Assembly (NCBI GenBank): GCA_017511715.1
Contig: JAFWJF010000002.1
Location: 135,781-199,780 of the forward strand
Direction: 5' to 3'
Source: Alphaproteobacteria bacterium
GTDB taxonomy: Bacteria; Pseudomonadota; Alphaproteobacteria; Rs-D84
Length of the DNA: 64,000 bases
The translations under genes were made by a program, and so were the position numbers. Shown in pieces: positions 1 through 64,000 of the stretch (position 1 is its first letter; each line of letters opens with the position of its first letter). The notes beneath the pieces were generated by a model that saw only the letters and a program-made list of their open reading frames with translations, searched no databases and was not told the origin of the DNA.

Positions 1-2081
1 GTTGATGGTGTATTGTTTGACAGATCTGCGTTTTCAGAAGGACGGCGACAATTTTGTAATGCATATCGCACAAGTTGTTGATAAAGACTGCCGATATAAT
101 ATTCCCCGCATGTGGCGCTTAAATTTTGATTTATTGGTTGTGGGGCAGATGTGCCACCTGAACATATTGCTTCACCTGGGCATACGCGACATTCTGTTGC
201 ACGATCTTTATTGTAGCAATAGCCGTTAGTTTCGTTGCAATTAGCGTATAAATAGTATCCGTATTTACAAGATGTATATATTTTTGTGTAATCTTTACAT
301 TGTGCCAAGTAATCTTGGAAAGATGTTTGTTGATTTTGGCTTTGTATAAGTATGTTGGTTTTAGAAAAAGGGTTAACCAGTGTTGAATTGCATGTGTCAA
401 CAAGTGCATAACGCGCTTCGCCGGGGGCATAGGCGCGGCAACCATACGGATAAGAGTGAGAAGAATCGTTCACAGGTGGTGCACAAAGATTTTGGACAAA
501 TGTGTTTAACAAGTCTGTACAAGATTGTTCGATGGTTGTTTTTGTAATCGTGCTCATTGTTGCGACCAAAATGTTTAAGCCTGTGTCCCCACCACCATAA
601 AGGTTGCTGCAGCTGTTCAGTTTGTCCGCGCACATCTCTTCTGATAATTCTAGCAGATGATTAAAATGGGTTTTAGAATCTGAACTAACGAGTTTTTTCA
701 GTTGTTCTGATTGATTAAGGTAGCATTCATTAACAACTTGCAAGCATTCGTTTTTTACACTTTGTACGCGTTTTTGCTGTTCTTGATATATTTCAACAAG
801 AGACTGTCGTAAAAATTCGTCCCACACATCATCTGCATTTTCTTGGCATAAATCAAGAGGCTGTTTTGCAAAATCGCGCTTTTTATTAAGTTGATTTATA
901 TAAACTGAATTTTGTTTGTTTTTAAGAGTGTCGCCAGATAAAGAAATTTGATTTTCTATTTGATAAAACTCTGGTGAATATATTGGTTCACCTGTAGTAA
1001 GATTTAAGTATTTACCAGAAAAATCTAGACAATGAACATAGCCTTCGCCACATGCTGTGTCTGCTGTTATTTCGTTCCTTACGTTTGCGATACAATCATT
1101 GATACTGGTTGAATTATGCGCATTGTAGTTTTCAAGTCGGGCATCATGCATTTTTTGACGGGTGTCACGTATGGCTGTGTTTGCGGCTGCTGTTTTGACT
1201 TTCAGATTCTCTGCAAGTACCGCACAATCGTTTTCAATATACATGCCATACGCAGAAGAAATCATTTTCATATCTGAATCTGTACAACTTTGTGAAACCA
1301 AGTCATAACATTGTGTGTGAACAGCGTTGTATAAATTTTCGCCGGTAAGGTTTGCTATGTTAGAACCGCCGATAAGATGAGTCGTGTTCCAAATGGATTT
1401 TATATCGCCGGCAATATCTAGTGTGCCTTGGGTCGACAAAGATTTAGATTTTGATTCGCTTAATACATTTGATATGTTTTTCAGAACGTTTGCACTAAGT
1501 GAAACATCGCGTTTCAGATTTGCTTCGCCTTCTGATTTGGTTATCATTGCATGAACTTCGTCAGAGGTTTTTGGTATCATGCTAATGTTTAATTCGTCAA
1601 AATTTTTCAAGCTGTCGGCTGTTTGTGCCAATGTTTGTTCTTGTTTTTGTACTGATTGTAATTTGGAAGAACACACACAACGGCGATATGTTTCATTTTG
1701 AGTGGCACAAAACTGATCCATACAGGTAAAATAAGCGTCGCGACAGGCATTGTAATTGTTCCCAAATGCTTTTGGTTGAACAGTTGCGGTTGCGCGCGAT
1801 ATAAGTGCGGGACGGGTTGCACTGCGTGAAGTTGTCGTTTGGGCAGAAGTGCGTCCTGTAACAGTTTTTGTCGATGTGCTTCTTGCTGTCGTTTTTCGGG
1901 CAGAATCAGAAATAACAGATACGCGTTGGGAATTTGTACGATTTTGTAGGGCGTTATTTCGTTGGTGCGATATGGCTTGACGCGAAGTTGTTGTGGGAGT
2001 GATGTTTTGTGTACGACTGGCAGCATTGACCGTGTCAATGCATAACAATAACCCAAAGAAAATGATATAAAATTTTCTCAT
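1..2081 (-). CDS. Cys-rich secreted protein, CMDxFC-signature family, paralog 1 (3' end truncated by window edge)
   Basis: Own minus-strand translation from ATG (rev-comp of cat 2079-2081): MRKFYIIFFGLLLCIDTVNA signal peptide, S/T/R-rich linker, then ...YNACRDAYFTCMDQFCATQNETYRRCVCSS... Frame stays open to position 1, so it is absent from the ORF track. Listed ORFs 131..445, 397..633 and 1607..2056 are out-of-frame overlaps. Shares the signature and several other blocks with 2563..4800 and 4820..7285. Confidence 0.6.
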   Translation of the reverse strand, partial: MRKFYIIFFGLLLCIDTVNAASRTQNITPTTTSRQAISHQRNNALQNRTNSQRVSVISDSARKTTARSTSTKTVTGRTSAQTTTSRSATRPALISRATATVQPKAFGNNYNACRDAYFTCMDQFCATQNETYRRCVCSSKLQSVQKQEQTLAQTADSLKNFDELNISMIPKTSDEVHAMITKSEGEANLKRDVSLSANVLKNISNVLSESKSKSLSTQGTLDIAGDIKSIWNTTHLIGGSNIANLTGENLYNAVHTQCYDLVSQSCTDSDMKMISSAYGMYIENDCAVLAENLKVKTAAANTAIRDTRQKMHDARLENYNAHNSTSINDCIANVRNEITADTACGEGYVHCLDFSGKYLNLTTGEPIYSPEFYQIENQISLSGDTLKNKQNSVYINQLNKKRDFAKQPLDLCQENADDVWDEFLRQSLVEIYQEQQKRVQSVKNECLQVVNECYLNQSEQLKKLVSSDSKTHFNHLLELSEEMCADKLNSCSNLYGGGDTGLNILVATMSTITKTTIEQSCTDLLNTFVQNLCAPPVNDSSHSYPYGCRAYAPGEARYALVDTCNSTLVNPFSKTNILIQSQNQQTSFQDYLAQCKDYTKIYTSCKYGYYLYANCNETNGYCYNKDRATECRVCPGEAICSGGTSAPQPINQNLSATCGEYYIGSLYQQLVRYALQNCRRPSENADLSNNTPS

Positions 2082-2183
2082 CCTTCACTTTTTAATAATA
2101 ATATCAAAAACAGCGTGTTTTAAGCAAGGGTATTTTGCAAAAAAAAGCAAATAAAAAATCTACAGAAGTAGATTTTGTTATTG

Positions 2184-2432
2184 TTAATTTGCAGAAGCGT
2201 CTGTTGAAGTGTGCGCGCGTTCAACAAAAGTTATGCGTCCCTTGTCTAAATCATAAGGGGTCATTTCAACATGTACTTTTTCGCCAACGTTAACCCAGAT
2301 TCTGGCTTTGCGCATTTTTCCGCAAACTGTCGCCAAAATCATGTGTCCGTTTTCAAGGCGAACACGAAACATTGTGTTTGGCAGTCTTTCTTCGACTGTA
2401 CCAGAAAAAACAATTACGTCATCTTTTGCCAT
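2184..2432 (-). CDS. infA: translation initiation factor IF-1
   Basis: Last 82 aa of ORF 2184..2756 read [69 protein letters not shown], the canonical IF-1 S1-like sequence. The upstream 108 aa of the listed ORF are unrelated, so the start is placed at the MAKDD ATG. Confidence 0.85.
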
Positions 2433-2562
2433 AAATAAAACCCTTGTTCGTTGTCTGAGTAATGATATTAAGCACAGAATAAAATTGCAAGAAGTTTTTA
2501 TATCCGCTTGCAAGGTTATGTTTTTTTTGATAAAATAATATAAAAATGTGGGAAGGTTTCTT

Positions 2563-4800
2563 ATGAAAATGATAAAGATTTTGCCGGTTTTATTGGTGTT
2601 TCCATTGGTTGTATATGGGGCTTCTCGTACGGATTCAACTGTTCGTGTTGGTGTTGGACGTAATAACCAAGCGGGCGCAAGGATGCCTGCTATTTCTGGG
2701 GCCGTTGTGCAGGCCGCGTTGGAAAAAATTTCTGTTTCAGGTGGGCAAAAGCCCAAGTCAGAAACAAGTTCTGCGACCGTGGTTGCATCTGTGCCTGTGG
2801 CGACAGCATCTTCTGATGCAACTGTTTCGGCACCGGTTGATGCAGAGACTGTATCAGTTGTGGCAAGTGGTGATTGCAGGGATGCTTATCGTGCGTGTAT
2901 GGACAGTTTTTGTTTGTTGGAAGAAAGCCAGGGTGAAAGATGTGCGTGTTCAGATAATATAGAATACGCAAAAGGTAAGATTAAGACAATTCTTGCCATC
3001 CAAGCAGAAGCAGATAAGTTGTATACAGAAGGTGTTGAACGCGAACAATTGGGTGCAAAAGCCCGTTTGGTGTTTGCAGATAATAATACAAGTACAAAGA
3101 TTTCAAGTGTCGATTTTATGGGGTGGTTGTACGGCGATAAAGAAGATGTTGAAGAAAGTGGTGATGTTGGCGAAGATGTTGAATTAGGGGACGATTTGTA
3201 TCAGATGGCGGTTAAATATTGTTCTGCTGAACTGGATTCTTGTGGAAGCAAGGCCGAAATGGAATCTATGTTGTATTCGCGCATGATAGTCCAAGATTGT
3301 AAGAATTATGATTCTTATTTGGCAGACCAAAAACTTAATGCGGAATCTAATAAGCGCACCGCAGAATCTGCGGTTCGTAAAGCGCGTCTTGAAATGTTGG
3401 ATACAACGAACAAATACAATCGTGGTGAATGTTTGTTGGCGTTTCGTTCTTGTGTTGCAGACAAAGGTGGATGTGGTACGAATTTCGAGAATTGCCTTGA
3501 TAAAAAATTGTTGCAACGTCGTTCAAATGCCTGTGAAAATGTGTTAGACCAATGTATGGCAGTGCGTGATTATGTTATTGAAGATTGGACGGCAGAATCA
3601 AAAAGTATCTTGGCAGAGGCTGAAAAATATGCCGACAAAAACGAACGTTTAACATGTCTGGCGCGTGCACAAAACTGTTTGGAAGAGGGGTGCTCTACAT
3701 CAACAAACGCGGAATGTTTGACCAATGTAAATGTTGCGGCTGGAATCTGTCCTGTAATCACAGAATGTGATGCAAAAATTCCTGGTTTTCAGGCTGTTAT
3801 AAATGATAAATTGGGATATTTACAGATTAAGTTTTGTGAAAATGACATAGATAAATGCTTGCAAGATAAATGTGGTGTTGATTTTACAAAGCCTGAATGT
3901 GTTGGTAAACGCCCGTATGAAATAGCAGCACTTTGTCCCCAGGATATGTTCTCGTCTTGTAAGAATGTCGAACAATACGATATAATTGTACAGGCGGCAC
4001 TTTTGCAGATGGATTATCAAATATTGCAAGGTTGTGTGAATTATTTTGGTGAACAGTTAGGCAAAGTTTGTGGGACAGATATGGCGTGTTTACCGATTGA
4101 TGCAACCGTTGAATCTTTGACAGATTTGCCGGATACAGAAGAGGGTTTGCAAAATTTGCGTAGAACAGTCGTTGCGAATTCTGACGCGGCGGTTGAAGAA
4201 TTCTTTGTTCAATTTGAACAGGATAAGACAGTTGCAGCATGTGCTGATATGCAAAGTGCAGAGGTCGCAAAGAAGAGTTCTGTGAAACTTAAAGATAAAG
4301 AACCTTTGGGGGTAAGTGTGTTTAATACTGCTAAATTGTTGGCAAAAATGGCAGCGGAAAATCGCAATTTGCGTGAACTTGATTCTAAGATAGCGGAAAT
4401 TGCACGCGAAAAAGATTTGGAAGAAGCCAAAAAGATTTGTTTAAGTACATATAAGCCAGAAAAACCAAAAGGTTCAACAGATGACGATTCAGACGAAGCG
4501 AAATCTAATTACAGTTATATACGCACCGTGTCGTTTGAACCTGATTTGCGTAACTGTCATGTTTGTCGCAGACAGCAAGTTTGTGAAGAAGGTGGCGAAT
4601 CTGCAGCGACATCTGCATTGAAAGCGGCGGCGGGTGGTTTGTCTGCCGGGGCGGCTTCTGGAACAATGGTCAGTGCTGGATGGGGAACTGCGATTGGTGG
4701 ACTGGTTGGCGGAATCGGTGGCGCAGTGATGGGCGCAATGTCTGGTGGTAAAAAACAGTTCTGTCAAGAAGTTGAATCTTGTGAAGATATAAATATGTAA
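2563..4800 (+). CDS. Cys-rich secreted protein, CMDxFC-signature family, paralog 2
   Basis: GGAAGG RBS 6 nt before ATG 2563 (the ORF-track start 2548 is a GTG). Signal peptide [24 protein letters not shown]-rich linker, then [27 protein letters not shown]. More than 50 Cys. Tail ...[16 protein letters not shown]... followed by the Gly-zipper segment [42 protein letters not shown]. Confidence 0.7.
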
Positions 4801-4819
4801 AGAAACAAAAGGGAAGAAA

Positions 4820-7285
4820 ATGAGAAAAATATTAGGTTTCGGTTTTTTTGCAAGTTTGTTGGTGGCCTTGGTTGGTGTGGTGGATGCCGGTGCCGCAACA
4901 AAAAATACTGTTGTGAAAAAGCAGGCTGCATTACAGGCCGGAACAAAAGTGCGCACCAGATTAGCACCAACTGGTATTTATGATGAGGCTTGTTATAACC
5001 AATATTTTGGTTGTATGGATCAGTTTTGTATCGTTGATAATGAAAATGGTGGTTCGTGTATGTGCAGTGATGATGCCGCAAAATATGACGAACAGTTGGA
5101 AGCAATAAAAAATACTTTGGTGGAAGCAGAACGTATCAGCACAGAAGAGGTTGAAAAGATTCAAGCGGGGGCCAATGCTGATATTATATTTAATGGCGGT
5201 GAACGTATTTATAACGAAGAGGGTAATGTTGTAAAAGTCGGGGAAAAACCGAAAACACAAGTCACACTTTCGTCGTTTTCGTTGTTTGACACAGAGGAAG
5301 AAGATGTTGACGAATGGGTTGATATTGATTTATCTGATAAGGTAGGAAGGTCTTTGTACAATGCTGCGCATCGTTTGTGTGTTGAACAAATGTCAGAATC
5401 TTGCGACAAAGATATGATGATGCTGACCCAGTTGTATTCTCGTCAAATTATTTCTGATTGCAAGGGTTTGGCAAATTCCATTGCGCAAAAGAAACAAGAA
5501 GCGGATAGTATTTTAGCGAAAGCAAAGGCGGCGGTGCGCGGTGCATTGAAAGAAAGTTTTGAAGAAGCCAATAAATATGATCGCGGAACATGCATGGTTG
5601 AATATAAAAAATGTATGCGCAGTGAAGATGCTTGTGGGGCAAATTGGGAAAATTGTGTCTTTACAATTGCCTCTGAAAACATGCAAAACAATGCTGCAGA
5701 AAGCGTTGCCGGAACAAAAGTTGATACGATTAACACATATGATATAACCGCATCGACAATGGAAATATTAGAATCTAAACGTTTTATCTGTGAAAAAGTT
5801 TTAGATAATTGTATGGCGGTTCGTAATTATGTTTGGAATGATTTCTTGCGTGAATCTGCGCCAACAATTCGTTTGGCAGAACAAAATATAGAATCACAAA
5901 AACGTCAATCGTGTTTAAGCGATATTTCAGATTGTATCCAAAAGGCATGTAAAGATGATATCGTTGGCAAAGGCGAAGCAACAATGGATGCATGTCTTGC
6001 CCGTCCAGATATGGCACGTTCGTTCTGCAAAATTCAAATTGATCCATGCGAAAGAATGGAACCTCAAATTTGGGATTATGTAAAATCTAAATTGGCGGCA
6101 ATGCGTGTTGATGTTTGCACCCAGGAAGTTAAAGATTGTATCACGGATGAAAACAGATGCGGCAAAGATTTTATGAATTGTATTGGTATGGATTTCAAAT
6201 ATATTCATGATATGTGCCCACTTGATAAATTAGTGGTCTGCAAACAGGCAAACCCAGATTTCCAAATGTCTGATTTAGATTCTATGTTAATGGGGCTTTA
6301 TTTGAATATTGATAACAAGGCACTTGAAAACTGTGAAAATCTGGCAGAAATGAAAATGGCGGAATTATGTGGGTCAACAACAGATTGTAATGTTTTTGCC
6401 GCAGATGAATATCTGGGGACAAATTCAATCAGGTCCCAAAAAGACGGCAGTATATATCGTGTGACAGGTATGATTTCATTTGGTTCAATAAAGATGGGTA
6501 ATGCCACAGGCAGTGTGAAAGATAACGGCAAAGTTTTGTTGCCTGGTGAAATTGGAGTCAAAGATTATATCAGGGAAGTTAAAAAGAATAATAGAAGTGT
6601 AGAAAATGCCGATGCGATAATATCTTCGATTGAAGAAGAATTGAATAATATCGAAGGAACAATTAACAGGGCAATATCTTTGATAGAATCAGATCAACAA
6701 ATACAATATTGTATCAATGGTCGTGATTTATCTCAAATCAATGGTCAAAAAGCGAGTGCAAGAAATACAACAACGGCAAGATTCCCGAATTTGTTAAACC
6801 AGTATCGTGTGATTATTGGTATGGCTGCATTACGCAAGGCGCAAGATAACTATAACAAAAAAGTAAATGAAGAAATAGCGGAAGCCGCCAGAAATTCTTC
6901 TGTAGATCTTGCACAATATTTGTGTCAGAGAATTGCGGATGCAGGTTCAACATCCAGTAGGGATAACAAAATTATTGATGAAACGCCGTTGACCCCACCA
7001 TATGCGATATCTTATGATGTCGGTTCGGGGCTTAGCACAAAAGATTTGATTGCAAATGGTGCTGGCACTTCGGTAAAGACATCCGGTGTTGGTGGTGGTG
7101 AAACGGGAACTAGTATAAGCACACTTGTTAATGCGTCATTTGACCGCGAAAAAAGAAATTGTCATATTTGCCGTACTATAACAGCGGAAGCGTGTTCGCG
7201 CAAAGGTGGCAGTTGGTTCCGTACACGTGATATTAATTGTAAAACTGATGTTCATGAACCAAATTGTGAAGATGTCAAGATGTAG
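4820..7285 (+). CDS. Cys-rich secreted protein, CMDxFC-signature family, paralog 3
   Basis: Starts 20 nt after the stop of paralog 2, so likely co-transcribed. Signal peptide, then CYNQYFGCMDQFCIVDNENGGSCMCSD. Shares blocks with paralog 2: LYSR.I..DCK, RG.C....C.....CG.N.ENC, CMAVR.YV. C-terminal motif ...KRNCHICRT... Confidence 0.7.
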   Translation: MRKILGFGFFASLLVALVGVVDAGAATKNTVVKKQAALQAGTKVRTRLAPTGIYDEACYNQYFGCMDQFCIVDNENGGSCMCSDDAAKYDEQLEAIKNTLVEAERISTEEVEKIQAGANADIIFNGGERIYNEEGNVVKVGEKPKTQVTLSSFSLFDTEEEDVDEWVDIDLSDKVGRSLYNAAHRLCVEQMSESCDKDMMMLTQLYSRQIISDCKGLANSIAQKKQEADSILAKAKAAVRGALKESFEEANKYDRGTCMVEYKKCMRSEDACGANWENCVFTIASENMQNNAAESVAGTKVDTINTYDITASTMEILESKRFICEKVLDNCMAVRNYVWNDFLRESAPTIRLAEQNIESQKRQSCLSDISDCIQKACKDDIVGKGEATMDACLARPDMARSFCKIQIDPCERMEPQIWDYVKSKLAAMRVDVCTQEVKDCITDENRCGKDFMNCIGMDFKYIHDMCPLDKLVVCKQANPDFQMSDLDSMLMGLYLNIDNKALENCENLAEMKMAELCGSTTDCNVFAADEYLGTNSIRSQKDGSIYRVTGMISFGSIKMGNATGSVKDNGKVLLPGEIGVKDYIREVKKNNRSVENADAIISSIEEELNNIEGTINRAISLIESDQQIQYCINGRDLSQINGQKASARNTTTARFPNLLNQYRVIIGMAALRKAQDNYNKKVNEEIAEAARNSSVDLAQYLCQRIADAGSTSSRDNKIIDETPLTPPYAISYDVGSGLSTKDLIANGAGTSVKTSGVGGGETGTSISTLVNASFDREKRNCHICRTITAEACSRKGGSWFRTRDINCKTDVHEPNCEDVKM

Positions 7286-7290
7286 TTAAA

Positions 7291-7314
7291 ACCGCCCGTT
7301 TGGGCGGTTTTTTG
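7291..7314 (+). terminator. rho-independent terminator
   Basis: CCGCCCgtttGGGCGG hairpin followed by TTTTTT, directly after the stop at 7285. Confidence 0.7.
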
Positions 7315-7395
7315 GTAAATCGTTCCTAGATATTTTTGTGCCTGTGTTTGTTATAATTCAGACATGGAAAACAAAATAACAAATGGAGAAAAATC

Positions 7396-7749
7396 ATGAA
7401 AAAAATATCTGTTATGGCTTTGATTGCGTGTATGCCAATTTGTGGCGCGTTCGCTGGTCCCGGTAAAAATATGAACAATAATATGAATACACATCCTGCG
7501 GTTTGGAATGTCACAGAAGTTATTTCTTTGCCAGATGATACACCGGTTGTGATGCGTGGTCGTATAACAAAAAATATGGGAAACAATATTTTTGTTTTTG
7601 AGGATGCTTCTGGAACAATTATGATGGAAATCGATGAAGAATCTTGGAACGGTAATACGGTTCGTGTTGATGATGTTGTGACCGTTTATGGTAATGTAGA
7701 CAAAGGTTCTAATTATACTGAAATCGATGTTGAATCTATTGTAAAATAA
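7396..7749 (+). CDS. BOF/YgiW family periplasmic OB-fold protein
   Basis: About 117 aa with a signal peptide. Size and the pattern ...NIFVFEDASGTIMMEIDEESW...VTVYGNVDKG...TEIDVESI match the YgiW/BOF (DUF388) fold. Confidence 0.65.
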   Translation: MKKISVMALIACMPICGAFAGPGKNMNNNMNTHPAVWNVTEVISLPDDTPVVMRGRITKNMGNNIFVFEDASGTIMMEIDEESWNGNTVRVDDVVTVYGNVDKGSNYTEIDVESIVK

Positions 7750-7776
7750 AAAATGCCCGGTTGGGCATTTTTTATT
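7750..7776 (+). terminator. rho-independent terminator
   Basis: AAAAATGCCCggttGGGCATTTTTTA hairpin plus T-run. Confidence 0.7.
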
Positions 7777-7820
7777 TGTTCTTTCTTTTTATATCTTTTT
7801 ATGGTATAATTATGCCCATA

Positions 7821-8801
7821 ATGAAAAACAAAAAATCTTTATTTTCTGTTGCAATGCTTTTGCTGTGCGCACCGGCGTTTGCAGGTTGGCAATATGACGG
7901 TTATTATGTTGATGATGGCTATTACGAAGATGATGGTTCGCGTCTTACAGTAAGTTTGCGCGGTGGGTTATCGTTGGCAAATGCCAAGATGAAAAATGAA
8001 GTCGGCAATTTGGATGCTTATTATTATGTTAACCCGACAAGTGGTGCCGCGGTTTCATTGCGATACTTCACAGACGAAGCAGATGCAGAAGCAAACGGTT
8101 TTACAGATGTTGCTGTGGGTAATATCAGCAGTTTACCTGTGAAAGAAAAATTTTCTAAAACCGCTTTTACTGCGGGGGCAAGTATAGGTTTTACTGTGCC
8201 GAATCGTCCACAGTGGCGATTGGAAGCCGGGTATGATTATATTTCCGAAACAGAATATAATCAGGTTCCTTTGTTCGAAGGCGAAATGAATGTGCGTGGC
8301 GAATTCAACGGAACAATACATGTTGCAAGCAGTGGCGTGACATCAACAATATCAACAGATGTAATATCTGCGATGGCATACTATGATTTTTTTGACGGGA
8401 ATAAAAAACAATTAAATAAAATAATTCCTTATGTTGGTTTAGGGGTCGGTTATGCGACTTCGCGTACAACAATGAAGTTGTCTGATATTTATGGCGACTT
8501 GTCAACAGATTCTAATTTGCTGAATTATGGAACGGCTGATTCAAGTGGAATAATACAATTTGAACCTCCCGCTGATTCGTCTAAATATCCGACTTCTACA
8601 AATGTTGCAGCAATCGGTGCAATTGGTGCGTCATATGGGATAAGCGAATATACTTTCCTTGATTTCAGTGCGCGTTTTATGTACATCCCAACAATAAAGT
8701 GGAATCTGGTTAATTCTGATGGAACACAACATCGCGAATGGTTCAGTGCTGAAAATATGATATACACCAATTTAATGCTTGGTTTGCGTTTCGAATTTTA
8801 A
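7821..8801 (+). CDS. outer-membrane beta-barrel protein (OmpA-like/porin family)
   Basis: Signal peptide MKNKKSLFSVAMLLLCAPAFA, alternating hydrophobic beta-strand pattern, C-terminal ...LMLGLRFEF with terminal Phe. An extended -10 box TGgTATAAT at 7802-7810 supports the downstream ATG rather than the ORF-track start 7761. Confidence 0.55.
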   Translation: MKNKKSLFSVAMLLLCAPAFAGWQYDGYYVDDGYYEDDGSRLTVSLRGGLSLANAKMKNEVGNLDAYYYVNPTSGAAVSLRYFTDEADAEANGFTDVAVGNISSLPVKEKFSKTAFTAGASIGFTVPNRPQWRLEAGYDYISETEYNQVPLFEGEMNVRGEFNGTIHVASSGVTSTISTDVISAMAYYDFFDGNKKQLNKIIPYVGLGVGYATSRTTMKLSDIYGDLSTDSNLLNYGTADSSGIIQFEPPADSSKYPTSTNVAAIGAIGASYGISEYTFLDFSARFMYIPTIKWNLVNSDGTQHREWFSAENMIYTNLMLGLRFEF

Positions 8802-8812
8802 TCGATTGTTTT

Positions 8813-9895
8813 TTATGGTTCATTAAACAAACGGGCAGGGTCAACAGATTTGTTGCCACGGCGTACTTCCAAGTACATTTCGGGTTTGTTTTCGTTCATT
8901 CTGCCAATCGGTTCGCCGGCCAAGACTTCCTGACCTACAATTGCATCAATTGACCCCATGTTTGTCATCACAGTATTATATCCGTTTTTGTGGGACATGA
9001 TTATAACTTTGCCAAAGCCACGGAAACTGTCTGCGAATTTTACAACGCCATCAGCTGGTGCCATAACCAATGCATCGCCGCGCGTGCGTATGCGCCATCC
9101 GTCTGATTTTAAGCCCAGTGCTGTCTTTTCGCCATATCGGACAACCAGTTTTCCGCGGACAGGGACATTTAATTTCCGTTTGGAAAATTTTGCGTCGCTG
9201 GACATTTCTGACGATCCAACCCCGGCAGACAATTCAGAAATATTTTTAGCGCGTGCAGATAATTTTTTGAGTTTATCTTGCAGGGCAATTTGTTGGTTTT
9301 TCAATTTTTCGTTTTGTGCGCTGCGTGTTTTCAATAATTTATCCAGTTCATTTTTTTCAGCGGAATATTTTTTCGCACTTCTATCAAGTTTTTCTTTTTC
9401 ATTTGTTCGTTCATCGTGGATTTTATCAAGCGTTTTTAATTTTTGGGTCGCATCCATTATCTGATTATCAAATTTATCTGATAGCGAAGCCAGCAAGACA
9501 GAAGTCAGCACATAATCATGCATTGTTTGTGAATCAAAATTTGGGTTGTTTGCAATATACAGCATGCTGGCTGTTGCTTCGGCTATGCCGTTATGGCTGG
9601 CGTTTAATTCGGCATTTATTTTATCGCGCTGATTGTCTAGTTCTGTAATGCGTTTAAGCAGGGCGCCACGTTGTTCTTCCAAAGAACTTACTTTGTCAGC
9701 GGTTTTTACCAACTGTTTTTTTGTCTTTTCCACGTCTTTGGTTGAATTTTTCAGTTGTTGTTCAATTTTTTTATTCTGTATTTCTGTTTGTTTTATCTGG
9801 TTCTGAATCTTGGTCAGTTCTGTGTTTGCGGCAAGTCCTGGCAGGCTAGTGCTGCAAAAAATGACACTGTAAAGAATAAATTTTGTTTTCGACAT
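8813..9895 (-). CDS. M23/LytM-family murein hydrolase activator (EnvC-like, coiled-coil + LytM domain)
   Basis: Signal peptide, a long Q/K/E-rich coiled coil, and a C-terminal LytM-like domain (...GWRIRTRGDALVMAPADGVVKFAD..GFGKVIIMSHKNGYNTVMTNMGSI...). Confidence 0.7.
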   Translation of the reverse strand: MSKTKFILYSVIFCSTSLPGLAANTELTKIQNQIKQTEIQNKKIEQQLKNSTKDVEKTKKQLVKTADKVSSLEEQRGALLKRITELDNQRDKINAELNASHNGIAEATASMLYIANNPNFDSQTMHDYVLTSVLLASLSDKFDNQIMDATQKLKTLDKIHDERTNEKEKLDRSAKKYSAEKNELDKLLKTRSAQNEKLKNQQIALQDKLKKLSARAKNISELSAGVGSSEMSSDAKFSKRKLNVPVRGKLVVRYGEKTALGLKSDGWRIRTRGDALVMAPADGVVKFADSFRGFGKVIIMSHKNGYNTVMTNMGSIDAIVGQEVLAGEPIGRMNENKPEMYLEVRRGNKSVDPARLFNEP

Positions 9896-9988
9896 CAGGT
9901 TTATTTTATCAAAACAATAAAAAAATGTAAATCTTGGATTTTATAAATATCTATTGACAAAATAAAAAATCTGTCTATCATATAAGGT

Positions 9989-10909
9989 ATGAAGACAGAA
10001 ATAAAGGCACCTCATGGACGAGAAACATATGTCGCCGATTTTGGCGAAGGCTTTGTCATGAAACGTCCGTTGCCTGAATTATCCCAGAACCAAAAAGATA
10101 AGTGGTTGATTAAACAACACAAAACCAAACAAGTTATTGATGATATTCGGGCAATAGGCAACCCTGTTTATAATATTCCAGCCATGGTGCATATCAAAGA
10201 TGATGAATATCAGTTATTGGAAGAACGCGCCAAAGGCGAACCTTTGACGTTTGATTTGTATTTTTCGCTAACAGGTCGTCAACGTTATGAAATTGTGACA
10301 AGTTTATCTCATTTCTTGGTTGATATGAATGAATTAAAACCTGTTCATGAAGAAGTCTTGCATAAAATTAGCGATGAATTGAAAATGCAAAGGCTGGAAA
10401 ATATTGTCGAAAACAAGATGCCAAAATGGTTCGATGTTGGTACGATAAAATACGTGTCAGATTTAGTAGAAGATGTTCAGAAATTCGAATATATTACAAG
10501 AAAAGCCTGGTCTCATTGTGATTTGAATTCTGGTAATGTGCTTTATGATGCCAATGCCAGCAAATTATATTTTATCGATTTTGCAGAAGCCAATTATAAC
10601 TTTATCTTTCGTGATATTTTTTCCCCGTTGGCAGTTGATTTGGGTATCTGCAGACGTTTATACGAAGAATATTTCAATTTGCACGACAAAGAAAAATATC
10701 GTATTTATGGGCCAAGAAATCCAGAAGCCTTGAATATTATGCGTTATCGCATAATAACGGTTTTATTGAAACGCTTTATAAAAGCCGGTGATGATTTAAG
10801 GCTTAATGCAGAATCTGAAAAAACAAAAAATAATAATACTGAAAAAGTTAAGTTTATGAATTCGCTTATATCCAGAATACAATATGTTGAAAAACAATTA
10901 ACCAGATAA
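9989..10909 (+). CDS. protein kinase-like / aminoglycoside-phosphotransferase-fold protein
   Basis: HCDLNSGNVLYD matches the HxDxxxxN catalytic loop. IDFAEA is in the DFG/DxD Mg-binding position. No signal peptide. Confidence 0.5.
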   Translation: MKTEIKAPHGRETYVADFGEGFVMKRPLPELSQNQKDKWLIKQHKTKQVIDDIRAIGNPVYNIPAMVHIKDDEYQLLEERAKGEPLTFDLYFSLTGRQRYEIVTSLSHFLVDMNELKPVHEEVLHKISDELKMQRLENIVENKMPKWFDVGTIKYVSDLVEDVQKFEYITRKAWSHCDLNSGNVLYDANASKLYFIDFAEANYNFIFRDIFSPLAVDLGICRRLYEEYFNLHDKEKYRIYGPRNPEALNIMRYRIITVLLKRFIKAGDDLRLNAESEKTKNNNTEKVKFMNSLISRIQYVEKQLTR

Positions 10910-10910
10910 T

Positions 10911-10937
10911 AAAAAATGCCCAAATGGGCATTATTTT
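10911..10937. terminator. bidirectional rho-independent terminator between convergent genes
   Basis: AAAAAATGCCCaaatGGGCATTATTTT, flanked by A-runs and T-runs on both sides. Confidence 0.65.
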
Positions 10938-11725
10938 ATGTTGGAAGTTTTCAATTGTGCAATAATTTGTTCTTGGGACGCTTTCATTGCATTATACATA
11001 TATCTGTAATAAGATTTTGAATCCCCGTTTGCCATATTAGAAATAGCTTTACGATAATGTTCTTTGTCGCTTTTGCGGTTGAACACAACAGGCCGATAAC
11101 CAAAATGCAACAAAGACAAATTCATAACCATTCGCGATGTACGTTTGTTATAATCGTCAAACGGATGCAACATAAGCAAATTATAGTGTAAATCAAAAGC
11201 GCGTAAAGGATATGGTTTTTTGCTGTTATGATAGTCATAAAGTAGATTTTCTAACAGTTGTGGGATCATAACAGGATCTGGGGTATGAATTCGTGCCCCG
11301 TTAACAGTTATTTCTAAGATTTTATCTGCATTTCTGTATCTGCCGGCAGAAACATTTGTGTCTTTGGCAATAAGGTAATGGATGTCGCATATGGTTGATG
11401 CCGTTATTATGGAATCGTTTTTGTGTGCCAATATATAATCATAAGCTTCGCCCAGGCCCCTGGTGCAACTGTAATCAAAATATGCAGATTGTTCTTTTGT
11501 TGGCATCCAAAATAAAACACGGGGTTCTGTATAAGAAATTTCATGACGCAACCAATTAAAATTATTTAATTTTTTTATGTTGGAACCAGATAACTTCCCA
11601 GAAATAATCTGTTTGTTGTGTTCAACAACTTCCTGAACGGACAGGTTTTTTGGCGAATATTTGTTTTCTGGTGTTTTTTTATTGTGTGTCATTTTTTTAT
11701 CCTTGTTTTTAATACTGTAGCACAA
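10931..11725 (-). CDS. Fic/DOC family protein (possible AMP/phosphocholine transferase)
   Basis: Fic core motif is present as the variant HPFDDYNKRTSR, versus canonical HPFx[DE]GNGRxxR. About 260 aa, mostly alpha-helical. Confidence 0.65.
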   Translation of the reverse strand: MCYSIKNKDKKMTHNKKTPENKYSPKNLSVQEVVEHNKQIISGKLSGSNIKKLNNFNWLRHEISYTEPRVLFWMPTKEQSAYFDYSCTRGLGEAYDYILAHKNDSIITASTICDIHYLIAKDTNVSAGRYRNADKILEITVNGARIHTPDPVMIPQLLENLLYDYHNSKKPYPLRAFDLHYNLLMLHPFDDYNKRTSRMVMNLSLLHFGYRPVVFNRKSDKEHYRKAISNMANGDSKSYYRYMYNAMKASQEQIIAQLKTSNIK

Positions 11726-11827
11726 ATAATCGTTTTGTCAATCATTGATAAAAAAGATAAAAAATCGTGTTGCACAAAGTTTTGTTTTTTATTATTCTGT
11801 GTCAAAGAAAGAGAAGGGGTGTTTTTT

Positions 11828-13315
11828 ATGAAAAAGTTATTGTTATTGTTGGCTTTGATTGCGCCGTTTGTTTGTGATGCCGCGCCTAAGAAAGAAAAAA
11901 AGGACGAACCTGTTGTTCATTTGACTGATGAACAGATTTATGATGAATTGAAAAAATTGGCATTGGTTTTTGAGACGGCGCGCGATAAATTTGTCGAAGA
12001 AGCAGACGAACGCAAAATGTTGGAAGGCGCAATGAACGGTATGTTGGCGGCGCTGGATCCGCATTCTTCGTATTTATCTTCTGATGATTTCAAGGAGTTT
12101 AACGATAAATCCCATGGTGAATTTGGCGGACTTGGTATCCAAATAACCAGTGACAAGGGCGCGATTCGTGTGATTTCGCCAATTGATGATACGCCTGCTG
12201 ACAAGGCTGGTATTAAGGCTGGTGATTATATAACTCATATTGATGGCGAACAAGTTTTTGATATGAATATCAATCAGGCGGTAAAAAAAATGAAGGGCAA
12301 ACCGGGGACTGCTGTTAAATTGACGGTTGTACACGATGGCAATGAACCAAAAGAGATGACGCTTAAGCGTGCAATTATCAAGGTTAAATCTGTAAAGTTT
12401 AGTGAAAAATCGGATGCTGCGGCAACAGATGATGAAAAGTTGCCGAAAATAGGTTATTTGCGTATCTCTGATTTTGGTGCGACCACGACCAAGGATTTGA
12501 AAGAGGCCTTGAAAGATTTGGAAAAGAAAAATGTAGCAGGCTATGTTCTTGATTTGCGTAATAATCCCGGGGGATATTTAACTGCCGCAATTGATGTAAG
12601 TGATGCGTTTTTGGATGGTGGTGAAATCGTATCTACGCGTGGCAAAGAAAAATCTGATATAGAAAGATTGTTTGCAAAGCCTGGTGATTTGGTAAATGGA
12701 AAACCTGTCGTTGTTTTGATAAACCATGGTTCTGCATCTGCGTCTGAAATTGTGGCAGGTGCATTGCAAGATAATGGACGTGCGATTGTTATGGGGTCGC
12801 AAAGTTTTGGTAAAGGCTCTGTACAACAGCAAAAACCATTGGGGGATGGATCGGCAATTCATATAACTATTGCGCGCTATTATACACCAAGCGGTCGTTC
12901 AATACAAAACGAGGGCATCACGCCTGATATAGAAGTATTGCAGAGTAAAGTTGAAACATTGGAAAAGAAAGAAGCGCTCTTTACAGAAGCAACTTTCAAT
13001 AATTCGCTTAAAAACGATGCTTCAAGCAAAAAAGATAAGTCTAAGAAAAAAGATTCTAAAAAGTCTGGCAAGTATGATGACGATGAAGAAGAGGAAGATT
13101 ATTTAAGTTTGTCTGACGAAGAAAAAGATGCGCGCGATTATCAGTTGCAACGTGCGATGGATATGGTGCGTGCTCTGTCCAAGATTGGCAAAAAGAATCT
13201 TGAAAAAGTCGAAGATGAACAAAAATCAGAACCTAAAAAAGAAGAAGTAAAAAAAGATTCTGATAAGAAAAAAGACGATAAAAAAACAGAACCTAAAAAG
13301 GATAATAAAAAATAA
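11828..13315 (+). CDS. ctpA: carboxy-terminal processing protease (S41)
   Basis: Signal peptide MKKLLLLLALIAPFVCDA, a PDZ domain (GIQITSDKGAIRVISPIDDTPADKAGIKAGDYITHIDGE), and S41 catalytic blocks (NPGGYL...GSASASEIVAGALQDNGRA..GSQSFGKGSVQ). Unusual K/D/E-rich tail of about 100 aa. The ORF-track start 11618 would overlap the fic gene and is rejected. Confidence 0.85.
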   Translation: MKKLLLLLALIAPFVCDAAPKKEKKDEPVVHLTDEQIYDELKKLALVFETARDKFVEEADERKMLEGAMNGMLAALDPHSSYLSSDDFKEFNDKSHGEFGGLGIQITSDKGAIRVISPIDDTPADKAGIKAGDYITHIDGEQVFDMNINQAVKKMKGKPGTAVKLTVVHDGNEPKEMTLKRAIIKVKSVKFSEKSDAAATDDEKLPKIGYLRISDFGATTTKDLKEALKDLEKKNVAGYVLDLRNNPGGYLTAAIDVSDAFLDGGEIVSTRGKEKSDIERLFAKPGDLVNGKPVVVLINHGSASASEIVAGALQDNGRAIVMGSQSFGKGSVQQQKPLGDGSAIHITIARYYTPSGRSIQNEGITPDIEVLQSKVETLEKKEALFTEATFNNSLKNDASSKKDKSKKKDSKKSGKYDDDEEEEDYLSLSDEEKDARDYQLQRAMDMVRALSKIGKKNLEKVEDEQKSEPKKEEVKKDSDKKKDDKKTEPKKDNKK

Positions 13316-13346
13316 AAAAGCAGGGCGCAAAGCCCTGTTTTTTTTA
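13316..13346 (+). terminator. rho-independent terminator
   Basis: CAGGGCgcaaaGCCCTG followed by T8. Confidence 0.7.
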
Positions 13347-13433
13347 TCGTTGCTTTATAAATATAATCTTGCCTTGACTTCGTAAAAGCAGTAATATTAA
13401 ACAAGAATAAATTTGTATTTAGGAATGGAAAAA

Positions 13434-16400
13434 ATGGCAAGGTTAATTGTAGATGGAAATTGGGCTGCGGCTGATGTTGCATATCGTTGTGTCGATTGTG
13501 CGGCTATTTATCCGATTACCCCAAGTAGTACGATGGGCGAATTGTCTGATGAATGGGCGTTTCAGCATAAAAAAAATATTTGGGGTGTTGTTCCTGAAAT
13601 AATTGAGATGCAATCGGAAGCGGGTGCCGCTGGTGCGTTGCATGGTGCGTTGCAAATGGGGGCGTTGGCGACAACTTTTACTGCATCCCAAGGACTTCTT
13701 TTGATGATTCCAAATATGTATAAAATAGCCGGCGAACAAACCCCATTTGTTATGCATGTTGCCGCGCGTGCGCTGGCAACACATGCGTTGTCTATTTTCG
13801 GTGACCACAGTGATGTGATGGCGGTGCGTAATACCGGGTTCGCGATGCTGTCTTCGCATAATGTTCAGGCGGCACACGATATGGCGGCGATTGCACATGC
13901 GTCAACATTAAAAAGTCGCGTTCCATTTTTACATTTTTTTGATGGATTCAGAACAAGTCATGAAGAATCTGCATTGGAAAGGATAAGTGATGAAGTTTTG
14001 CGAGAAATGTTGCCTGAAAAATTAGTTTTGGAAAATCGCAGGCGCGGTATGTCACCAGACAAGCCAACGATTCGTGGAACTGCGCAAAACCCAGATGTTT
14101 ATTTCCAAGGGCGCGAAGCCGCAAATATGTTGTACGATTCTTTGCCACAAATAGTTGCGGATGAAATGGAAAAATTCGCAAAATTGACCGGACGCAGATA
14201 TGGTGTGGTCGATTATATCGGGGATAAAAATGCCAAGTATGTAATTGTTTCAATGGGTTCAAGTTGCGAAACAATTGCTGAAACCTTGCCGTATTTACCA
14301 CGCGGAGTTGGTATGATATGTGTTCACTTGTTTAACCCTTTTCCGGTTGATGCGTTCTTGAAACTGTTGCCAAATTCGGTGGAACAAATTGCGGTGCTGG
14401 ACAGAACAAAAGAAGCAGGTTCAATCGGAGAACCACTTTACCAAAATGTGCGTAATATTGTTGATATGAAAATAAAAGTTTTCGGTGGGCGTTATGGTTT
14501 GGGGTCTAAAGAATTTAAGCCACGTGATGTGAAAGCCATAGTTGAATATATGATGCGTGGCGAATTACATCATAATTTTACAGTCGGTATAGATGACGAT
14601 TTGACACATTTATCACTTGATATAGATAAAACTTTCACAATTGAAAACAAAGATGTGCAGACTGCGGTACTTTATGGAATTGGCAGCGATGGAACAGTTG
14701 GGGCGGTAAAAAATATTGTGAAAATCGTTGGGGAAAATTCTGAATTGTATCCACAATCTTACGCGGTCTATGATTCTAAAAAATCTGGTGGAATAACACA
14801 ATCACATATTCGTTTTTCGTCCGAACCAATTAAAAGTGAATATTTGGTGGACAGTGCTGATTTTATTTGTGTTTCTAATTTTATGATTGCACAAAGGTTT
14901 GATGTTTTTTCCTCTTTACGTGCAGGCGGTACGGTTATGATAAACACTTCTTTGCCCCCAGAAAAAGCCTTTGCGAATTTGCCGCGTTCCGCACAAGAAC
15001 ACTTGATTCGTATGCGTGCAAATGTATATTTTCTTGATGCAAACGCTGCAGCAAATGAATTGGGCTTAGGCAATCGAATCAATACTTTTATAATGTTAAA
15101 TTTCTTTAATTTAACAAAAGTTATCAATCCGGATACAGCGAAAGATGCGGCGAAAGTTGCAATTGAAAAAACTTACAAAAAGAAAGGTATGGATGTCGTT
15201 CATGCAAATTGGGCGGCGGTGGACAGGGCAGAATCTTATCTGAAAAAATACAAATTGCCATCCGTTGTTTCTGAATCAGCACCAGATTTTATACCTGCAA
15301 TGACAGAAAATACCCCGTCTGAAATCGCGGGGACACTTGGTGAAATGGCGGCAGGGCATGGTGACGATATTCCGGTGTCGCGTTTCAAGGTCGATGGTGT
15401 GTTTGGTGGTGGGCAATATCCTGTCGGAACATCAAAATATGAAAAGCGTGCATTGGCAACACGTGTCGCAGTGTGCGATTTAGATAAATGCATCCAATGT
15501 GGAAAATGTTCGATGCTTTGTCCGCATGGCGCGATTCGTATAAAGGTTATGGGCAAAAACGAAATGCAGGCAGCGCGTGCAAACGGGATAACTGTTGTGC
15601 CGATGAAGACACCTGAATTAGGGGCTGGGTTATTTTATACATTAAATATATCACCATCTGATTGTACTGGATGTGGTTTATGTATGAAAAATTGTCCGGT
15701 GGGCGCACTATCTTTGGTGCCGATGGCGGATGGAATTAAAAACCAAAAAATATTTGATGCCGCATTAAATATCCCGGATATAGATAAACAAAAATTAAAT
15801 CTTAATATTCCAAAGCATGTTGAATTGTTGCCCCATTATTTCGAGTTTCCGGGGGCATGTGCAGGTTGTGGTGAAACGCCGTATGTTCGTTTAATGGCGC
15901 ATTTGTTTGGGGATAAGATGGTTGTTGCAAACGCAACAGGCTGTTCTTCTATTTATGGCGGTAATTTGCCGACAACGCCGTGGTGCAGTGATAAAAATGG
16001 TCGTGGACCGGCATGGTCTAATTCGCTGTTCGAAGATAATGCGGAATATGGTTTGGGGATGCGAATTGCACTGAATCAAAGGCGGTCTGCATTGCGTTCT
16101 GTTTTGTTCGAATTAGGCTTTGATAATGTTGAACAGATGATGAATACGGTCGGAACAGAAAATCAACGCGAAGTACAAAACAGTTTGCGTGTTCAGTTGT
16201 CTGGTATAGAAAATCCGCGTGCGCGTTATGCAGAAGGTCTGATTGATGCGATTGTTGATAAATCTGTATGGATAGTTGGTGGTGATGGTTGGGCATACGA
16301 TATTGGGTATGGTGGTGTCGATCATATTTTACACAGTGGCGAAAATGTAAATATTCTTGTTTTGGATACAGAAGGTTATTCAAATACCGGCGGTCAGCAA

Positions 16401-16931
16401 TCTAAATCTACGCCTTTTGGTGCATCGATGAAATTTGCGATTGGTGGCAAAGAACACGCGAAAAAAGATTTGGGTTTAATTGCCATGATGTCGGGTGCGT
16501 ATGTTGCACAAATTGCAATTGGTGCAAATCAAGCACAGGCTGTGCGCGCATTCCGTGAAGCGGAAGCCTTCAATGGTCCGTCGATTATTTTGGCGTATGC
16601 ACCATGCATTGCGCATGGGTTTGCGTTGCAAAACGGTGTTGAACATCAAATCAATTTAGTGAATACAGGTGCGTGGCCACTTTATAGATTTAATCCGTCA
16701 AATATTGAAAAGGGTCAAAACCCGCTGACCATAGATTCGCATGTTGGGACACCGTTCCCACTGGAAGAATTTATGAAAAGTGAAACTCGATTTGCGCTGG
16801 CGCGGTCAGTTAATCCTAATTTTGATAAATTGGTTGACGAAGCCAAGGCAAATAATTTATATAAAACAGAGCTAAAACAACATATTGCAAATTTTGTTGT
16901 GAATAAAAACAAAGACAACGGTGAAGGATAA
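13434..16931 (+). CDS. nifJ: pyruvate:ferredoxin (flavodoxin) oxidoreductase, single-polypeptide PFOR
   Basis: About 1165 aa. N-terminus ...DGNWAAADVAYRCVDCAAIYPITPSS..., two 4Fe-4S ferredoxin motifs (CIQCGKCSMLCPHG; CTGCGLCMKNCPVG), and a TPP-binding region GGDGWAYDIGYGG. AGGA RBS 9 nt before ATG 13434. Confidence 0.85.
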   Translation: MARLIVDGNWAAADVAYRCVDCAAIYPITPSSTMGELSDEWAFQHKKNIWGVVPEIIEMQSEAGAAGALHGALQMGALATTFTASQGLLLMIPNMYKIAGEQTPFVMHVAARALATHALSIFGDHSDVMAVRNTGFAMLSSHNVQAAHDMAAIAHASTLKSRVPFLHFFDGFRTSHEESALERISDEVLREMLPEKLVLENRRRGMSPDKPTIRGTAQNPDVYFQGREAANMLYDSLPQIVADEMEKFAKLTGRRYGVVDYIGDKNAKYVIVSMGSSCETIAETLPYLPRGVGMICVHLFNPFPVDAFLKLLPNSVEQIAVLDRTKEAGSIGEPLYQNVRNIVDMKIKVFGGRYGLGSKEFKPRDVKAIVEYMMRGELHHNFTVGIDDDLTHLSLDIDKTFTIENKDVQTAVLYGIGSDGTVGAVKNIVKIVGENSELYPQSYAVYDSKKSGGITQSHIRFSSEPIKSEYLVDSADFICVSNFMIAQRFDVFSSLRAGGTVMINTSLPPEKAFANLPRSAQEHLIRMRANVYFLDANAAANELGLGNRINTFIMLNFFNLTKVINPDTAKDAAKVAIEKTYKKKGMDVVHANWAAVDRAESYLKKYKLPSVVSESAPDFIPAMTENTPSEIAGTLGEMAAGHGDDIPVSRFKVDGVFGGGQYPVGTSKYEKRALATRVAVCDLDKCIQCGKCSMLCPHGAIRIKVMGKNEMQAARANGITVVPMKTPELGAGLFYTLNISPSDCTGCGLCMKNCPVGALSLVPMADGIKNQKIFDAALNIPDIDKQKLNLNIPKHVELLPHYFEFPGACAGCGETPYVRLMAHLFGDKMVVANATGCSSIYGGNLPTTPWCSDKNGRGPAWSNSLFEDNAEYGLGMRIALNQRRSALRSVLFELGFDNVEQMMNTVGTENQREVQNSLRVQLSGIENPRARYAEGLIDAIVDKSVWIVGGDGWAYDIGYGGVDHILHSGENVNILVLDTEGYSNTGGQQSKSTPFGASMKFAIGGKEHAKKDLGLIAMMSGAYVAQIAIGANQAQAVRAFREAEAFNGPSIILAYAPCIAHGFALQNGVEHQINLVNTGAWPLYRFNPSNIEKGQNPLTIDSHVGTPFPLEEFMKSETRFALARSVNPNFDKLVDEAKANNLYKTELKQHIANFVVNKNKDNGEG

Positions 16932-16935
16932 TCAG

Positions 16936-17364
16936 ATGAAAAAATTATTTATTATTTTAGTCTTAGCATTGACGGCGTGCACTTTTCAGACAAAACATCG
17001 TGGGTATGTTTTTCCAGAAGATTTGGAAACACGTGTTGCAAATATAAAAACCACCGCACAATTACAAGAAGAAATAGGCGACCCGCAAACACGTACCATA
17101 TATGGCGATGAAGTCTGGGTTTATTACAGCGCAGAAGAAAATATGCGTGGCCCATTCCCAAGAACTTATGATGATAAAACAGTGCTTTTGGTGTGGGTAA
17201 AAGGCGGACAGGTTGTAAAGACCAAGGTTTTGCATGATGCCGATTTGCCAAATGTTCGAATCGCACAAGGTGAAACAGAAATACCTGCGGCAATTGAATT
17301 AAATGCAATTGAAGAAATGTTCAATAATATCGGTCGTTTTTCGCCGGCTGGCCTTGGGCAATAA
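16936..17364 (+). CDS. bamE: outer membrane protein assembly factor BamE (SmpA/OmlA lipoprotein)
   Basis: Lipoprotein signal ...LALTAC, then ...HRGYVFPEDLETRVANIKTTAQLQEEIGDPQTRTIYGDEVWVYY... typical of BamE. Confidence 0.6.
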   Translation: MKKLFIILVLALTACTFQTKHRGYVFPEDLETRVANIKTTAQLQEEIGDPQTRTIYGDEVWVYYSAEENMRGPFPRTYDDKTVLLVWVKGGQVVKTKVLHDADLPNVRIAQGETEIPAAIELNAIEEMFNNIGRFSPAGLGQ

Positions 17365-17451
17365 AAATTTGTCCAAACGATTGTTTTTTCACAATTTTGT
17401 GCTATAATACCTCTATCAGAGGGAATGGCAAACGCAAAAGGTGTGTAAAAA

Positions 17452-18018
17452 ATGCCAACTAAGAAGTTAGATTTTAAGTCAGGACAATATGTCGTTTATC
17501 CAACCCAGGGTGTTGGAAAATTGTTGCGTATCGAAGAACAAACTGTCGGTGACCAGAAAATAAAAATGATGGTTATTGATTTCGAAAGAAATCATATGAC
17601 TTTGCGTGTCCCAGTGGAAAGGGCAGAATTATCGGGTTTGCGTCCTTTGAGCAGCGCCAAGAAACTGGATGAAGCGATTGCTGCAGCAAAAGGTAAGGCA
17701 GGGGCAAAGCGTATGATATGGGCACGCCGTGCCGCCCAATACGAAGAAAACATAAATTCTGGTGACCCAATGAAACTGGCAGAAGTTGTTCGTGACCTGC
17801 AACGCAGAAGTGCGGCGGATACAATGACTTTTTCTGCGCGTCAGTTGTATTTGCGTGCGCTGGAACGTATGGCGCAAGAGTTTGCTATTTTGCACAAAAT
17901 GGATTTAGAGGCTGCTTCTGATAAAATTGAAGATATTTTGGGTGTTCCAAAAGAAATAGATTTGAATGCTGTTGATGAAGAAGATGAAGAAGAAGCAGAT
18001 GAATCTGATGAAGAATAA
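17452..18018 (+). CDS. cdnL: CarD/CdnL family RNA-polymerase-binding transcription factor
   Basis: N-terminal FKSGQYVVYPTQGVGKLLRIEEQTVGDQKIKMMVIDF matches the CarD_CdnL_TRCF domain. Acidic D/E C-terminal tail. Confidence 0.75.
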   Translation: MPTKKLDFKSGQYVVYPTQGVGKLLRIEEQTVGDQKIKMMVIDFERNHMTLRVPVERAELSGLRPLSSAKKLDEAIAAAKGKAGAKRMIWARRAAQYEENINSGDPMKLAEVVRDLQRRSAADTMTFSARQLYLRALERMAQEFAILHKMDLEAASDKIEDILGVPKEIDLNAVDEEDEEEADESDEE

Positions 18019-18022
18019 TTTT

Positions 18023-18051
18023 GCGCGCCATTTTTAGTGGCGCGTTTTTTT
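18023..18051 (+). terminator. rho-independent terminator
   Basis: GCGCGCCAtttttagTGGCGCGC-like hairpin plus T-run. Confidence 0.65.
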
Positions 18052-18111
18052 CTTGTGTTTATTTGTTTTTTTCGCAATCATTGAAACATAGGCTTAACAA
18101 AGGAAGTTATT

Positions 18112-18555
18112 ATGGCAGGAAGTATAAACAAAGTGATATTGGTTGGTAATATCGGTCAAGAACCTCAGGTTCGTACTATGCAATCTGGACAAAAAGTAGT
18201 TTCTTTTTCTTTGGCTACATCGGACAGATGGCGCGACAGACAAACCGGGGAACAAAAAGAACAAACTGAATGGCATCGTGTTGTGATTTTCAACCCTTCC
18301 TTGGTTGATGTTGCGGAACGTATGTTGCAAAAGGGAACAAAATTGTATTTGGAAGGTTCGTTGCGCACGCGTAAATGGCAAAACCAACAAGGTGTTGATA
18401 CTTATACAACCGAAGTTGTTTTGAATCCGTATTCAGGTCAAATGGTAATATTGTCCGGGGCCAAGGCGATAGACGGTTCTGCAGAATCTGCCCCTGCATC
18501 TGCACCACGGGAAGAAGTTAATATCGAAGATATTGCAGACGATATTCCGTTTTAA
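18112..18555 (+). CDS. ssb: single-stranded DNA-binding protein
   Basis: [60 protein letters not shown]..., acidic tail ending DDIPF. Confidence 0.9.
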
Positions 18556-18571
18556 TAAAAGTATGATTATA

Positions 18572-18606
18572 AAAAAACACCCACAATCGTGGGTGTTTTT
18601 ATTTTT
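18572..18606. terminator. bidirectional rho-independent terminator
   Basis: AAAAAAACACCCACAATCGTGGGTGTTTTTATTTTT. The identical hairpin core recurs at 56186..56216. Confidence 0.7.
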
Positions 18607-19843
18607 ATGATAATTTATGAATTACCAAGCCACTGCGCAATTTGGGTTCAAACCAAGTTGTCTTTGGTGGCATAATGTTGCCTGTGTCGGCAATATCAAT
18701 AATTTGACGCATTGTGACAGGATATAGCGCAAACGCAACCGCCATTTCACCAGAATCAACGCGTTTTTGCAATTCGCCCAGTCCGCGAATTCCGCCAACA
18801 AAATCTATGCGTTTAGATGTGCGTAAATCGCCCAGGTTTAATATCTTATCAAATACCAGGTTCGACAATACTGTTACGTCTAAAACACCAATTGGGTCAT
18901 TGTCATTATATGTACCAGGCTTTGCAGTCAACGAATACCATTTCTTGTTCAAGTACATTGCAAAATTGTGTAATTTGTTTGGATGATAGATTTCAGAACC
19001 CATTTCAACCACATCAAAAGATTCATTTAATTTTGCTAAAAATTCTGATTCAGTTAACCCGTTCAAATCTTTGACTACACGATTATAATCAATAACTTTC
19101 AATTGAGATTCTGGGAATATCACCGCAAGGAAATAATTATATTCTTCATCGCCTGTGTGATTTGGGTTTTGTTCTTTCTTTTCTAAACCAACGCGTGCGG
19201 CAGCGGCTGTTCTGTGGTGACCGTCTGCAACATAGAATGCCGGGACTTTCGCAAAGATTTCCGTGATGTGTTTATTTGTGGCATCATCGTCTATCTTCCA
19301 GAAAGTGTGACCAAAGCCATCTGGGGCAACAAAGTCGTATTCTGGTTCGTGATTTGCAATCCATTCAGAAACCAATTTGTTCATTTCCGCAACATCTGGG
19401 TATGCAAAAAACACAGGTTCTAAATTCGCGTTTTGAATGCGAACATGAATCATACGATCGTCTTCTTTGTCTTTGCGGGTCAATTCGTGTTTTTTTATCT
19501 TTCCGGTCATATAGTCATCAACATTTGCCGCCGCAACAAGACCGTATTGTGTGCGTCCATCCATCGTTTGTGCATAGATATAATACATTTCTTTGTCGTC
19601 TGTGACCAACCAGCCATTTTCTTGCCATTTCTTGAAGTTTTCAACTGCTTTGTCATAGGTTTTTTGTTCGTGTTCATCAGCGATAGGGTCAAAATCTATT
19701 TCCGGTTTGATGATGTGTAAAAGCGATTTTTCACCGGCCTCACTTTTTGCTTCGACTGAATTCAATACATCGTATGGACGCGAAGCAACTTCTGTCGCCA
19801 ATTCTTTTGGTGGGCGAACGCCCTTAAATGGTTTTATTTTCAT
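18605..19843 (-). CDS. DUF1015 family protein
   Basis: MKIKPFKGVRPPKELATEVASRPYDVL... is the typical DUF1015 N-terminus. AAAGGAAGA RBS precedes ATG 19843; the ORF-track start 19867 is 8 codons upstream. Confidence 0.7.
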   Translation of the reverse strand: MKIKPFKGVRPPKELATEVASRPYDVLNSVEAKSEAGEKSLLHIIKPEIDFDPIADEHEQKTYDKAVENFKKWQENGWLVTDDKEMYYIYAQTMDGRTQYGLVAAANVDDYMTGKIKKHELTRKDKEDDRMIHVRIQNANLEPVFFAYPDVAEMNKLVSEWIANHEPEYDFVAPDGFGHTFWKIDDDATNKHITEIFAKVPAFYVADGHHRTAAAARVGLEKKEQNPNHTGDEEYNYFLAVIFPESQLKVIDYNRVVKDLNGLTESEFLAKLNESFDVVEMGSEIYHPNKLHNFAMYLNKKWYSLTAKPGTYNDNDPIGVLDVTVLSNLVFDKILNLGDLRTSKRIDFVGGIRGLGELQKRVDSGEMAVAFALYPVTMRQIIDIADTGNIMPPKTTWFEPKLRSGLVIHKLS

Positions 19844-19947
19844 AATTCTTCCTTTTTTTATTTCCAAATACGCGTTGAATTATAACACTAAAAAAAATGT
19901 TTTCCATACCTGTTGACCAATTTTTGTAAAAATGCAAATATGGAAAT

Positions 19948-20673
19948 ATGAAAAAGATTTTTTTATTCTTTTTACTGACAGCGTGTGCCGGTCAGAACTG
20001 GAAAGCACCAGATGATTTTGCTTTTGTTCCGATAAAATCTGGTGAATATGAAATTGCCACATGGCAGAAAATAAATAACCCAGAAAATAAAAATATTCAT
20101 ATTTATATCGAAGGCGATGGGCATGCTTTTGATGCGTATGGTTTCCCAACCACAGACCCAACACCGCAAGGGACGCTTGTTCGTGATTTTGTTACGAAAG
20201 ATGGTTTCGATAATGTGGTTTATATGGCGCGACCATGCCAGTTTATAAAAACTGAGTCTTGTGCGGAATCTGATTGGACAAATGGGCGGTTTGCACAAAA
20301 AATCATAGATGCACAATGTGTGGCAATAAAACGAATCGCAAAAAACAAAAACATAACTCTGATAGGATATTCGGGTGGTGCGATGGTTTCTGGTTTGGTA
20401 ATTGAACAATGTCCTGAATTAAAAATTGAAAAATGGATAACAATTGCGGGTGTATTAGACCATAAAAAATGGACGGCGTATTTTAATGATAAAGATTTAA
20501 CCGAATCGTTGAATATAGAAAAATTGCCAGATGTAAAACAAGTGCATTTTGTTGGCGAATATGACGAAACTGTTCCGCCAGAACTGGCAAAAAAATGGAC
20601 GCGTGCATCAGATGTAAGAATTATACCAAATGCCACGCACGATGATTTTGGCAAACTGAATTTGTTCGAATAA
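19948..20673 (+). CDS. alpha/beta-hydrolase fold lipoprotein
   Basis: Lipobox LLTAC, GYSGGA (GxSxG nucleophile elbow), and a distal HDDF carrying the putative catalytic His. Confidence 0.55.
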   Translation: MKKIFLFFLLTACAGQNWKAPDDFAFVPIKSGEYEIATWQKINNPENKNIHIYIEGDGHAFDAYGFPTTDPTPQGTLVRDFVTKDGFDNVVYMARPCQFIKTESCAESDWTNGRFAQKIIDAQCVAIKRIAKNKNITLIGYSGGAMVSGLVIEQCPELKIEKWITIAGVLDHKKWTAYFNDKDLTESLNIEKLPDVKQVHFVGEYDETVPPELAKKWTRASDVRIIPNATHDDFGKLNLFE

Positions 20674-20676
20674 AAA

Positions 20677-21378
20677 TTATTTTACTATGCAATTTACAAC
20701 TGTTTTATCTTCGTTTTCGATTGTAAATCTGTTGTCGGAACAACGGTATATTTTTAATACATCGCCTTCGAATGTTTGACTGACGTATTTTATTTCAATT
20801 GCAGAAATTGGCTTTTGATGAAGCAACGCTGTGTCAAATTGATTAACAATATATCGAATATAAGAAACATTATTATTGTGATGATAAAAATCTATGTCTG
20901 TGCTGCGCACAACAACAGTATCAGATAATTCACATGCTGTGAAATCACCGTTGTCAAATTGTATATCTATTTCTGGTGTTTCAGAATGTATTGTATCATT
21001 TAGACCAACTGTGTTGCCGCGTCTGATACGACTGGTGTTGTGGTCGATTGCGCACAGTTCTGCACGGGAAGCAACTGCGATTTTCCCATGGCTTTTTATA
21101 AGAGTATCAACAATCAGTTTTACGCCACCAACATTTGATATATAACATTCAATTGTGTATTCTTCCATCCAATGTATTGGGTGGTGTATTTCAAGTCTGT
21201 TTTTTATAAAAACCCACATTGCGTCGTATTCGCGTATGCATGTTTCCCCGTCCAGTTTTAGATTGCCCATCATTTCACAAATTGCATCTTCAACAAGTTG
21301 AAAAGCGCCAACGGCCGATAAGTTCGCCGCAGTATCGCACAAACTGTAATTTAATTTATCGTGTTTAATAAATTTCAT
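20677..21378 (-). CDS. acyl-ACP thioesterase-like (double hotdog) protein
   Basis: About 233 aa. DFYHHNNNVSYIRYIV resembles the D.N.HVNN..Y signature of acyl-ACP thioesterases. Confidence 0.5.
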   Translation of the reverse strand: MKFIKHDKLNYSLCDTAANLSAVGAFQLVEDAICEMMGNLKLDGETCIREYDAMWVFIKNRLEIHHPIHWMEEYTIECYISNVGGVKLIVDTLIKSHGKIAVASRAELCAIDHNTSRIRRGNTVGLNDTIHSETPEIDIQFDNGDFTACELSDTVVVRSTDIDFYHHNNNVSYIRYIVNQFDTALLHQKPISAIEIKYVSQTFEGDVLKIYRCSDNRFTIENEDKTVVNCIVK

Positions 21379-21483
21379 CTCTATAATCCCTATTTAATTT
21401 TTTTGCCGCAACATGCTAGATTTTTTTTATAAAAATGTAAACAAGTTTTTATTAAAAAATAAAAGGAAATATTTCTTGTGTCA

Positions 21484-21549
21484 TTATACCCATGCAACAA
21501 AAATTAAAATACCCAAATGGGTGTTTGAATTTTTGGTTGGGGTACACGG
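21484..21549. repeat. 66-bp direct repeat copy A (duplicate of tRNA-Gln 3' end plus downstream terminator region)
   Basis: ttatacccaTgcaacaaaaattaaaaTacccAAaTgggtgtttgaatttttggttggggtacacgg. About 90% identical to 21715..21781. Confidence 0.8.
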
Positions 21550-21714
21550 TGCCTTGATAAACAATAAATAAAATCAAAAAAATCTTGTGAACTTTGATTT
21601 TTTAAGATTTTTTTAATTGTTTATCTGCGTACTCGCTTGCGCGGCAATCGTGACGATTTTGGTGCGTTGCACTTCCAAAATCTACTGCTTGTCGAACTTG
21701 CGGTTCTTGTCTCG

Positions 21715-21781
21715 TTATACCCAAGCAACAAAAATTAAAACACCCGCAAGGGGTGTTTGAATTTTTGGTTGGGGTACACGG
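21715..21781. repeat. 66-bp direct repeat copy B, overlapping the genuine 3' end of tRNA-Gln
   Basis: See copy A. Includes the acceptor 3' half, CCA and the tRNA terminator hairpin. Confidence 0.8.
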
Positions 21782-21839
21782 ACTCGAACCGCGATATACA
21801 GAGTCAGAGTCTGCTGTTCTACCATTAAACTATACCCCA
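21766..21839 (-). tRNA. tRNA-Gln (anticodon CUG)
   Basis: Rev-comp TGGGGTATAGTTTAATGGTAGAACAGCAGACTCTGACTCTGTATATCGCGGTTCGAGTCCGTGTACCCCAACCA. U1:A72 acceptor pair, anticodon loop CUCUGAC, T-loop GGTTCGAGTCC, encoded CCA. Confidence 0.8.
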
Positions 21840-21942
21840 ATATGCGCATGTATTATATACATTTTATTTCTTTTTTCAAATAAATAATTTCTATTAAATT
21901 TGGGAATAAAATCAGAGTGTTTTATTAAATGTGTGTTTGACA

Positions 21943-21971
21943 ATAATGTGTTTATGCTTTAACATCCTTTG
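21943..21971 (+). promoter_or_regulatory. sigma70-type promoter (TTGACA-N17-TAACAT) for the autotransporter gene
   Basis: TTGACAataatgtgtttatgcttTAACAT, with an AAAGGAGAG RBS before ATG 21997. Confidence 0.5.
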
Positions 21972-21996
21972 TGAGATAAGCAAAGGAGAGCACATC

Positions 21997-24900
21997 ATGA
22001 AATTATCACGAACTGCATTGAAAGAATTAACCGCCGCGTATCGCGCCGTTTTGCGCCATGGTATTTTGTGTAACGCGATTGCATTGGGCTTGGTCGCCGT
22101 ACCAGCAATGGCAGAGCGTCTTGCCATTGAAGGTGGAAATCCCATAACAGAAACAGATAAGGTGTATTCTAATAATTCTGGTCAAACGTTTGGTGGCGGA
22201 ATTGATAATTACGGCGGTAATGTGACCGAAATAAATGTGACAATTCAAGGTAATGCTGCGAACCGTGGTGGTGGTGTTAATAATGATGGTGTTGCAATAT
22301 TTAATGGTGGCTTGATTGGTGGCACAACAGCAGGACTTGGTAATCAAGGCAGTGGCGGTGGTGCTATAGCGAACACGGGTACATTAACAATAAATGGTAC
22401 CACGATACAAAATAATGTTGCCACAAATTATGGTGGTGGCATATATAATTCTTTGAATGCTTCTGGTACTTCGGCGGCGATGGTGTCTGTTAGCAACGCC
22501 ACGTTGAAAGGTAATTCTGCCGGTCAGTTTGGTGGGGCTATATATTCTCAGGGTACAAAAGATATTGTTACTGGGGCTTTGAATATCACAACATCGAATT
22601 TCTTTAACAATTCTGCGGCAAATACAAAAGCCGGCGGTGCGATATACTTGCTTGACAGTGGTAATGTGACAATCAAGGGGGCTAAGTTTGGTGGATATGA
22701 TGAAACAGACCCGGAAAATCCGATATCGTTGGGTAATACAGCAGGCAAGGGGGGCGCCGTTTATATCGGGGGTGTAAATGCCCCAACACATGGCGAAGCT
22801 ACGGTTACTATTACCAAAGATGAATCAAATAACAAGACAATCTTTGATCATAATGTTGCCAATGGCGCAGGTGCAGAAGGATATGGTGGGGCGCTAGTCC
22901 ATAATGGATATAAAACATTTTTAGATTTAAGCAATGCAGAATTCACAAACAATAGCGCGACAAATCAAGCTGGCGCATTGTTGATTAGTGTTACCGCGGG
23001 CACGTTGCGGGCTGATGGTTTAGCAGCAGGAATAAATAATGTTTTGTTTGCAAATAATACGTCTGCGGGTCAGGGCGGTGCCATGTGGAATGGTGCTGTG
23101 GCAATGATTACCAATACAGAATTCAACAATAATTCAACCACAGGCAATGGCGAAGGTGGTGGTGCGGTCGATTTGGGTGCAGTATCAAAAACAGCATTTG
23201 ATAATGTAACATTTACAAGTAATACAGCTGCATCATCTGGTGGTGCAATCGCAACACGCAATTTTAGTTCAGGACAAAATGCCAATGCAAAATTGGATAT
23301 TTATAGTACGACATTCAAGGGTAATTCTGCGGCAATGAACGGTGGTGCAATTTATAATAATTTCTATAACAGTATCGGACATACCGGTTCGGTTTATGTA
23401 AGCGGGGCAACATTTGGTGGTACTGGCACGGGCGAAGGCAACAGTGCTGCAAATGGTGGGGCGATTTATAACAATGCAGACGGAACGCAAACTGGTAATA
23501 TGTACATCACTAATTCGACATTTACCGGCAATTTCGCAGTGGTTCCTGATACATATACTGGTGCGACTTATAAGAAAGAAGGCGTTGGTGGTGCAATTGC
23601 TTCGTCAGGCAGTTTGACAATCAATGCTTCAACATTTACTGGTAATACAGCGCGTACAACAGGTTCTGGGTGGGGACTTGGTGGGGCGCTTTCAACCGTT
23701 ACAGTTGATGGCTTTGCCACAGACATGACCATTATTGGTTCAACGTTTACCGGTAACAGTGCAGATGTTGGTGGTGCCGTTTATGGCATGCTTAAAGCAA
23801 CAAATCAACATGGTTTAAGCACTATAACGATTTCTGGTTCTACATTTGAAGGCAACAGTGCGCAGGCTGGTTCTGCAATAGCAAACTTTGACATAATGTC
23901 AGTTTCGGATACCACATTTTCAGGTAATACAACATTTAATATCGATGATGGTGGTACGGTGTTCTTGGGGTCTGAATCTATTACATCATTTACCGGTGGC
24001 GATTTTACTGATAATGAATCAAACACTGTTGGTGGCGCAATCGCAACACGTAGCATAAATAACGATAACTCTTATGCAAAGTTAGATATTGTTGACACAA
24101 CATTCAAGGGTAATTCGGCTGGCACAAATGGTGGCGCAATTGATAACAATTTCTATGACAGTGTCGGGCATGCTGGTTCTGTTTATGTAAGCGGTGCAAC
24201 ATTTGGTGGTACTGGTACAGGCGAAGGTAACAGTGCTGCAAATGGTGGCGCGATTTACAATCATGCAAACGCGACCCGAACGGGTAGTATGTATTTAACA
24301 GGTGTCAATTTCTTTGGCAATACTGCGACAACTGCTGGTGGTGCCATATATAATGAAGGCGTTATAACTTTGGCGGCGGATAATACATTTAAGAATATTA
24401 AAGCAGGTGGTGTTGCAAACGATATTTATAATGATGGGACGTTGAATATCGCATCTGGAACGACAACGTTGGATGGCGGTGTTACTGGTAATGGAACGTT
24501 GAATATTGCCAGTGGCGCAACATTGAATATCGGAAGTGCAACTGTTTCACAGGGAACCATCAATTTGGGCGGAACTTTAATTGCTGATTTAGTGAGTGGC
24601 GCAGACCCAATCTTTACGGCAACGACATTTGAAGGGACTGGTAATTTAAGTTTGGCTATTGAAAAGGAAGGAACTTATAATTTGTTTGGTAATGCTGTGT
24701 TTGCAAATGCACAACAGCAAATAACCAGCACGTTTTATGATTTAGATTGGACAACAAATGATGGCAAAACCGTTATAGCAACCAAGAAATCTGCTGATAA
24801 AATTGCAGAAGAAACTGGTTTAACAACAGAATCTGCTGTGGCTGTTTCGCATATCGTGGATGCCGGCTCATCAGATACAGGAACAAAACAGATAAAGGAA

Positions 24901-25914
24901 TTGTCTGTGGCTGTTCAGGAAAAATTAGCGTCTGGAAATACTGCTGCGATTGAACAAGCAACCAAGGCGGTGCATCCAGAAAAAGAAGCGGTCGTACAAT
25001 CTGTTTCTGCATCTGTTCAACATGCGGTTGTTAATTTGGCGGCAAATCGTATGTCAATGCCAAGAACAAGACGTGTTATGCCAGCGCATAATTATTATGG
25101 CAACGTTTATGGGCGCAATGGCGGTGATGTGAATTTTACTTCTGGCGGTATTTGGGCGCAAGGTTTGTTTAATAAATCTAGGCAGCATGATGCATTCAAT
25201 GGTTATACGCGTGGAATCGCGTTTGGATTGGATGGGACAATCAACAGGCATTGGACAATTGGTGCGGGGTATTCGTATGCTCATTCTGATATAGATGGAA
25301 CTGCGCGTAATACTGAAATTGATTCTAATACATTGTTCTTGTACGGTCAGTATAAACCTGCACAATGGTATGTGAATGCAATCGCGAATTATACAATGTC
25401 TGATTATTCTGAAATTGGAACGATTATTGATGATAAAACGATATTTGCAGACTATAAAGTTAATTCGTTTGGTGGCGCGTTGGCAACAGGATATGATTTC
25501 AGAAATGGCATAACCCCAGAACTTGGGTTGCGCTATATACATGTCAGTGCTGATGATTACGCAAATTCGTATGGTGTAAAAACACATATGGATGATAATG
25601 ATTTCTTGACAGGGGTTATCGGCGCAAAGTACGCATTTAATGTGGATGTGTCCAGACACACAAAAATCATGCCACAACTTAATGCGGGCTTTAAGTATGA
25701 TTTGTTGTCTGATAAACAAATTGCCACAGTTGCGATGCCGGGGATAAATGCTTATACAATCGAAGGGAATCGGTTGAACCGTATCGGAGGCGAATTTGGT
25801 ATCGGGTTAGGTATGCAGTATCGTACTTTGGAAATGTCTGTTAATTATGACATCGATGTCCGTGAAGATTATACTTCCCAGACAGGTATGTTGAAATTCA
25901 GATATAATTTCTAA
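21997..25914 (+). CDS. Pmp-like autotransporter (polymorphic-membrane-protein-type passenger with GGA[IV]/FxxN repeats, C-terminal beta-barrel)
   Basis: Extended signal peptide MKLSRTALKELTAAYRAVLRHGILCNAIALGLVAVPAMA. More than 20 GGAIY/GGAIA motifs and FTGN/FKGN/FEGN/FSGN motifs. C-terminal ~280 aa has alternating hydrophobic residues and ends ...KFRYNF. Confidence 0.8.
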   Translation: MKLSRTALKELTAAYRAVLRHGILCNAIALGLVAVPAMAERLAIEGGNPITETDKVYSNNSGQTFGGGIDNYGGNVTEINVTIQGNAANRGGGVNNDGVAIFNGGLIGGTTAGLGNQGSGGGAIANTGTLTINGTTIQNNVATNYGGGIYNSLNASGTSAAMVSVSNATLKGNSAGQFGGAIYSQGTKDIVTGALNITTSNFFNNSAANTKAGGAIYLLDSGNVTIKGAKFGGYDETDPENPISLGNTAGKGGAVYIGGVNAPTHGEATVTITKDESNNKTIFDHNVANGAGAEGYGGALVHNGYKTFLDLSNAEFTNNSATNQAGALLISVTAGTLRADGLAAGINNVLFANNTSAGQGGAMWNGAVAMITNTEFNNNSTTGNGEGGGAVDLGAVSKTAFDNVTFTSNTAASSGGAIATRNFSSGQNANAKLDIYSTTFKGNSAAMNGGAIYNNFYNSIGHTGSVYVSGATFGGTGTGEGNSAANGGAIYNNADGTQTGNMYITNSTFTGNFAVVPDTYTGATYKKEGVGGAIASSGSLTINASTFTGNTARTTGSGWGLGGALSTVTVDGFATDMTIIGSTFTGNSADVGGAVYGMLKATNQHGLSTITISGSTFEGNSAQAGSAIANFDIMSVSDTTFSGNTTFNIDDGGTVFLGSESITSFTGGDFTDNESNTVGGAIATRSINNDNSYAKLDIVDTTFKGNSAGTNGGAIDNNFYDSVGHAGSVYVSGATFGGTGTGEGNSAANGGAIYNHANATRTGSMYLTGVNFFGNTATTAGGAIYNEGVITLAADNTFKNIKAGGVANDIYNDGTLNIASGTTTLDGGVTGNGTLNIASGATLNIGSATVSQGTINLGGTLIADLVSGADPIFTATTFEGTGNLSLAIEKEGTYNLFGNAVFANAQQQITSTFYDLDWTTNDGKTVIATKKSADKIAEETGLTTESAVAVSHIVDAGSSDTGTKQIKELSVAVQEKLASGNTAAIEQATKAVHPEKEAVVQSVSASVQHAVVNLAANRMSMPRTRRVMPAHNYYGNVYGRNGGDVNFTSGGIWAQGLFNKSRQHDAFNGYTRGIAFGLDGTINRHWTIGAGYSYAHSDIDGTARNTEIDSNTLFLYGQYKPAQWYVNAIANYTMSDYSEIGTIIDDKTIFADYKVNSFGGALATGYDFRNGITPELGLRYIHVSADDYANSYGVKTHMDDNDFLTGVIGAKYAFNVDVSRHTKIMPQLNAGFKYDLLSDKQIATVAMPGINAYTIEGNRLNRIGGEFGIGLGMQYRTLEMSVNYDIDVREDYTSQTGMLKFRYNF
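23241..23520 (+). repeat. internal ~280-bp direct repeat, copy 1, inside the autotransporter passenger
   Basis: Encodes ATRNFSSGQNANAKLDIYSTTFKGNSAAMNGGAIYNNFYNSIGHTGSVYVSGATFGGTGTGEGNSAANGGAIYNNADGTQTGNMYIT. Near-identical at the nucleotide level to 24034..24313. Confidence 0.75.
24034..24313 (+). repeat. internal ~280-bp direct repeat, copy 2
   Basis: Encodes ATRSINNDNSYAKLDIVDTTFKGNSAGTNGGAIDNNFYDSVGHAGSVYVSGATFGGTGTGEGNSAANGGAIYNHANATRTGSMYLT. Confidence 0.75.
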
Positions 25915-25921
25915 GATACAA

Positions 25922-25956
25922 AGAAAGGGTCAAGTGTTTTGACCCTTTTATTTTTT
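25922..25956. terminator. bidirectional rho-independent terminator
   Basis: AAAGGGTCAAgtgttTTGACCCTTT plus T-run. The convergent gene ends at 25948. Confidence 0.65.
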
Positions 25957-26736
25957 GTGTGTGTGTTTCCTGTAATCAGTAGAATTAAGACCGCTTTGTA
26001 TTTTCGGTAAATTAAATTCTGCGTCCATTTCACGTAATTGTTTTACCATAATTTTTTCAATTTCTGCACGTTTTTTCTCAAAATCTTCGCCACGCAATTT
26101 AGAATCAATATATATTGGTTCGCCAATACGACAAGATATTGTACCAAATAATTTTGGGACCATAAATTTATCCCATCTGTCCATGTACATTGGTCGTGAA
26201 CATGAAAAGCATACCGGAACAATAGGCGCGCCCGTCATGCGTGCAAAATATAATGCGCCGTCTTGTAAGTGCAGAGATGGTCCGGACGGTCCATCAACCG
26301 GAACACACATAGAAACATTTTCTTGCTTCATCACACGAACGCCTTCACGTAAAACCGCTACCGCGCCATCTGATGTAGAACCATAGATTGCACGCAAACC
26401 AAAAAGCCGTTGCATGCGTGCCATCATACGTCCGTCTTTGTGTCGCGATGCAACACAGTAAGATTTTATTCGTGCAGACCGTATCACAGGCGACAACATG
26501 GCGCATCTGCCATGGAAAAAGACAAAAACCACGGGGCTTTTGCGATAGTTTTTTAATGATTCTGTATTTGTGAATTTGTGTCGCGATGTCAGAAATATGA
26601 ACCATGTCACACCCGCAAACAAGGCAACAACGACCCATTGTATCGCAGAATTATGCAAAATGGGCTCCCAAAAACTTTTCCAAATTTTTCGTAAAAACTT
26701 GTACATAATGCTTGATTTTATCAGGAAAAAAGCCAT
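25948..26736 (-). CDS. lysophospholipid acyltransferase family protein (DUF374-like)
   Basis: N-terminal TM segment, then FFHGRCAMLSP...ASRHKDG...VPVDGPSGP, resembling DUF374/LPLAT conserved blocks. Confidence 0.5.
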   Translation of the reverse strand: MAFFLIKSSIMYKFLRKIWKSFWEPILHNSAIQWVVVALFAGVTWFIFLTSRHKFTNTESLKNYRKSPVVFVFFHGRCAMLSPVIRSARIKSYCVASRHKDGRMMARMQRLFGLRAIYGSTSDGAVAVLREGVRVMKQENVSMCVPVDGPSGPSLHLQDGALYFARMTGAPIVPVCFSCSRPMYMDRWDKFMVPKLFGTISCRIGEPIYIDSKLRGEDFEKKRAEIEKIMVKQLREMDAEFNLPKIQSGLNSTDYRKHTHKK

Positions 26737-26761
26737 TTTGCAAATTTTAAGACTGTGACCA

Positions 26762-26795
26762 AAAAATAACCGCCCAAATGGGCGGAGTTTTTTTA
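26762..26795. terminator. rho-independent terminator downstream of groEL
   Basis: ACCGCCCaaatGGGCGGag plus T7. Confidence 0.65.
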
Positions 26796-28409
26796 CATCA
26801 TTCCTGGCATACCAGGTGCCGATGGGGTTGTTGATTTTTCTTCTGGGATTTCAGACATTACCGCGCCAGTTGTTAATAACACTCCTGCGGTTGATGCTGC
26901 CGCTTGGATGGCTGTTTTTACAACTTTTGCTGGGTCGATAATTCCAGATTTCATCATGTCAACATATTCGCCAGTTTGGGCATTGTATCCAAAGTTATAA
27001 TCTTTGTTTTCCATGATTTTGCCAACAACGATTTCACCCGATACACCGGCGTTTTCGGCAATTTGCATGCAAGGTGCGACAATTGCGCGACGGACAATGT
27101 CGATACCAACGGTTTGGTCTGCGTTTGCCCCTGTCAAATTTTTCAGTGATTCAACCGCGCGAACCAGTGCAACACCACCACCGGCAACAATGCCTTCGGC
27201 AACTGCAGCACGTGTCGCAGCCAATGCATCATCAACACGGTCTTTCTTTTCTTTGACTTCGACTTCGGTCATACCACCAACGTGGATAACCGCGACACCA
27301 CCAACCAATTTAGCCAAGCGTTCTGCCAATTTTTCGCGGTCATAATCGCTGGTTGAATCTTTCAGGTTTTTACGAATTTCGTCAGCGCGCGCTTTGATTG
27401 CGTCTGTGTCGCCACCGCCGTTTACCAACAATGTTTTATCTTTGGAAACGACAACGCGTTTCGCGGAACCTAATACAGATTGGTTAATGTTTTCAAATGT
27501 CATACCCATATCGTCAGAAATAACTGTTGCACCGGTGACAATGGCTATATCTTTCAACATTTCTTTGCGGCGGTCACCAAAGCCTGGGGCTTTGACAGCA
27601 CAAACTTTCAATCCGCCACGCAGACGGTTTAACACTAATGTTGCCAGGGCTTCAGATTCCACATCTTCGGCAATAATCAACAGTGGACGGCCAGATTGTG
27701 CAATTGGTTCCAGAATAGGAAGCAATGCTTGCAAACCTGTGATTTTCTTTTCAGAAACCAAAATTGCGGCATTTTCCAGTTCCGCCAACATTTTTTCGCT
27801 GTTTGTTACGAAATAGGGTGACATAAAGCCTTGGTCAAATTGCATACCTTCAACAACATCAATTTCTGTATTCAGTCCTTTGGCTTCTTGGACAGTAATA
27901 ACGCCTTCTTTGCCAACTTTTTCCATTGCGTCTGCAATTTTTTGCCCGATATCAGAATCGCTGTTTGCCGAAATTGTTGCAACCTGGGCGATTTCAGAAG
28001 AGTCTTTAACCGGGCGTGCATGTTTTTCAATGTCTTTGACAACGGCATCAACGGCTATATCAATACCGCGTTTAACATCCATTGGGTTCATGCCTGCCGC
28101 AATAACGCGACGACCTTCGCGGAAAAGGTTTTGTGCCAAAACAGTTGCAGTTGTTGTTCCGTCCCCAGCACTGTCGCCGGCACGTTTCGCAACTTCTTGA
28201 ATCATTTTCGCGCCGATGTTTTCGGCATTATCTTTCAACGAAACTTCTTTTGCAACGGTCACGCCGTCTTTGGTTGCAACAGGTGCACCGTATGCGCGTT
28301 CAATCACAACTGTGCGCCCCTTTGGACCCATAGTGATTTTTACAGCGTTTGCTAATTTATCAACGCCTGATGCCAATTTGTCAGTATTAAAAATAATATC
28401 TTTTGCCAT
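26793..28409 (-). CDS. groEL: chaperonin GroEL (Cpn60)
   Basis: [56 protein letters not shown]...[12 protein letters not shown]... ends with the PGMPGMM repeat. The ORF-track start 28436 is 9 codons upstream of the conserved MAKD. Confidence 0.95.
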
Positions 28410-28422
28410 CGTTTGTTCCTTT

Positions 28423-28707
28423 TTATAAAATTCCAAGTATGTCAGATTCTTTGATTAACACATAGTCGGTTCCGTCAATTTTGACTTCGTTTGCAGATGA
28501 TGCCCATTTTGCAAATAATACGACATCATCCTTTTTGACGGATACAGGAATCTTTTGTCCGTTTTCATATATTCCATCGCCAGTCGCAATAACGCGACCC
28601 CGGGAAGGTTTTTCTTTTGCGTTGTCAGGGATAATAATTCCACCGGCTGTTTTATTTTCTTCTTCTATTCTTTTCAATAAAATATAGTTATGCAATGGTT
28701 TGAACAT
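28423..28707 (-). CDS. groES: co-chaperonin GroES (Cpn10)
   Basis: [45 protein letters not shown]... Confidence 0.95.
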
Positions 28708-28824
28708 AATTAAGCACTCCTTTGCTATGCGTCAAATATAGTGCAAAAATTTGGCTTTTCAAGGGGCTTGATTTTTTGCGCCCATGCAGTGTATATTTAT
28801 ATGTATGGAATAAAGGGGTATAAT

Positions 28825-29172
28825 ATGTACGACAAAAATAATGTTTTTGCAAAGATTTTGCGTGGTGAAATTCCTAATAAAACGGTTTATAGTGATGATA
28901 ATGTGCTGGCTTTTTATGATGTCGCGCCCCGTGCAAGGGTGCATGTGTTGGTAATTCCGCGTGGTGAATATACAGATATTTTCGATTTTACACAAAACGC
29001 ACCGGCGGATGTTCAGGTTGCTTTTTGGAACGGCTTTCGCAATACGGTTGAAAAGTTAGGCTTGCGCGATAATTTTAGAACTGTTGCTAATACTGGTCGT
29101 GGTGCGGGGCAATCTGTGATGCATTTTCATATTCATATCATGAGCGATGAAAGATTTGTCGAAGATTTTTAA
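28825..29172 (+). CDS. HIT-family (histidine triad) nucleotide hydrolase
   Basis: MYDKNNVFAKILRGEIPNKTVYSDDNVLAFYDVAPRARVHVLVIPRGEY... plus the histidine triad HFHIHIM. Confidence 0.8.
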   Translation: MYDKNNVFAKILRGEIPNKTVYSDDNVLAFYDVAPRARVHVLVIPRGEYTDIFDFTQNAPADVQVAFWNGFRNTVEKLGLRDNFRTVANTGRGAGQSVMHFHIHIMSDERFVEDF

Positions 29173-29377
29173 TGTTCGTGTCACACCACACGCAAAACAA
29201 AATAAAATTGTCGAAACCGACGGTGTTTTGCGTGTTTATACAACTGTCGCACCAGAAAATGGGCGCGCAAACAGTGCTGTTGTCGAACTTTTGTCAGAAT
29301 ATTTTAATGTCCCAAAATCAAGAATTAAAATATTAAAAGGCCTAACAGGTCGTGACAAGGTCGTTGCCATCGAGTAG
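29147..29377 (+). CDS. DUF167/YggU family protein
   Basis: 76 aa: ...FNVRVTPHAKQNKIVETDGVLRVYTTVAPENGRANSAVVELLSEYFNVPKSRIKILKGLTGRDKVV matches YggU. Overlaps the HIT gene end by 26 nt in another frame. Confidence 0.6.
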   Translation: MKDLSKIFNVRVTPHAKQNKIVETDGVLRVYTTVAPENGRANSAVVELLSEYFNVPKSRIKILKGLTGRDKVVAIE

Positions 29378-29914
29378 CCTTTTGATAAGGTCTTCTGGCG
29401 AATTCACAACGTGCAAATTATATTCGTCCGTATTTGGCATAAAGCCTTCTGCTTGCATGTGGGTCATGACTTGACCGAAAATTTCCCAATATTTAGCAGT
29501 GTTCATCATGTAAATCGGTTTGCAAGATTCGCCAACTTGTTGTTTCGTCATGATGTCTGTCATTTCATCCAAAGTCCCGATTCCACCGGGTAAAATTACG
29601 AAAGCATCTGATAATTCGAACATTTCTTCTTTGCGGGTTGATAAACCGTCAACAATTTTTACTTCTATTTCTTTGTGTGCCGGTTCTTGAAGAGATACCA
29701 CATGTGTCGTAGATATTCCAATTACGTTGCCTCCGTTTTCAATGGCAGCACTGGATACGGCACCCATTAAACCGACGTTTCCGCCCCCAAAAACAAGAGT
29801 CATTTTATTTTTTGCCAATAATTCGCCGATTTTACGCGCGTCGCGTGCATATTCTGGGTTGTTTCCAAATTGGTGGCCGCAATAAACAGCCACAGATTTT
29901 ATTTTCTGATTCAT
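29342..29914 (-). CDS. LOG-family cytokinin riboside 5'-monophosphate phosphoribohydrolase-like protein
   Basis: VAVYCGHQFG...LVFGGGNVGLMGAV...ILPGGIGTLDEM (GGGxGxMG and PGGxGTxxE motifs). Confidence 0.8.
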   Translation of the reverse strand: MNQKIKSVAVYCGHQFGNNPEYARDARKIGELLAKNKMTLVFGGGNVGLMGAVSSAAIENGGNVIGISTTHVVSLQEPAHKEIEVKIVDGLSTRKEEMFELSDAFVILPGGIGTLDEMTDIMTKQQVGESCKPIYMMNTAKYWEIFGQVMTHMQAEGFMPNTDEYNLHVVNSPEDLIKRLLDGNDLVTTC

Positions 29915-29963
29915 GCTTATTTTTCCTTTATTTTTGGAAATTATACCATAAAATAAATTCGTT

Positions 29964-30938
29964 ATGAATCAAAAGTTTATTGATTTTATTACTAAATATA
30001 AAGACCATAAAATGGCGGTTGCCGTCAGTGGTGGCGTTGATTCTGTGTGTTTGCTTTATTGGTTGCATGAAATTGGGGCAGATATTGTTTGTTTACATGT
30101 GAACCATAAATTACGCCCAGAGGCTGACATTGAAACAGAATATGTTGAAAATGTTTGTGAAAAAATGAATATTCCATGTCGCGTTTTTTATTGGGATGCT
30201 GATAAGCCAGAAAACGGATTGGAAGCCGCCGCCCGTGAAGCGCGTTATAAAATGATGACAGATTTTTGTCATAAAAATAATATTGAATATTTGGTGACCG
30301 CACATCAAAGTGATGACCAAATCGAAACTTTTTTAATGAATCTTTCGCGTGGCAGTGGCCTTTATGGTTTGGCGGCGATGATGCCTGAATCAATGCGAAA
30401 TGGTATCAAAATAATTCGTCCATTATTAAATGTATCGCGTGGTGAAATCAAAAAATATTGTGATGATAATAATATCAAATATTTTGTTGATTCTATGAAT
30501 AGTGATGAACATTATACGCGTGTAAAAATTCGTAACAACAGACATTTGTTAAACGATGATTTGGGGATAAGCGATGCGCGGCTTTTATTAGCAATTCAGA
30601 ATTTGTCGCGAACCCGTCAATGGATGGATAAATATATTGATATGCGTATTGAAATGGTTATTCGTTCGTGGGGTGCGTTGTTTGTTGCTTCTTTTTTGTT
30701 TGACGAAGCAGAAGAAATTAGATTAAAGTTCTTGGGAACATTGATTCAGAAAATAGGTGGGGATATTTATCCGATACGCTTGAATTCTTTGCAAAATGCA
30801 CTATCTAAGTTAGGTGCAGATTGCAAGTTTACATTGGGGCATTGTACGATTCGCAGACTTAACGACAGAATCTTGATTGTCCCAGAAGGAAAACGTACAA
30901 GTTTTAGGAAAAGACATGAAAAAAGAAAACATATTTAG
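29964..30938 (+). CDS. tilS: tRNA(Ile)-lysidine synthetase
   Basis: PP-loop AVAVSGGVDSVCLL, then ...VCLHVNHKLRPEADIE... Sits directly upstream of ftsH, a conserved arrangement. Confidence 0.8.
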   Translation: MNQKFIDFITKYKDHKMAVAVSGGVDSVCLLYWLHEIGADIVCLHVNHKLRPEADIETEYVENVCEKMNIPCRVFYWDADKPENGLEAAAREARYKMMTDFCHKNNIEYLVTAHQSDDQIETFLMNLSRGSGLYGLAAMMPESMRNGIKIIRPLLNVSRGEIKKYCDDNNIKYFVDSMNSDEHYTRVKIRNNRHLLNDDLGISDARLLLAIQNLSRTRQWMDKYIDMRIEMVIRSWGALFVASFLFDEAEEIRLKFLGTLIQKIGGDIYPIRLNSLQNALSKLGADCKFTLGHCTIRRLNDRILIVPEGKRTSFRKRHEKRKHI

Positions 30939-32805
30939 AAAAAAAGACGGTTCAAGATTTTATTTAATAATTTTTGTGGTTTTGTTCATCGCGCTTATTG
31001 CGCGTATCGCATATGTTGGTAATGCGAATAAACCGATTGTACAAGATGTTGCAATAAAAAAAGCACCGATTGAATTAACTTTTTCGGATGTTTTGCGTCG
31101 CGCAAACGATATCAAAACAATGGATATTGGCAAAGATAATATTGCAACTGGTGTTTTGAAAGATGGAACGCCATATCGCGCAGTGATTACATACAATCCT
31201 GAATTGTTGGAAAAAATATCTAACAATGGTGCGGTTGTTTCTATTAATAATAAAGATTCAATGTGGGATAATGTTGCAAAATGGTTGCCAATTTTAGTAA
31301 GTGCCTTGTTCCTTATCTGGTTATTAAAAATTTTACGTGGCGGAAGCGGTGGCGGTGGTATCACACGCAGTTTAATTGGGCAAAACCCTACTAAAATCAC
31401 AACAGGAAAAACAAAAACTTCTTTCAAAGATGTCGCAGGCATTGATTCTGAAAAACAAGAATTGATGGAAGTTGTAGAATTCCTTAAAAATAAAGATAAA
31501 TTCAAGGCACTTGGTGCACGTGTGCCACGCGGGATATTGTTGTCTGGTGAACCTGGAACAGGTAAAACTTTGCTGGCACGTGCTGTTGCTGGGGAAGCGA
31601 ACGTTCCGTTTTTTGCCACATCGGGCAGTGATTTTTCGGGTATCATTGTTGGTTTAGGCGTTGCAAAAATCAAAGAGATTTTTGATTTAGCAAAACGTAA
31701 TGCACCATGTATTTTATTTATCGATGAAATTGATGCCATTGGTCAAAGCCGCAGCAAACATTCGCTTAATGACAATGACCGCGAACAAACTCTTAACCAA
31801 TTGTTGATTGAAATGGATGGTTTCTCTAATGATACAGGAATAATTGTTATTGCAGCGACAAATCGTCCTGATATGTTAGACAAGGCTTTGTTGCGTCCTG
31901 GTCGTTTCGACAGACAGATTCATATCGATTTACCGAATCTGGAAGGGCGGCGTGATATTTTGGAATTGCACGCCAAGAAATTCAAGATTGGCGAAAAAGT
32001 TTCTATGATGGATGTTGCGCGCGGAACAACTGGCTTTAGTGGCGCAGATTTGGAAAATCTGTTAAATGAAGCAGCGCTTCATGCTGTTCGTGTCGGACAT
32101 AAAGTTGTTGAACAGAGCGATATAGAAGAAGCGCGTGATAAAATTCTTATGGGACCAAAAAAGAACCGTAAAATGCGCCAGCAAGATATTAAATTAACCG
32201 CCTATCACGAAGCAGGGCATGCTTTTGTTGGTGTGCATTATCGCGATGTCACAGACCCTATTCACAAGGCGACAATTATCCCGCGTGGTCAGGCTTTGGG
32301 TATGGTGCAACACTTGCCTATTGATGACAAGGTATCTATGACATTGGAAGAAGTGCGTGCAGATTTGGCAGTTGATTTGGCAGGACGTGCCGCAGAAGAG
32401 GTTTTCTTTGGTAAAAGTAAAATCACAACCGGCGCGGCAAGTGATATTGAAATGGCAACACATCTGGCGCGTCGTTCTATCACTATGGCAGGTTTGTCTG
32501 AAAAAATTGGTATGGTTGCGATAAATCAAGCAAACACTTTTGGACAAAGAATTGCACTGGAAAACGCTTCTGAAAAAACAGCAGAAGCGGTTGATGCAGA
32601 AATTAGAACGTGGGTTGATAATGCATATAAAGATGCCAAGAATTTGATTTCTAAAAACAAGGCAACTGTGGAAAAATTGGCCAAGGCTTTGTTAGACAAA
32701 GAAACTTTGTCTGGCGAAGAAATTCGTGAAATTGTTTTGGGTAAAAAAGCAACTGTGAAAAAGACATCCGTAAAAACCACAAAAAAATCAAATGCCCAAA
32801 AATAA
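30916..32805 (+). CDS. ftsH: ATP-dependent zinc metalloprotease FtsH
   Basis: Two N-terminal TM segments, AAA+ Walker A GEPGTGKT, Walker B ILFIDEIDA, SRH, zinc motif HEAGHA. AGGAAAAG RBS before ATG 30916; the ORF-track start 30877 is an alternative. Overlaps the tilS 3' end. Confidence 0.9.
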   Translation: MKKENIFRKKDGSRFYLIIFVVLFIALIARIAYVGNANKPIVQDVAIKKAPIELTFSDVLRRANDIKTMDIGKDNIATGVLKDGTPYRAVITYNPELLEKISNNGAVVSINNKDSMWDNVAKWLPILVSALFLIWLLKILRGGSGGGGITRSLIGQNPTKITTGKTKTSFKDVAGIDSEKQELMEVVEFLKNKDKFKALGARVPRGILLSGEPGTGKTLLARAVAGEANVPFFATSGSDFSGIIVGLGVAKIKEIFDLAKRNAPCILFIDEIDAIGQSRSKHSLNDNDREQTLNQLLIEMDGFSNDTGIIVIAATNRPDMLDKALLRPGRFDRQIHIDLPNLEGRRDILELHAKKFKIGEKVSMMDVARGTTGFSGADLENLLNEAALHAVRVGHKVVEQSDIEEARDKILMGPKKNRKMRQQDIKLTAYHEAGHAFVGVHYRDVTDPIHKATIIPRGQALGMVQHLPIDDKVSMTLEEVRADLAVDLAGRAAEEVFFGKSKITTGAASDIEMATHLARRSITMAGLSEKIGMVAINQANTFGQRIALENASEKTAEAVDAEIRTWVDNAYKDAKNLISKNKATVEKLAKALLDKETLSGEEIREIVLGKKATVKKTSVKTTKKSNAQK

Positions 32806-33439
32806 CGATGTGAAATTTGAGGTCTTGCATTTGCCACCAATGAATACAAATTCGTTGTTGGTAAGTGTTGGAAGAGATGCTGTAATTTTTGACGCCTGGG
32901 GTAAAGCAGCCGATTGGGAAAAAGTGCTGTTGGGGCGCGGGTTGAAATTGCAGGCGATATATTCTACGCATGGACATCCTGATCATATATCTGCAGCGCC
33001 TGCGCTGGCATGTGCATTTAATATAGATTGGTTTTTAAGCGACAAAGATAATTATTTAATAGGTTGGGGTAACGAACTGTTAGACATGTTCGGTATCCCA
33101 CATATTCACGATGATTATAAAAAGCCAATTAATTTGTTGCCAGGTACAGTTGAGGTGTTGCCTGGTATCAAGATGGAGATTATGGCGAGTCCGGGGCATA
33201 CACCGGGCGGACTTATGTTCTATTTTCCAGATTATAAAATTTTGTTAACAGGTGACACTTTGTTTGCGGAAAGTTTTGGTCGCTATGATTTTCCAGGGGG
33301 CAGTGCGGAACAATTACAAAAATCGATTCGGAATTTATATAATAAAAATCTTAGTGATGAAACTTATGTTGTTCATGGTCATGGCATGGATACAACGATA
33401 GGATGGCTAAAGCAACATAATCAATTTTTTATAGCGTAA
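32792..33439 (+). CDS. MBL-fold metallo-hydrolase (glyoxalase II-like)
   Basis: STHGHPDH (HxHxDH motif), downstream His/Asp ligands (GHTPG, VVHGHG). Confidence 0.7.
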   Translation: MPKNNDVKFEVLHLPPMNTNSLLVSVGRDAVIFDAWGKAADWEKVLLGRGLKLQAIYSTHGHPDHISAAPALACAFNIDWFLSDKDNYLIGWGNELLDMFGIPHIHDDYKKPINLLPGTVEVLPGIKMEIMASPGHTPGGLMFYFPDYKILLTGDTLFAESFGRYDFPGGSAEQLQKSIRNLYNKNLSDETYVVHGHGMDTTIGWLKQHNQFFIA

Positions 33440-34196
33440 AAACCAAAACGCGGTTTATTCCAGATAAATCTTTTTCGGTGCGTTCGAATTTCCATCCATA
33501 AAAATTGAATATTTTAATAACCTGGGCAGATTGTCCAACGCCAATTTCCAGATAAATCTTGCCGTCTTTTTTTATTAGTTTTTTTGCGTTTTTTGCGATT
33601 TGTTCGTACGCTGCCAACCCATCGTTCCCAGCATAAAGTGCAATTGCTGGGTCGAATTTTGCGTGTGTGTTAACGCGTATATCTCCGTATTTTATATAAG
33701 GAGGATTGGAAACAATGATGTCAAATTTTTCATTAGATTGAAATTTAGAAAAATCTGCGTGTTTAGTTTTTATTTGTTTAGTTAGATTTAGTTTTTTGAT
33801 ATTTTTTTTCGCGACACGCAAAGCTTTTCTCGATTTATCAATTGCGATGCCTGTTGTGTTTGGGATGTTTTTGCAAAGTGCGCATATTATGCAACCTGTG
33901 CCTGTCCCCATGTCTAAAATAGTGCGATTTTTGTCGGCAACGCAATCTTTGATAACCGATTCGACAAGTGTTTCTGTATCTGGACGAGGGTCCAGTGTGT
34001 GTTTGTTTGTGTAAAATTCAATGCCATAAAACCATTTAGAATGAATAATTTTTGCGACAGGCATACCGCGTTTTAATTGATAAGAATAATAAAAAGTGCG
34101 CCACCAAGATAATTTTGGATGCTTGGTTGTGATGATTCTGGCGGCACGAACACCGCCTGATTTTTCAAGAATTGTGAACGCTTGATTTATATTCAT
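33429..34196 (-). CDS. prmC: class I SAM-dependent methyltransferase, HemK/PrmC-like N5-glutamine MTase
   Basis: SAM-binding block DMGTGTGCI and (N/D)PPY motif VSNPPYI. Confidence 0.6.
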   Translation of the reverse strand: MNINQAFTILEKSGGVRAARIITTKHPKLSWWRTFYYSYQLKRGMPVAKIIHSKWFYGIEFYTNKHTLDPRPDTETLVESVIKDCVADKNRTILDMGTGTGCIICALCKNIPNTTGIAIDKSRKALRVAKKNIKKLNLTKQIKTKHADFSKFQSNEKFDIIVSNPPYIKYGDIRVNTHAKFDPAIALYAGNDGLAAYEQIAKNAKKLIKKDGKIYLEIGVGQSAQVIKIFNFYGWKFERTEKDLSGINRVLVFTL

Positions 34197-34217
34197 ATTT
34201 TTATTATAATGTGCGTC

Positions 34218-35543
34218 ATGGAAAAAGCAAAATTAATTATTAAAAAGATGGCAGCCCGGGGGTTAACATCTTGTAAAAAAGTTGGTAATGTTCATACATT
34301 ATCCCGTGTTATTTTAGGGATTGCAATAGTGATGGTGTTAATCGCTGTTGGTGTGGTTTGTTTTTATAAACCTGCCAGAGAGGCTGTGTTTTCCAGCGAA
34401 GTACACACCGTTGTTGATGTAAAGTCTGGGGATACCCTTTCCAAAATATTAGGGGAACAGGGCTTTTCAATACAGGATATAAATGCTATCTCTAAAAACC
34501 TAAAAAAAGATGCTGATTTTGTGACTTTGCGCGCAGGGCGCGATAAGTTTGACTTTGTGCGTGAAAGTGAAAATGCGCCAATTTCCAAAATTGTGATTGA
34601 AAATGGTCCTTGGAATAAAATTGAAATTGATTGCGGGACACCAGATACTTGGCAATGTCAAAAAATAGAAATTGCGCGTGATACACGTGTCGCGTACAAA
34701 CAGGGCGAAATTGCCAATGGCAGCAGTTTCTATTTGTCCGCAATGGACGCTGGCATCCCAGAAGGTATTATTTTGGATGTTTATGATTTGTTGGCTTTTG
34801 AAATGGACTTTGAACGCGATATCAGGGCAGGACAAAAATTCTATGTTTTGTATGAAGAAAATTTTGCTTCTGATAAAAAGGTGGACAATGGGCATGTCTT
34901 GGCGGTGTCTTTTGATGCGTTGCGTGGTAATGTCCAAATGTATCGCTATGTCAAACCAGACGGAAAGTCTGGATATTATGATGCCAATGGAAATGGAGCA
35001 ATCAAATCGTTAAAAAGAACACCGATAAACAATGCGAAAATTACATCTAAATTCTCTGGTGGGCGCAAACATCCTGTTCTTGGGTTTACGCGTGCACACA
35101 AGGGTGTTGATTTCCGTGCACCAACAGGGACACCAATTCCTGCGGCGGGTTCCGGCCGTGTTATTGCGCGCAGTTTTAATCGTGGACATGGCAATTTTGT
35201 AAAGATAAGGCACAATGGGACATTTGAAACTTTGTATGCGCACATGTCTAAATTTGCCAAGGGGGTAAATGTCGGTACGGTCGTACGCCAGGGACAAATT
35301 ATAGGTTATTCTGGTTCTACCGGGCTTTCTACGGGGCCACATTTACATTACGAAGTTATTAAAAACGGTGTGCACGTAAACCCGATGACTGTTAAATTGC
35401 CGGCAATTGATAATTTGGATGCAACAAACAAAAAGATGTTTATGGAACGCAAGGCATTAATAGATTCAACCATTAAATCTTTGGCGGATAATCCAAATCA
35501 AGTGGTTAGATTGGATGGTGATGAAAAAATACAAAAAAAGTGA
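34218..35543 (+). CDS. M23-family peptidase with N-terminal TM anchor
   Basis: C-terminal LytM/M23 domain HKGVDFRAPTGTPIPAAGSGRV...GSTGLSTGPHLHYEV (HxxxD and HxH). TATAAT at 34204-34209 immediately upstream of ATG 34218. Confidence 0.7.
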   Translation: MEKAKLIIKKMAARGLTSCKKVGNVHTLSRVILGIAIVMVLIAVGVVCFYKPAREAVFSSEVHTVVDVKSGDTLSKILGEQGFSIQDINAISKNLKKDADFVTLRAGRDKFDFVRESENAPISKIVIENGPWNKIEIDCGTPDTWQCQKIEIARDTRVAYKQGEIANGSSFYLSAMDAGIPEGIILDVYDLLAFEMDFERDIRAGQKFYVLYEENFASDKKVDNGHVLAVSFDALRGNVQMYRYVKPDGKSGYYDANGNGAIKSLKRTPINNAKITSKFSGGRKHPVLGFTRAHKGVDFRAPTGTPIPAAGSGRVIARSFNRGHGNFVKIRHNGTFETLYAHMSKFAKGVNVGTVVRQGQIIGYSGSTGLSTGPHLHYEVIKNGVHVNPMTVKLPAIDNLDATNKKMFMERKALIDSTIKSLADNPNQVVRLDGDEKIQKK

Positions 35544-35592
35544 AACAAAAAAACATTAGACAAATAAAAAACGCTTCCCTTTTTTTTGTTTT

Positions 35593-35603
35593 GTGATATA
35601 ATG
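35593..35603 (+). promoter_or_regulatory. extended -10 promoter element (TGaTATAAT) inside a motif shared with 39783..39791
   Basis: CTTTTTTTTGTTTTGTGATATAATGCACAAAGAGA. A near-identical block precedes gene 39806. Confidence 0.5.
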
Positions 35604-35633
35604 CACAAAGAGAAACATCAAAAGGTAGGGAAG

Positions 35634-36452
35634 ATGGGCAAACATCTGTGGCTTGTATCTATTTTAATGATGGTTTTTTTGGTGTCTGATGCTGTGGCTG
35701 CGGGTGTGCTTGTGCCTGCTAGCCAGTTCCCGAATTTTGCAAATGGCGAATATATGCAACCGAACATGATTTATCAGAATTCTGCGTTGGCTGTTAATAT
35801 GGATGGTGTTTACGAAGGTGAAGTTTGGGCAAAAGCAGTATATACTGATGGTGCGATTTGTTCGCCGGGTACGTATTTGCCAGCAAATAAAGTGGTTTGC
35901 GAAACGTGTTTAGAAGACAATTATTGTCTAGGTGGGACATTCCTGCTTTCTGCAGAGAATCAAGGAATAACGAGCTGTGTAGATGGTTTATCATCTCCTG
36001 CTGGTGCATCAAGTGCAGATATGTGTGACCTTTTGCATATAACGTGTGATGCAGGAACTTATTTGCCGGCAGGCGCGACAAGTGCAAGAGATTGTGCAAT
36101 TTGTCCAGAAAACAAATATTGTGGTGATGATAATCCAAGAGAGTTTGTTGCAAATGCTGTAGAAGACCAAGGTGTAGCCAGTTGTCCATCTGGTTTGGTT
36201 TCGCCACGGGGAACGACCAGTGTTGGTGGTTGCGGCAAGATAATGCATATCGGGGAAGACGTGTTGTATTTAACGTCTGAACAGCAAACAACACCTGCGT
36301 TAGCAGTGAAATTGGAAGGCAAAGTTTATTATGCAAAAATGACACCAGGTGCAAAGGCGATTAATGAGGCAACTAATACATCTTTAAGAACAAGAGTAGA
36401 TGGAGTAGAATATTCCATTCAAGATAATGTGAAGTTGTACAACAACAAATAA
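35634..36452 (+). CDS. secreted protein with ephrin-receptor-like / GCC2_GCC3-type cysteine repeats (eukaryote-like)
   Basis: Signal peptide MGKHLWLVSILMMVFLVSDAVAA, then repeats CSPGTYLPANKVVCETCLEDNYCLGG / CDAGTYLPAGATSARDCAICPENKYCGDD / CPSGLVSPRGTTSVGGCG, i.e. C.xGTY......C..C....YC.G modules. RBS AAGGTAGGG. ORF-track start 35586 rejected. Confidence 0.55.
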   Translation: MGKHLWLVSILMMVFLVSDAVAAGVLVPASQFPNFANGEYMQPNMIYQNSALAVNMDGVYEGEVWAKAVYTDGAICSPGTYLPANKVVCETCLEDNYCLGGTFLLSAENQGITSCVDGLSSPAGASSADMCDLLHITCDAGTYLPAGATSARDCAICPENKYCGDDNPREFVANAVEDQGVASCPSGLVSPRGTTSVGGCGKIMHIGEDVLYLTSEQQTTPALAVKLEGKVYYAKMTPGAKAINEATNTSLRTRVDGVEYSIQDNVKLYNNK

Positions 36453-36472
36453 TAAACCCAAGAGGAACGATA

Positions 36473-36970
36473 ATGATAAGAAAGTCAATTTTGTTTTTTG
36501 CTATTATGACAGTTTTTGTATCGGTTGATGCATTTGCTGTGGCTAGCGTGAAAAAATTAGGAACAGCCGGTGTTTCAACAAGTGTGGCAAAGCCGGTTAC
36601 TGTATTACCAAAGGCACCAGTCAGTGTACCAAGTGACGATTCGTTCCAGACACGTGTTGCAACGACTCCTGCGGGCAGAATCGCATCGGGCGATGCCAAC
36701 ACACGTTTATCTGCCGGGGTAAGTTCGATTAAAGCAATCAGTGCAGGCAGTCTTTCTAATCTCCCATCTGGCGGTGGAACAAGTCAACATGGAACCGCAG
36801 GGGGGGTGACAGATGTGGTCACATCTGGAACTGGAAATTATGTGACAGACGTTTCAATGCGTGGTGATAACAAGTTGGGTGTGACGAAAACTAATTTGTT
36901 GTATGCGCCTGTGCGTCGTGGTTCTAATAATGCGGTTGTGGATACCGTAGAAATATGGGTTGTTAAATAA
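36473..36970 (+). CDS. secreted hypothetical protein (S/T/G-rich)
   Basis: Signal peptide MIRKSILFFAIMTVFVSVDAFA, GGAAC RBS, terminator follows. Confidence 0.45.
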   Translation: MIRKSILFFAIMTVFVSVDAFAVASVKKLGTAGVSTSVAKPVTVLPKAPVSVPSDDSFQTRVATTPAGRIASGDANTRLSAGVSSIKAISAGSLSNLPSGGGTSQHGTAGGVTDVVTSGTGNYVTDVSMRGDNKLGVTKTNLLYAPVRRGSNNAVVDTVEIWVVK

Positions 36971-36987
36971 TATCATATGTTTGCTCT

Positions 36988-37019
36988 AAAAAACCGCTGA
37001 TATTCAGCGGTTATTTTTT
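36988..37019. terminator. bidirectional rho-independent terminator
   Basis: AAAAAACCGCTGAtattCAGCGGTTATTTTTTT. Confidence 0.7.
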
Positions 37020-37217
37020 TGCGCTTATGAACAGTGCAAATATCCATCCTATAAACGACCACCCAAACATAACCGACCCCATGCGAACGCGCATTTGATC
37101 AAATTTAGAACGATTGTTTGCAGATGCAAGATACATCGGGGTTAAAATAATACAGACCAGAATACCAATAACTGCGATATATTTTAACCCTAACAAAATT
37201 TTTGCTATACTAATCAT
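37011..37217 (-). CDS. small two-TM membrane protein
   Basis: 68 aa with two hydrophobic helices, immediately downstream of eno. Confidence 0.35.
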   Translation of the reverse strand: MISIAKILLGLKYIAVIGILVCIILTPMYLASANNRSKFDQMRVRMGSVMFGWSFIGWIFALFISAKK

Positions 37218-38480
37218 TTATATACCGTATTTTGCGTTTGACCCAAGTTCTTCATCTATACGAATTAATTGATTGTATTTTGCCATTCGGTCTGTGCGTG
37301 ACATAGAACCCGTTTTGATTTGACCTGCATTTGTTGCAACGGCTAAATCTGCAATTGTGGTGTCTTCGGTTTCGCCACTGCGATGAGAAACAATAACCCC
37401 ATAATTAGCATCTTGTGCCATTTTGATTGCGGTTAATGTTTCTGTCAGAGAACCGATTTGGTTAACTTTAATAAGGATTGCGTTTGCGCAGTTGCTTTCA
37501 ATACCTTTTTTTAGGCGAATCGGATTCGTCACAAATAAATCGTCGCCAACCAACTGACATTTGTCCCCAATTTCTGAGGTTAATTTTTTCCATGCATCCC
37601 AATCTTCTTCTGCCAATGCATCTTCGATGGAAATCACAGGGTACTTAGAAATCAATTCTTTGTAAAAATCTATCATTTCGTCAGATGTTTTTTCTGCGCC
37701 CTCAAAATGATAAATTCCATCATGATAAAATTCAGAAGACGCAACGTCCAGACCTATTGATACATCGGCACCCGGGACGTAACCTGCGACTTTGATTGCT
37801 TCGATAATGGTATCTAATGCTTCGTTGCAAGTGTTAAAGTTTGGGGCAAAGCCACCTTCGTCACCAACGTTTGTTGAATGATGTGATTTTTTTAGAATAG
37901 ATTTCAGATTATGAAAAATTTCCGATCCCATACGAATCGCTTCGACTTCGTTTTTTGCGCCGTTTGGGATAATCATAAATTCTTGTGCGTCAAGGCCGTT
38001 ATCTGCGTGTGCGCCGCCGTTAACAATGTTCATCATTGGACGTGGTAAAACACATGGATTAGCATTGCCAAATATATTTGCAATATGCTTATAAAGCGGT
38101 ATCTTTTGTGCGTTTGCTGCCCCGTGCGCAACCGCCAATGATACAGATAAAATCGCGTTCGCGCCAAGTTTCTCTTTGTTTGCTGTGCCATCCAGATTCA
38201 GCATTTTGTTGTCAATATCAGATTGTTTTGATGCATCCATACCAATCAAAGCAGGTGCGATAATTTCGTTTACATTTTTTACGGCATTAAAAACAGATTT
38301 GCCCATATATGTTTTGTCGCCATCGCGCAATTCCAACGCTTCAAATGAACCTGTCGATGCGCCGGATGGAACAGATGCGCGCCCAAATGCGCCCCCGTCT
38401 AACCAAATATCGCATTCAACAGTTGGGTTGCCACGCGAATCCATAATTTGACGTGCATGAATTTTTGTAATAGAAAACAT
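37218..38480 (-). CDS. eno: enolase (phosphopyruvate hydratase)
   Basis: [44 protein letters not shown]..., active-site blocks [17 protein letters not shown] and [12 protein letters not shown]. Confidence 0.95.
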
Positions 38481-38510
38481 TATATAATCTCCCTTTTTCC
38501 TTTTAACAAA

Positions 38511-39242
38511 TTACATAGTGAAATTTTCGCCAAGGTAAACTTTTTTAACCATTTCATCTTTGACAATTTCATCTGTTGTTCCGTGTTTAAGTATTTTTCC
38601 ATCGTGCAATACATAACTGCGGTCTGTGATACCCAGTGTTTCACGAACATTGTGGTCGGTAATAATAACCCCCAAACCACGATGTTTTAATTGAGATACT
38701 AATTCACGAATTTCGTTCACTGCAATAGGATCGATGCCCGCAAAAGGTTCGTCCAGCAGTATAAATTTAGGGTCATTTGCCAATGCGCGTGCAATTTCAA
38801 CGCGTCTGCGTTCGCCGCCTGATAAAGCGGTTGCGGGACTTTTACGTAAAAACGCTATTGAAAATTCATCAAGTAAAGAATTTAATTTTTCTTCGCGTTT
38901 TGAACGATTGGGTTCAACTATTTCAAGTATTGCCATAATGTTATCTTCGACAGACAGACCACGAAAAACGCTGTTTTCTTGGGGCAGATAACCAATGTGC
39001 AGGCGCGAACGTTGATAAAAAGGCAAATGTGTGATATCTTGGGAATTAAGGAATATTTGACCGCTGGACGCCGCCAATTGCCCGGTAATGCAATAAAAAG
39101 CAGTTGTCTTTCCAGCACCGTTCGGTCCCAAAAGTCCGACAGATTCGCCCTGGTTAGCAAGTAATGATATGTCGCGCAAAACAACGCGCTTACCATAATT
39201 TTTTGACAGATGTTCAACTTTTAGTACCGATTTTTTTATCAT
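38511..39242 (-). CDS. lptB: LPS export ABC transporter ATP-binding protein LptB
   Basis: Walker A GPNGAGKTT, ABC signature LSGGERRRVEIARAL, Walker B ILLDEPFAGID, 243 aa. Overlaps the upstream lptC-like gene by 4 nt. Confidence 0.85.
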   Translation of the reverse strand: MIKKSVLKVEHLSKNYGKRVVLRDISLLANQGESVGLLGPNGAGKTTAFYCITGQLAASSGQIFLNSQDITHLPFYQRSRLHIGYLPQENSVFRGLSVEDNIMAILEIVEPNRSKREEKLNSLLDEFSIAFLRKSPATALSGGERRRVEIARALANDPKFILLDEPFAGIDPIAVNEIRELVSQLKHRGLGVIITDHNVRETLGITDRSYVLHDGKILKHGTTDEIVKDEMVKKVYLGENFTM

Positions 39243-39718
39243 AGTTGTATCACCATTTCTTCTGTTAACATTTTATCGCCATTGCTGGAATCGACGCGAA
39301 CATGTCCGCGCAAATTTAATTCTTTGGTTTTTAGATTAAATTGAGCCGTTCTGGCGGAAATTTTATCTGTTATTTTCTTGCCATCTGTTTTGCGAGTCAC
39401 TGTGCCAAATGGTTTTTCAAGAAAAATGATATCTGGTTTTTCGTATTCTTTATGCCCAGATTCAGCGGTTATTTTGAAAGGGTTGCCGTCTTTGTCTGTT
39501 CCAACAAAAGAAGCGTTGGTCATCTTTATCTGGTTTGTCACGATGTCGCGCATGTTTATCGCACTTATTGGTGTCCATAATATTTGTTTAGTTAAAAACG
39601 ACGCAGATACCAGTACCGCAACCATTACCAGCCCCCAGCCCGTAAAGAAAAACTGCCAAAGGCGTGTAAGCCGTTTGTGTTTGGAAATAATAATAAAATT
39701 GCGCTGGTTGTTTTTCAT
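39239..39718 (-). CDS. lptC: LptC-like periplasmic LPS-transport protein (TM-anchored OstA-fold)
   Basis: N-terminal TM segment, then a beta-rich periplasmic domain. Position directly upstream of lptB. Start taken at MKNNQRNF; upstream ATGs in the ORF-track ORF (39799) are possible. Confidence 0.45.
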   Translation of the reverse strand: MKNNQRNFIIISKHKRLTRLWQFFFTGWGLVMVAVLVSASFLTKQILWTPISAINMRDIVTNQIKMTNASFVGTDKDGNPFKITAESGHKEYEKPDIIFLEKPFGTVTRKTDGKKITDKISARTAQFNLKTKELNLRGHVRVDSSNGDKMLTEEMVIQL

Positions 39719-39782
39719 CACATGACAGTGTAGCGATTTATAAATTAAAATGCAATTTTTATATTTATATAATCTTTTTTTT

Positions 39783-39791
39783 GTGATATAA
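39783..39791 (+). promoter_or_regulatory. extended -10 promoter element (TGaTATAAT) inside a motif shared with 35593..35603
   Basis: CTTTTTTTTTGTGATATAATATGCCAAAGAGAG. Confidence 0.5.
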
Positions 39792-39805
39792 TATGCCAAA
39801 GAGAG

Positions 39806-40588
39806 ATGAAAAGACTATTGACCTTCTTGGTTGTTCTTGTTTGTACTGTGGTTGCTGAATCACAGGCGGCTGTTAATATTAAAAAAGCAGCACCTGTGGC
39901 GGCCAAAAAAGCCGATGCCACAGAATCTGCAACCAGTTTATTGCCCGCTGTTATCGGGTTGGTCGGAAATGTAAAAAATTTACAGGCACAGCAACAACAG
40001 TTAACTGCAGATTGTGCGCCGACATCTGATGAAATAAGAACAGTTAATGATTTAGTTAAAGAATGGGCAAAGATAAGCGAAACGAATTCTTTTGATGCGG
40101 CCAGTGGTTTGGGCGACAGGTCTTGTGATGGCAGTTATCAGACATTTTTAGACCTTTATGATGAAGCGTGTTATGAAACTTTTAGCAGTAGCGCTGACAA
40201 AGGAACGGTTTGGGAAAACTTCCCGAAAGTGAGTTCGGGTAAAAAATGTAAAGATGATGCCGGTAAAAAATGTGAAACAGTATCCAATATCTATGATATT
40301 TTTGTAAAGATTCCATTCACTGATGAAGATTATACAAAAGCAGAGGCAAGAAAGATTGCAGAGCTGAAAGAAAAAGCGCAACGTTGTGCGCCTGCGAAAG
40401 TTGCAGCGGCAAAACGTGAACTTTATGGTGGGTTTGTAACACAAGCGTTAAGCAGTATAGGACAAACAACCGGAACAGCAGGAACGTCTTCCGTTTTAGA
40501 AACGGTGTCTTCAATGGGTGGGTCTGGCGATGTTAAATCAATGTTACCGTCATTGGGGTCGATGGCAACACAACTGTTTGACAAGTAA
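39806..40588 (+). CDS. secreted hypothetical protein (Cys-containing)
   Basis: Signal peptide MKRLLTFLVVLVCTVVAESQA. 8 Cys. Terminator hairpin at 40605..40632. Confidence 0.5.
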   Translation: MKRLLTFLVVLVCTVVAESQAAVNIKKAAPVAAKKADATESATSLLPAVIGLVGNVKNLQAQQQQLTADCAPTSDEIRTVNDLVKEWAKISETNSFDAASGLGDRSCDGSYQTFLDLYDEACYETFSSSADKGTVWENFPKVSSGKKCKDDAGKKCETVSNIYDIFVKIPFTDEDYTKAEARKIAELKEKAQRCAPAKVAAAKRELYGGFVTQALSSIGQTTGTAGTSSVLETVSSMGGSGDVKSMLPSLGSMATQLFDK

Positions 40589-40693
40589 TAAAATTTTTTG
40601 TTGAAAAGCACATTTTGTGTGCTTTTTCTCTTTACTCAATCTTGGAAAAAAGGTATAATTAGTCTGATATATGGAAAAGGAAAGGATTTTACG

Positions 40694-42109
40694 ATGAAAA
40701 ACAAATATTATGTTTCTATGCTGTCTTTGCTTGCAACAGTTGTTGTTGCTGGGTGTGCTGGAACTGATACGCGGGATACAGAATACGAAATGCCGGCGGT
40801 AGAATATGTGGAAAATCTGAATGTTAATGCCGCCCCGCACAAAGATTCTTTCCTTAATCAATTGGCGATGAATTATCGTTCGTATGCGATTTATAATGCC
40901 AGAACCAGTGATTATCCCGATATCGCAGAATTGTTCGCTAATAAGGCTATCGGGGCTTTTTCTGGTGAAACACCTTTCCCTGAATCTTTGGATAATTGGA
41001 AAATCGGGGATGATAGTGAAAGATTTGAAATCTATACAGGTTATAACAATTTAATCAATGAATTAAGGGGTGATGCCGCACAGACACAACCACAACTTGC
41101 CGCAGAAGCACAAGCAAAATTTGATTGTTGGATATCGGCTGCTGCCAGTGGTCAAAATGCCACTGCGAAAGAGTGCAGGGCGCGTTTCTTGGCAACAATG
41201 CAAATGTTGAAAGATTGTGCAGAAGGTAAAGTTGTTGCGCCAACATACGTAAAATCTACAAATCTGATACCAAAGGTCGCAGAAGAAAAGTATTATCCTG
41301 AAACCCGCAGATTAAATGCGATGGCAGGTTCATCGCGTTCCCGCGAAGGTGTTGTTATTGTTAATAATGTAAATATTCCTGGCAATTTGGTTCAGCCTGT
41401 ACCTGTGACGCTTAATGTGCCACAACAAGCACAACCTGCGATGGTGTTTAATCAAAACATCTATGGCGGTGATGAAAATTCAACGACAGGAGATGATGTC
41501 GTAAATGCAACAGGTGGCGCAGAAGGTGATTATGTATCACGTGACGAATTTGTGGATATGATGATGGCAATGCGTGCAGAATTAGCAGCAATAAATGCAC
41601 GTTTAGATGGCGTTGGGAAAGAAGCAGACAAGACCGTTATCAAAGTTCAACAGATTCCGCTTGAACCAAAGCAACATGTTATGGAAGAAATCTTTGAAGT
41701 ACACTTTGATTTCGACAAATCAAAAATTAAGCCTGAATACGAAGATTTAATCAGAAAGTTGGTGGCAACAACTCGGGCTAATAAAAATGTAAAGGTTTCT
41801 GTGGTGGGGCATACAGATACCGCTGGTTCGAGTGCGTATAACTATGCGTTGGGTGGTCGTCGTGCCGAAGCGGTGCAGAGAATGTTGATTGAATACGGCA
41901 TACCTTCGTCTCAAATTATAGCAGTTTCTGCAGGGGAAGAAGATTTGAAGGTAAAAACACCTGATAATACACCTAATGCGGAAAATCGTCGTGTTCGTGT
42001 TGTCAAAGAAGTTCAATATACAGAACCAGCCAAACCTGCGCCAATCGTTGTCGAAGAATACAGCAGTGTCGATGATTGTGAAGATTGTTTGGAAATGGGG
42101 ATGTTATAA
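40694..42109 (+). CDS. OmpA-family lipoprotein (peptidoglycan-binding OmpA/MotB C-terminal domain)
   Basis: Lipobox VVAGCAG. C-terminal FDFDKSKIKPEYEDLIRKLV...VSVVGHTDTAGSSAYNYALGGRRAEAV matches the OmpA_C domain. ORF-track start 40598 rejected. Confidence 0.7.
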   Translation: MKNKYYVSMLSLLATVVVAGCAGTDTRDTEYEMPAVEYVENLNVNAAPHKDSFLNQLAMNYRSYAIYNARTSDYPDIAELFANKAIGAFSGETPFPESLDNWKIGDDSERFEIYTGYNNLINELRGDAAQTQPQLAAEAQAKFDCWISAAASGQNATAKECRARFLATMQMLKDCAEGKVVAPTYVKSTNLIPKVAEEKYYPETRRLNAMAGSSRSREGVVIVNNVNIPGNLVQPVPVTLNVPQQAQPAMVFNQNIYGGDENSTTGDDVVNATGGAEGDYVSRDEFVDMMMAMRAELAAINARLDGVGKEADKTVIKVQQIPLEPKQHVMEEIFEVHFDFDKSKIKPEYEDLIRKLVATTRANKNVKVSVVGHTDTAGSSAYNYALGGRRAEAVQRMLIEYGIPSSQIIAVSAGEEDLKVKTPDNTPNAENRRVRVVKEVQYTEPAKPAPIVVEEYSSVDDCEDCLEMGML

Positions 42110-42200
42110 TATATTGACAAAAAACAACTTGACAAAAAATAATTTTTGGTGTATATTAGCTCTAATTGATAGAGAGATGAAAGCGTAAAAGGTATAGTAG

Positions 42201-42350
42201 ATGGCGAAACAGGACTCTTTTAAGAAAGCAACGGGAACCGCAAAAACTGCGGGGTTCAAAGGTGCTGTGAAGAAATTAAATGTTGTTAATTTTGCAGCAG
42301 AATTTGAAAAACGCGATATTGTTATCGGTAAATCTGAACTGGAAAAATAA
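42201..42350 (+). CDS. small ORF (49 aa) in the rho leader region
   Basis: MAKQDSFKKATGTAKTAGFKGAVKKLNVVNFAAEFEKRDIVIGKSELEK. AAAAGGT RBS. Below the ORF-track size cut-off. Speculative. Confidence 0.25.
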   Translation: MAKQDSFKKATGTAKTAGFKGAVKKLNVVNFAAEFEKRDIVIGKSELEK

Positions 42351-42490
42351 TTCTGTTTGGTGTATCGGGGCGTGATGTTTGTTATTGCTCTCGATTTGCT
42401 TTTCTTGACTTTTGTTTTGATTTCTACTATAATTAAAATTACAGAAGTGACGGAATTCTTCGTTCACAATTTCCACAAAAAGGCTTTTTT

Positions 42491-43759
42491 ATGCATGTAA
42501 ATGAATTAAAGACAAAGTCGCCTCAACAATTGTTGAAGATGGCTGAAGATATGGGGATTGAAAATCCTGCGCAATTAAATGTTCAACAATTGCGTTTTGC
42601 TGTTATGCGGGTGTATGCTGCTGATAAATCGATTGTTTTGATTGGTGATGGAGTTTTAGAACGCATGCCAGATGGCTTTGGTTTTTTGCGCGCACCGGAA
42701 AGTAATTATTTGGCGGGGCCAGACGATTTGTATGTTTCGCCAAATTTGATAAAAAAATATGGACTTAAGACTGGCGATTATGTCGAAGGTCAAATTCAAG
42801 CCCCACAAAATGAATCTGAACGATATTTTGCCTTGGAAACGATAGAACGGGTAAATGGTGATGATCCTGAAAAATTGCGTCATCGTATTTCATTTGATGA
42901 TATGACACCGTTATATCCTGATGAAAAATTACAAATGGAAGTTGTTAATGATACGGACAAAGGTCGCAATTTATCTGCGCGCGTTATTGATTTGATTTCC
43001 CCAACGGGAAAGGGACAACGTTCGCTTATTGTCGCGCCACCAAGAACAGGTAAGACGGTTATGTTGCAAAATATCGCTCATTCAATTGCAACAAATTATC
43101 CTGATGTTAAACTGATTGTGCTTTTGATTGACGAACGTCCAGAAGAAGTGACAGATATGCAACGCAGCGTTCGTGGCGAAGTTATTTCTTCGACTTTTGA
43201 TGAACCGGCGGCGCGTCATATTCAAGTTGCAGAAATGGTTATTGAAAAAGCAAAACGTTTGGTCGAAGCAGGTCAAGATGTTGTTATTTTACTTGATTCT
43301 ATCACAAGATTGGGGCGCGCATATAATACTGTTGTTCCATCCAGTGGAAAGGTTTTGACTGGCGGTGTTGATGCGTATGCGCTGCAGCGTCCAAAACGTT
43401 TCTTTGGTGCCGCGCGTAATATTGAAGGTGGCGGTTCTTTGACGATTATTGCGACCGCGTTGATTGATACTGGTTCCAAGATGGACGAAGTCGTTTTTGA
43501 GGAATTTAAGGGAACAGGAAACAGCGAAATTATTTTGGACAGAAAATTGTCTGATAAGCGTGTTTATCCTGCGATTGATATTACAAAATCAGGAACGCGT
43601 AAAGAAGATTTGTTGGTTTCCAAAGATGTCTTGTCCAAAATGTATGTTTTGCGTCGCATAATAAACCCAATGGGAACATTAGAGGCGATGGAATTTTTGT
43701 TGGATAAATTGCGATTAACAAAAACCAATGAAGATTTCTTTAATTCTATGAATCAATAA
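42491..43759 (+). CDS. rho: transcription termination factor Rho
   Basis: [26 protein letters not shown]..., RNA-binding OB domain, Walker [18 protein letters not shown], and the C-terminal R-loop/Q-loop regions. Confidence 0.95.
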
Positions 43760-43763
43760 AAAT

Positions 43764-43792
43764 AAAACCGCCGATTAAGGCGGTTTTTGTTT
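43764..43792 (+). terminator. rho-independent terminator
   Basis: AAAACCGCCgattaaGGCGGTTTTTGTTT. Confidence 0.7.
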
Positions 43793-44138
43793 AGGGGGCA
43801 AAACAATGATAAGAATATATTTAATTATTTTGGTATGTGCGCTTTTTGCTGGCGCATATTTTTATGGCGAAAATCGTGGCGTATCAAAATGCCAAATAAA
43901 AAATCTGGAAAGTCAAATTGAAAAAACAGAACAAATTCAACAAAACAAAAGGAATCTGGATGATAAAGTTTATAAGACTGGGGTGCGTGATATTCGTGAC
44001 ATCTTGCGCGCTAAATACACAATCGCACAATAGTATGCAATGCGATTGTGATGTGATATATGGTCGTGAATCTGATTGGGAAAATATAAGCGATGATTTG
44101 GCGCGGAACATTTACAGGCATAATCTTAAATGCGAAAA

Positions 44139-44978
44139 TTAAGCAAAAGTTTTTGCGACCTTTTCAATTAATTCCCGGACGATATCGGCAGATTGCATAT
44201 CGCCATTTGGCGCATATTCAACAAACTCAAAATTTATTGCGTCACTAAACTCTTGGATAAAAGCGCGTGCAAATTCAACTGATAGCCCGTTTTGTTCCGG
44301 CACCCATACATCGCGGAAGTATTTCGGATCGATTCCATCAAAATCAAAAGATACAATAAATTTTTTTGTGCCGATGCGATTGCGAACTTCGTTAAATGCT
44401 TTGTCCCAATCGGCTTTTGTTTCAAGTTGTGCAGGTGTGCGGAAAAAGATATTGTTATCTTTGACATATTTCATTTCTGATGGTTCGCAAGAACGCGTGC
44501 CGAAAAAGAATATATTCTCAGGTTTTAACGCAGGTTTTTTGTGTTGTAATGACAGCCAACGCGAATCGCCTTCGCCCAAAAGATGTCGAACATTTGTTCC
44601 GTGTGGCGCGCCAGATGCTTCCCTTATAGATGATTCAGGGGTATGAATATCAAGGTGCGCATCAAAATAAACCAAACATAAATCTTCGTTTGGGTATTGG
44701 TCTGCAATACATGCAAAATGAGAAAAATTCACACTGTGGTCTCCACCAACAAAAATGTGTTTTTCGTGTGGGGTGTTATTATAAATTTTTTTATGAATAT
44801 TAAAAGCGTCACCAAATCTGTCGGTGATTGAATCAGGGTTAACATTATCTGGTGTGATAATTGTCCATGTTGCGTTTGGAAACATTTGTTGAATTGCGCG
44901 TGGTGCCAATGCCGGACCGCCGTTCAAAACCTTCGCGGTTGCGCCGCGACTGTATTCTATACCAAGGAATTTAATCAT
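44139..44978 (-). CDS. arginase-family hydrolase (agmatinase/formiminoglutamase-like)
   Basis: Ureohydrolase motifs FVGGDHS, VYFDAHLDIHTP and SFDFDGIDP. Confidence 0.75.
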   Translation of the reverse strand: MIKFLGIEYSRGATAKVLNGGPALAPRAIQQMFPNATWTIITPDNVNPDSITDRFGDAFNIHKKIYNNTPHEKHIFVGGDHSVNFSHFACIADQYPNEDLCLVYFDAHLDIHTPESSIREASGAPHGTNVRHLLGEGDSRWLSLQHKKPALKPENIFFFGTRSCEPSEMKYVKDNNIFFRTPAQLETKADWDKAFNEVRNRIGTKKFIVSFDFDGIDPKYFRDVWVPEQNGLSVEFARAFIQEFSDAINFEFVEYAPNGDMQSADIVRELIEKVAKTFA

Positions 44979-45876
44979 TATAACTCTCTATTACACTTTC
45001 TGCTGCATCTTGTATTTTTTGCAGACTTTTTTCGTAAGTTTCGCAATCGCGCGCAATCTCAGATTTATATGCATCGCGTAGATTTGATGCCATATAATAA
45101 CATGCACGCAGGTGCTGTGAACAATATTGATGACCGGTATTAAAGGCGTTTTGTCCGCGAACACGGCTTTCTGTATTTGCCCATTCGATATTTAGTGCAT
45201 TATCAATGTTTACCCATGGGTTATCGCCAGTTTGTACACCAACGGTTTGGTCCCAGTATTCTTTTATTTCTTCACTGGTTGCAGAAGATGAGTATTTCAA
45301 TCGAACAATCTTTTCGATTAATTCTTCTATTTTGTTTTTATACTTGGCATCAATTTGCGCCAGTTTTGCACTGCAATAGCAACGATTATAGGCGGTGTCT
45401 TCGCGTTTGCAATAATCTTCCATGCATTCTTTGTAATCTGCCATACACCGTTGGGAAGACGGACGTTCTGTTGCTGTGTAATAATTATTTGTTGTGGTGC
45501 GTGCCGTATTGACATTTCTGACACGTACAGGTGCAGTTGCTGCACGATAATTTATATTTGTGCCCGGTGTAAAAGGATTTGCCGCACGTGCTTTTGTATT
45601 TGTTCGTTGGACAACACGGCGTGGTTGTTGGGTCTGTGTATTTGGTGTTGTTTGTACCATTACGCCTGAACGAGGAACGACGGCGCGTCTGGCACTTGCT
45701 GTTGTGGCAGATATGTTCTTGGCGTTCGTATTCGTTTTAGTATTGTTTAACACATATGGATAAACATCATTGTGTGAAGTAATGGTGTTAAACTTTTTAG
45801 GAACATAACTATCAACAGCTGTTGCGCTTGTAGCAACCAAGACAGAAACCACGAAAAAGAAAAATCCTTTCTTCAT
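44971..45876 (-). CDS. Cys-rich secreted protein, CMDxFC-signature family, paralog 4
   Basis: Signal peptide MKKGFFFFVVSVLVATSATA, T/N/R-rich linker, then CMADYKECMEDYCKREDTAYNRCYCSA. Start 45876 chosen over 45957, which would overlap the upstream gene. Confidence 0.6.
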   Translation of the reverse strand: MKKGFFFFVVSVLVATSATAVDSYVPKKFNTITSHNDVYPYVLNNTKTNTNAKNISATTASARRAVVPRSGVMVQTTPNTQTQQPRRVVQRTNTKARAANPFTPGTNINYRAATAPVRVRNVNTARTTTNNYYTATERPSSQRCMADYKECMEDYCKREDTAYNRCYCSAKLAQIDAKYKNKIEELIEKIVRLKYSSSATSEEIKEYWDQTVGVQTGDNPWVNIDNALNIEWANTESRVRGQNAFNTGHQYCSQHLRACYYMASNLRDAYKSEIARDCETYEKSLQKIQDAAESVIESYND

Positions 45877-45920
45877 ATTTTGTATTCTAGTGTTTTTGAT
45901 ATAAATAAACAAGCACATTT

Positions 45921-46961
45921 TTATCTGTATAATGGTTCGGTTGGTCGAACATGGCAACCGTTTTTGCGTTTAAGTTCAATCGCGTTTTTATATCCGCGAC
46001 TGACAGCGCCTTTATAGCGTTGCTGTGCTACTTTTTGTAAAAAGGCATCACGTTCGTTTAACCAATCATTATGTATGTCGCCTTGATAATTATTTACAGC
46101 CCGTATCATTTCAGAATCGACAGATGATGTTTTCTTAGGAAGCCCTAGAAAAGTTCTAAATTGTTGTAATGCCGTGCCAGGACCACTGGCCATGCCGGCC
46201 AAGAATACATCTGTGGCAATAACGTCAGGTAAACGTTCGAAACCATAGGGTTTCCAGTATTTTTCATAATAGACAGTTTCTGCCTCTGCGCGTGAATTTA
46301 CCCGAACGCCTGCACATTGTTTTCCAGAACCGATGCCATAACAAGTATAACCGCAACGGTCGTTTTTTATTGTTCCACATGCGCCTTCTTTTCTGAATAT
46401 AGTAATCAAGCCTTTTTCCAGGGCAGGGTGTATTTTTTCATATTTTCCCGTGGTCAAAATTGTGTTTGTAAAATTATTGTCGCGTGCTGCAGGATAGCAC
46501 GAACCGCCGACTATAAAATTATTTTCAATCACATCGCCACCACCAATCGTTCTTCCAGAAAAGTGTGATGGTTGCTGTTGACCGGTTTGTGTTGGCGAAG
46601 GGAGTGTCGGGCCTGGTGTGGTTTGTGTGCCGGCTTGTGTGGTATGGCATATTTTTGTATCGTCAGGATATTTTGCACAGTAGGTATCGTGTGGCAGGTT
46701 TTGCCTGTCGCTTTCTTGTTGTTTCTGTTCTTGGTCCATTTGGTCAATGATACGGTCAGTGTAAACTTCTTCGCCTGGGACGATATTTAATTCTTGATAT
46801 GCCTTTTTATCAAGCAATGGTTTGTATCCTTCGCGTGCAATATCAATGCGTGCTTTGAAAGACATATCTTGAAAAGTTCCCGGAAACGATGCCACAGACA
46901 ATTTTCCCTGTGCGGGGCTGCACAGGACAAATAAACAAGCAAGATAAAAAATCTTTTTCAT
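45921..46961 (-). CDS. secreted GH108-family muramidase-like protein with peptidoglycan-binding C-terminal domain
   Basis: Signal peptide. FRKEGACGTIKNDRCGYTCYGI aligns to the GH108 catalytic block (L.HEGGYVNDP.DPGG.T.YGI). ...YYEKYWKPYGFERLPDVIATDVFLAGMASGPGTALQQFRTFLGL matches the PG_binding_3 region. Confidence 0.55.
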   Translation of the reverse strand: MKKIFYLACLFVLCSPAQGKLSVASFPGTFQDMSFKARIDIAREGYKPLLDKKAYQELNIVPGEEVYTDRIIDQMDQEQKQQESDRQNLPHDTYCAKYPDDTKICHTTQAGTQTTPGPTLPSPTQTGQQQPSHFSGRTIGGGDVIENNFIVGGSCYPAARDNNFTNTILTTGKYEKIHPALEKGLITIFRKEGACGTIKNDRCGYTCYGIGSGKQCAGVRVNSRAEAETVYYEKYWKPYGFERLPDVIATDVFLAGMASGPGTALQQFRTFLGLPKKTSSVDSEMIRAVNNYQGDIHNDWLNERDAFLQKVAQQRYKGAVSRGYKNAIELKRKNGCHVRPTEPLYR

Positions 46962-47055
46962 TATCGTTTCTTATTTTATCATGAAAAGTGTGAAAAAATA
47001 ATGTTTTTTGTGTCGATTGTGTTGAAAATATTTTTCTTTATATGAATAAAACCCT

Positions 47056-47085
47056 TTGACAAACACGTGTTTTGTGTTATCCTGT
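47056..47085 (+). promoter_or_regulatory. candidate sigma70 promoter (TTGACA -35 with downstream TATCCT-like -10)
   Basis: TTGACAaacacgtgttttgtgtTATCCT upstream of ORF 47122. Confidence 0.35.
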
Positions 47086-47121
47086 GGCTCTGATGCGTAA
47101 AGAACAAAATAAGAGGGCAGC

Positions 47122-47511
47122 ATGAACGGTTATATTGGTTGTTCCAAGAAAGATATTGAATATTTGATTGAAACTGTAAATGCGCCGGGCATTTTGGTAA
47201 AACGGCGTTCGTTGCCAAAGAAAAAATCAGGTGTTCGTTATAGTTTTCTGGATGGGGGAAAAGATTTGTTCTCTTTGACATGTGTGCGTTTGTCAGACAG
47301 AGATTCTATGGAAATATCTATAAGCAGTGGGGCAGATGTTTCTGATGCTTTGCGAGAGGGCGATGATGCTTATCGAAAGGCGTGTGTTCTTTATCAGTTG
47401 GCAGAAAAAATGTATGAAGCACAGCGTGGAACATCAATAAAGTCGCAGAAAGAATCTGTTCAATTACAGCAAATAAAAATTTTTTGTGAAATATTTTCTC
47501 ATATCAAATAA
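47122..47511 (+). CDS. hypothetical cytoplasmic protein
   Basis: 129-aa ORF with an AGAGGG RBS, followed by a strong bidirectional terminator. Confidence 0.4.
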   Translation: MNGYIGCSKKDIEYLIETVNAPGILVKRRSLPKKKSGVRYSFLDGGKDLFSLTCVRLSDRDSMEISISSGADVSDALREGDDAYRKACVLYQLAEKMYEAQRGTSIKSQKESVQLQQIKIFCEIFSHIK

Positions 47512-47547
47512 AAAAACACCGCATAAAATTATGCGGTGTTTTTTTAG
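47512..47547. terminator. bidirectional rho-independent terminator
   Basis: AAAAAAACACCGCATaaaattATGCGGTGTTTTTTT. Confidence 0.7.
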
Positions 47548-47556
47548 GGAGTATTA

Positions 47557-47826
47557 TTATCTGCTTTTTTCGTTTTGTTTTTTTCGTGACCAAATGCCTG
47601 CTGCGCCAGCAGCTAATACCGCGGAACCCAACCATAAAGCTTTGAGTGGGTTTTTGTTTGTGATAACATTTTTTTCGTACCCAAGGTTTTGATTTTCGGC
47701 TGTCGCAGCATCGTTGTAATCCATTGTGCCTGCTGCACCTAACATCAACAAGAAGCCAGTAACGGCAAGTGTTGTATAAACAGCATTAAGTACATCAAAA
47801 GACTTTTTTTTGTTTGTGTTTTCCAT
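47557..47826 (-). CDS. small membrane protein (two TM helices)
   Basis: 89 aa with two hydrophobic segments and a basic C-terminus. Confidence 0.4.
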   Translation of the reverse strand: MENTNKKKSFDVLNAVYTTLAVTGFLLMLGAAGTMDYNDAATAENQNLGYEKNVITNKNPLKALWLGSAVLAAGAAGIWSRKKQNEKSR

Positions 47827-47951
47827 GTTAAAATCCTTTTTTATTGTTGTTTATGTATAAATATAACACAAAATATCCGTTTGTCAAGTGTTGTGGCTAA
47901 TGTTTTGTATTGGTTGACAAATGTGTTGTTTGGTGTTATTCTGCTGTGGCT

Positions 47952-48794
47952 ATGGGACAAGAACTCGTTCTTAGTTTTAAAATCACAAATTGGTGCAATT
48001 TAAGTTGCGCCCACTGTTGTGAGTGCAGCAACTCTCGAAATAAACCAAATTTTATGCCGTTGGAAAAATTAGACAAGTATTTGGCAGAATCAAGAACTTT
48101 GCCAATTATCCCAAACGAATTGGTTTGTATTACTGGAGGGGAAACTTTGGCACCGTATATGTATGAAGAACCAGACTATATACCAAACGCATTAGATTTA
48201 ATTTATTCTTATAAATATGTTCCAACAATAAAAACCAACGGTACTTGGGGTAATGACGGAAAGTTTCGACAGAAGATTTTGTCTGATATCGGGGCAAAAG
48301 CCTATAAATATGGCAAATTAATAACTCTTGATATTTCTGTGGACGAATTTCACGATAATTACAGTGGTGTTGCACGAATTATTCAAGATGTATTGTTATC
48401 GTCCAGATTAAGTTTTGCGATAAGATTTTGCTTGGTAGGTTTTAATACACCGGCTTCTTTGGTGGCATTAAATCGCGTGCAAAGCGAATTGCAAAAATCA
48501 GGTTTCGTTGTCAAAAAAACGATTGCTAATGATTGGATGATAGAGGCACCAAATGCTTCTTATGGTGTATATGTGTATAACGATTTTTCGTCAAAAATAT
48601 ATAACCTTGGTCGCGCAAAACAGACAAATGTTTACAATGATGAATATAGCCCTTATTTGATTCATGAATCAGATTGTTTCCAGATAGACAATGAAGACAA
48701 CGCGATTCTAAACTATTTTTCTCGTGAACAAATAAATAACAGACCATTAAGTGAGATTTTTCGTTCTTTGATGTGGCAACAAAGGCACAGATAA
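47952..48794 (+). CDS. radical SAM protein
   Basis: CNLSCAHCC (CxxxCxxC) near the N-terminus, GGE motif ITGGETL. Function unassigned. Confidence 0.55.
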   Translation: MGQELVLSFKITNWCNLSCAHCCECSNSRNKPNFMPLEKLDKYLAESRTLPIIPNELVCITGGETLAPYMYEEPDYIPNALDLIYSYKYVPTIKTNGTWGNDGKFRQKILSDIGAKAYKYGKLITLDISVDEFHDNYSGVARIIQDVLLSSRLSFAIRFCLVGFNTPASLVALNRVQSELQKSGFVVKKTIANDWMIEAPNASYGVYVYNDFSSKIYNLGRAKQTNVYNDEYSPYLIHESDCFQIDNEDNAILNYFSREQINNRPLSEIFRSLMWQQRHR

Positions 48795-48797
48795 TAA

Positions 48798-48868
48798 TTG
48801 AATTTCGTGGTCGTGCTGATCTAGCTTTTCTCGAGCCAAGATTGTAGAGATTGGAAGAGAGATCGTAG
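48798..48868. repeat. ~70-bp direct repeat (left copy) bounding the isochorismatase+sodC pair
   Basis: ttgaatttcgtggtcgtgctgatctagcttttctcgagccaagattgtagagattggaagagagatcg, about 85% identical to 50062..50132. Confidence 0.7.
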
Positions 48869-48880
48869 TGTTTAAGAAAT

Positions 48881-49321
48881 TTATATAATATTTTTAGTTC
48901 CGATATTTCTTTCCATGATTTTAATGGCTTTTTCATGTAATTCTTGTGTCGTGCTGAAACATAAATTTTTCAGAATAATTGGTCGAATATTATTTTCTAT
49001 CAAATCCAAGGCGGTTTTATATACGCAAGCATCTGTATCAAATCCGCAGATATATATTTCATCAAATTGTTTCATTTCTGGAATGAAAGCTGAATAACCT
49101 ATTTTGGTATATATAGTTGCGTCTGGTTTTGGGTTAAAGGCAAGATTTTCATCTTTATACCCAGGCCAATCAAGGAATCTCAGAAGTGGGGAATTGTTTT
49201 TTGTATATTTCGACACATAAACAATGTCGTAATCATATTGAATCTTTTCAATTTCTTTCGCGATTGTTGGTTTCGTTACCGCAGATTTTTGGACATCTAT
49301 GATTAGTAAAACTTTTGCCAT
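48881..49321 (-). CDS. isochorismatase-family cysteine hydrolase (nicotinamidase-like)
   Basis: MAKVLLIIDVQKS... (Asp of the triad), ...IYICGFDTDACV (catalytic Cys). Confidence 0.7.
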   Translation of the reverse strand: MAKVLLIIDVQKSAVTKPTIAKEIEKIQYDYDIVYVSKYTKNNSPLLRFLDWPGYKDENLAFNPKPDATIYTKIGYSAFIPEMKQFDEIYICGFDTDACVYKTALDLIENNIRPIILKNLCFSTTQELHEKAIKIMERNIGTKNII

Positions 49322-49480
49322 TTGGGTGCCTTTCGTTATATTAAATTATAACACAAATAATTTGAAAACCAGGTAAAAAATTGCTCGGGTACACCATATT
49401 GAAAACGTTCCTTTTGCGAAAAATATATGTTTTCTTATATTTATCATACGGACATATCTAATTGATGCAGGAGAACGCAA

Positions 49481-50005
49481 ATGAAAAAAATCTTGTTATA
49501 TTCGACATTATTATTAACAGGTTGTAACAATTATAACCCCAGTGCACATTCGGATATTTATTTGACAGGCACATCTGGCATGGGACAAAAAATAGGCGAA
49601 GTTTTCTTTACAGACACACCATCGGGGCTGTTGATAAATGTCAATTTGCATAATCTGCCGGCGGGCGAACATGGTTTCCATATTCACGAAAAACCAAATT
49701 GTGGTGCGGATGTTGATGCCCAGGGGAACCTGCAACCCGCACTCAAAGCGGGTGGTCATTATGACCCCGATAAAACTGGACATCACATGGGTCCCAATCA
49801 ACCCGGGGGACACAAAGGCGATTTGCCGGTCTTGAACGTGTCCGCGGACGGCACTGTTAACACATCTTTTACTGTTCCAAATCTGAAAGTCCAAGAAATT
49901 AAAAACCGATCAATAATGATTCATGCAGGTGGCGATAATTACAGTGATACCCCCGCTGCGCTGGGCGGTGGTGGTGCTCGTATCGCCTGTGGGGTGATTA
50001 AGTAG
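49481..50005 (+). CDS. sodC: periplasmic Cu/Zn superoxide dismutase
   Basis: Lipoprotein signal LLLTGC. GFHIHEKPNCG and GGHYDPDKTGHHMGP (Cu/Zn His ligands), GGGGARIACGVI (disulfide Cys). Confidence 0.9.
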   Translation: MKKILLYSTLLLTGCNNYNPSAHSDIYLTGTSGMGQKIGEVFFTDTPSGLLINVNLHNLPAGEHGFHIHEKPNCGADVDAQGNLQPALKAGGHYDPDKTGHHMGPNQPGGHKGDLPVLNVSADGTVNTSFTVPNLKVQEIKNRSIMIHAGGDNYSDTPAALGGGGARIACGVIK

Positions 50006-50040
50006 GCCGGACTTTCTTTGTGTTCTTGTTTTTATGAAAC

Positions 50041-50132
50041 GCAAAAAACCGACCATAAAGGTCGGTTTGAATTTTCTGGTCGTGCTGGTCTAGCAGTTCT
50101 CGAGCCGAGATTTTGAAGATTGGAAGAGAGAT
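50041..50132. repeat. terminator hairpin plus ~70-bp direct repeat (right copy)
   Basis: cgaccataaaggtcgg hairpin, then tttgaattttctggtcgtgctggtctagcagttctcgagccgagattttgaagattggaagagagatt. Confidence 0.7.
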
Positions 50133-50180
50133 TAAAAACACTTATAAATAAAAACCGTCCAGAACGGACGGTTTTCTATG

Positions 50181-50993
50181 TTATCTTGAATCGCGACCTT
50201 GTGATATTACAATATTATTATCATTCGATTTGTTCAACTTTGCTGTTGCCTTGCGGAATATTTCTGCTATAAAAAATTTCTTTTCAAATATACCTTTTAA
50301 TACTGCTTTATCTTCGTCTGAAAAAGCTTTTGCTGTCAATATTGTTGGCATGTTTTCCCGGATTGATTTTACCAGTTGTTTATTCATGCTATCTTTCACT
50401 ATGTCTTGTAATTTTTGTGCGATTTTCTGTTTGTCGTTAGCAGGTGTATTAACATATGTGAACAATATCAATTTTACCAAATTTGACATATCTTTATCCT
50501 GTTTGTTCCAAGCAATTTTTTTTGCCACTGATAATATTTGGTACCTTGTTGTCAAAGGCATTTCTTTTGGTAATTTAGTCTGTGAAAAATAAGGATCGTT
50601 CACAAATTTTTCAACAGCACCACTTTCAAAACCTTTGATTGTTTCCAGTTCTTCTTTTGCATATCTAAATACATTTTCTATCTCTGCTAATTGTTTTGAT
50701 GTCTCGTCAGACATTTTCCATTGTTCTGCAGATAAGGATGATTTATCGATTGACATAGAATCGCGTTGCAATTTGATAAACTCTGATTTAATGGGGCCAT
50801 CAAAAAGATGTTCCATCTTAGATTCCAAAGAAATCAATTCTTCAAAGGACATTTGTGAGTACGGTGACTCTTTGCTGTTTTTGTTGTTTTTTCGTATGCT
50901 TTCAAAAGAAGCCCCTAAAGTTTCTTGCGCTTTAGATTTTAAATCTTGAATTCTTTTTATTATTTCTTCGATAGTAAATTTTTGATCTGCCAT
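50181..50993 (-). CDS. hypothetical cytoplasmic alpha-helical protein
   Basis: 270-aa ORF with no signal peptide. Flanked by the att-like repeats. Confidence 0.45.
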   Translation of the reverse strand: MADQKFTIEEIIKRIQDLKSKAQETLGASFESIRKNNKNSKESPYSQMSFEELISLESKMEHLFDGPIKSEFIKLQRDSMSIDKSSLSAEQWKMSDETSKQLAEIENVFRYAKEELETIKGFESGAVEKFVNDPYFSQTKLPKEMPLTTRYQILSVAKKIAWNKQDKDMSNLVKLILFTYVNTPANDKQKIAQKLQDIVKDSMNKQLVKSIRENMPTILTAKAFSDEDKAVLKGIFEKKFFIAEIFRKATAKLNKSNDNNIVISQGRDSR

Positions 50994-51120
50994 ATTGTGT
51001 TCCTTTTTGTTCGTATTTACTTAAATTATATCATAAAAAGTTCGAGAAATCACCAAAAATATCGTTTTTCAAAATTGGTTAGTTCGAACTCGTTGTAAGT
51101 ATTAGAAAACAAAACAAAAA

Positions 51121-51165
51121 CCGCTCTTAATGAGCGGTTTGAACTCTCTGGTCGGGGCGAAGGCC
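51121..51165. repeat. hairpin plus tRNA-Pro 3'-end-like fragment (copy i)
   Basis: ccgctcttaatgagcgg tttgaactctctggtcggggcgaagg. The last 18 nt match the tRNA-Pro acceptor/T-arm 3' segment. Confidence 0.65.
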
Positions 51166-51310
51166 TCCTCGATACGCAATAATAAAAATCTATAAAAACT
51201 CGTATCTACAAACTCCGTTTTTATGATTTTTCTAATTGTGTATTCTCGTATTGGTCATGCGCAACTGCGTTGCTCTGACCGATCCTTTCGCCACTTTTAG
51301 AGAAAATTAA

Positions 51311-51362
51311 AACCACCACAAAAGTGGCGGTTTGAATTTTCTGGTCGGGGCGAAAGGATTGT
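51311..51362. repeat. hairpin plus tRNA-Pro 3'-end fragment (copy ii; 20/20 nt identical to the tRNA 3' end)
   Basis: ccaccacaaaagtggcgg tttgaattttctggtcggggcgaaaggatt. Confidence 0.7.
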
Positions 51363-51531
51363 TCCGCTTCGCTTCACTCCCTTGGCTCATTCGCTCCGCT
51401 CACCGGCATACTCTCGTCTGCCTTTCGCCTGCGGGTCGAACCTTCTTCCCGAATGTTCTTTGAATCCTTTCGCTCAGAACTTAAAAGATATAATAAAAAA
51501 CACCGCATAAAGCGGTCTTTCTTATTATATC

Positions 51532-51608
51532 TGGTCGGGGCGAAAGGATTCGAACCTTCGACACCTTGGTCCCAAACCAAGTACTCTACCAGACTGAGCT
51601 ACACCCCG
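51532..51608 (-). tRNA. tRNA-Pro (anticodon UGG)
   Basis: Rev-comp CGGGGTGTAGCTCAGTCTGGTAGAGTACTTGGTTTGGGACCAAGGTGTCGAAGGTTCGAATCCTTTCGCCCCGACCA. Anticodon loop UUUGGGA, T-loop GGTTCGAATCC, encoded CCA. Confidence 0.85.
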
Positions 51609-51693
51609 AAAACGAGAGTTATTATATACTTATTTTTCCAAAAAGCAAATATATTTTATTGAAATTTATTGTTATGGGTATAGTATTAGCGAC

Positions 51694-52518
51694 ATGACTC
51701 AAAAATATTCTCTTCATACACATACAATCGGTTTTGATGGTCGTGATTCTGTCCAAACCATGGTTAATTGCTCCCGTCAACTGGGATTTAATACGATTGG
51801 TATTTCTAACCACTTTATTGTAAATGCAGATATTAAAAATTCCAAAATGTATTCTTTTGCGATTCGTGGGGGATATGACACTATATATTCCGAATCGTTT
51901 GATGAAGTGTTGACACGATTTATCCCGCATTACGAAGAATTAGAGCGCATCCAAGAACTAAACAAAAATACCCGAATCTTGCGTGGGATGGAAGTTGACT
52001 TTTTCAATATTCCAAAGTGGCGTTATGGATTTGAACGAATTTTAGGGATATTAACGCCAGATTATTTAATAGGTTCTGCACATTTTATAGAATACGATGG
52101 GAAAATCTTGAATATGCATGACCTGGAAAAATCAAGCCCAGATATCCAAGATTTGTTGTTGCAAAAATATTGGAAGAATGTTGCAGTGGCGGCAGAATCT
52201 GGCTTGTTTACATGGATGGCACATCTCGATTTGCCGAAAAAAGTTGGACTTGGGCGTGATAAAAAATGGGCAGAATATGAAAACATGGCGGTAGAGGCAA
52301 TTGCAAAATCGGGGACAGCGATTGAAATAAACACTTCTTTTTATAAGCCCGATTGTTATGAACCATATCCGTCAAATCGTATCTTGAAAATGGTTGCGAA
52401 AAATAATGTTCCTGTGTTGTTAAGCGATGACGCACATAACGCCAAAGATTTAGGGCGTAATTTTGATGAAGCTAGTCAATTAATCAAATATATGAATTTG
52501 CGAACTTTCAGTAGATAA
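51694..52518 (+). CDS. PHP-domain phosphoesterase (histidinol-phosphatase HisK-like)
   Basis: LHTHTIGFDGRDS (HxH motif), plus downstream His/Asp ligands (GSAHF, AHLDLP, SDDAHN). Confidence 0.6.
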   Translation: MTQKYSLHTHTIGFDGRDSVQTMVNCSRQLGFNTIGISNHFIVNADIKNSKMYSFAIRGGYDTIYSESFDEVLTRFIPHYEELERIQELNKNTRILRGMEVDFFNIPKWRYGFERILGILTPDYLIGSAHFIEYDGKILNMHDLEKSSPDIQDLLLQKYWKNVAVAAESGLFTWMAHLDLPKKVGLGRDKKWAEYENMAVEAIAKSGTAIEINTSFYKPDCYEPYPSNRILKMVAKNNVPVLLSDDAHNAKDLGRNFDEASQLIKYMNLRTFSR

Positions 52519-52548
52519 AAAATGCCCGATTGGGCATTTTTTATTTGT
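52519..52548. terminator. bidirectional rho-independent terminator
   Basis: AAAAATGCCCgattGGGCATTTTTTA. Confidence 0.7.
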
Positions 52549-53626
52549 TTGTTAATTGTAATTCAATTCGGCGATTAAGTTGCATGCTTTTTGCATCTTT
52601 GCCTTGGGCAATCGGGTACATGTCCCCAAAACCAGATGGAATCAACCTTTGTACGGAAACGCCATTTTTTATCAATTCGTCTGCGACAGATGCCGCGCGC
52701 AACAATGATAATTGCATGTTATTCCAATAGGCTTTTGTCCCGGGAATAACAAGTCTGCTGTCGGTATGTCCGTCAATACGAACAATCCAATCAATATCTT
52801 TTGGAATTTTGTTTTCCAAGCCTTTGATAAGGTCTGCCAGTATTTTTATCTGTTTTTTTCCGGCATTAGATATTTTATAAGAACCACTGCCGAACAAAAT
52901 ATCGCTTGATAATATAAATCTGTCACCTTCTGGTTTTATGCCCGTGGTTTCGCCCTGTCCCAGTGCGGTTTTTACTTGCTTGTAAAAATCTGATTGGTAT
53001 TGAGCCAACGAATTTAATTCTGCCACTTTTTCCGCAAGTGCTTTGTTTAACCGATTTGACATTTGCGTATATTCTGTTTCTTGTTCTTTGGCCCGTTGTT
53101 CTGCCGCGCGAAGTTGGCTTTCTAATTCGGTGATACGGGCGTTCAATTCAGACTGTTTTTTACTCATTTCATCATTAAGTTCGTGACGTTCAGATTCCAG
53201 TCGTGCCATTTCAGTCTTTGCCGCGTTTGCCAATTGCAGTTGTTCTGTTAACGCTGCGATTTGTGCCGCCAGTTGTTCTTGTTGAACGGTCAAGGCACTG
53301 ATTTGGTCTTCATAGGCATTCGCCAGTTTCATTTGGTTTTCTATTTGTCCTTCTTGGTTTTCCAGTGCATCACGCGCCGCCAGTAATAATTGTTCTGCTT
53401 CCTGTTTATCGGCGTTCATTTGTTCGATTTGTTCAGCCTGGGCTTGTTTTGCTTGTTCCAATTCAGCAACTTTCTTTGCACCGGTGTTTTTATTAAATAC
53501 ACTGGTTGTTGTCCACAAGAACACAAATACGATAAGCAAGAATATTAAAATGATAACCAGGTTAGAAAACAAATCTACAAACCCTGGCCATGCGTTAGTT
53601 CTTTCTTTGAATCGAGTGTTTAACAT
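52541..53626 (-). CDS. MotB/OmpA-like stator subunit with ~200-aa periplasmic coiled coil
   Basis: N-terminal TM LVIILIFLLIVFVFLW, a long Q/E/A-rich coiled coil, and a C-terminal OmpA_C-like domain ...IVRIDGHTDSR...QLSLLRAASVADELIKNGVSVQRL... Confidence 0.65.
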   Translation of the reverse strand: MLNTRFKERTNAWPGFVDLFSNLVIILIFLLIVFVFLWTTTSVFNKNTGAKKVAELEQAKQAQAEQIEQMNADKQEAEQLLLAARDALENQEGQIENQMKLANAYEDQISALTVQQEQLAAQIAALTEQLQLANAAKTEMARLESERHELNDEMSKKQSELNARITELESQLRAAEQRAKEQETEYTQMSNRLNKALAEKVAELNSLAQYQSDFYKQVKTALGQGETTGIKPEGDRFILSSDILFGSGSYKISNAGKKQIKILADLIKGLENKIPKDIDWIVRIDGHTDSRLVIPGTKAYWNNMQLSLLRAASVADELIKNGVSVQRLIPSGFGDMYPIAQGKDAKSMQLNRRIELQLTNK

Positions 53627-53651
53627 TGTTTTCCCTCTCTCTTTTTATTTT

Positions 53652-54800
53652 TTAATTGTTTGTTTTGAACAAATAATCGATTGCTGTTCCAATGTATCTG
53701 GAATAAGCATCAAAAAGTTGTCTGTCTTTCTTGGTCTTTGGCAAAGTATTTGGGTGCGCCATTAAGTATTGATGCAGGGCGTTGGTGTTGTTAAAACGTG
53801 TAATGCCATCGCCTAAATCTATATTTTTCCCAGAAACACAAATTATTTTCAGGTTGATATTTACGCCTTCTAATGTATCGGCAAAGCATAATTCGATGCG
53901 TTTCAGAACATTTTGTAAAACGTCTGCATCGTTATTAAGTGTCGCGATAAACATTTTTTCACCCGAACCAATTGCAACAAGTGCAGGATATTTTCCGTCA
54001 ATTCTTATCAAATCACGAACAACATATTTGGCATCTATGAATGCATCGTGAATCTGGGAAATCTTGGTGAAAGTATCCGCGCTTACAGGTGCGCTTTCTG
54101 CGACTTTTGCTATATTTATGTTGTTCGTTGGGTTTTGCAATACGTATTGCGACATGAAATCAGTTAATTCTTGGAATATTGTATTTTGTGCAAACTGTAA
54201 TTGCAGCCCAAGAAAGCCCACCACCAAACTTCCTGCCAGACCAAGCAAAGAACTGGTGAACGCGGTTGCCATACCTGATAACGGTCCCGCCATGGCGATT
54301 TGCATGTTTTGCAGTAATTCTGGGTCATCAAAATCGATAGCCATCAATAATTCTGCGAAGCCACCAACCGTCACAATCAGTCCCCAAAATGTGCCAAGCA
54401 GACCTAAGAATATTAAAGTATTTGTTATATATCGCACAGAATCACGTTTGTCTTCGATTCGGATGCTGACCAAATCAAGCAGTTCTGACATGGTGTTCGT
54501 TGTAATATGTATATGGCGGTTGTGTAATGCCATTGAAATAGGGCGTAATAATTTCGGGGTATATCCGTAATCTGCGCGACCTGCGAAATATGCGTGCAAC
54601 CACTTATATTCCGGCAAAAGCCCAAACATGCTTAAAAAACAAAGCCCGATTCCAAACAAGGTTGTGCCAATAATGATTCCGTTCAATATAATATTAGTTA
54701 TCGCGATATTGAATACTGTCTGCCAGAAAACCACCGCAAAAGCCAGCAAAACTGCGGTAAATATCGACATTATGTTAAGATTTCTGTGAAATCGTTTCAT
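53652..54800 (-). CDS. MotA/TolQ/ExbB proton-channel family protein with extra C-terminal ~150-aa domain
   Basis: TM helices and ...LGLLGTFWGLIVTVGGFAELL..., ...AMAGPLSGMATAFTSSLLGLAGSLVVGFLGLQL (MotA/ExbB signature), followed by a soluble C-terminal region. Confidence 0.65.
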   Translation of the reverse strand: MKRFHRNLNIMSIFTAVLLAFAVVFWQTVFNIAITNIILNGIIIGTTLFGIGLCFLSMFGLLPEYKWLHAYFAGRADYGYTPKLLRPISMALHNRHIHITTNTMSELLDLVSIRIEDKRDSVRYITNTLIFLGLLGTFWGLIVTVGGFAELLMAIDFDDPELLQNMQIAMAGPLSGMATAFTSSLLGLAGSLVVGFLGLQLQFAQNTIFQELTDFMSQYVLQNPTNNINIAKVAESAPVSADTFTKISQIHDAFIDAKYVVRDLIRIDGKYPALVAIGSGEKMFIATLNNDADVLQNVLKRIELCFADTLEGVNINLKIICVSGKNIDLGDGITRFNNTNALHQYLMAHPNTLPKTKKDRQLFDAYSRYIGTAIDYLFKTNN

Positions 54801-54982
54801 GTGTTTTTATCTCTCGTTATACAAATCTTAGTAAAATTTTTGTGGGCATGTCAACACTGTTTTATGGGTATATATATAAGCATGTATTAAAAAGACTTGA
54901 TTTTTTGCAAAAAATCTTCATAATAGGTCTGTTCCTGCTGATGACATGGGGTTGTCGGCTGTTATAAACCAAAGGAAATAAA

Positions 54983-55324
54983 ATGGCTTATTATGAAAGC
55001 GTCCTGGTATTTCGTCAGGACTTGACCGAACCGCAGGTAAAAGAAAAAGCGGATAAATTTGCAAAAATTATCAAAGAATTAGGTGGCGATGTTAAATCTA
55101 CTGAATTTTGGGGCTTGAAAAATTTGGCTTACATCATTCGTAAAAACCGCAAGGCACACTATGTAATGATGAACATTGAATTAGACGGTTCTCAAATCAC
55201 AGAATTGGAACGCCGTTCCCGTATTGACGAAGATGTTATTCGTTTCCTTAACGTTCGCGTTGAAGAATTGTCAAAAACACCTTCCGTTATGATGAAGAAA
55301 AATACAGAAGAAGAGGTGGCATAA
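54983..55324 (+). CDS. rpsF: 30S ribosomal protein S6
   Basis: [50 protein letters not shown]... Confidence 0.9.
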
Positions 55325-55551
55325 TGGCAGTACGTGCAGCAATTTATCGTAAAAAATCTAACCCATTAAAGGGCAAGGTTATTGATTATAAAGATGTGAA
55401 ATTATTGTCGCATTACATCACAGAACGTGGAAAAATTGTTCCATCTCGTATTTCCGGGGTATCTCAGAAAGATCAACGTGCTTTGGCGACAGCCATTAAA
55501 CGTGCACGTCATTTGGGGTTGATGCCATTTGTAAGAAACAATTTGGGTTAA
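55324..55551 (+). CDS. rpsR: 30S ribosomal protein S18
   Basis: ...[50 protein letters not shown]. Start overlaps the rpsF stop. Confidence 0.9.
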
Positions 55552-55579
55552 TCTCTAACTTGAAAAAAGGACAGATAAA

Positions 55580-56167
55580 ATGAAAGTAATCTTAACAGAA
55601 AAAATTACAAAATTGGGTAATATCGGCGATACAGTTGAAGTAAAAACTGGTTATGCGCGTAATTACCTTTTGCCAAATAACAAAGCAATTCGTTTCACAA
55701 AAGAAAATGTTGCATTGTTCGAAGCAAAGAAAGCAGAATTGGTTGCGCGTCATGAAAAAGCAAAGAAAGACGCTGAATCAAAAGTTGAAGCAGTTAAAAA
55801 TGCTAAATTGCACATGATTCGTCAGGCGGGAGATACAGGTCAACTGTATGGTTCGGTATCTTCGCGCGATATCGCACGCGAATTGAAAGAAGTTGCTGGC
55901 GTTAGTGTTGAATCTGCCCAGGTTATGTTGGGTTCGCCAATTAAATCTGTTGGTGCGTTTGATACAAAAATCGCTTTGCATCCAGATGTTATTGTTGATG
56001 TAAAGATTTATGTTGCACAAACACAAGACGAAATTGATGCGTTGGTCGCAGGTAAAAAATTAACTTTCGGTACAAAGAAAGTTGAAGAAGAAGCAACAGC
56101 GGAACCAGCAAAAGAAGAAGTTAAGGAAGCAGCATCCGAAGAAAAATCAGAAGAAGTTGCAGAATAA
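55580..56167 (+). CDS. rplI: 50S ribosomal protein L9
   Basis: MKVILTEKITKLGNIGDTVEVKTGYARNYLLPNNKAIRFTKEN..., acidic C-terminal extension. Confidence 0.9.
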   Translation: MKVILTEKITKLGNIGDTVEVKTGYARNYLLPNNKAIRFTKENVALFEAKKAELVARHEKAKKDAESKVEAVKNAKLHMIRQAGDTGQLYGSVSSRDIARELKEVAGVSVESAQVMLGSPIKSVGAFDTKIALHPDVIVDVKIYVAQTQDEIDALVAGKKLTFGTKKVEEEATAEPAKEEVKEAASEEKSEEVAE

Positions 56168-56185
56168 TTTCTGTTATTGTGAATT

Positions 56186-56216
56186 AAAACACCCACAATC
56201 GTGGGTGTTTTTTTGT
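56186..56216 (+). terminator. rho-independent terminator (same hairpin as 18572..18606)
   Basis: AAAACACCCACAATCGTGGGTGTTTTTTTG. Confidence 0.7.
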
Positions 56217-56520
56217 TGTGATAATTCCAGAGATTAATTCCCCACCTGGTGCGGGGAGGGTGCCAATAAATATTGTGTATCAAGGGAAACCTCCCTCCCG
56301 TCCTTCGGACGTACTCCCCCCAAGGGGAGAATTGAAAGTTCTCCTCCTGTGGAGGAGTACCCGCAGGGGGAGGTGGTCTTTTATAAAAAACTTGGCAATC
56401 CGCCCCGTCACCTTCGGAGTCCCCCCGGGCGGGGAATTATCTCCCCACAAAAGGTGAGAATCAGATCCCTAACAAAGGGATGAAGCGCAATTTCCCCTAG
56501 CGTGTTTTTTTCTTTGGGGC
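56217..56520. other. GC-rich, hairpin-dense ~300-bp element (candidate structured ncRNA or REP-like cluster)
   Basis: At least five perfect short hairpins: CTCCTCCtgtGGAGGAG, CTCCCCccaaGGGGAG, CGTCCttcgGGACG and CACCttcgGAGTC (two C-UUCG-G loops), ATCCCTaacaaAGGGAT. GC content is clearly above the surroundings. The Pro-rich ORF 56218..56457 is judged an artefact. Confidence 0.4.
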
Positions 56521-56527
56521 GGTTTTC

Positions 56528-59488
56528 TTATTTTTTTTGTACTTTATTTCCATCACAGTAATAAGCATCGCTTTGCCATACGTTGTCTTCAACATTTTCA
56601 ATGAAATCGTTAACCTTTTCTAAAACGGTACAAGCATCCTTTTCTTCTTCGCTTAACGCTTCGTTATTGTTGGTGCCGTGTTTATAAGGATTGTCGGTAT
56701 TAAATTTTGGGGACAGTTTTTCAGACGCTGTTGCAAGGGGCATCCAACATTTTAAATATTCATCTGAGGACAATTTTGGGTCATATTTGAATAGCTCTAA
56801 ATGTGTTGGACTTATCACTTTTAGCTTCTCATTAATTTCATCTATGCATTCTCTTATTTCTGACTCAGATTTTTTTTTGCTATCCGTATCGGATGTTTGG
56901 ATGCCTTGCCCAGAAATGAGGTTTGTAAGAGCATCGGTTCCCACTGCATTAGACATCGTACTCAACACGTTGTTTTTTACATTATTTGTGTTTTTGTTCT
57001 TTGCGGCGTTCACACGGTCATTTGTTGCATCAAAAGCTTTGTTTAGGGCTTCTATTGCGTTGTCTTTTTCTTCATTTGTTGGGTTGTTTGACAATGTTAC
57101 ACCAATCATTTTACCTGCAACGACCGCACCGAAACTTTCAATCAATTTATTCAGCACCCTGTCGGTATCAACTGTATCTGCGAATAAATCTTGTGCCGTT
57201 TGATTTTTCGCCTTTTTCAAATCGTTTTTGCAGTTTATGTTTTTAACAGATAATGCGCTTGGTGGGAAAGAGCTGAATGTTAATTTATCTGTTTCTTGCA
57301 CACCGGCTTCTTGGAGGCATTTTTTCAATTTATCCAGTGCGTCTGTTTCCTCTTTTGCCGCTTCTTCTAACGCCTTGGTATCTTTTTTCTTTTTTATCAA
57401 TTCACCAAGTTTACCGTTGATAAGGGAATTACCAACCACACCGACAACAACTCCCGCACCGGCAGCGATAGCACCGCCCGTCACGCGTTTTTTAGATGTT
57501 GATGCCGCATCGTCAATTTTTGCTTGGTCGGCTTCTGATTGCAACATTTGGGCACGATAAAGCGATGCGTAGTTGCCATTAGTTATTCCGATGTTTTCTT
57601 CGTCATAAAGCCCACTGGTTGCCCTGTCATAAATAACTTCGCTTTCAATGCCTGGTTTCATACCAAGCGCATTTTTACGTTCTTTAAGGTCTTGGGCAAG
57701 GGCAAGATATTGTCCGCGTAAATTCATAAGTTCTTGGTCATTTGCGCCCGGTAATTCAATTTCTGTGGGGCCTGCCTTTACCTGTTTATCTTCGCCGTAT
57801 GTGCAACGCATTGTTTCAATATATGCCGCCATATCTGCCGCCGCTTCTTTATCAGCCGATTGTTCCGACAGACCTTGTGCCAGTTGCATGCCACCGATTC
57901 CAGTCGCAGCGGTGGTCAATGCAGTCAAAGTTTTATTTGCGGTTGATTGTTCTTTGGCCTTGGCATCTTCATATGCTTTTTGTTTTTCTTCTAAATCTTT
58001 TTGTCTTTGTTCGTCGGAGCGGTTATCGATTTTTTCACATTTGCCGTCTTTCAACTTGTAAAGTTTTTTATTACAGTCTGTGGCAATACATGTGTTTTTA
58101 GATACATCCCAATATCCATCGTCAGCATGCATTTCGTTTAATTCGGCAACTTTGCATCTTTTTTTCGTGCATTGACCGTTTACAACATCTTCTTCGGGTG
58201 TGGGACATTTTTTGTTTTTACATGCGGTTCCATCGGCGGTTATTTCATAGTCGTCCGATATACATTTTATTGCAATACAAACACCGTCTTCCAATTTATA
58301 GCCGTTTTTGCTTACATTATTTTTTATCATACGTTTTGCGTCTTTTTCACTGCATAGTGTTTGTTCGCATTTTGTTTTATCGGCATTTAATGTATAACCT
58401 TTGACCGTATCGCACGCAAATTCGCATTGTCCGTTAATCCATTTACTTTTGTTGGTTGCGTTGGCGGCACGTATTTGTTCATCGCTGCATCTGACCTGAA
58501 CACATTTTTGTTGAGATTCATCCCAATCGTCTTCTGGTTTTGTGCATTTGTCATGGACACATTTGTTTTTGTTATTCAAATGATAGCCGTTTACACAGCC
58601 TTTTGGGACACATTCTTTTCCGTTCCATTGTGGCTCTGTTCCTTTTGCGGTCTGTACTTCTTGAATTTCGTATTCTGAGCATCTGACTTTTGTACAACCT
58701 TTGCCGTCAATCCAGTCTTCTTCTAAGCTTTCACATTCGTCTTTGACGCAAACATCGTTATTTGTGTGATAACCTGTCACGCAATCCGTGGGAACACATT
58801 TCCCGTTTCGAACGGTAACTTTTTTTGCATGGTTGTTTGTTTTCAGGTCTGATTCTTCTGTCTTGGAACACTTAACTTTTTCACAGATAGAGTCAGATTT
58901 TTTGTATTCGCCTGGTTCACCGATGCAGGTATCAATAACACATCTACCGTTAACTACTTTTGTAGATTGGGCGTTTTTTAGACTGGCAATTTCAGCAGAA
59001 GTGCAATTAACCTTTACACAACTGTTGTTTTGTATTTCATATTCGCCCCGTTCGCCGATACAGGTATCTATGACACATTTTTCTTTTTCCCATTTTACAG
59101 TGGCTGCATTGTGGGTATTTATTAACTCGTTTTTTTGATTTTCTGTGCATTCGGTTGGTATAATAATAGGTTCGTCTAAAATACGACTATCATCTTCAAG
59201 TTTTATATTAAGATTTGCTTTGGCATCAACTTTTTGTGTTTTATAGCCCATGTAAGATATTTGTAGTTTTGTCGCATCGTCTGGAATCGAAAAGTTAAAT
59301 TCCCCGTTTTCGTTAGTTGCTTGACCTCTGTTTGGTATTGGGGTCCCATTGGCATCCAATGGTCGTACGCTTGCTCCTGCCAGTGGGCCTTCTTTGTCAG
59401 AAACCGTTCCGCTGACGTTCAGAGCAAACACAGGCATTATGGACAATGCAAAGAATAGGCCGGTAAAAATAATACTTATTTTTTTCAT
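56528..59488 (-). CDS. large secreted Cys-repeat protein (CarboxypepD_reg-like N-domain, tandem ~40-aa Cys modules, Gly-zipper/KE C-terminal region)
   Basis: Signal peptide. N-domain LNVSGTVSDKEGPLAGASVRPLDANGTPIPNRGQATNENGEFNFSIPDDATKLQISYMGYKTQKV. About 12 modules such as CVIDTCIGE(R/P)GEY....C.KVKC and CVP.(D/G)CV.GYH.NN..CV.D.C. C-terminal part carries GGAIAAGAGVVVGVVGNSLINGKLGELIKKKKD. Confidence 0.7.
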   Translation of the reverse strand: MKKISIIFTGLFFALSIMPVFALNVSGTVSDKEGPLAGASVRPLDANGTPIPNRGQATNENGEFNFSIPDDATKLQISYMGYKTQKVDAKANLNIKLEDDSRILDEPIIIPTECTENQKNELINTHNAATVKWEKEKCVIDTCIGERGEYEIQNNSCVKVNCTSAEIASLKNAQSTKVVNGRCVIDTCIGEPGEYKKSDSICEKVKCSKTEESDLKTNNHAKKVTVRNGKCVPTDCVTGYHTNNDVCVKDECESLEEDWIDGKGCTKVRCSEYEIQEVQTAKGTEPQWNGKECVPKGCVNGYHLNNKNKCVHDKCTKPEDDWDESQQKCVQVRCSDEQIRAANATNKSKWINGQCEFACDTVKGYTLNADKTKCEQTLCSEKDAKRMIKNNVSKNGYKLEDGVCIAIKCISDDYEITADGTACKNKKCPTPEEDVVNGQCTKKRCKVAELNEMHADDGYWDVSKNTCIATDCNKKLYKLKDGKCEKIDNRSDEQRQKDLEEKQKAYEDAKAKEQSTANKTLTALTTAATGIGGMQLAQGLSEQSADKEAAADMAAYIETMRCTYGEDKQVKAGPTEIELPGANDQELMNLRGQYLALAQDLKERKNALGMKPGIESEVIYDRATSGLYDEENIGITNGNYASLYRAQMLQSEADQAKIDDAASTSKKRVTGGAIAAGAGVVVGVVGNSLINGKLGELIKKKKDTKALEEAAKEETDALDKLKKCLQEAGVQETDKLTFSSFPPSALSVKNINCKNDLKKAKNQTAQDLFADTVDTDRVLNKLIESFGAVVAGKMIGVTLSNNPTNEEKDNAIEALNKAFDATNDRVNAAKNKNTNNVKNNVLSTMSNAVGTDALTNLISGQGIQTSDTDSKKKSESEIRECIDEINEKLKVISPTHLELFKYDPKLSSDEYLKCWMPLATASEKLSPKFNTDNPYKHGTNNNEALSEEEKDACTVLEKVNDFIENVEDNVWQSDAYYCDGNKVQKK

Positions 59489-59501
59489 TTGCTTTTACTC
59501 T

Positions 59502-60917
59502 TTATTTAGAAGCCCTTTGTTCGCTGCTTGAACCACTGCCAGACGATGTTGTTGAACTAGAAGAAGTTGCCGTTCTGGAACCATTGTCCGTTTTTTCGGC
59601 ATCTTTCTTGGCTTGTTTTTCTTGTTCTTTTGCGTCTTTTTTCGCTTGTTTGTCCGCTTTCTTTTGTGCTTTTTCTGCCTCTTTGGCTTCTTTCTTTTCT
59701 TGCTTTTCTTCTTCTTTTTTCAGTTTTTCTTCTTCTTTGACGGCTTTCTTGGCCTTTTGGGTGTCAAGTGCGCGGTCTATTGCCCCCGATGTGACCAGAC
59801 CAACCGCCGTACCAACACCAGAACCCAACATCGCAGATGATGCACCGGTTTGTGCGCGTGTTTCACGATATGCGTTTTCACGATATGTTGTGACATTTAT
59901 ACCAAACCATTCCTGCATACATACAAACGTGTCACCGGCATAGCGTTTGCGTGATGCCATTGGCGTTGATTGATCGTTGCCCGCAAAGAAATTAACAGTG
60001 AATACACAATCAAATGAACGTTCATCAAACATTGCACCCAATTTTCGACAATTTGACATCATCATATCACGCAATGCATACAAGCGTTCTTCATCTTTCT
60101 TTACTTCCTTTTCTGCGTTTTCGCGCAATTTGCCGATTGCAGTGCCAAAACGATTGGCAAGGCCTGAATCTGATTCTGTGCACTCTTTCGCAATTGTTGA
60201 ACATTTTTGTATTGCGGCATCTGCATATGTCTTGCCCAGGCACTTATTATATGTTGTCCCACATTCATTTATTATGCACGCATTGTATTGGTTGCCACAA
60301 TTTATCACTTTATCATATGACGATAAACGAACATTCATATCGCGGTCAGCCGTGATTTCAGTGGAAAACATGCGGAACTCTTCGGCGGTACATTCTGTGG
60401 CGCGCCGGCAGGCGTTTAATTTATCACCAAATATTGTTGCGCCATCCAATGCACATTCAGTGAAATCTTTGCCGCATTTTTCAATCATACATTTACGCAG
60501 GCCATTGTCACAGGTATTGGTGCTTGTTGCAAGGGCTTTTTCTTGGGCAGATTGGGCGGATGTGGTTGCTTCGTTTGCCGCCAATGCCGCACGTTGTTTC
60601 CGTATTTGTTCCGCAAATGAATTGTCTGTGTCAGCAGATTCAAGAACTGTTGATACCGCAACCTCAAATTCAGATGACTTGTTTATTATATTAGGTTTTG
60701 TTTCCAGTGCTTCTGATGTTTCTGATTTCGTTTCTGACGATGGTTCTGTCAGTGTTTCAGAAACCTGTTCAGTTTTTTGTGTCGGCACTGCGATTGAACG
60801 ACGCGTTGTCACCCCAGGCGCGTTGCGAACCGCAACACGAGTCGCCGCTTCTGCATCCAATGCGAACGCCATAATTATGGATAACATTGCAATAAAAAAT
60901 CTTTTGTCTTGTGCCAT
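59502..60917 (-). CDS. Cys-rich secreted protein, family paralog 6, with Gly-zipper segment and Lys/Glu-rich tail
   Basis: Signal peptide MAQDKRFFIAMLSIIMAFALDAEA, then CDNGLRKCMIEKCGKDFTEC. More than 25 Cys. C-terminal GASSAMLGSGVGTAVGLVTSGAIDRAL followed by a KE-repeat tail. ATG 60917 lies 2 nt after the stop of the upstream gene; the ORF-track start 60938 overlaps it. Confidence 0.6.
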   Translation of the reverse strand: MAQDKRFFIAMLSIIMAFALDAEAATRVAVRNAPGVTTRRSIAVPTQKTEQVSETLTEPSSETKSETSEALETKPNIINKSSEFEVAVSTVLESADTDNSFAEQIRKQRAALAANEATTSAQSAQEKALATSTNTCDNGLRKCMIEKCGKDFTECALDGATIFGDKLNACRRATECTAEEFRMFSTEITADRDMNVRLSSYDKVINCGNQYNACIINECGTTYNKCLGKTYADAAIQKCSTIAKECTESDSGLANRFGTAIGKLRENAEKEVKKDEERLYALRDMMMSNCRKLGAMFDERSFDCVFTVNFFAGNDQSTPMASRKRYAGDTFVCMQEWFGINVTTYRENAYRETRAQTGASSAMLGSGVGTAVGLVTSGAIDRALDTQKAKKAVKEEEKLKKEEEKQEKKEAKEAEKAQKKADKQAKKDAKEQEKQAKKDAEKTDNGSRTATSSSSTTSSGSGSSSEQRASK

Positions 60918-60919
60918 CT

Positions 60920-61783
60920 TTATTTCAACCTTTCGCATGCAGTGTCATAAAATTTACAAAGTTGTTCCGCAACTGTTTTTTCATAATCAAAACCGATATC
61001 GCATTTATTGCGCATGTTGTTTTTACAAACACGTGCGATGCAATCTTGTTTTGCCTTGCCCCCAGTGCAGGATGCCTGGGCTGTTGCCAATTTTTGTTCG
61101 CGTGTCTTTTTATATGAATTGATAATGTTTTGTAATAACTTGGTCGCGTTCGCAATTGATGTGTTGCGCGCCGATGTCAATGAAGAACGTATCTTGGTCA
61201 AAAATTCATCGCAGCCAACCGATAAAACACTGCATTCGGAAAAATATCTGTCAAATTCTGTGTCCGATTCGCATTTTCTGTAGTCTGCCGTGCAACGTTT
61301 TGCATCAACAATACAGGTCGTGATTTCAGAAGAACAAGAACTTTGAGACTTTTTTTCGTTCGCTTGTTGTGCCAAGTTTGTAAATTCTGTGGCAATTCCC
61401 GCCGCCGTACACGATTGTTCAATTAACTTATCATAATTATCTGTCACATCATCCGGGGTGCATCCAGAAACTTTCTTAAGACATTGTTCGGTCGCCCAAA
61501 CATATCGTGCACCAGGATCAGACGGTGCATTTTTCAATTCTTTATCAGATATTATATACTTTGTAGATGTACCAACAGATATGTTGCGCATTGTGGTCGA
61601 TTTAGTCGGCGTACCCGCAGATGCAGAACCGCAATATTGACAACGTGCCGCAGGATTTGCACCAATGTTTATGGCACACGCTGAATCAAGGCATCGTGTC
61701 AAATTAGCCACAGAACACGCACCATAAACCAATGTTGGCACGCACATCAAACACCCGAAAAAAATAAAATCGCGAATTTTCAT
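60920..61783 (-). CDS. Cys-rich secreted protein, family paralog 7
   Basis: Signal peptide MKIRDFIFFGCLMCVPTLVYGA, then CSVANLTRCLDSACAINIGANPAARCQYCGS, a signature variant. 30 Cys in 287 aa. First gene of a three-gene minus-strand operon. Confidence 0.6.
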   Translation of the reverse strand: MKIRDFIFFGCLMCVPTLVYGACSVANLTRCLDSACAINIGANPAARCQYCGSASAGTPTKSTTMRNISVGTSTKYIISDKELKNAPSDPGARYVWATEQCLKKVSGCTPDDVTDNYDKLIEQSCTAAGIATEFTNLAQQANEKKSQSSCSSEITTCIVDAKRCTADYRKCESDTEFDRYFSECSVLSVGCDEFLTKIRSSLTSARNTSIANATKLLQNIINSYKKTREQKLATAQASCTGGKAKQDCIARVCKNNMRNKCDIGFDYEKTVAEQLCKFYDTACERLK

Positions 61784-61918
61784 TTTCTCCCTTGCGGAAT
61801 ATTATATCAAAAAGCCTGTATCAAAGCAAAGAAAAAAATACCAGTATCGTTTAAGTAAAAATTCTGGACAGGCCATAATTTTTTGTGCTAGACTTTTTCC
61901 AAAAGAGAGAATTGTTCC

Positions 61919-64000
61919 ATGAAATTTATTAGATTTTTTGGCATTTTATTTTTTTTAATTCCTTGCATGTCGTGGGCCGCATCGTCATCCGATTTCCAAA
62001 ATGCATCGCAATTATTGTCCGCGGCGCGACGTGGTGATACGCGGACTGTTCAGATTTTAATCAATAACGGCGCAGATGTAAATTATGTCGATTCAACAGG
62101 TTTGTCATTGGTGTGTACTGCGGTTATGAATAATGACACGCGCGCGATTCAAATCTTGCAGATGTATGGCGCGGACGCGTCAAATTGCGACAGGCAAATA
62201 AAAAATTATAGGCAAAAAAATCGTGTCGCCACACGTGGCAAAGAATACGGATTCTTTAGTGGGTTATCTTCTTCACATGTGTTGTTATTGTCTGCTGTTG
62301 GGGTTGCTGCTGTGATTGGGGGCGTTGCATTGTTGACAGATGCTTTTGATGCAGAAAATAATAATTATACGCCTTCGTCTGGCGGTTCGCATTCTGGCAG
62401 TGGCAGTGGTGGCAGTGGTGGCAGTACTACACCGTCAACGAATAAACTTTTTGCACAAAATTTACCGTATGGTCCGGCGTGTTCGGGAACTTCGTGCCCG
62501 ACAGATTTTACAACATGGCAAGACAGTGATGATTTTACTTATATGTCTGATATATCTACGCAAAATACATTTAATTATTTAATGGTTGCGCGTGCTTATA
62601 ATGCGTTTGTTCGGGGGTATTTGGGGATGGGCACAATAAGAATTACTAACGATTTAGCACCGTTTGATTTGTCATCGTTGCCTTTTGCAGAAGGCAGTAT
62701 CCCAGGCGGCGGAAAACCTGTGAATGTCGCGCTTATAACTGGTTCTGGGGTTAATGCCACGGGCAGTGCTATGGATGGTTTGTCTTCGTGGCTTGATTCT
62801 ACAAAAATAAGTCAGATTCAGGCGGCCTGTGCATCAGGGACAACATCAACCGAATGTCAAACTGCAGTTAATGCGGCATTGAAGACTTCTCATAAGTATT
62901 ATAATTTATCTGGGGAACTGGGTGAAACGCCGGTGGAAAATACGACGTTTGATTTGGTAAATGGTACAACAGTATTTGGCAGTGCAACAAATGAAGATAC
63001 TAAGTTGGCAAAAATAATCGCTGGCTGGGAAGGCGATGAACGCACAAACCCTGATTTTTATGGTTTTATTCCAAATGGTCAATTGACGGTTTATAAAGTA
63101 GGGACGGGCGCAACAGGGGTTTCTGATTATAAAAATTATGCGGCGATTTTTGATGCACTGCAATTGAAGGATACTTCGGGGAATTATGTGGCGAATGTTG
63201 TTGCTAATCTTGCGTTGCCTTCTGAATCTTTTGGTTTGTCTTATGCCACAGTTGATGGGGCAAAGATTTTATATGATGCGGCAACAACTGCACCATTAAA
63301 GACAGCGGTTTTTACGGGGCTTGTCGATAATTATTATAATTTGAATACAGGAGATGATTCAACGGTTAATAAACCTTCGCAGGATATGACGTGTGCTTTT
63401 TCGGGGTGTGCCCAAACAGGTAATGTGGCAGCCGTGTTAAAGAATCCTGTTATTATAGTTAATTCGGTGGGGCGGTCTTTATATGGTTTGGGGGAATCTT
63501 CGTCTTTAAGTCCCCAGGTGGCAACTTTTGAGAACTTTGCGCCGGTTGTTTATAGCGGTTTACAGAATTTGTTCATGAGTGTTGTTGCGGTTAAACCAAA
63601 TGCCACAACCGGAACGGCAGATTTAACTGTCGATGAATATAACGCATCGGGGGCGGGCAAATTAGAGTTGTCAACATGGGCAGACCCGGATGATTCTACA
63701 ATAACTTATTCTTCGCGTATGTGTGGTTTGGCAGGGACTGGTAATGCTGGTGCGATGAACCCGTGGTGTTTTGCGGCACCTGGGATCACTGATTTAGAAG
63801 CAGCGGCGGCGATGGCTGGTTCGGTTGCCTTGGTTAAAAGTGCGTTCGATTATATGACACCGCAACAGATGTTCTTGCTTTTGGCGCTGACTGCCGATGG
63901 TCCGTATTTGGGGACAAACCCGGGGACTAATTTGGCGTGGGCATCAAAAAAAGATTTGATTACTTATTTGCAAAATATGTACAGTTTGCCAGCAAATTTA
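61919..64000 (+). CDS. ankyrin-repeat protein with large C-terminal G/T/S-rich domain (3' end truncated by window edge)
   Basis: Own translation from ATG 61919: MKFIRFFGILFFLIPCMSWAASSS.., ANK repeats (AARRGDTRTVQILINNGADVNYVDSTGLSLVCTAVMNNDTRAIQILQMYGADA), a hydrophobic segment VLLLSAVGVAAVIGGVALL, a GSGSGGSGGS linker, then more than 500 aa still open at 64000. Absent from the ORF track because edge-truncated. Confidence 0.6.
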   Translation, partial: MKFIRFFGILFFLIPCMSWAASSSDFQNASQLLSAARRGDTRTVQILINNGADVNYVDSTGLSLVCTAVMNNDTRAIQILQMYGADASNCDRQIKNYRQKNRVATRGKEYGFFSGLSSSHVLLLSAVGVAAVIGGVALLTDAFDAENNNYTPSSGGSHSGSGSGGSGGSTTPSTNKLFAQNLPYGPACSGTSCPTDFTTWQDSDDFTYMSDISTQNTFNYLMVARAYNAFVRGYLGMGTIRITNDLAPFDLSSLPFAEGSIPGGGKPVNVALITGSGVNATGSAMDGLSSWLDSTKISQIQAACASGTTSTECQTAVNAALKTSHKYYNLSGELGETPVENTTFDLVNGTTVFGSATNEDTKLAKIIAGWEGDERTNPDFYGFIPNGQLTVYKVGTGATGVSDYKNYAAIFDALQLKDTSGNYVANVVANLALPSESFGLSYATVDGAKILYDAATTAPLKTAVFTGLVDNYYNLNTGDDSTVNKPSQDMTCAFSGCAQTGNVAAVLKNPVIIVNSVGRSLYGLGESSSLSPQVATFENFAPVVYSGLQNLFMSVVAVKPNATTGTADLTVDEYNASGAGKLELSTWADPDDSTITYSSRMCGLAGTGNAGAMNPWCFAAPGITDLEAAAAMAGSVALVKSAFDYMTPQQMFLLLALTADGPYLGTNPGTNLAWASKKDLITYLQNMYSLPANL

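Follow-up and report, generated by a model that had tools for sequence, protein, structure and literature searches.

The question raised by the tRNA-Pro locus studied here is what kind of structure accumulates behind this gene, where partial copies of its own 3' end follow one another. The window, i.e., the whole stretch of DNA that was analysed, comprises 64,000 nucleotides of an Alphaproteobacteria bacterium assembly (GCA_017511715.1, JAFWJF010000002.1:135781-199780). Its host, placed close to Candidatus Enterousia in the order Rs-D84, is a gut/rumen alphaproteobacterium with a reduced genome; genomes of Candidatus Enterousia and its Rs-D84 relatives are below about 1 Mb (PMC12306168). The locus is framed as follows:

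45921-46961: conserved GH108 lysozyme-like gene, far flank of the island
46962-51531: variable islet of small modules, about 4.6 kb, probably seeded by tRNA-Pro(UGG)
51532-51608, minus strand: tRNA-Pro(UGG), the anchor (ARAGORN; Rfam RF00005, 65 bits)

The neighbours of tRNA-Pro are a PHP phosphatase-family gene and the cassette genes. In our judgement, tRNA-Pro(UGG) probably seeded the segment 46962-51531, which would be an additive genomic islet grown by serial entry of modules. This type of hotspot for gene acquisition is already known, here with units that are unusually small, regular and recombinase-less. The islet is built of discrete modules, each with an intrinsic terminator (T1 or T2) at its start and a more or less degenerate tRNA 3' end as its last part. 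The modules are of two kinds, i.e., non-coding palindromic mini-elements and gene cassettes with conserved ends, here called mod and D.

The CCA is encoded in the tRNA-Pro gene, and the last 21 nt of the gene constitute the repeated unit X. The initial annotation had reported three additional copies of this 3' end, and all three are real and beyond chance. The tRNA-Pro 3' end (TGGTCGGGGCGAA, plus strand) occurs exactly three times in the 64 kb, at 51149, 51342 and 51532, with a chance expectation of 0.05 and 0 of 100 shuffles reaching three occurrences. The motif GGTTTGAAYTYTCTGGTCG, which joins the terminator foot to the tRNA end, was found at 50064, 51136 and 51329 (expected 0), and its match at 50064 indicates that the degenerate third copy near 50070 is real and homologous. 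The copies and terminators are:

51486-51531, no strand assigned: T2 terminator, a long bidirectional A/T-flanked hairpin directly after tRNA-Pro
51340-51360, minus strand: X copy 1, 21 of 21 nt identical to the tRNA 3' end (51530-51550)
51301-51339, minus strand: T1 terminator 1, tail aaaattcaaacc and hairpin 51310-51333
51147-51161, minus strand: X copy 2, 15 nt of the tRNA 3' end followed by divergence
51112-51146, minus strand: T1 terminator 2, tail gagagttcaaacc and hairpin 51118-51140
50040-50075, no strand assigned: T1 terminator 3, hairpin 50046-50068, also downstream of sodC

Every tRNA-end copy is followed by an intrinsic-terminator hairpin of its own, and terminator-like sites number 10 in 3.1 kb versus 2.1 expected. 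The motif of T1 terminator 1 is shared with the sites at 51136 and 50064, 28 nt of T1 terminator 2 are identical to the sequence directly 3' of the tRNA in related locus L066, and a T2-type terminator also follows the tRNA in L002, L007, L010, L014 and L030.

The copies had been taken for remnants of stacked islands. The two tRNA-proximal ones are instead the closing ends of conserved non-coding palindromic mini-elements (about 125-135 nt, types A and B), and not of gene islets, degraded or otherwise:

51361-51485, minus strand: mini-element A, non-coding
51162-51296, minus strand: mini-element B, a non-coding foldback

Mini-element A contains an inverted tRNA-end copy at 51463-51475, a T-stem/loop copy (gaaggttcga) at 51436-51445, and a 75-nt core (51361-51435) placed exactly in the T-loop position. 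This core is 93-97% identical in L002, L010, L014 and L030, the PHP genes of which are only 68-75% identical, with third codon positions at only 51-60%. In mini-element B, of which nine copies with 78-97% identity were found in the window and relatives, the 3' X copy base-pairs with an inverted copy of the tRNA end (51281-51292), and the right end matches that of a serine-recombinase unit in L004. A third type, C, has three helices with 88.8% of cells paired versus 69.8% in shuffles (0 of 500 shuffles as high), and double changes in 13 of 16 pairs. The cores of A and C sit precisely inside the T-loop copy (GGTTCGA-core-ATCC), which, together with the covarying hairpins of C, is not explained by simple attR scars. 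A, B and C are small, do not code for protein and have inverted tRNA-end termini, as MITE-like elements would; wherever context was available, their copies were found behind tRNA genes only, and no transposase was identified. Database scans gave no matches of the A and C cores in viral contigs. Type C was also considered as a tmRNA or two-piece tmRNA on account of GGTTCGAC-type motifs, and was rejected since ARAGORN predicted none and no Rfam tmRNA match was obtained.

The RNA-like appearance of these elements suggests another explanation. In E. coli, the 178-bp repeats distal to tyrT (RtT) each close with some 19 nt from the 3' end of the tRNA, CCA included. Similarly, A and B (and C elsewhere) could have arisen by tandem duplication or unequal crossing-over of the tRNA 3' end and terminator and act as small RNAs, i.e., co-transcribed or read-through RNAs with a tRNA-like 3' end serving as decoys, sponges or regulators. 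We regard this as unlikely. Every element does close with the tRNA's own 3' end including CCA and with its own terminator, 5' and 3' ends join in an acceptor/T-like helix (z = -4.2 versus shuffles for B), A is conserved like an RNA gene, helix covariation in type C is strong, and two B units stand in tandem in L005. The only whole-element Rfam match was also to RtT (RF00391), spanning 51342-51486 end to end; however, its score of 21.6 bits is far below the gathering threshold of 45 (E = 0.87), so that A does not belong to that family, and the bodies of the elements are unrelated to it. Rfam searches at permissive thresholds on the locus, four related loci and the whole window returned only tRNAs and sub-threshold noise, RtT included, and no family fitted type C. 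Moreover, A folds no better than shuffles (z = -1.1), the C helices look like plain palindromes with no asymmetry between sense and antisense folding in 11 copies (a comparison that did not separate RNA from DNA), and the promoter search at the locus gave nothing convincing. A, B and C are polymorphic in presence even among close relatives, occur behind many tRNAs with separate terminators, and have cores found behind five different tRNA species, each with the end of the local tRNA, and also inside D elements, a distribution that requires mobility and not local duplication.

The second kind of module, in contrast to the mini-elements, carries genes. Two cassettes are present in the islet, one with ORF270 and the other with sodC and an isochorismatase-family gene, and their layout is terminator, promoter-like module, cargo, D and degenerate tRNA end:

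51034-51111, minus strand: mod, conserved proximal cassette end, motifs GAGTTCGA and TTTCGAAC, ending in gatataat (-10-like)
50181-50993: ORF270, with a terminator at 50151-50175
50076-50136, minus strand: D element copy 1, distal cassette end, its last part the degenerate tRNA end cacgaccag
49481-50005, plus strand: sodC, Cu/Zn superoxide dismutase with lipoprotein-like N-terminus (PF00080, 1.8e-34)
48881-49321, minus strand: isochorismatase-family hydrolase (PF00857, 2.9e-14)
48807-48867, minus strand: D element copy 2, its tail gaaattcaa (48796-48806) truncated and without hairpin
50137-51090, minus strand: recently exchanged block of the 3' part of mod, ORF270 and its terminator

The two direct repeats previously described as about 70 bp long are these D elements; pairwise alignment (48798-48863 versus 50067-50132) gave 66 nt with 86% identity, the second starting at 50067 and not at 50062. 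Pfam matches and coordinates bear out that they bracket the isochorismatase-family and sodC genes. They are the conserved distal ends of gene cassettes. D occurs in fifteen copies in the window and 10 relatives, all oriented like the tRNA, and mod in 15 copies by nhmmer in the window and relatives, always 3' of a T1 terminator, with more in metagenome contigs. An attC-like fold of D was ruled out, as neither element folds better than shuffles (z = +1.2 and 0.0). On the strand opposite to the tRNA, D has an open frame of 17-30 codons (..SR[TA][DE]I[IVLM][KEQ]IGR[DE]I..) with synonymous Arg codons; an ATG, GTG or TTG start is absent from several copies, both window copies included, and a search for a longer homologue, of which D could be a gene remnant, found none.

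The cargo genes are compositional outliers, with GC contents of 0.458 (sodC), 0.315 (isochorismatase-family gene) and 0.319 (ORF270) versus 0.400±0.026 in core genes. ORF270, earlier described as an orphan, has no Pfam or PADLOC match and one homologue among 5.8 billion proteins, and the isochorismatase-family gene has no homologue in any fetched related locus. Horizontal acquisition is further indicated by similarities far above those of core genes. The sodC product is 90% identical in amino acids to that of L013, where PHP is 61% identical, and the ORF270 block shows 95-100% identity to L128 in 40-nt windows; core genes of the two are about 70% identical, with nucleotide identities of 68% for PHP and 71.5% for the MotA/B-like genes, and their flanking scaffold (T1, 5' mod and D) is only 45-85% identical. 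The ORF270 block, at least, has passed between species recently. The suggestion that SodC acts here as a factor of intracellular bacteria is unfounded: an intracellular life is not known for the host, one of the Rs-D84 alphaproteobacteria of gut and rumen.

Near-identity to L128 breaks off within mod on one side and short of D on the other, which fits exchange by recombination inside a resident scaffold better than transfer of a complete T1-to-X unit. Similarly, the helicase cassettes of related arrays are mosaics, which shows homologous recombination to be active at these arrays. This raises the possibility that T1-mod and D-X form an old, vertically inherited scaffold in which cargo is swapped by homologous recombination after DNA uptake, with no dedicated recombinase at all. 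The profile of the window against L128 (a 99% core within the divergent scaffold), the mosaic cassettes, the lack of any cis recombinase found in about 30 arrays, and the sodC of L128, which has the same relative position with background-level divergence (73%), are all consistent with it. Such a scaffold is nevertheless improbable as the full explanation. Array length and module order vary widely, units being added and not replaced; the tRNA-end delimiters co-vary with the host tRNA (Pro, Gln, Gly, Thr, Arg, Ser), as att sites should; integrase-bearing elements in related genomes share the same kind of boundary; and two breakpoints fall at a T-loop-like GTTCGA motif, one in mod and one in D. 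Finally, chance similarity or misassembly at a repeat-rich tRNA locus can be dismissed as very improbable, for although short-read contigs often break at tRNA-Pro (L092, L009, L012) and the tRNA of L004 has a 13-nt duplication, the repeat counts were never reached in the shuffles and the same grammar recurs across dozens of assemblies that were made independently and cover different hosts and studies.

The additive islet is also what the related loci show. About 30 related contigs show the module grammar behind tRNA-Pro too, with other cargo and other numbers of modules, and in orthologous tRNA-Pro/PHP loci zero to three A, B or C mini-elements come next, each closed by the tRNA 3' end and a terminator. 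The interval from the GH108 gene to tRNA-Pro varies from 0.5 to 8 kb in 13 related loci and holds mostly singleton genes, which confirms presence/absence variation of the enclosed DNA. Cassettes of related loci obey the order T1-mod-cargo-D, as do D-bearing metagenome contigs. A mod-helicase-D cassette occupies array position 1 in L056, follows A in L010 and stands at position 3 in L066, and in the second-closest relative, L093, a helicase cassette comes directly after the tRNA without A or B; the contig of the closest relative, L092 (95% PHP identity), ends inside the tRNA. Serial insertion had been proposed for one tRNA. The delimitation of units by tRNA 3'-end copies stands, and the restriction to a single gene does not, as identical architecture, overlooked previously, exists behind tRNA-Gln at 21.5-21.8 kb and behind tRNAs in relatives:

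21531-21839, minus strand: second instance in the window, the tRNA-Gln(CUG) array

There tRNA-Gln(CUG) (21766-21839) is followed by T1 and then by a C/B-hybrid mini-element of about 190 nt, which closes with the last 16 nt of tRNA-Gln itself (21531-21546), a second T1 lying just downstream of 21531. The grammar was also found at four other tRNA species in relatives, Arg, Ser and Gly among them.

Regarding the enzyme responsible, no PF00589 or PF00239 match was obtained in the 50 window ORFs scanned, every islet gene included, and the serine recombinase discussed below had no tblastn match in the window. The earlier view that integrases were lost agrees with this; however, the cassette ends are regular and conserved in every genome examined, unlike what random decay of once-autonomous islands would predict. 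Related genomes contain 9-10-kb elements bounded by tRNA-3' repeats, with a tyrosine integrase of about 500 aa and, next to the distal repeat, a conserved small serine recombinase of 199 aa. The element in L099 reads tRNA-Thr 3' part, terminator, PF00589 integrase, cargo, PF00239 serine recombinase and an 18-nt tRNA-Thr end copy; the same pair occurs in L094 and L097/98, and L089, cut at its left end, has only DUF5906 and serine-recombinase genes. A partial tRNA end follows the serine recombinase, mostly within 110-230 nt, and is of the type Pro (L004), Gly (L049, L097) or Gln (L080, L089-91, L095), the Gln end of L080 being 2.3 kb away after an R-M insertion. The small serine recombinase was dropped as the candidate integrase, the tyrosine integrase being at the tRNA-proximal end of full elements. 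No autonomous element combining mod/D-type ends with a tyrosine integrase was found at tRNA-Pro in the related loci; the D cassettes are linked to a particular recombinase by one unit, that of L004, whose proximal end is mod and whose distal end is B/D-like, and the enzyme there is the serine recombinase only.

The architecture suggests that modules would enter by site-specific recombination in the T-loop/3'-end segment of the tRNA gene, with the incoming DNA bringing a replacement 3' end and pushing the old end and older modules away from the tRNA; neither an excised circle nor an attP junction nor a same-strain allele with an empty site was observed. The modules in the window would be non-autonomous and the recombinase would act in trans, the tyrosine integrase of the 9-10-kb elements being the best candidate; homologous recombination between conserved scaffolds may then shuffle and mosaicise the cassettes.

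A more specific and rather doubtful reading is that Rs-D84 bacteria possess an integron-like, tRNA-anchored cassette system with T1-mod and D-X ends, a trans-acting recombinase that captures and reshuffles the cassettes, and a second tier formed by the tiny structured palindromes A, B and C, which would insert exactly between GGTTCGA and ATCC at T-loop-like sites in displaced tRNA ends and have termini that mimic the host tRNA. If true, this would be a new class of non-autonomous mobile elements, and gene flux in sub-1-Mb genomes would have one of its main routes here. Like integrons and SCC/rlmH arrays, the locus has ordered, mostly single-gene units with conserved recombination ends next to one fixed site of the chromosome; no unit brings a recombinase with it, and the same cassette occurs at different array positions. 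Unlike in integrons, no IntI adjoins the array and no attC is present, which places it outside that class; the cassettes bring a promoter-like module and a terminator, their cargo is in either orientation, and the anchor is a tRNA 3' end.

Tandem accretion and integrase-less, att-flanked forms are known among tDNA islands and their CIME-like derivatives. In such islands the tRNA gene is split by integration and regains its 3' end from the incoming DNA, while the displaced 3' fragment marks the far end (PMC4383910). The locus shares with such islands an intact tRNA at one end, direct repeats of its 3' segment, and conserved flanks around variable DNA; it has no integrase gene inside, and its units would be non-autonomous remnants or satellites. 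It differs in that displaced fragments follow one another at distances of 0.2-1.3 kb, two of the intervals consist of structured non-coding elements, and members of the module family are found at no fewer than six tRNA species, with ends matching the local tRNA.

The closest known analogue seems to be the tycheposon-type island. According to Hackl et al., the streamlined genome of Prochlorococcus has additive islands at a few tRNA genes including tRNA-Pro(tgg), where successive integrations displace older DNA, partial tRNAs are scattered and most island DNA lacks an integrase, and autonomous tycheposons encode a tyrosine recombinase, primase/helicase genes and sometimes a small serine recombinase (10.1101/2020.12.28.424599). 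A streamlined genome and an additive tRNA-Pro island are found here too, and PF00589, DUF5906 and PF00239 are present in genomes related to the host, a likeness in gene set. The corresponding layout (recombinase by the tRNA, replication module, cargo and partial-tRNA flanks) exists in L094 and L097-L099 and is absent from the window. However, the hosts here are gut Rs-D84 alphaproteobacteria, of a different phylum and habitat, the units are single-gene cassettes with mod and D ends and their own terminators, and non-coding palindromic mini-elements of about 125-135 nt were not found described in the accessible part of that source (10.1101/2020.12.28.424599).

The locus represents one concrete route by which reduced genomes gain accessory genes: cassettes are stacked compactly behind tRNA genes without a recombinase of their own, and at least one of them has demonstrably passed between species. 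The genes carried comprise an oxidative-stress enzyme, hydrolases, and helicase/nuclease and restriction-type genes. It also offers a chromosomal setting for the small serine recombinase of 199 aa that is very abundant in gut alphaproteobacteria and invariably lies beside a displaced tRNA end; a 2026 study with a different bait enzyme used such small serine recombinases to mark defence genes, their role not being known there (PMC13552941).

The remaining part of the islet is older:

46962-48806: older distal island part with a 129-aa ORF, an 89-aa ORF and a radical-SAM gene (47910-48794), from synteny clusters, tblastn and Pfam

No further tRNA-end remnants were found between 46.9 and 47.96 kb. 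These three genes (clusters cl10, cl11 and cl16) each occur in only 2-3 relatives, and a weak viperin-like match of the radical-SAM protein was the sole PADLOC output for six islet proteins.

The tRNA-Pro(UGG) gene was placed at 51532-51608 on the minus strand (ARAGORN and Rfam). The initial annotation had claimed extra copies of its 3' end, and direct repeats bracketing an isochorismatase-family gene and sodC; both observations are real. Exact copies of the 3' end lie at 51342 and 51149, which with the gene itself makes three occurrences in 64 kb where 0.05 would be expected, and the longer joint motif of terminator foot and tRNA end occurs at 51329, 51136 and 50064, with 0 expected. The direct repeats, 48798-48863 and 50067-50132, share 86% pairwise identity over 66 nt and have those two genes between them. 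Terminator-like hairpins showed a five-fold enrichment.

Layout of the islet in tRNA-strand order (T1 and T2, terminator types; A and B, small non-coding mini-elements; mod and D, tRNA-proximal and distal cassette ends)
51532-51608, minus strand: tRNA-Pro
51486-51531: hairpin terminator T2
51361-51485: mini-element A
51340-51360: tRNA-end copy, 21 nt
51301-51339: terminator T1
51162-51296: mini-element B
51147-51161: tRNA-end copy, 15 nt
51112-51146: terminator T1
51034-51111: promoter-like module mod
50181-50993: ORF270, with its own terminator at 50151-50175
50076-50136: D element, its final part the degenerate tRNA end cacgaccag
50040-50075: terminator T1
49481-50005, antisense to the tRNA: sodC
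48881-49321: isochorismatase-family gene
48807-48867: second D element, tail truncated
48792-48794: stop codon of a radical-SAM gene

ORF270 matched no family, and a search of 5.8 billion proteins gave just one homologue, encoded behind tRNA-Pro in another species (contig L128). Nucleotide identity between L128 and the window is 68% in the PHP phosphatase-family gene (PHP) adjoining the tRNA and 71.5% in MotA/B-like genes. The block 50137-51090 is 95-100% identical in 40-nt windows, against 45-85% in the surrounding scaffold, and its left edge coincides with the GAGTTCGA motif in mod. The sodC gene was also found within the tRNA-Pro islands of L128 and another related locus, L008, and it shares 90% amino acid and 84% nucleotide identity with that of a third, L013, whose PHP is 61% identical. 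The GC contents of the cargo were 0.315, 0.319 and 0.458 vs 0.400±0.026 for the core.

Cassettes in relatives follow the order T1-mod-cargo-D, with helicase/nuclease, ADP-ribosylglycohydrolase, S51 peptidase, histidine phosphatase, kinase-like ATPase or outer-membrane barrel protein among the cargo, and the interval from the conserved lysozyme-like gene GH108 to the tRNA varies from about 0.5 to 8 kb in related loci, its genes being mostly singletons. The mod-helicase-D cassette adjoins the tRNA in L056 and L093, follows an A element in L010 and is third in L066. Helicase cassettes are mosaics, with one breakpoint at a GTTCG motif within D; the cassette-borne ResIII/DEAD/VRR-NUC helicase (L056 7286-9754, L010 6744-9362, L066 4965-7355) is 93-100% identical between genomes at its ends and only 50-75% in the middle. 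In L008 (9557-12102) the tRNA-Pro orientation is inverted relative to PHP, which occupies a cassette-like place (mod, PHP, small ORF, D) with sodC behind it, a layout that suggests an inversion between array repeats.

The D copies (for example 48807-48867 and 50076-50136; L018 7483-7544) contain an open frame of 17-30 codons on the strand opposite the tRNA, ..SR[TA][DE]I[IVLM][KEQ]IGR[DE]I.., with synonymous Arg codons cgg, cga and aga, possibly left over from the 5' end of a gene. The radical-SAM protein at the distal side of the islet (47910-48794, plus strand) matched prokaryotic viperins weakly in PADLOC (pVip; E = 6e-5), and the L018 island has a 70% identical homologue at its distal end. 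Between ORFs of 129 and 89 aa lies a bidirectional terminator with a perfect 18-bp stem (47509-47546), whose 17-nt core AAAAAACACCGCATAAA is identical to T2 by tRNA-Pro (51495-51511); no tRNA-end remnant was found beside it.

Thirteen related loci with tRNA-Pro/PHP adjacency carry 0-3 mini-elements of types A, B and C behind the tRNA, each terminating in the tRNA 3' end and a terminator. Each of A and B has the tRNA end in inverted orientation at its start, so that its two ends pair. Folding of B is far above shuffles (z = -4.2), and that of A is no better than shuffles. The 75-nt core of A is preceded by a copy of the tRNA T-stem/loop, gaaggttcga, and the sequence picks up again at atcctttcgccccgacca past it; the core therefore takes exactly the place of the T-loop in a partial copy of the tRNA. 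Its sequence identity is 93-97% across genomes with saturated PHP third codon positions. Type C cores showed strong helix covariation, with compensatory changes in 13 of 16 pairs (0/500 shuffles as high), and no strand asymmetry. The cores may function either as DNA sites or as RNAs. Further tiny inserts lie in or directly after tRNA-end copies (L010 ~9480-9560, L042/L043 ~8470-8500, L005 ~9230-9260, L049 ~1925-1975); the cttcgccaaggcttcg... type sits between CCA and tail, and the gtcgcgat...gggcggagcgatgtgatttta type within the copy (L005) or ~50 nt past it (L049).

The tRNA-Gln of the window likewise has its own last 14 nt repeated downstream, as do Pro-GGG, Arg, Ser and Gly tRNAs in relatives, at roughly 90-230 nt (mostly 164-176), and in every case the element end is that of the local tRNA. 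At 21531-21839 (minus strand), tRNA-Gln(CUG) is followed by T1 and a ~190-nt C/B-hybrid mini-element terminating in the tRNA's own last 16 nt, with a second T1 behind it; this element, absent from the initial annotation, belongs to the same family as at tRNA-Pro. In the related locus L004, tRNA-Pro (9810-9899) has a 13-nt internal duplication (gtagagtacttgg twice), because of which ARAGORN called it a 90-nt tRNA-Thr; this could be either an assembly artefact or a tRNA disrupted at a busy integration site.

The core idea originally proposed, successive integrations at one tRNA with the recombinases absent, stands, and no recombinase gene was found in the window. We infer this mechanism, which fits the published model of tycheposon-seeded islands (bioRxiv 10.1101/2020.12.28.424599). 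Relative to what the consulted part of that source describes, the regular cassette ends, the sharply unlike divergence of scaffold and cargo, and the structured mini-elements with cores placed in T-loop copies go further. The locus is a known sort of feature in an unusually modular form, new here, in a clade that has been little studied. Homologues of the flanking PHP-family protein (55-95% identity) number in the hundreds; they come from gut and rumen metagenomes whose assemblies are labelled Alphaproteobacteria or Candidatus Enterousia, a genus of order Rs-D84 whose genomes, recovered from farm-animal guts, are mostly <1 Mb (PMC12306168). The window is ordinary core chromosome (Rho, enolase, GroEL, FtsH, PFOR, ribosomal proteins S6 and L9); three successive large ORFs at 2548-8801 (plus strand; 750, 821 and 346 aa, with a 117-aa ORF between the last two) had no Pfam match at E <= 1e-5.

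Recombinases were found in relatives. A 5.3-kb unit behind tRNA-Pro in L004, bounded by T1-mod on one side and by a B/D-like right end plus tRNA-end copy on the other, encodes a 199-aa resolvase-type serine recombinase; in assemblies of gut alphaproteobacteria this protein is extremely widespread and well conserved (at least 120 clusters, 84-98% identity). Downstream of its gene lies a tandem 9-mer (gtgtcaagc-like) and then, usually 110-230 nt away, a partial tRNA end of Pro, Gly, Gln or Thr type. Full elements are visible in longer contigs; that of L099 (~9.3 kb) opens with the 3' part of a tRNA-Thr followed by a terminator, then carries a tyrosine integrase of ~500 aa (PF00589), cargo and the serine recombinase, and closes with an 18-nt tRNA-Thr-end copy. 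The same recombinase pair is present in L094 and L097/98 with DUF3768 genes, and with DUF5906 in L094; in L089, whose left end is cut, only DUF5906, DUF3768 and the serine recombinase are seen. The tandem 9-mer is found at the integrase gene start as well and so is a candidate for an arm-type binding site. A D-motif search recovered the T1-mod-cargo-D grammar in 17 metagenome contigs with clear D matches, none of which matches the serine recombinase or an L099-type integrase. Neighbours of the serine recombinase (L080 7658-9727; L085 7602-8939; L004 5149-9130) comprise an NgoFVII restriction enzyme and methylase, an AAA_14/DUF4143 ATPase, and an 8xMP membrane protein with a 1061-aa protein. 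They look like defence cargo, consistent with a 2026 report of small serine recombinases as markers of defence genes (PMC13552941).

Follow-up and report, generated by a model that had tools for sequence, protein, structure and literature searches.

A lineage-specific, operon-like gene unit with an exchangeable cysteine-module head in Rs-D84 Alphaproteobacteria, and its possible role at the cell envelope

What is the purpose of three tightly packed genes for cysteine-rich secreted proteins in a bacterium with a genome of less than 1 Mb? The question is raised by a stretch of 64,000 nucleotides (the window) from an uncultured gut alphaproteobacterium of Ca. Enterousia, order Rs-D84, a group of widespread uncultured gut bacteria. 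Members of this group have genomes below 1 Mb in which most biosynthesis is missing, lack standard sugar, amino-acid and peptide transporters, retain peptidoglycan synthesis genes, and have been proposed to depend on partner cells (PMC12306168). The genes described here adjoin ribosomal protein genes. They belong to a small number of gene sets that are specific to the lineage and conserved in at least 247 species genomes.

We confirmed three open reading frames on the minus strand. Gene A (60920..61783) encodes 287 amino acids with 22 Cys, gene B (59502..60917) encodes 471 with 15 Cys, and gene C (56528..59488) encodes 986 with 41 Cys. The gaps are 2 nt between A and B and 13 nt between B and C, given a B start at 60917, which has an AAGG ribosome-binding site and is the start found in relatives. 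An alternative ATG at 60938, giving a 478-aa form, has no such site. Hydrophobic N-terminal signal peptides are present in all three proteins, and Cys accounts for 7.7% of A, 3.2% of B and 4.2% of C, as compared with 0.88% of the 19 other long ORFs in the window. The spacing, signal peptides and Cys richness given in a preliminary description of this DNA are therefore real by ORF, hydrophobicity and composition checks. Its proposal of a single transcription unit is also supported: the genes are co-oriented and tightly packed, and their order is conserved in dozens of species and in the 86 related loci that we compared, which fits an operon.

A candidate extended -10 promoter element, TGATATAAT (61801..61809, minus strand), can be read 17 nt before the start codon of A, inside a 135-nt divergent intergenic region; overall, the promoter consensus scan gave no more than chance. 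The ribosome-binding site of A, AAGGGAG, lies at 61787..61793 on the minus strand. A terminator scan identified a hairpin, AAAACACCCACAATCGTGGGTGTTTT (56186..56211), between the convergent genes rplI and C, and within A-B-C it gave no minus-strand terminator that was convincing. The hairpin, whose sequence is conserved at this position in many related loci, is likely a bidirectional terminator. The syntenic neighbourhood also includes a DsbA-like gene and, across rpsF-rplI, a pair consisting of a weakly MotA/ExbB-like gene and a gene with an OmpA domain.

In each of the 85 loci that reach far enough to show it, genes A and B lie side by side, with 50–88% identity, and the pair is conserved across at least 247 species genomes. 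A third conserved block, which we call D-core, is a separate fourth gene in related genomes (60% identical in loci L007 and L011) and in the window is fused within C. It is found downstream of B, beside rplI-rpsR-rpsF, in 62 of 86 loci. This third component is dispensable, since D-core is missing altogether from 7 of the 69 loci whose downstream sequence is long enough.

The products of A and B are both predicted to be all-alpha. That of A has a signal peptide at aa 1–21/22 and 20 Cys in its mature part. B consists of a signal peptide, a linker rich in Ser, Thr and Glu, a Cys-rich core (aa 95–395), a glycine-zipper and a low-complexity Lys/Glu/Ser tail. Its 570 homologues share 58–81% identity in the core, where 15 Cys are invariant; exactly 15 Cys are present in 80 of 81 loci. 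The glycine-zipper of B, hydrophobic segment AMLGSGVGTAVGLVTSGAI (aa 362–380 of the 471-aa form; 59778..59834, minus strand; Kyte-Doolittle maximum 1.42), is near-invariant among homologues. The tail varies strongly in length between loci and in the window carries a 33-nt tandem DNA repeat of 2.5 copies (59625..59707, minus strand; Tandem Repeats Finder score 85). None of the three signal peptides ends in the lipobox [LVI][ASTVI][GAS]C of bacterial lipoproteins. The sequence TLVYGAC of A includes invariant G21, A22 and C23, and Y at -3 and G at -2 break the pattern; in B and C the cleavage site has no Cys nearby.

A signature common to A, B and other proteins of the window had been proposed, and this holds only at the motif level. 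Profiles of A and B match each other by hhalign (58.6% probability, E 9.6e-5, 70 columns), and neither matches any other Cys-rich ORF of the window significantly. The statement that no characterised system is recognisable stands in comparisons with Pfam, NCBIfam and PDB, where A, B and D-core matched no entry; each of A, B-core and D-core would be a new protein family.

Gene C, for which only 11 homologues with the full architecture were found, encodes a fusion protein consisting of a signal peptide, a CarbopepD_reg domain, seven Cys modules, the D-core anchor and a variable tail. The CarboxypepD_reg-like beta-sandwich (aa 25–106; 59171..59416, minus strand), already recognised in the preliminary description, matches CarbopepD_reg_2 (PF13715; family PF13715/PF13620) with an E-value of 8.9e-12 and 45.3 bits, above the Pfam gathering cutoff of 32.2. 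Its profile also matches the N-terminal extensions of SusC, RagA and TonB-dependent receptors in the PDB (8aa4, 5t3r, 6ytc and 6sli; E 3e-15 to 1e-9).

About 12 modules of some 40 aa had been counted in C. We instead find seven tandem modules of 45–66 aa, predicted to be disulfide-rich and confined to aa 114–490 (58019..59149, minus strand; 34 Cys, 17 loops), with the pattern C-x21-25-C-x4-C-x11-15-C-x4. Each has four or six regularly spaced Cys and is predicted to form one short helix and two or three beta-hairpins, the extra hairpin occurring in three modules. This periodicity is far above chance: aa 114–484 contain 15 C-x4-C pairs, and 20,000 shuffles gave 2.07 on average and never more than 9. 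Tandem Repeats Finder detected no DNA-level tandem repeat in the module region, and the modules are thus old. An AlphaFold model of the head (pLDDT 83.7) repeats the helix and two or three hairpins along an elongated rod. Fold matches to this model are weak (Z at most 4.0; Foldseek E no better than 1.2e-3) and nearly all EGF-like, to tandem EGF, TNFR and LRP ectodomains. None of the Pfam EGF, cEGF, EGF_CA and TNFR models matches C above its cutoff, the best being cEGF (E 0.35; 11.2 bits, cutoff 26.6).

The C-terminal half of the protein (aa 497–986), formerly read as a continuation of the Cys repeat, is a conserved anchor region followed by a variable tail. D-core (aa 497–700; 57389..58000, minus strand) is a near-invariant alignment block with no Pfam match. 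It has a single invariant Cys, C562 (codon 57803..57805), and exactly one Cys in 56 of 56 loci. Within it lies a second glycine-zipper, hydrophobic segment VTGGAIAAGAGVVVGVVGNSLING (aa 669–692; 57413..57484, minus strand; Kyte-Doolittle maximum 1.83), followed by KKKK and conserved both in the C alignment and in separate D genes. The zippers of B and D are only marginally hydrophobic (1.4–1.8), and no Pfam Gly-zipper model matches A, B or C. The tail (aa 701–986; 56531..57388, minus strand; 6 Cys) matches no Pfam family above cutoff. An OmpA family domain (PF00691; Pfam E 1e-13 to 2e-17) forms the C-terminal end of the D protein in 26 of 56 orthologues, which belong to a sister clade, and ties the base of the protein to the cell wall; this domain is absent from A, B and C of the window and from the window's clade. 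The product of C is thus not a modular Cys-repeat protein of 986 aa, but a hypervariable Cys-module head fused to a conserved anchor that elsewhere is a gene of its own.

The contrast between these parts is apparent across the loci. A, B-core and D-core have median identities to the window of 56%, 60% and 55%, whereas heads are 22–32% identical or cannot be aligned. The Cys-rich head ranges from absent to about 1100 aa and may be joined to D or B at either end or form its own gene: 33 loci have it fused N-terminally to D, at least 12 have it as an independent gene lying between B and D, and Cys-rich extensions also follow the glycine-zipper of D or B. D genes range from 306 to 1588 aa with 1–113 Cys, and 26 of 56 include a CarbopepD_reg domain. 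In A, heads and tails the number of Cys is even and conserved. Fusion and fission of head, B and D across loci indicate that the parts are linked.

A comparison of close strains gives the same picture. The rplI-rpsR DNA of the window and of locus L096 is 98.3% identical, and rplI has a dS of 0.056 and a dN/dS of 0.04. Between the same two loci dN/dS is 0.16 in D-core, 0.76 in the CarbopepD_reg domain and 0.51 in the tail, and is below 1 wherever measured. Head aa 107–285 and tail aa 889–986 have been swapped outright (34–39% amino acid identity, with dS saturated). As judged from these sequence comparisons, A-B(-D) makes up the conserved core, and the Cys-module part is exchangeable cargo.

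We propose, with a probability of roughly 0.45, that the operon encodes an envelope complex that is specific to the lineage, anchored to the wall, and serves to display a recombining, disulfide-laddered rod. The platform would consist of A (soluble, secreted and all-helical, with about ten disulfides), the 15-Cys helical core of B, and D-core, with B and D each supplying a glycine-zipper segment. The odd number of Cys in B-core and the single Cys of D-core may allow an intermolecular disulfide. The cargo would be a rod of EGF-like helix-plus-hairpin modules, often capped by a CarboxypepD_reg-like domain and in the window joined to the N-terminus of D-core to give the 986-aa protein. A C-terminal OmpA-type peptidoglycan-binding domain would fix the base to the wall in about half of the orthologues, and the rod would point away from the wall, most likely toward the cell surface. 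There it could adhere to or recognise a partner cell, host surface or particle and so mediate contact with it; the rod would diversify through recombination and module gain and loss.

This contact reading is favoured by direct observations, namely the conserved gene order, the domain boundaries and Cys patterns, the fusions that link the parts, the hypervariable and mosaic head set against an invariant platform, and the OmpA domain of orthologues. It is also favoured by the modelled rod, by the lifestyle of the lineage, and by signs of extracytoplasmic chemistry (signal peptides in A, B and C, even and conserved Cys counts, and the nearby DsbA-like gene). However, no outer-membrane export route can be recognised in A, B and C, where beta-barrel, autotransporter domain and known C-terminal secretion signals are all missing, and an OmpA domain with a Sec signal alone would leave everything in the periplasm. 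The lack of OmpA in the window's clade, the marginal hydrophobicity of the zippers, dN/dS values below 1, the dispensable D-core and the weak fold matches also count against it. A bolder version, which we think rather unlikely, is that A, B and D-core form a disulfide-locked envelope organelle unique to Rs-D84/Enterousia, in which zipper helices span the outer membrane and recombining EGF-like rods hold the bacterium to a partner cell from which it perhaps also feeds. If true, bacteria would have a cell-contact apparatus of a new class, exported and anchored by a route of its own.

A second explanation, which suits the absence of a recognisable export device, is that disulfides cross-link A, B and D into a periplasmic lattice or tether joining the inner membrane, the peptidoglycan and the outer membrane. 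Such a structure would stabilise a reduced-genome cell's envelope, and the variable head would be a spacer rather than a ligand-binding tip. We consider this possible, if somewhat doubtful. Sec signal peptides, the true OmpA domain of orthologues, and the very strong conservation of A and B with their invariant Cys counts all agree with it. Periplasm-facing outer-membrane lipoproteins, for example E. coli YiaD, can combine a glycine-zipper with OmpA, and D orthologues likewise have a Gly/Ala/Val-rich zipper, a linker and then an OmpA family domain; they differ in having large Cys-rich domains on both sides of the zipper, and C of the window has neither a lipobox nor an OmpA domain. Functional analogies would be the Pal, Lpp and OmpA tethers or the chlamydial cysteine-rich outer-membrane complex (omcA-omcB, MOMP). 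The latter resembles our operon, by analogy only, in comprising operon-encoded Cys-rich secreted envelope proteins, plausibly cross-linked by intermolecular disulfides, in a host-dependent Gram-negative with a reduced genome. A further point in common is the Chlamydia PMP repeats of an autotransporter encoded elsewhere in the window. Unlike that complex, A and B are predicted to be all-alpha and show no sequence or profile similarity to it; no Chlam_OMP family was listed by Pfam at E up to 1, and we rejected a relationship to OmcA/OmcB. The lineage also differs in retaining its peptidoglycan synthesis genes (PMC12306168). A head of 0 to about 1100 aa is hard to fit into a compartment of fixed width, near-identical strains have swapped head segments, as exposed rather than periplasmic proteins typically do, and the third component is missing in some genomes.

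The N-terminal domain of C bears on two of the explanations. In SusC-type transporters the CarbopepD_reg domain is periplasmic, which would suit a periplasmic scaffold. Its homology to the SusC and RagA extensions also suggests a nutrient or ligand capture device, in which the capped head would bind glycan, peptide or vesicle and pass it to an envelope transporter, with the MotA/ExbB-like and OmpA-domain pair nearby. Such a device would offset the missing standard uptake systems of the lineage (PMC12306168), but seems improbable: A, B and C contain no plug, barrel, TonB box or transporter domain, CarbopepD_reg is present in fewer than half of the D genes, and hypervariable heads speak against a single conserved substrate. 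C itself was rejected as a TonB-dependent transporter of the SusC/RagA type, as no plug (PF07715) or beta-barrel (PF00593) was found in the Pfam search. The receptor matches cover only about 10% of the query, and the domain lies at the far end of a Cys-module rod rather than before a 22-strand barrel. A secreted toxin or pore-forming effector set, with glycine-zippers inserting into a target membrane in the manner of VacA and the head binding a receptor, would make sense of zippers flanked by extracytoplasmic Cys-rich parts and of a variable, receptor-binding-like head. It is very improbable, as the wall-binding domains of orthologues argue for staying on the producer cell, no immunity gene, secretion system or toxin domain is seen, and A and B are conserved like housekeeping components.

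Among the closest known parallels are fibrillar stalk-type surface proteins, including OmpA-anchored repeat proteins. They share with C the order of signal peptide, beta-sandwich tip, strain-variable tandem modules and conserved anchor, as well as mosaic evolution of the part that in C is putatively exposed, and with D orthologues a terminal OmpA-type peptidoglycan-binding domain. In contrast to these proteins, the modules of C are Cys-laddered helix-plus-hairpin units, not Ig-like or beta-helical, the anchor of D-core and glycine-zipper is an undescribed domain, and there are two dedicated invariant partners, A and B. The modelled rod of disulfide-rich beta-hairpins is reminiscent of eukaryotic EGF-like and TNFR ectodomains (fibrillin cbEGF, NELL, Pfs25/Pvs25, LRP2 and RANK). 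However, the modules of C begin with an alpha-helix and have four or six Cys rather than the six-Cys EGF consensus, and no calcium-binding consensus was seen in them.

With its invariant platform and rapidly recombining disulfide-rich head, the operon makes a concrete candidate for whichever contact or envelope structure underlies the lifestyle of these bacteria. It offers a handle on whether bacteria have independently built rods of EGF-like Cys modules, and should be useful for strain typing and, with antibodies to A or B, for enrichment. An autotransporter or type V adhesin assignment was rejected for A, B and C, which lack PF03797. The same search detects PF03797 in another gene of the window (21931..25914), which encodes an autotransporter with Chlamydia PMP repeats.

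Three minus-strand open reading frames were recovered as the preliminary description had them: gene A (60920..61783, 287 aa), gene B (59502..60917, 471 aa) and gene C (56528..59488, 986 aa). An upstream ATG at 60938 would lengthen B to 478 aa and has no ribosome-binding site of the AAGG type; such a site precedes the start at 60917, which is also the start found in relatives. Given that start, the separations of 2 nt between A and B and 13 nt between B and C are as previously described. Direct reading of the sequence places a strong ribosome-binding site (AAGGGAG, minus strand) 5' of gene A and an extended -10-like element (TGATATAAT, 61809..61801, minus strand) upstream of it; a scan with generic promoter and terminator consensus sequences produced no excess over chance. 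A hairpin at 56186..56211, between C and the convergent gene rplI, recurs at this position in many related loci and is likely a bidirectional terminator. Rfam searches of the operon and its flanks matched nothing. A, B and C each begin with a hydrophobic signal peptide, and cysteine makes up 7.7%, 3.2% and 4.2% of the three proteins (8.9% in the Cys-module part of C, hereafter the head), versus 0.88% in 19 other long ORFs of the window.

The gene unit is restricted to one lineage and is syntenic within it. When each GTDB species was represented by a single genome, 247 of the genomes scanned contained relatives of A. The 80 of these that were listed are gut or rumen metagenome-assembled genomes labelled Enterousia, Alphaproteobacteria (one of them Rickettsiales) or proteobacterium, with the exception of one Muribaculaceae and one plain 'bacterium'. 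One homologue of A comes from Candidatus Enterousia merdequi, where it is annotated as a hypothetical protein; NCBI taxonomy puts the genus under Alphaproteobacteria incertae sedis. According to a 2025 paper (PMC12306168), this lineage, the GTDB order Rs-D84, comprises uncultured gut bacteria with genomes below 1 Mb; most biosynthetic pathways and the standard transporters are missing from them, and they are probably dependent on partner cells. Three metagenome scaffolds (L093-L095, the longest of 158,785 bp) are 100% identical to the window. An origin of the operon in a phage or mobile element was rejected because its chromosomal synteny is fixed in all loci.

A, the B core and a conserved region of C that we call the D-core are undescribed families. 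The 782 homologues of A are nearly constant in length and 60-83% identical. When 1.84 billion representative proteins were searched exhaustively by profile, only 64 clusters emerged, all of A type, and the family is thus closed and lineage-restricted. All 20 cysteines of mature A are conserved, and exactly 20 are present in 78 of 86 distinct loci surveyed. AlphaFold models A as all-helical (pLDDT 71.6, pTM 0.34). In B, a signal peptide and a linker of low complexity precede a core of about 300 aa, which is followed by a hydrophobic segment resembling a glycine-zipper and by a low-complexity Lys/Glu/Ser tail. Fifteen cysteines are invariant in this core, whose sequence identity across the lineage is 58-88%; exactly 15 were counted in 80 of 81 loci. 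Part of the Lys/Glu-rich tail is encoded by a 33-nt tandem repeat (59625..59707, 2.5 copies, 78% matches), which probably drives variation in B-tail length between strains. Neither A nor B matched Pfam, NCBIfam or the PDB, whether A was compared with the PDB by sequence or profiles of both proteins were used.

A 'family signature' had been proposed to unite A and B with other Cys-rich ORFs of the window. A short motif, C-x6/7-C-x4-C..., is indeed shared, and BLAST without composition correction gave E-values of 1e-4 to 1e-6 in a database of 206 sequences. However, profile HMMs of A and B found nothing significant among these ORFs, so we take the signature as a shared short motif only and set aside a common family. 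Comparison of the A and B profiles with each other gave a probability of 58.6% over 70 columns, which is weak evidence of homology.

Protein C is a fusion of the head to the D-core. The CarboxypepD_reg-like domain reported at its N-terminus is real (aa 25-106, Pfam E = 8.9e-12) and is homologous to the N-terminal extension of the SusC and RagA transporters. The modules that follow had been counted as about 12 of some 40 aa each; we find instead seven of 45-66 aa in aa 114-490, with 34 cysteines and the pattern C-x21-25-C-x4-C-x11-15-C-x4, three of the seven carrying an extra hairpin. C-x4-C pairs number 15 in the head, versus 2.07 expected from shuffles. The head DNA has no tandem repeat, and a recent DNA-level duplication of modules was rejected. 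The near-invariant D-core (aa 497-700) ends in a glycine-zipper, VTGGAIAAGAGVVVGVVGNSLING, and is followed by a variable tail (aa 701-986). A large database search with C recovered the same architecture in only 11 proteins, the remaining matches being N-domains of TonB receptors. The C profile matched only SusC-type N-domains in the PDB, apart from weak matches to complement factor H that reflect cysteine content. Beyond CarbopepD_reg, searches of Pfam, NCBIfam, PADLOC and PHROGs with A, B, C and their sub-regions gave only matches below cutoff or low-complexity artefacts.

The AlphaFold model of aa 107-500 has a pLDDT of 83.7 and a pTM of 0.33, the latter expected of a rod shape, and every module is predicted as a short helix with two or three beta-hairpins after it. 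Foldseek found no PDB structure at E <= 1e-3; the top matches were mostly tandem EGF, LRP, Pfs25 and TNFR-type ectodomains, and Pfam EGF models did not match C. The modelled head therefore looks like a disulfide-hairpin rod of EGF type, in appearance rather than by established membership.

A lies next to B in every one of the 86 loci that is long enough, and a D-core lies downstream in 62 of the 86, 16 being too short to judge; among the 69 loci that extend more than 6 kb downstream, 7 lack it. Several loci that lack a D-core have a long Cys-bearing B tail (464 aa with 22 Cys in L030). Residues 488-807 of C are 60% identical by local BLAST to a separate fourth gene in two related loci, L007 and L011, where it encodes 470-494 aa with its own signal peptide and is separated from B by another Cys-rich protein with a signal peptide only. 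The head is fused N-terminally to the D-core in 33 loci, 12 have one or more separate variable genes between B and a short D-core-bearing gene (D), D follows B directly and is almost headless in eight, and seven carry a long Cys-rich extension past the D glycine-zipper, as in L009, where the D-core comes first. The length of D genes varies between 306 and 1588 aa and their cysteine count between 1 and 113; 26 of 56 include a CarbopepD_reg domain. A, the B core and the D-core have median identities to the window of 56%, 60% and 55%, respectively, whereas heads either align only in part, at 22-32% identity, or cannot be aligned. The unit comprises two secreted Cys-rich proteins that are invariant, a conserved anchor domain (the D-core) and, in the Cys-module head, an exchangeable, mosaic cargo.

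The same exchange is visible between close strains. A related contig, L096, is 98.3% identical to the window in rplI-rpsR DNA, and identity in its C gene reaches 89% at most, with blocks of the gene replaced. Nei-Gojobori estimates of dS and dN/dS are 0.056 and 0.04 for rplI, 0.13 and 0.16 for the D-core, 0.14 and 0.76 for the CarbopepD_reg region, 0.21 and 0.35 for modules in aa 286-490, and 0.36 and 0.51 for tail aa 701-888. Head aa 107-285 and tail aa 889-986 are effectively different sequences (39% and 34% amino acid identity), where dS is saturated and dN/dS is not meaningful. No region has dN/dS above 1. The unevenness of dS indicates recombination with divergent alleles.

Many orthologues carry a peptidoglycan-binding domain. 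The products of 26 out of 56 D genes, in a sister clade whose A is 50-56% identical to that of the window, end in an OmpA-family domain (Pfam E-values 1e-13 to 2e-17), which ties the base of the protein to the wall in those species; D proteins of the window's own clade lack it. Cys-rich regions flank the glycine-zippers on both sides, cysteine counts are mostly even in heads and in both kinds of tail, and CxC modules like those of the signal-peptide-only head proteins also occur past the zipper. We considered a single-pass inner-membrane anchor formed by the zipper, N-terminus out and C-terminus in, and rejected it given the even, often very numerous post-zipper cysteines, the CxC modules and the OmpA domains.

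The pattern of fusion and fission suggests that the A, B and D parts would assemble together. Their cysteines probably form disulfides, judging from the presence of signal peptides, from conserved even counts and from a DsbA/thioredoxin-like gene in the syntenic neighbourhood (L007:1-519 and L011:220-1044, outside the window). The conserved position of this gene is some 9 kb upstream of the operon, in the order polA-dsbA-recO-surA-tpiA-grpE..., and its presence is consistent with a high demand for disulfide formation in the periplasm of this lineage. Invariant counts are odd in the B core (15) and in the D-core (a single Cys in 56 of 56 loci), which suggests an intermolecular disulfide between the two; a B-B link would be equally possible, since B retains its 15 cysteines where D is absent.

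We tentatively favour, at a probability of roughly 0.45, an envelope-anchored structure that projects from the surface; the hypervariability and unconstrained length of the head point to a rod that would be exposed and mediate contact. A purely periplasmic scaffold is its serious rival, because we recognised no means by which A, B or C would cross the outer membrane; we consider it somewhat less likely than the exposed rod. If the structure is a surface-projecting rod, its logic of tip, variable repeat stalk and wall anchor is already known from bacterial surface proteins. Our literature search found no paper tying Rs-D84 to cysteine-rich proteins, and that the operon is a truly new contact apparatus seems improbable to us.

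Divergent from A, and always head-to-head with it in related loci, is a gene (61919..64000, plus strand, continuing past the window end) whose product, of about 1120-1250 aa, has a signal peptide and, near its N-terminus, two ankyrin repeats, beyond which no family matched. Given this constant arrangement, it may be regulated in common with the operon, or may belong to it. Four further secreted Cys-rich proteins (3..2075, minus; 2569..4800 and 4820..7285, plus; 44971..45957, minus) have 328-821 aa, up to 37 Cys and no Pfam match. Their mature form starts with C-x6-C-x4-C-x9-C-x-C-S (e.g. CRDAYFTCMDQFC...RCVCS), and that of 2569..4800 ends in a glycine-zipper. Together with A and B they occupy about 16% of the window. 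The gene at 21931..25914 (plus) encodes a 1327-aa autotransporter in which repeats of the Chlamydia polymorphic membrane protein (PMP) occur together with an autotransporter beta-domain at the C-terminus; it shows that an outer membrane is present in this organism and that type V secretion is in use. Across rpsF-rpsR-rplI, two genes are syntenic with the operon in the window's clade. One (53652..54800, minus) encodes a membrane protein of 382 aa whose match to MotA/ExbB-like proteins is weak, the other (52541..53626, minus) a coiled-coil protein of 361 aa that contains an OmpA domain. They look like a putative MotAB- or ExbBD-like stator pair, in a lineage reportedly without flagella.

Between the C stop and the conserved hairpin lies a GC-rich insert of about 316 nt (56212..56527) that is missing from close relatives; the whole 360-nt C-rplI intergenic region is 49% GC, versus about 40% for the window. 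The insert has no Rfam match, its RNA would fold much more stably than shuffled sequences (z = -4.81), and inverted repeats occupy 56209-56228 and 56433-56452. Fragments of the insert, 45-88 nt long, reappear elsewhere in four Enterousia loci (L086, L044, L038 and L015), and the insert could be a miniature mobile element or a small RNA of a new type.
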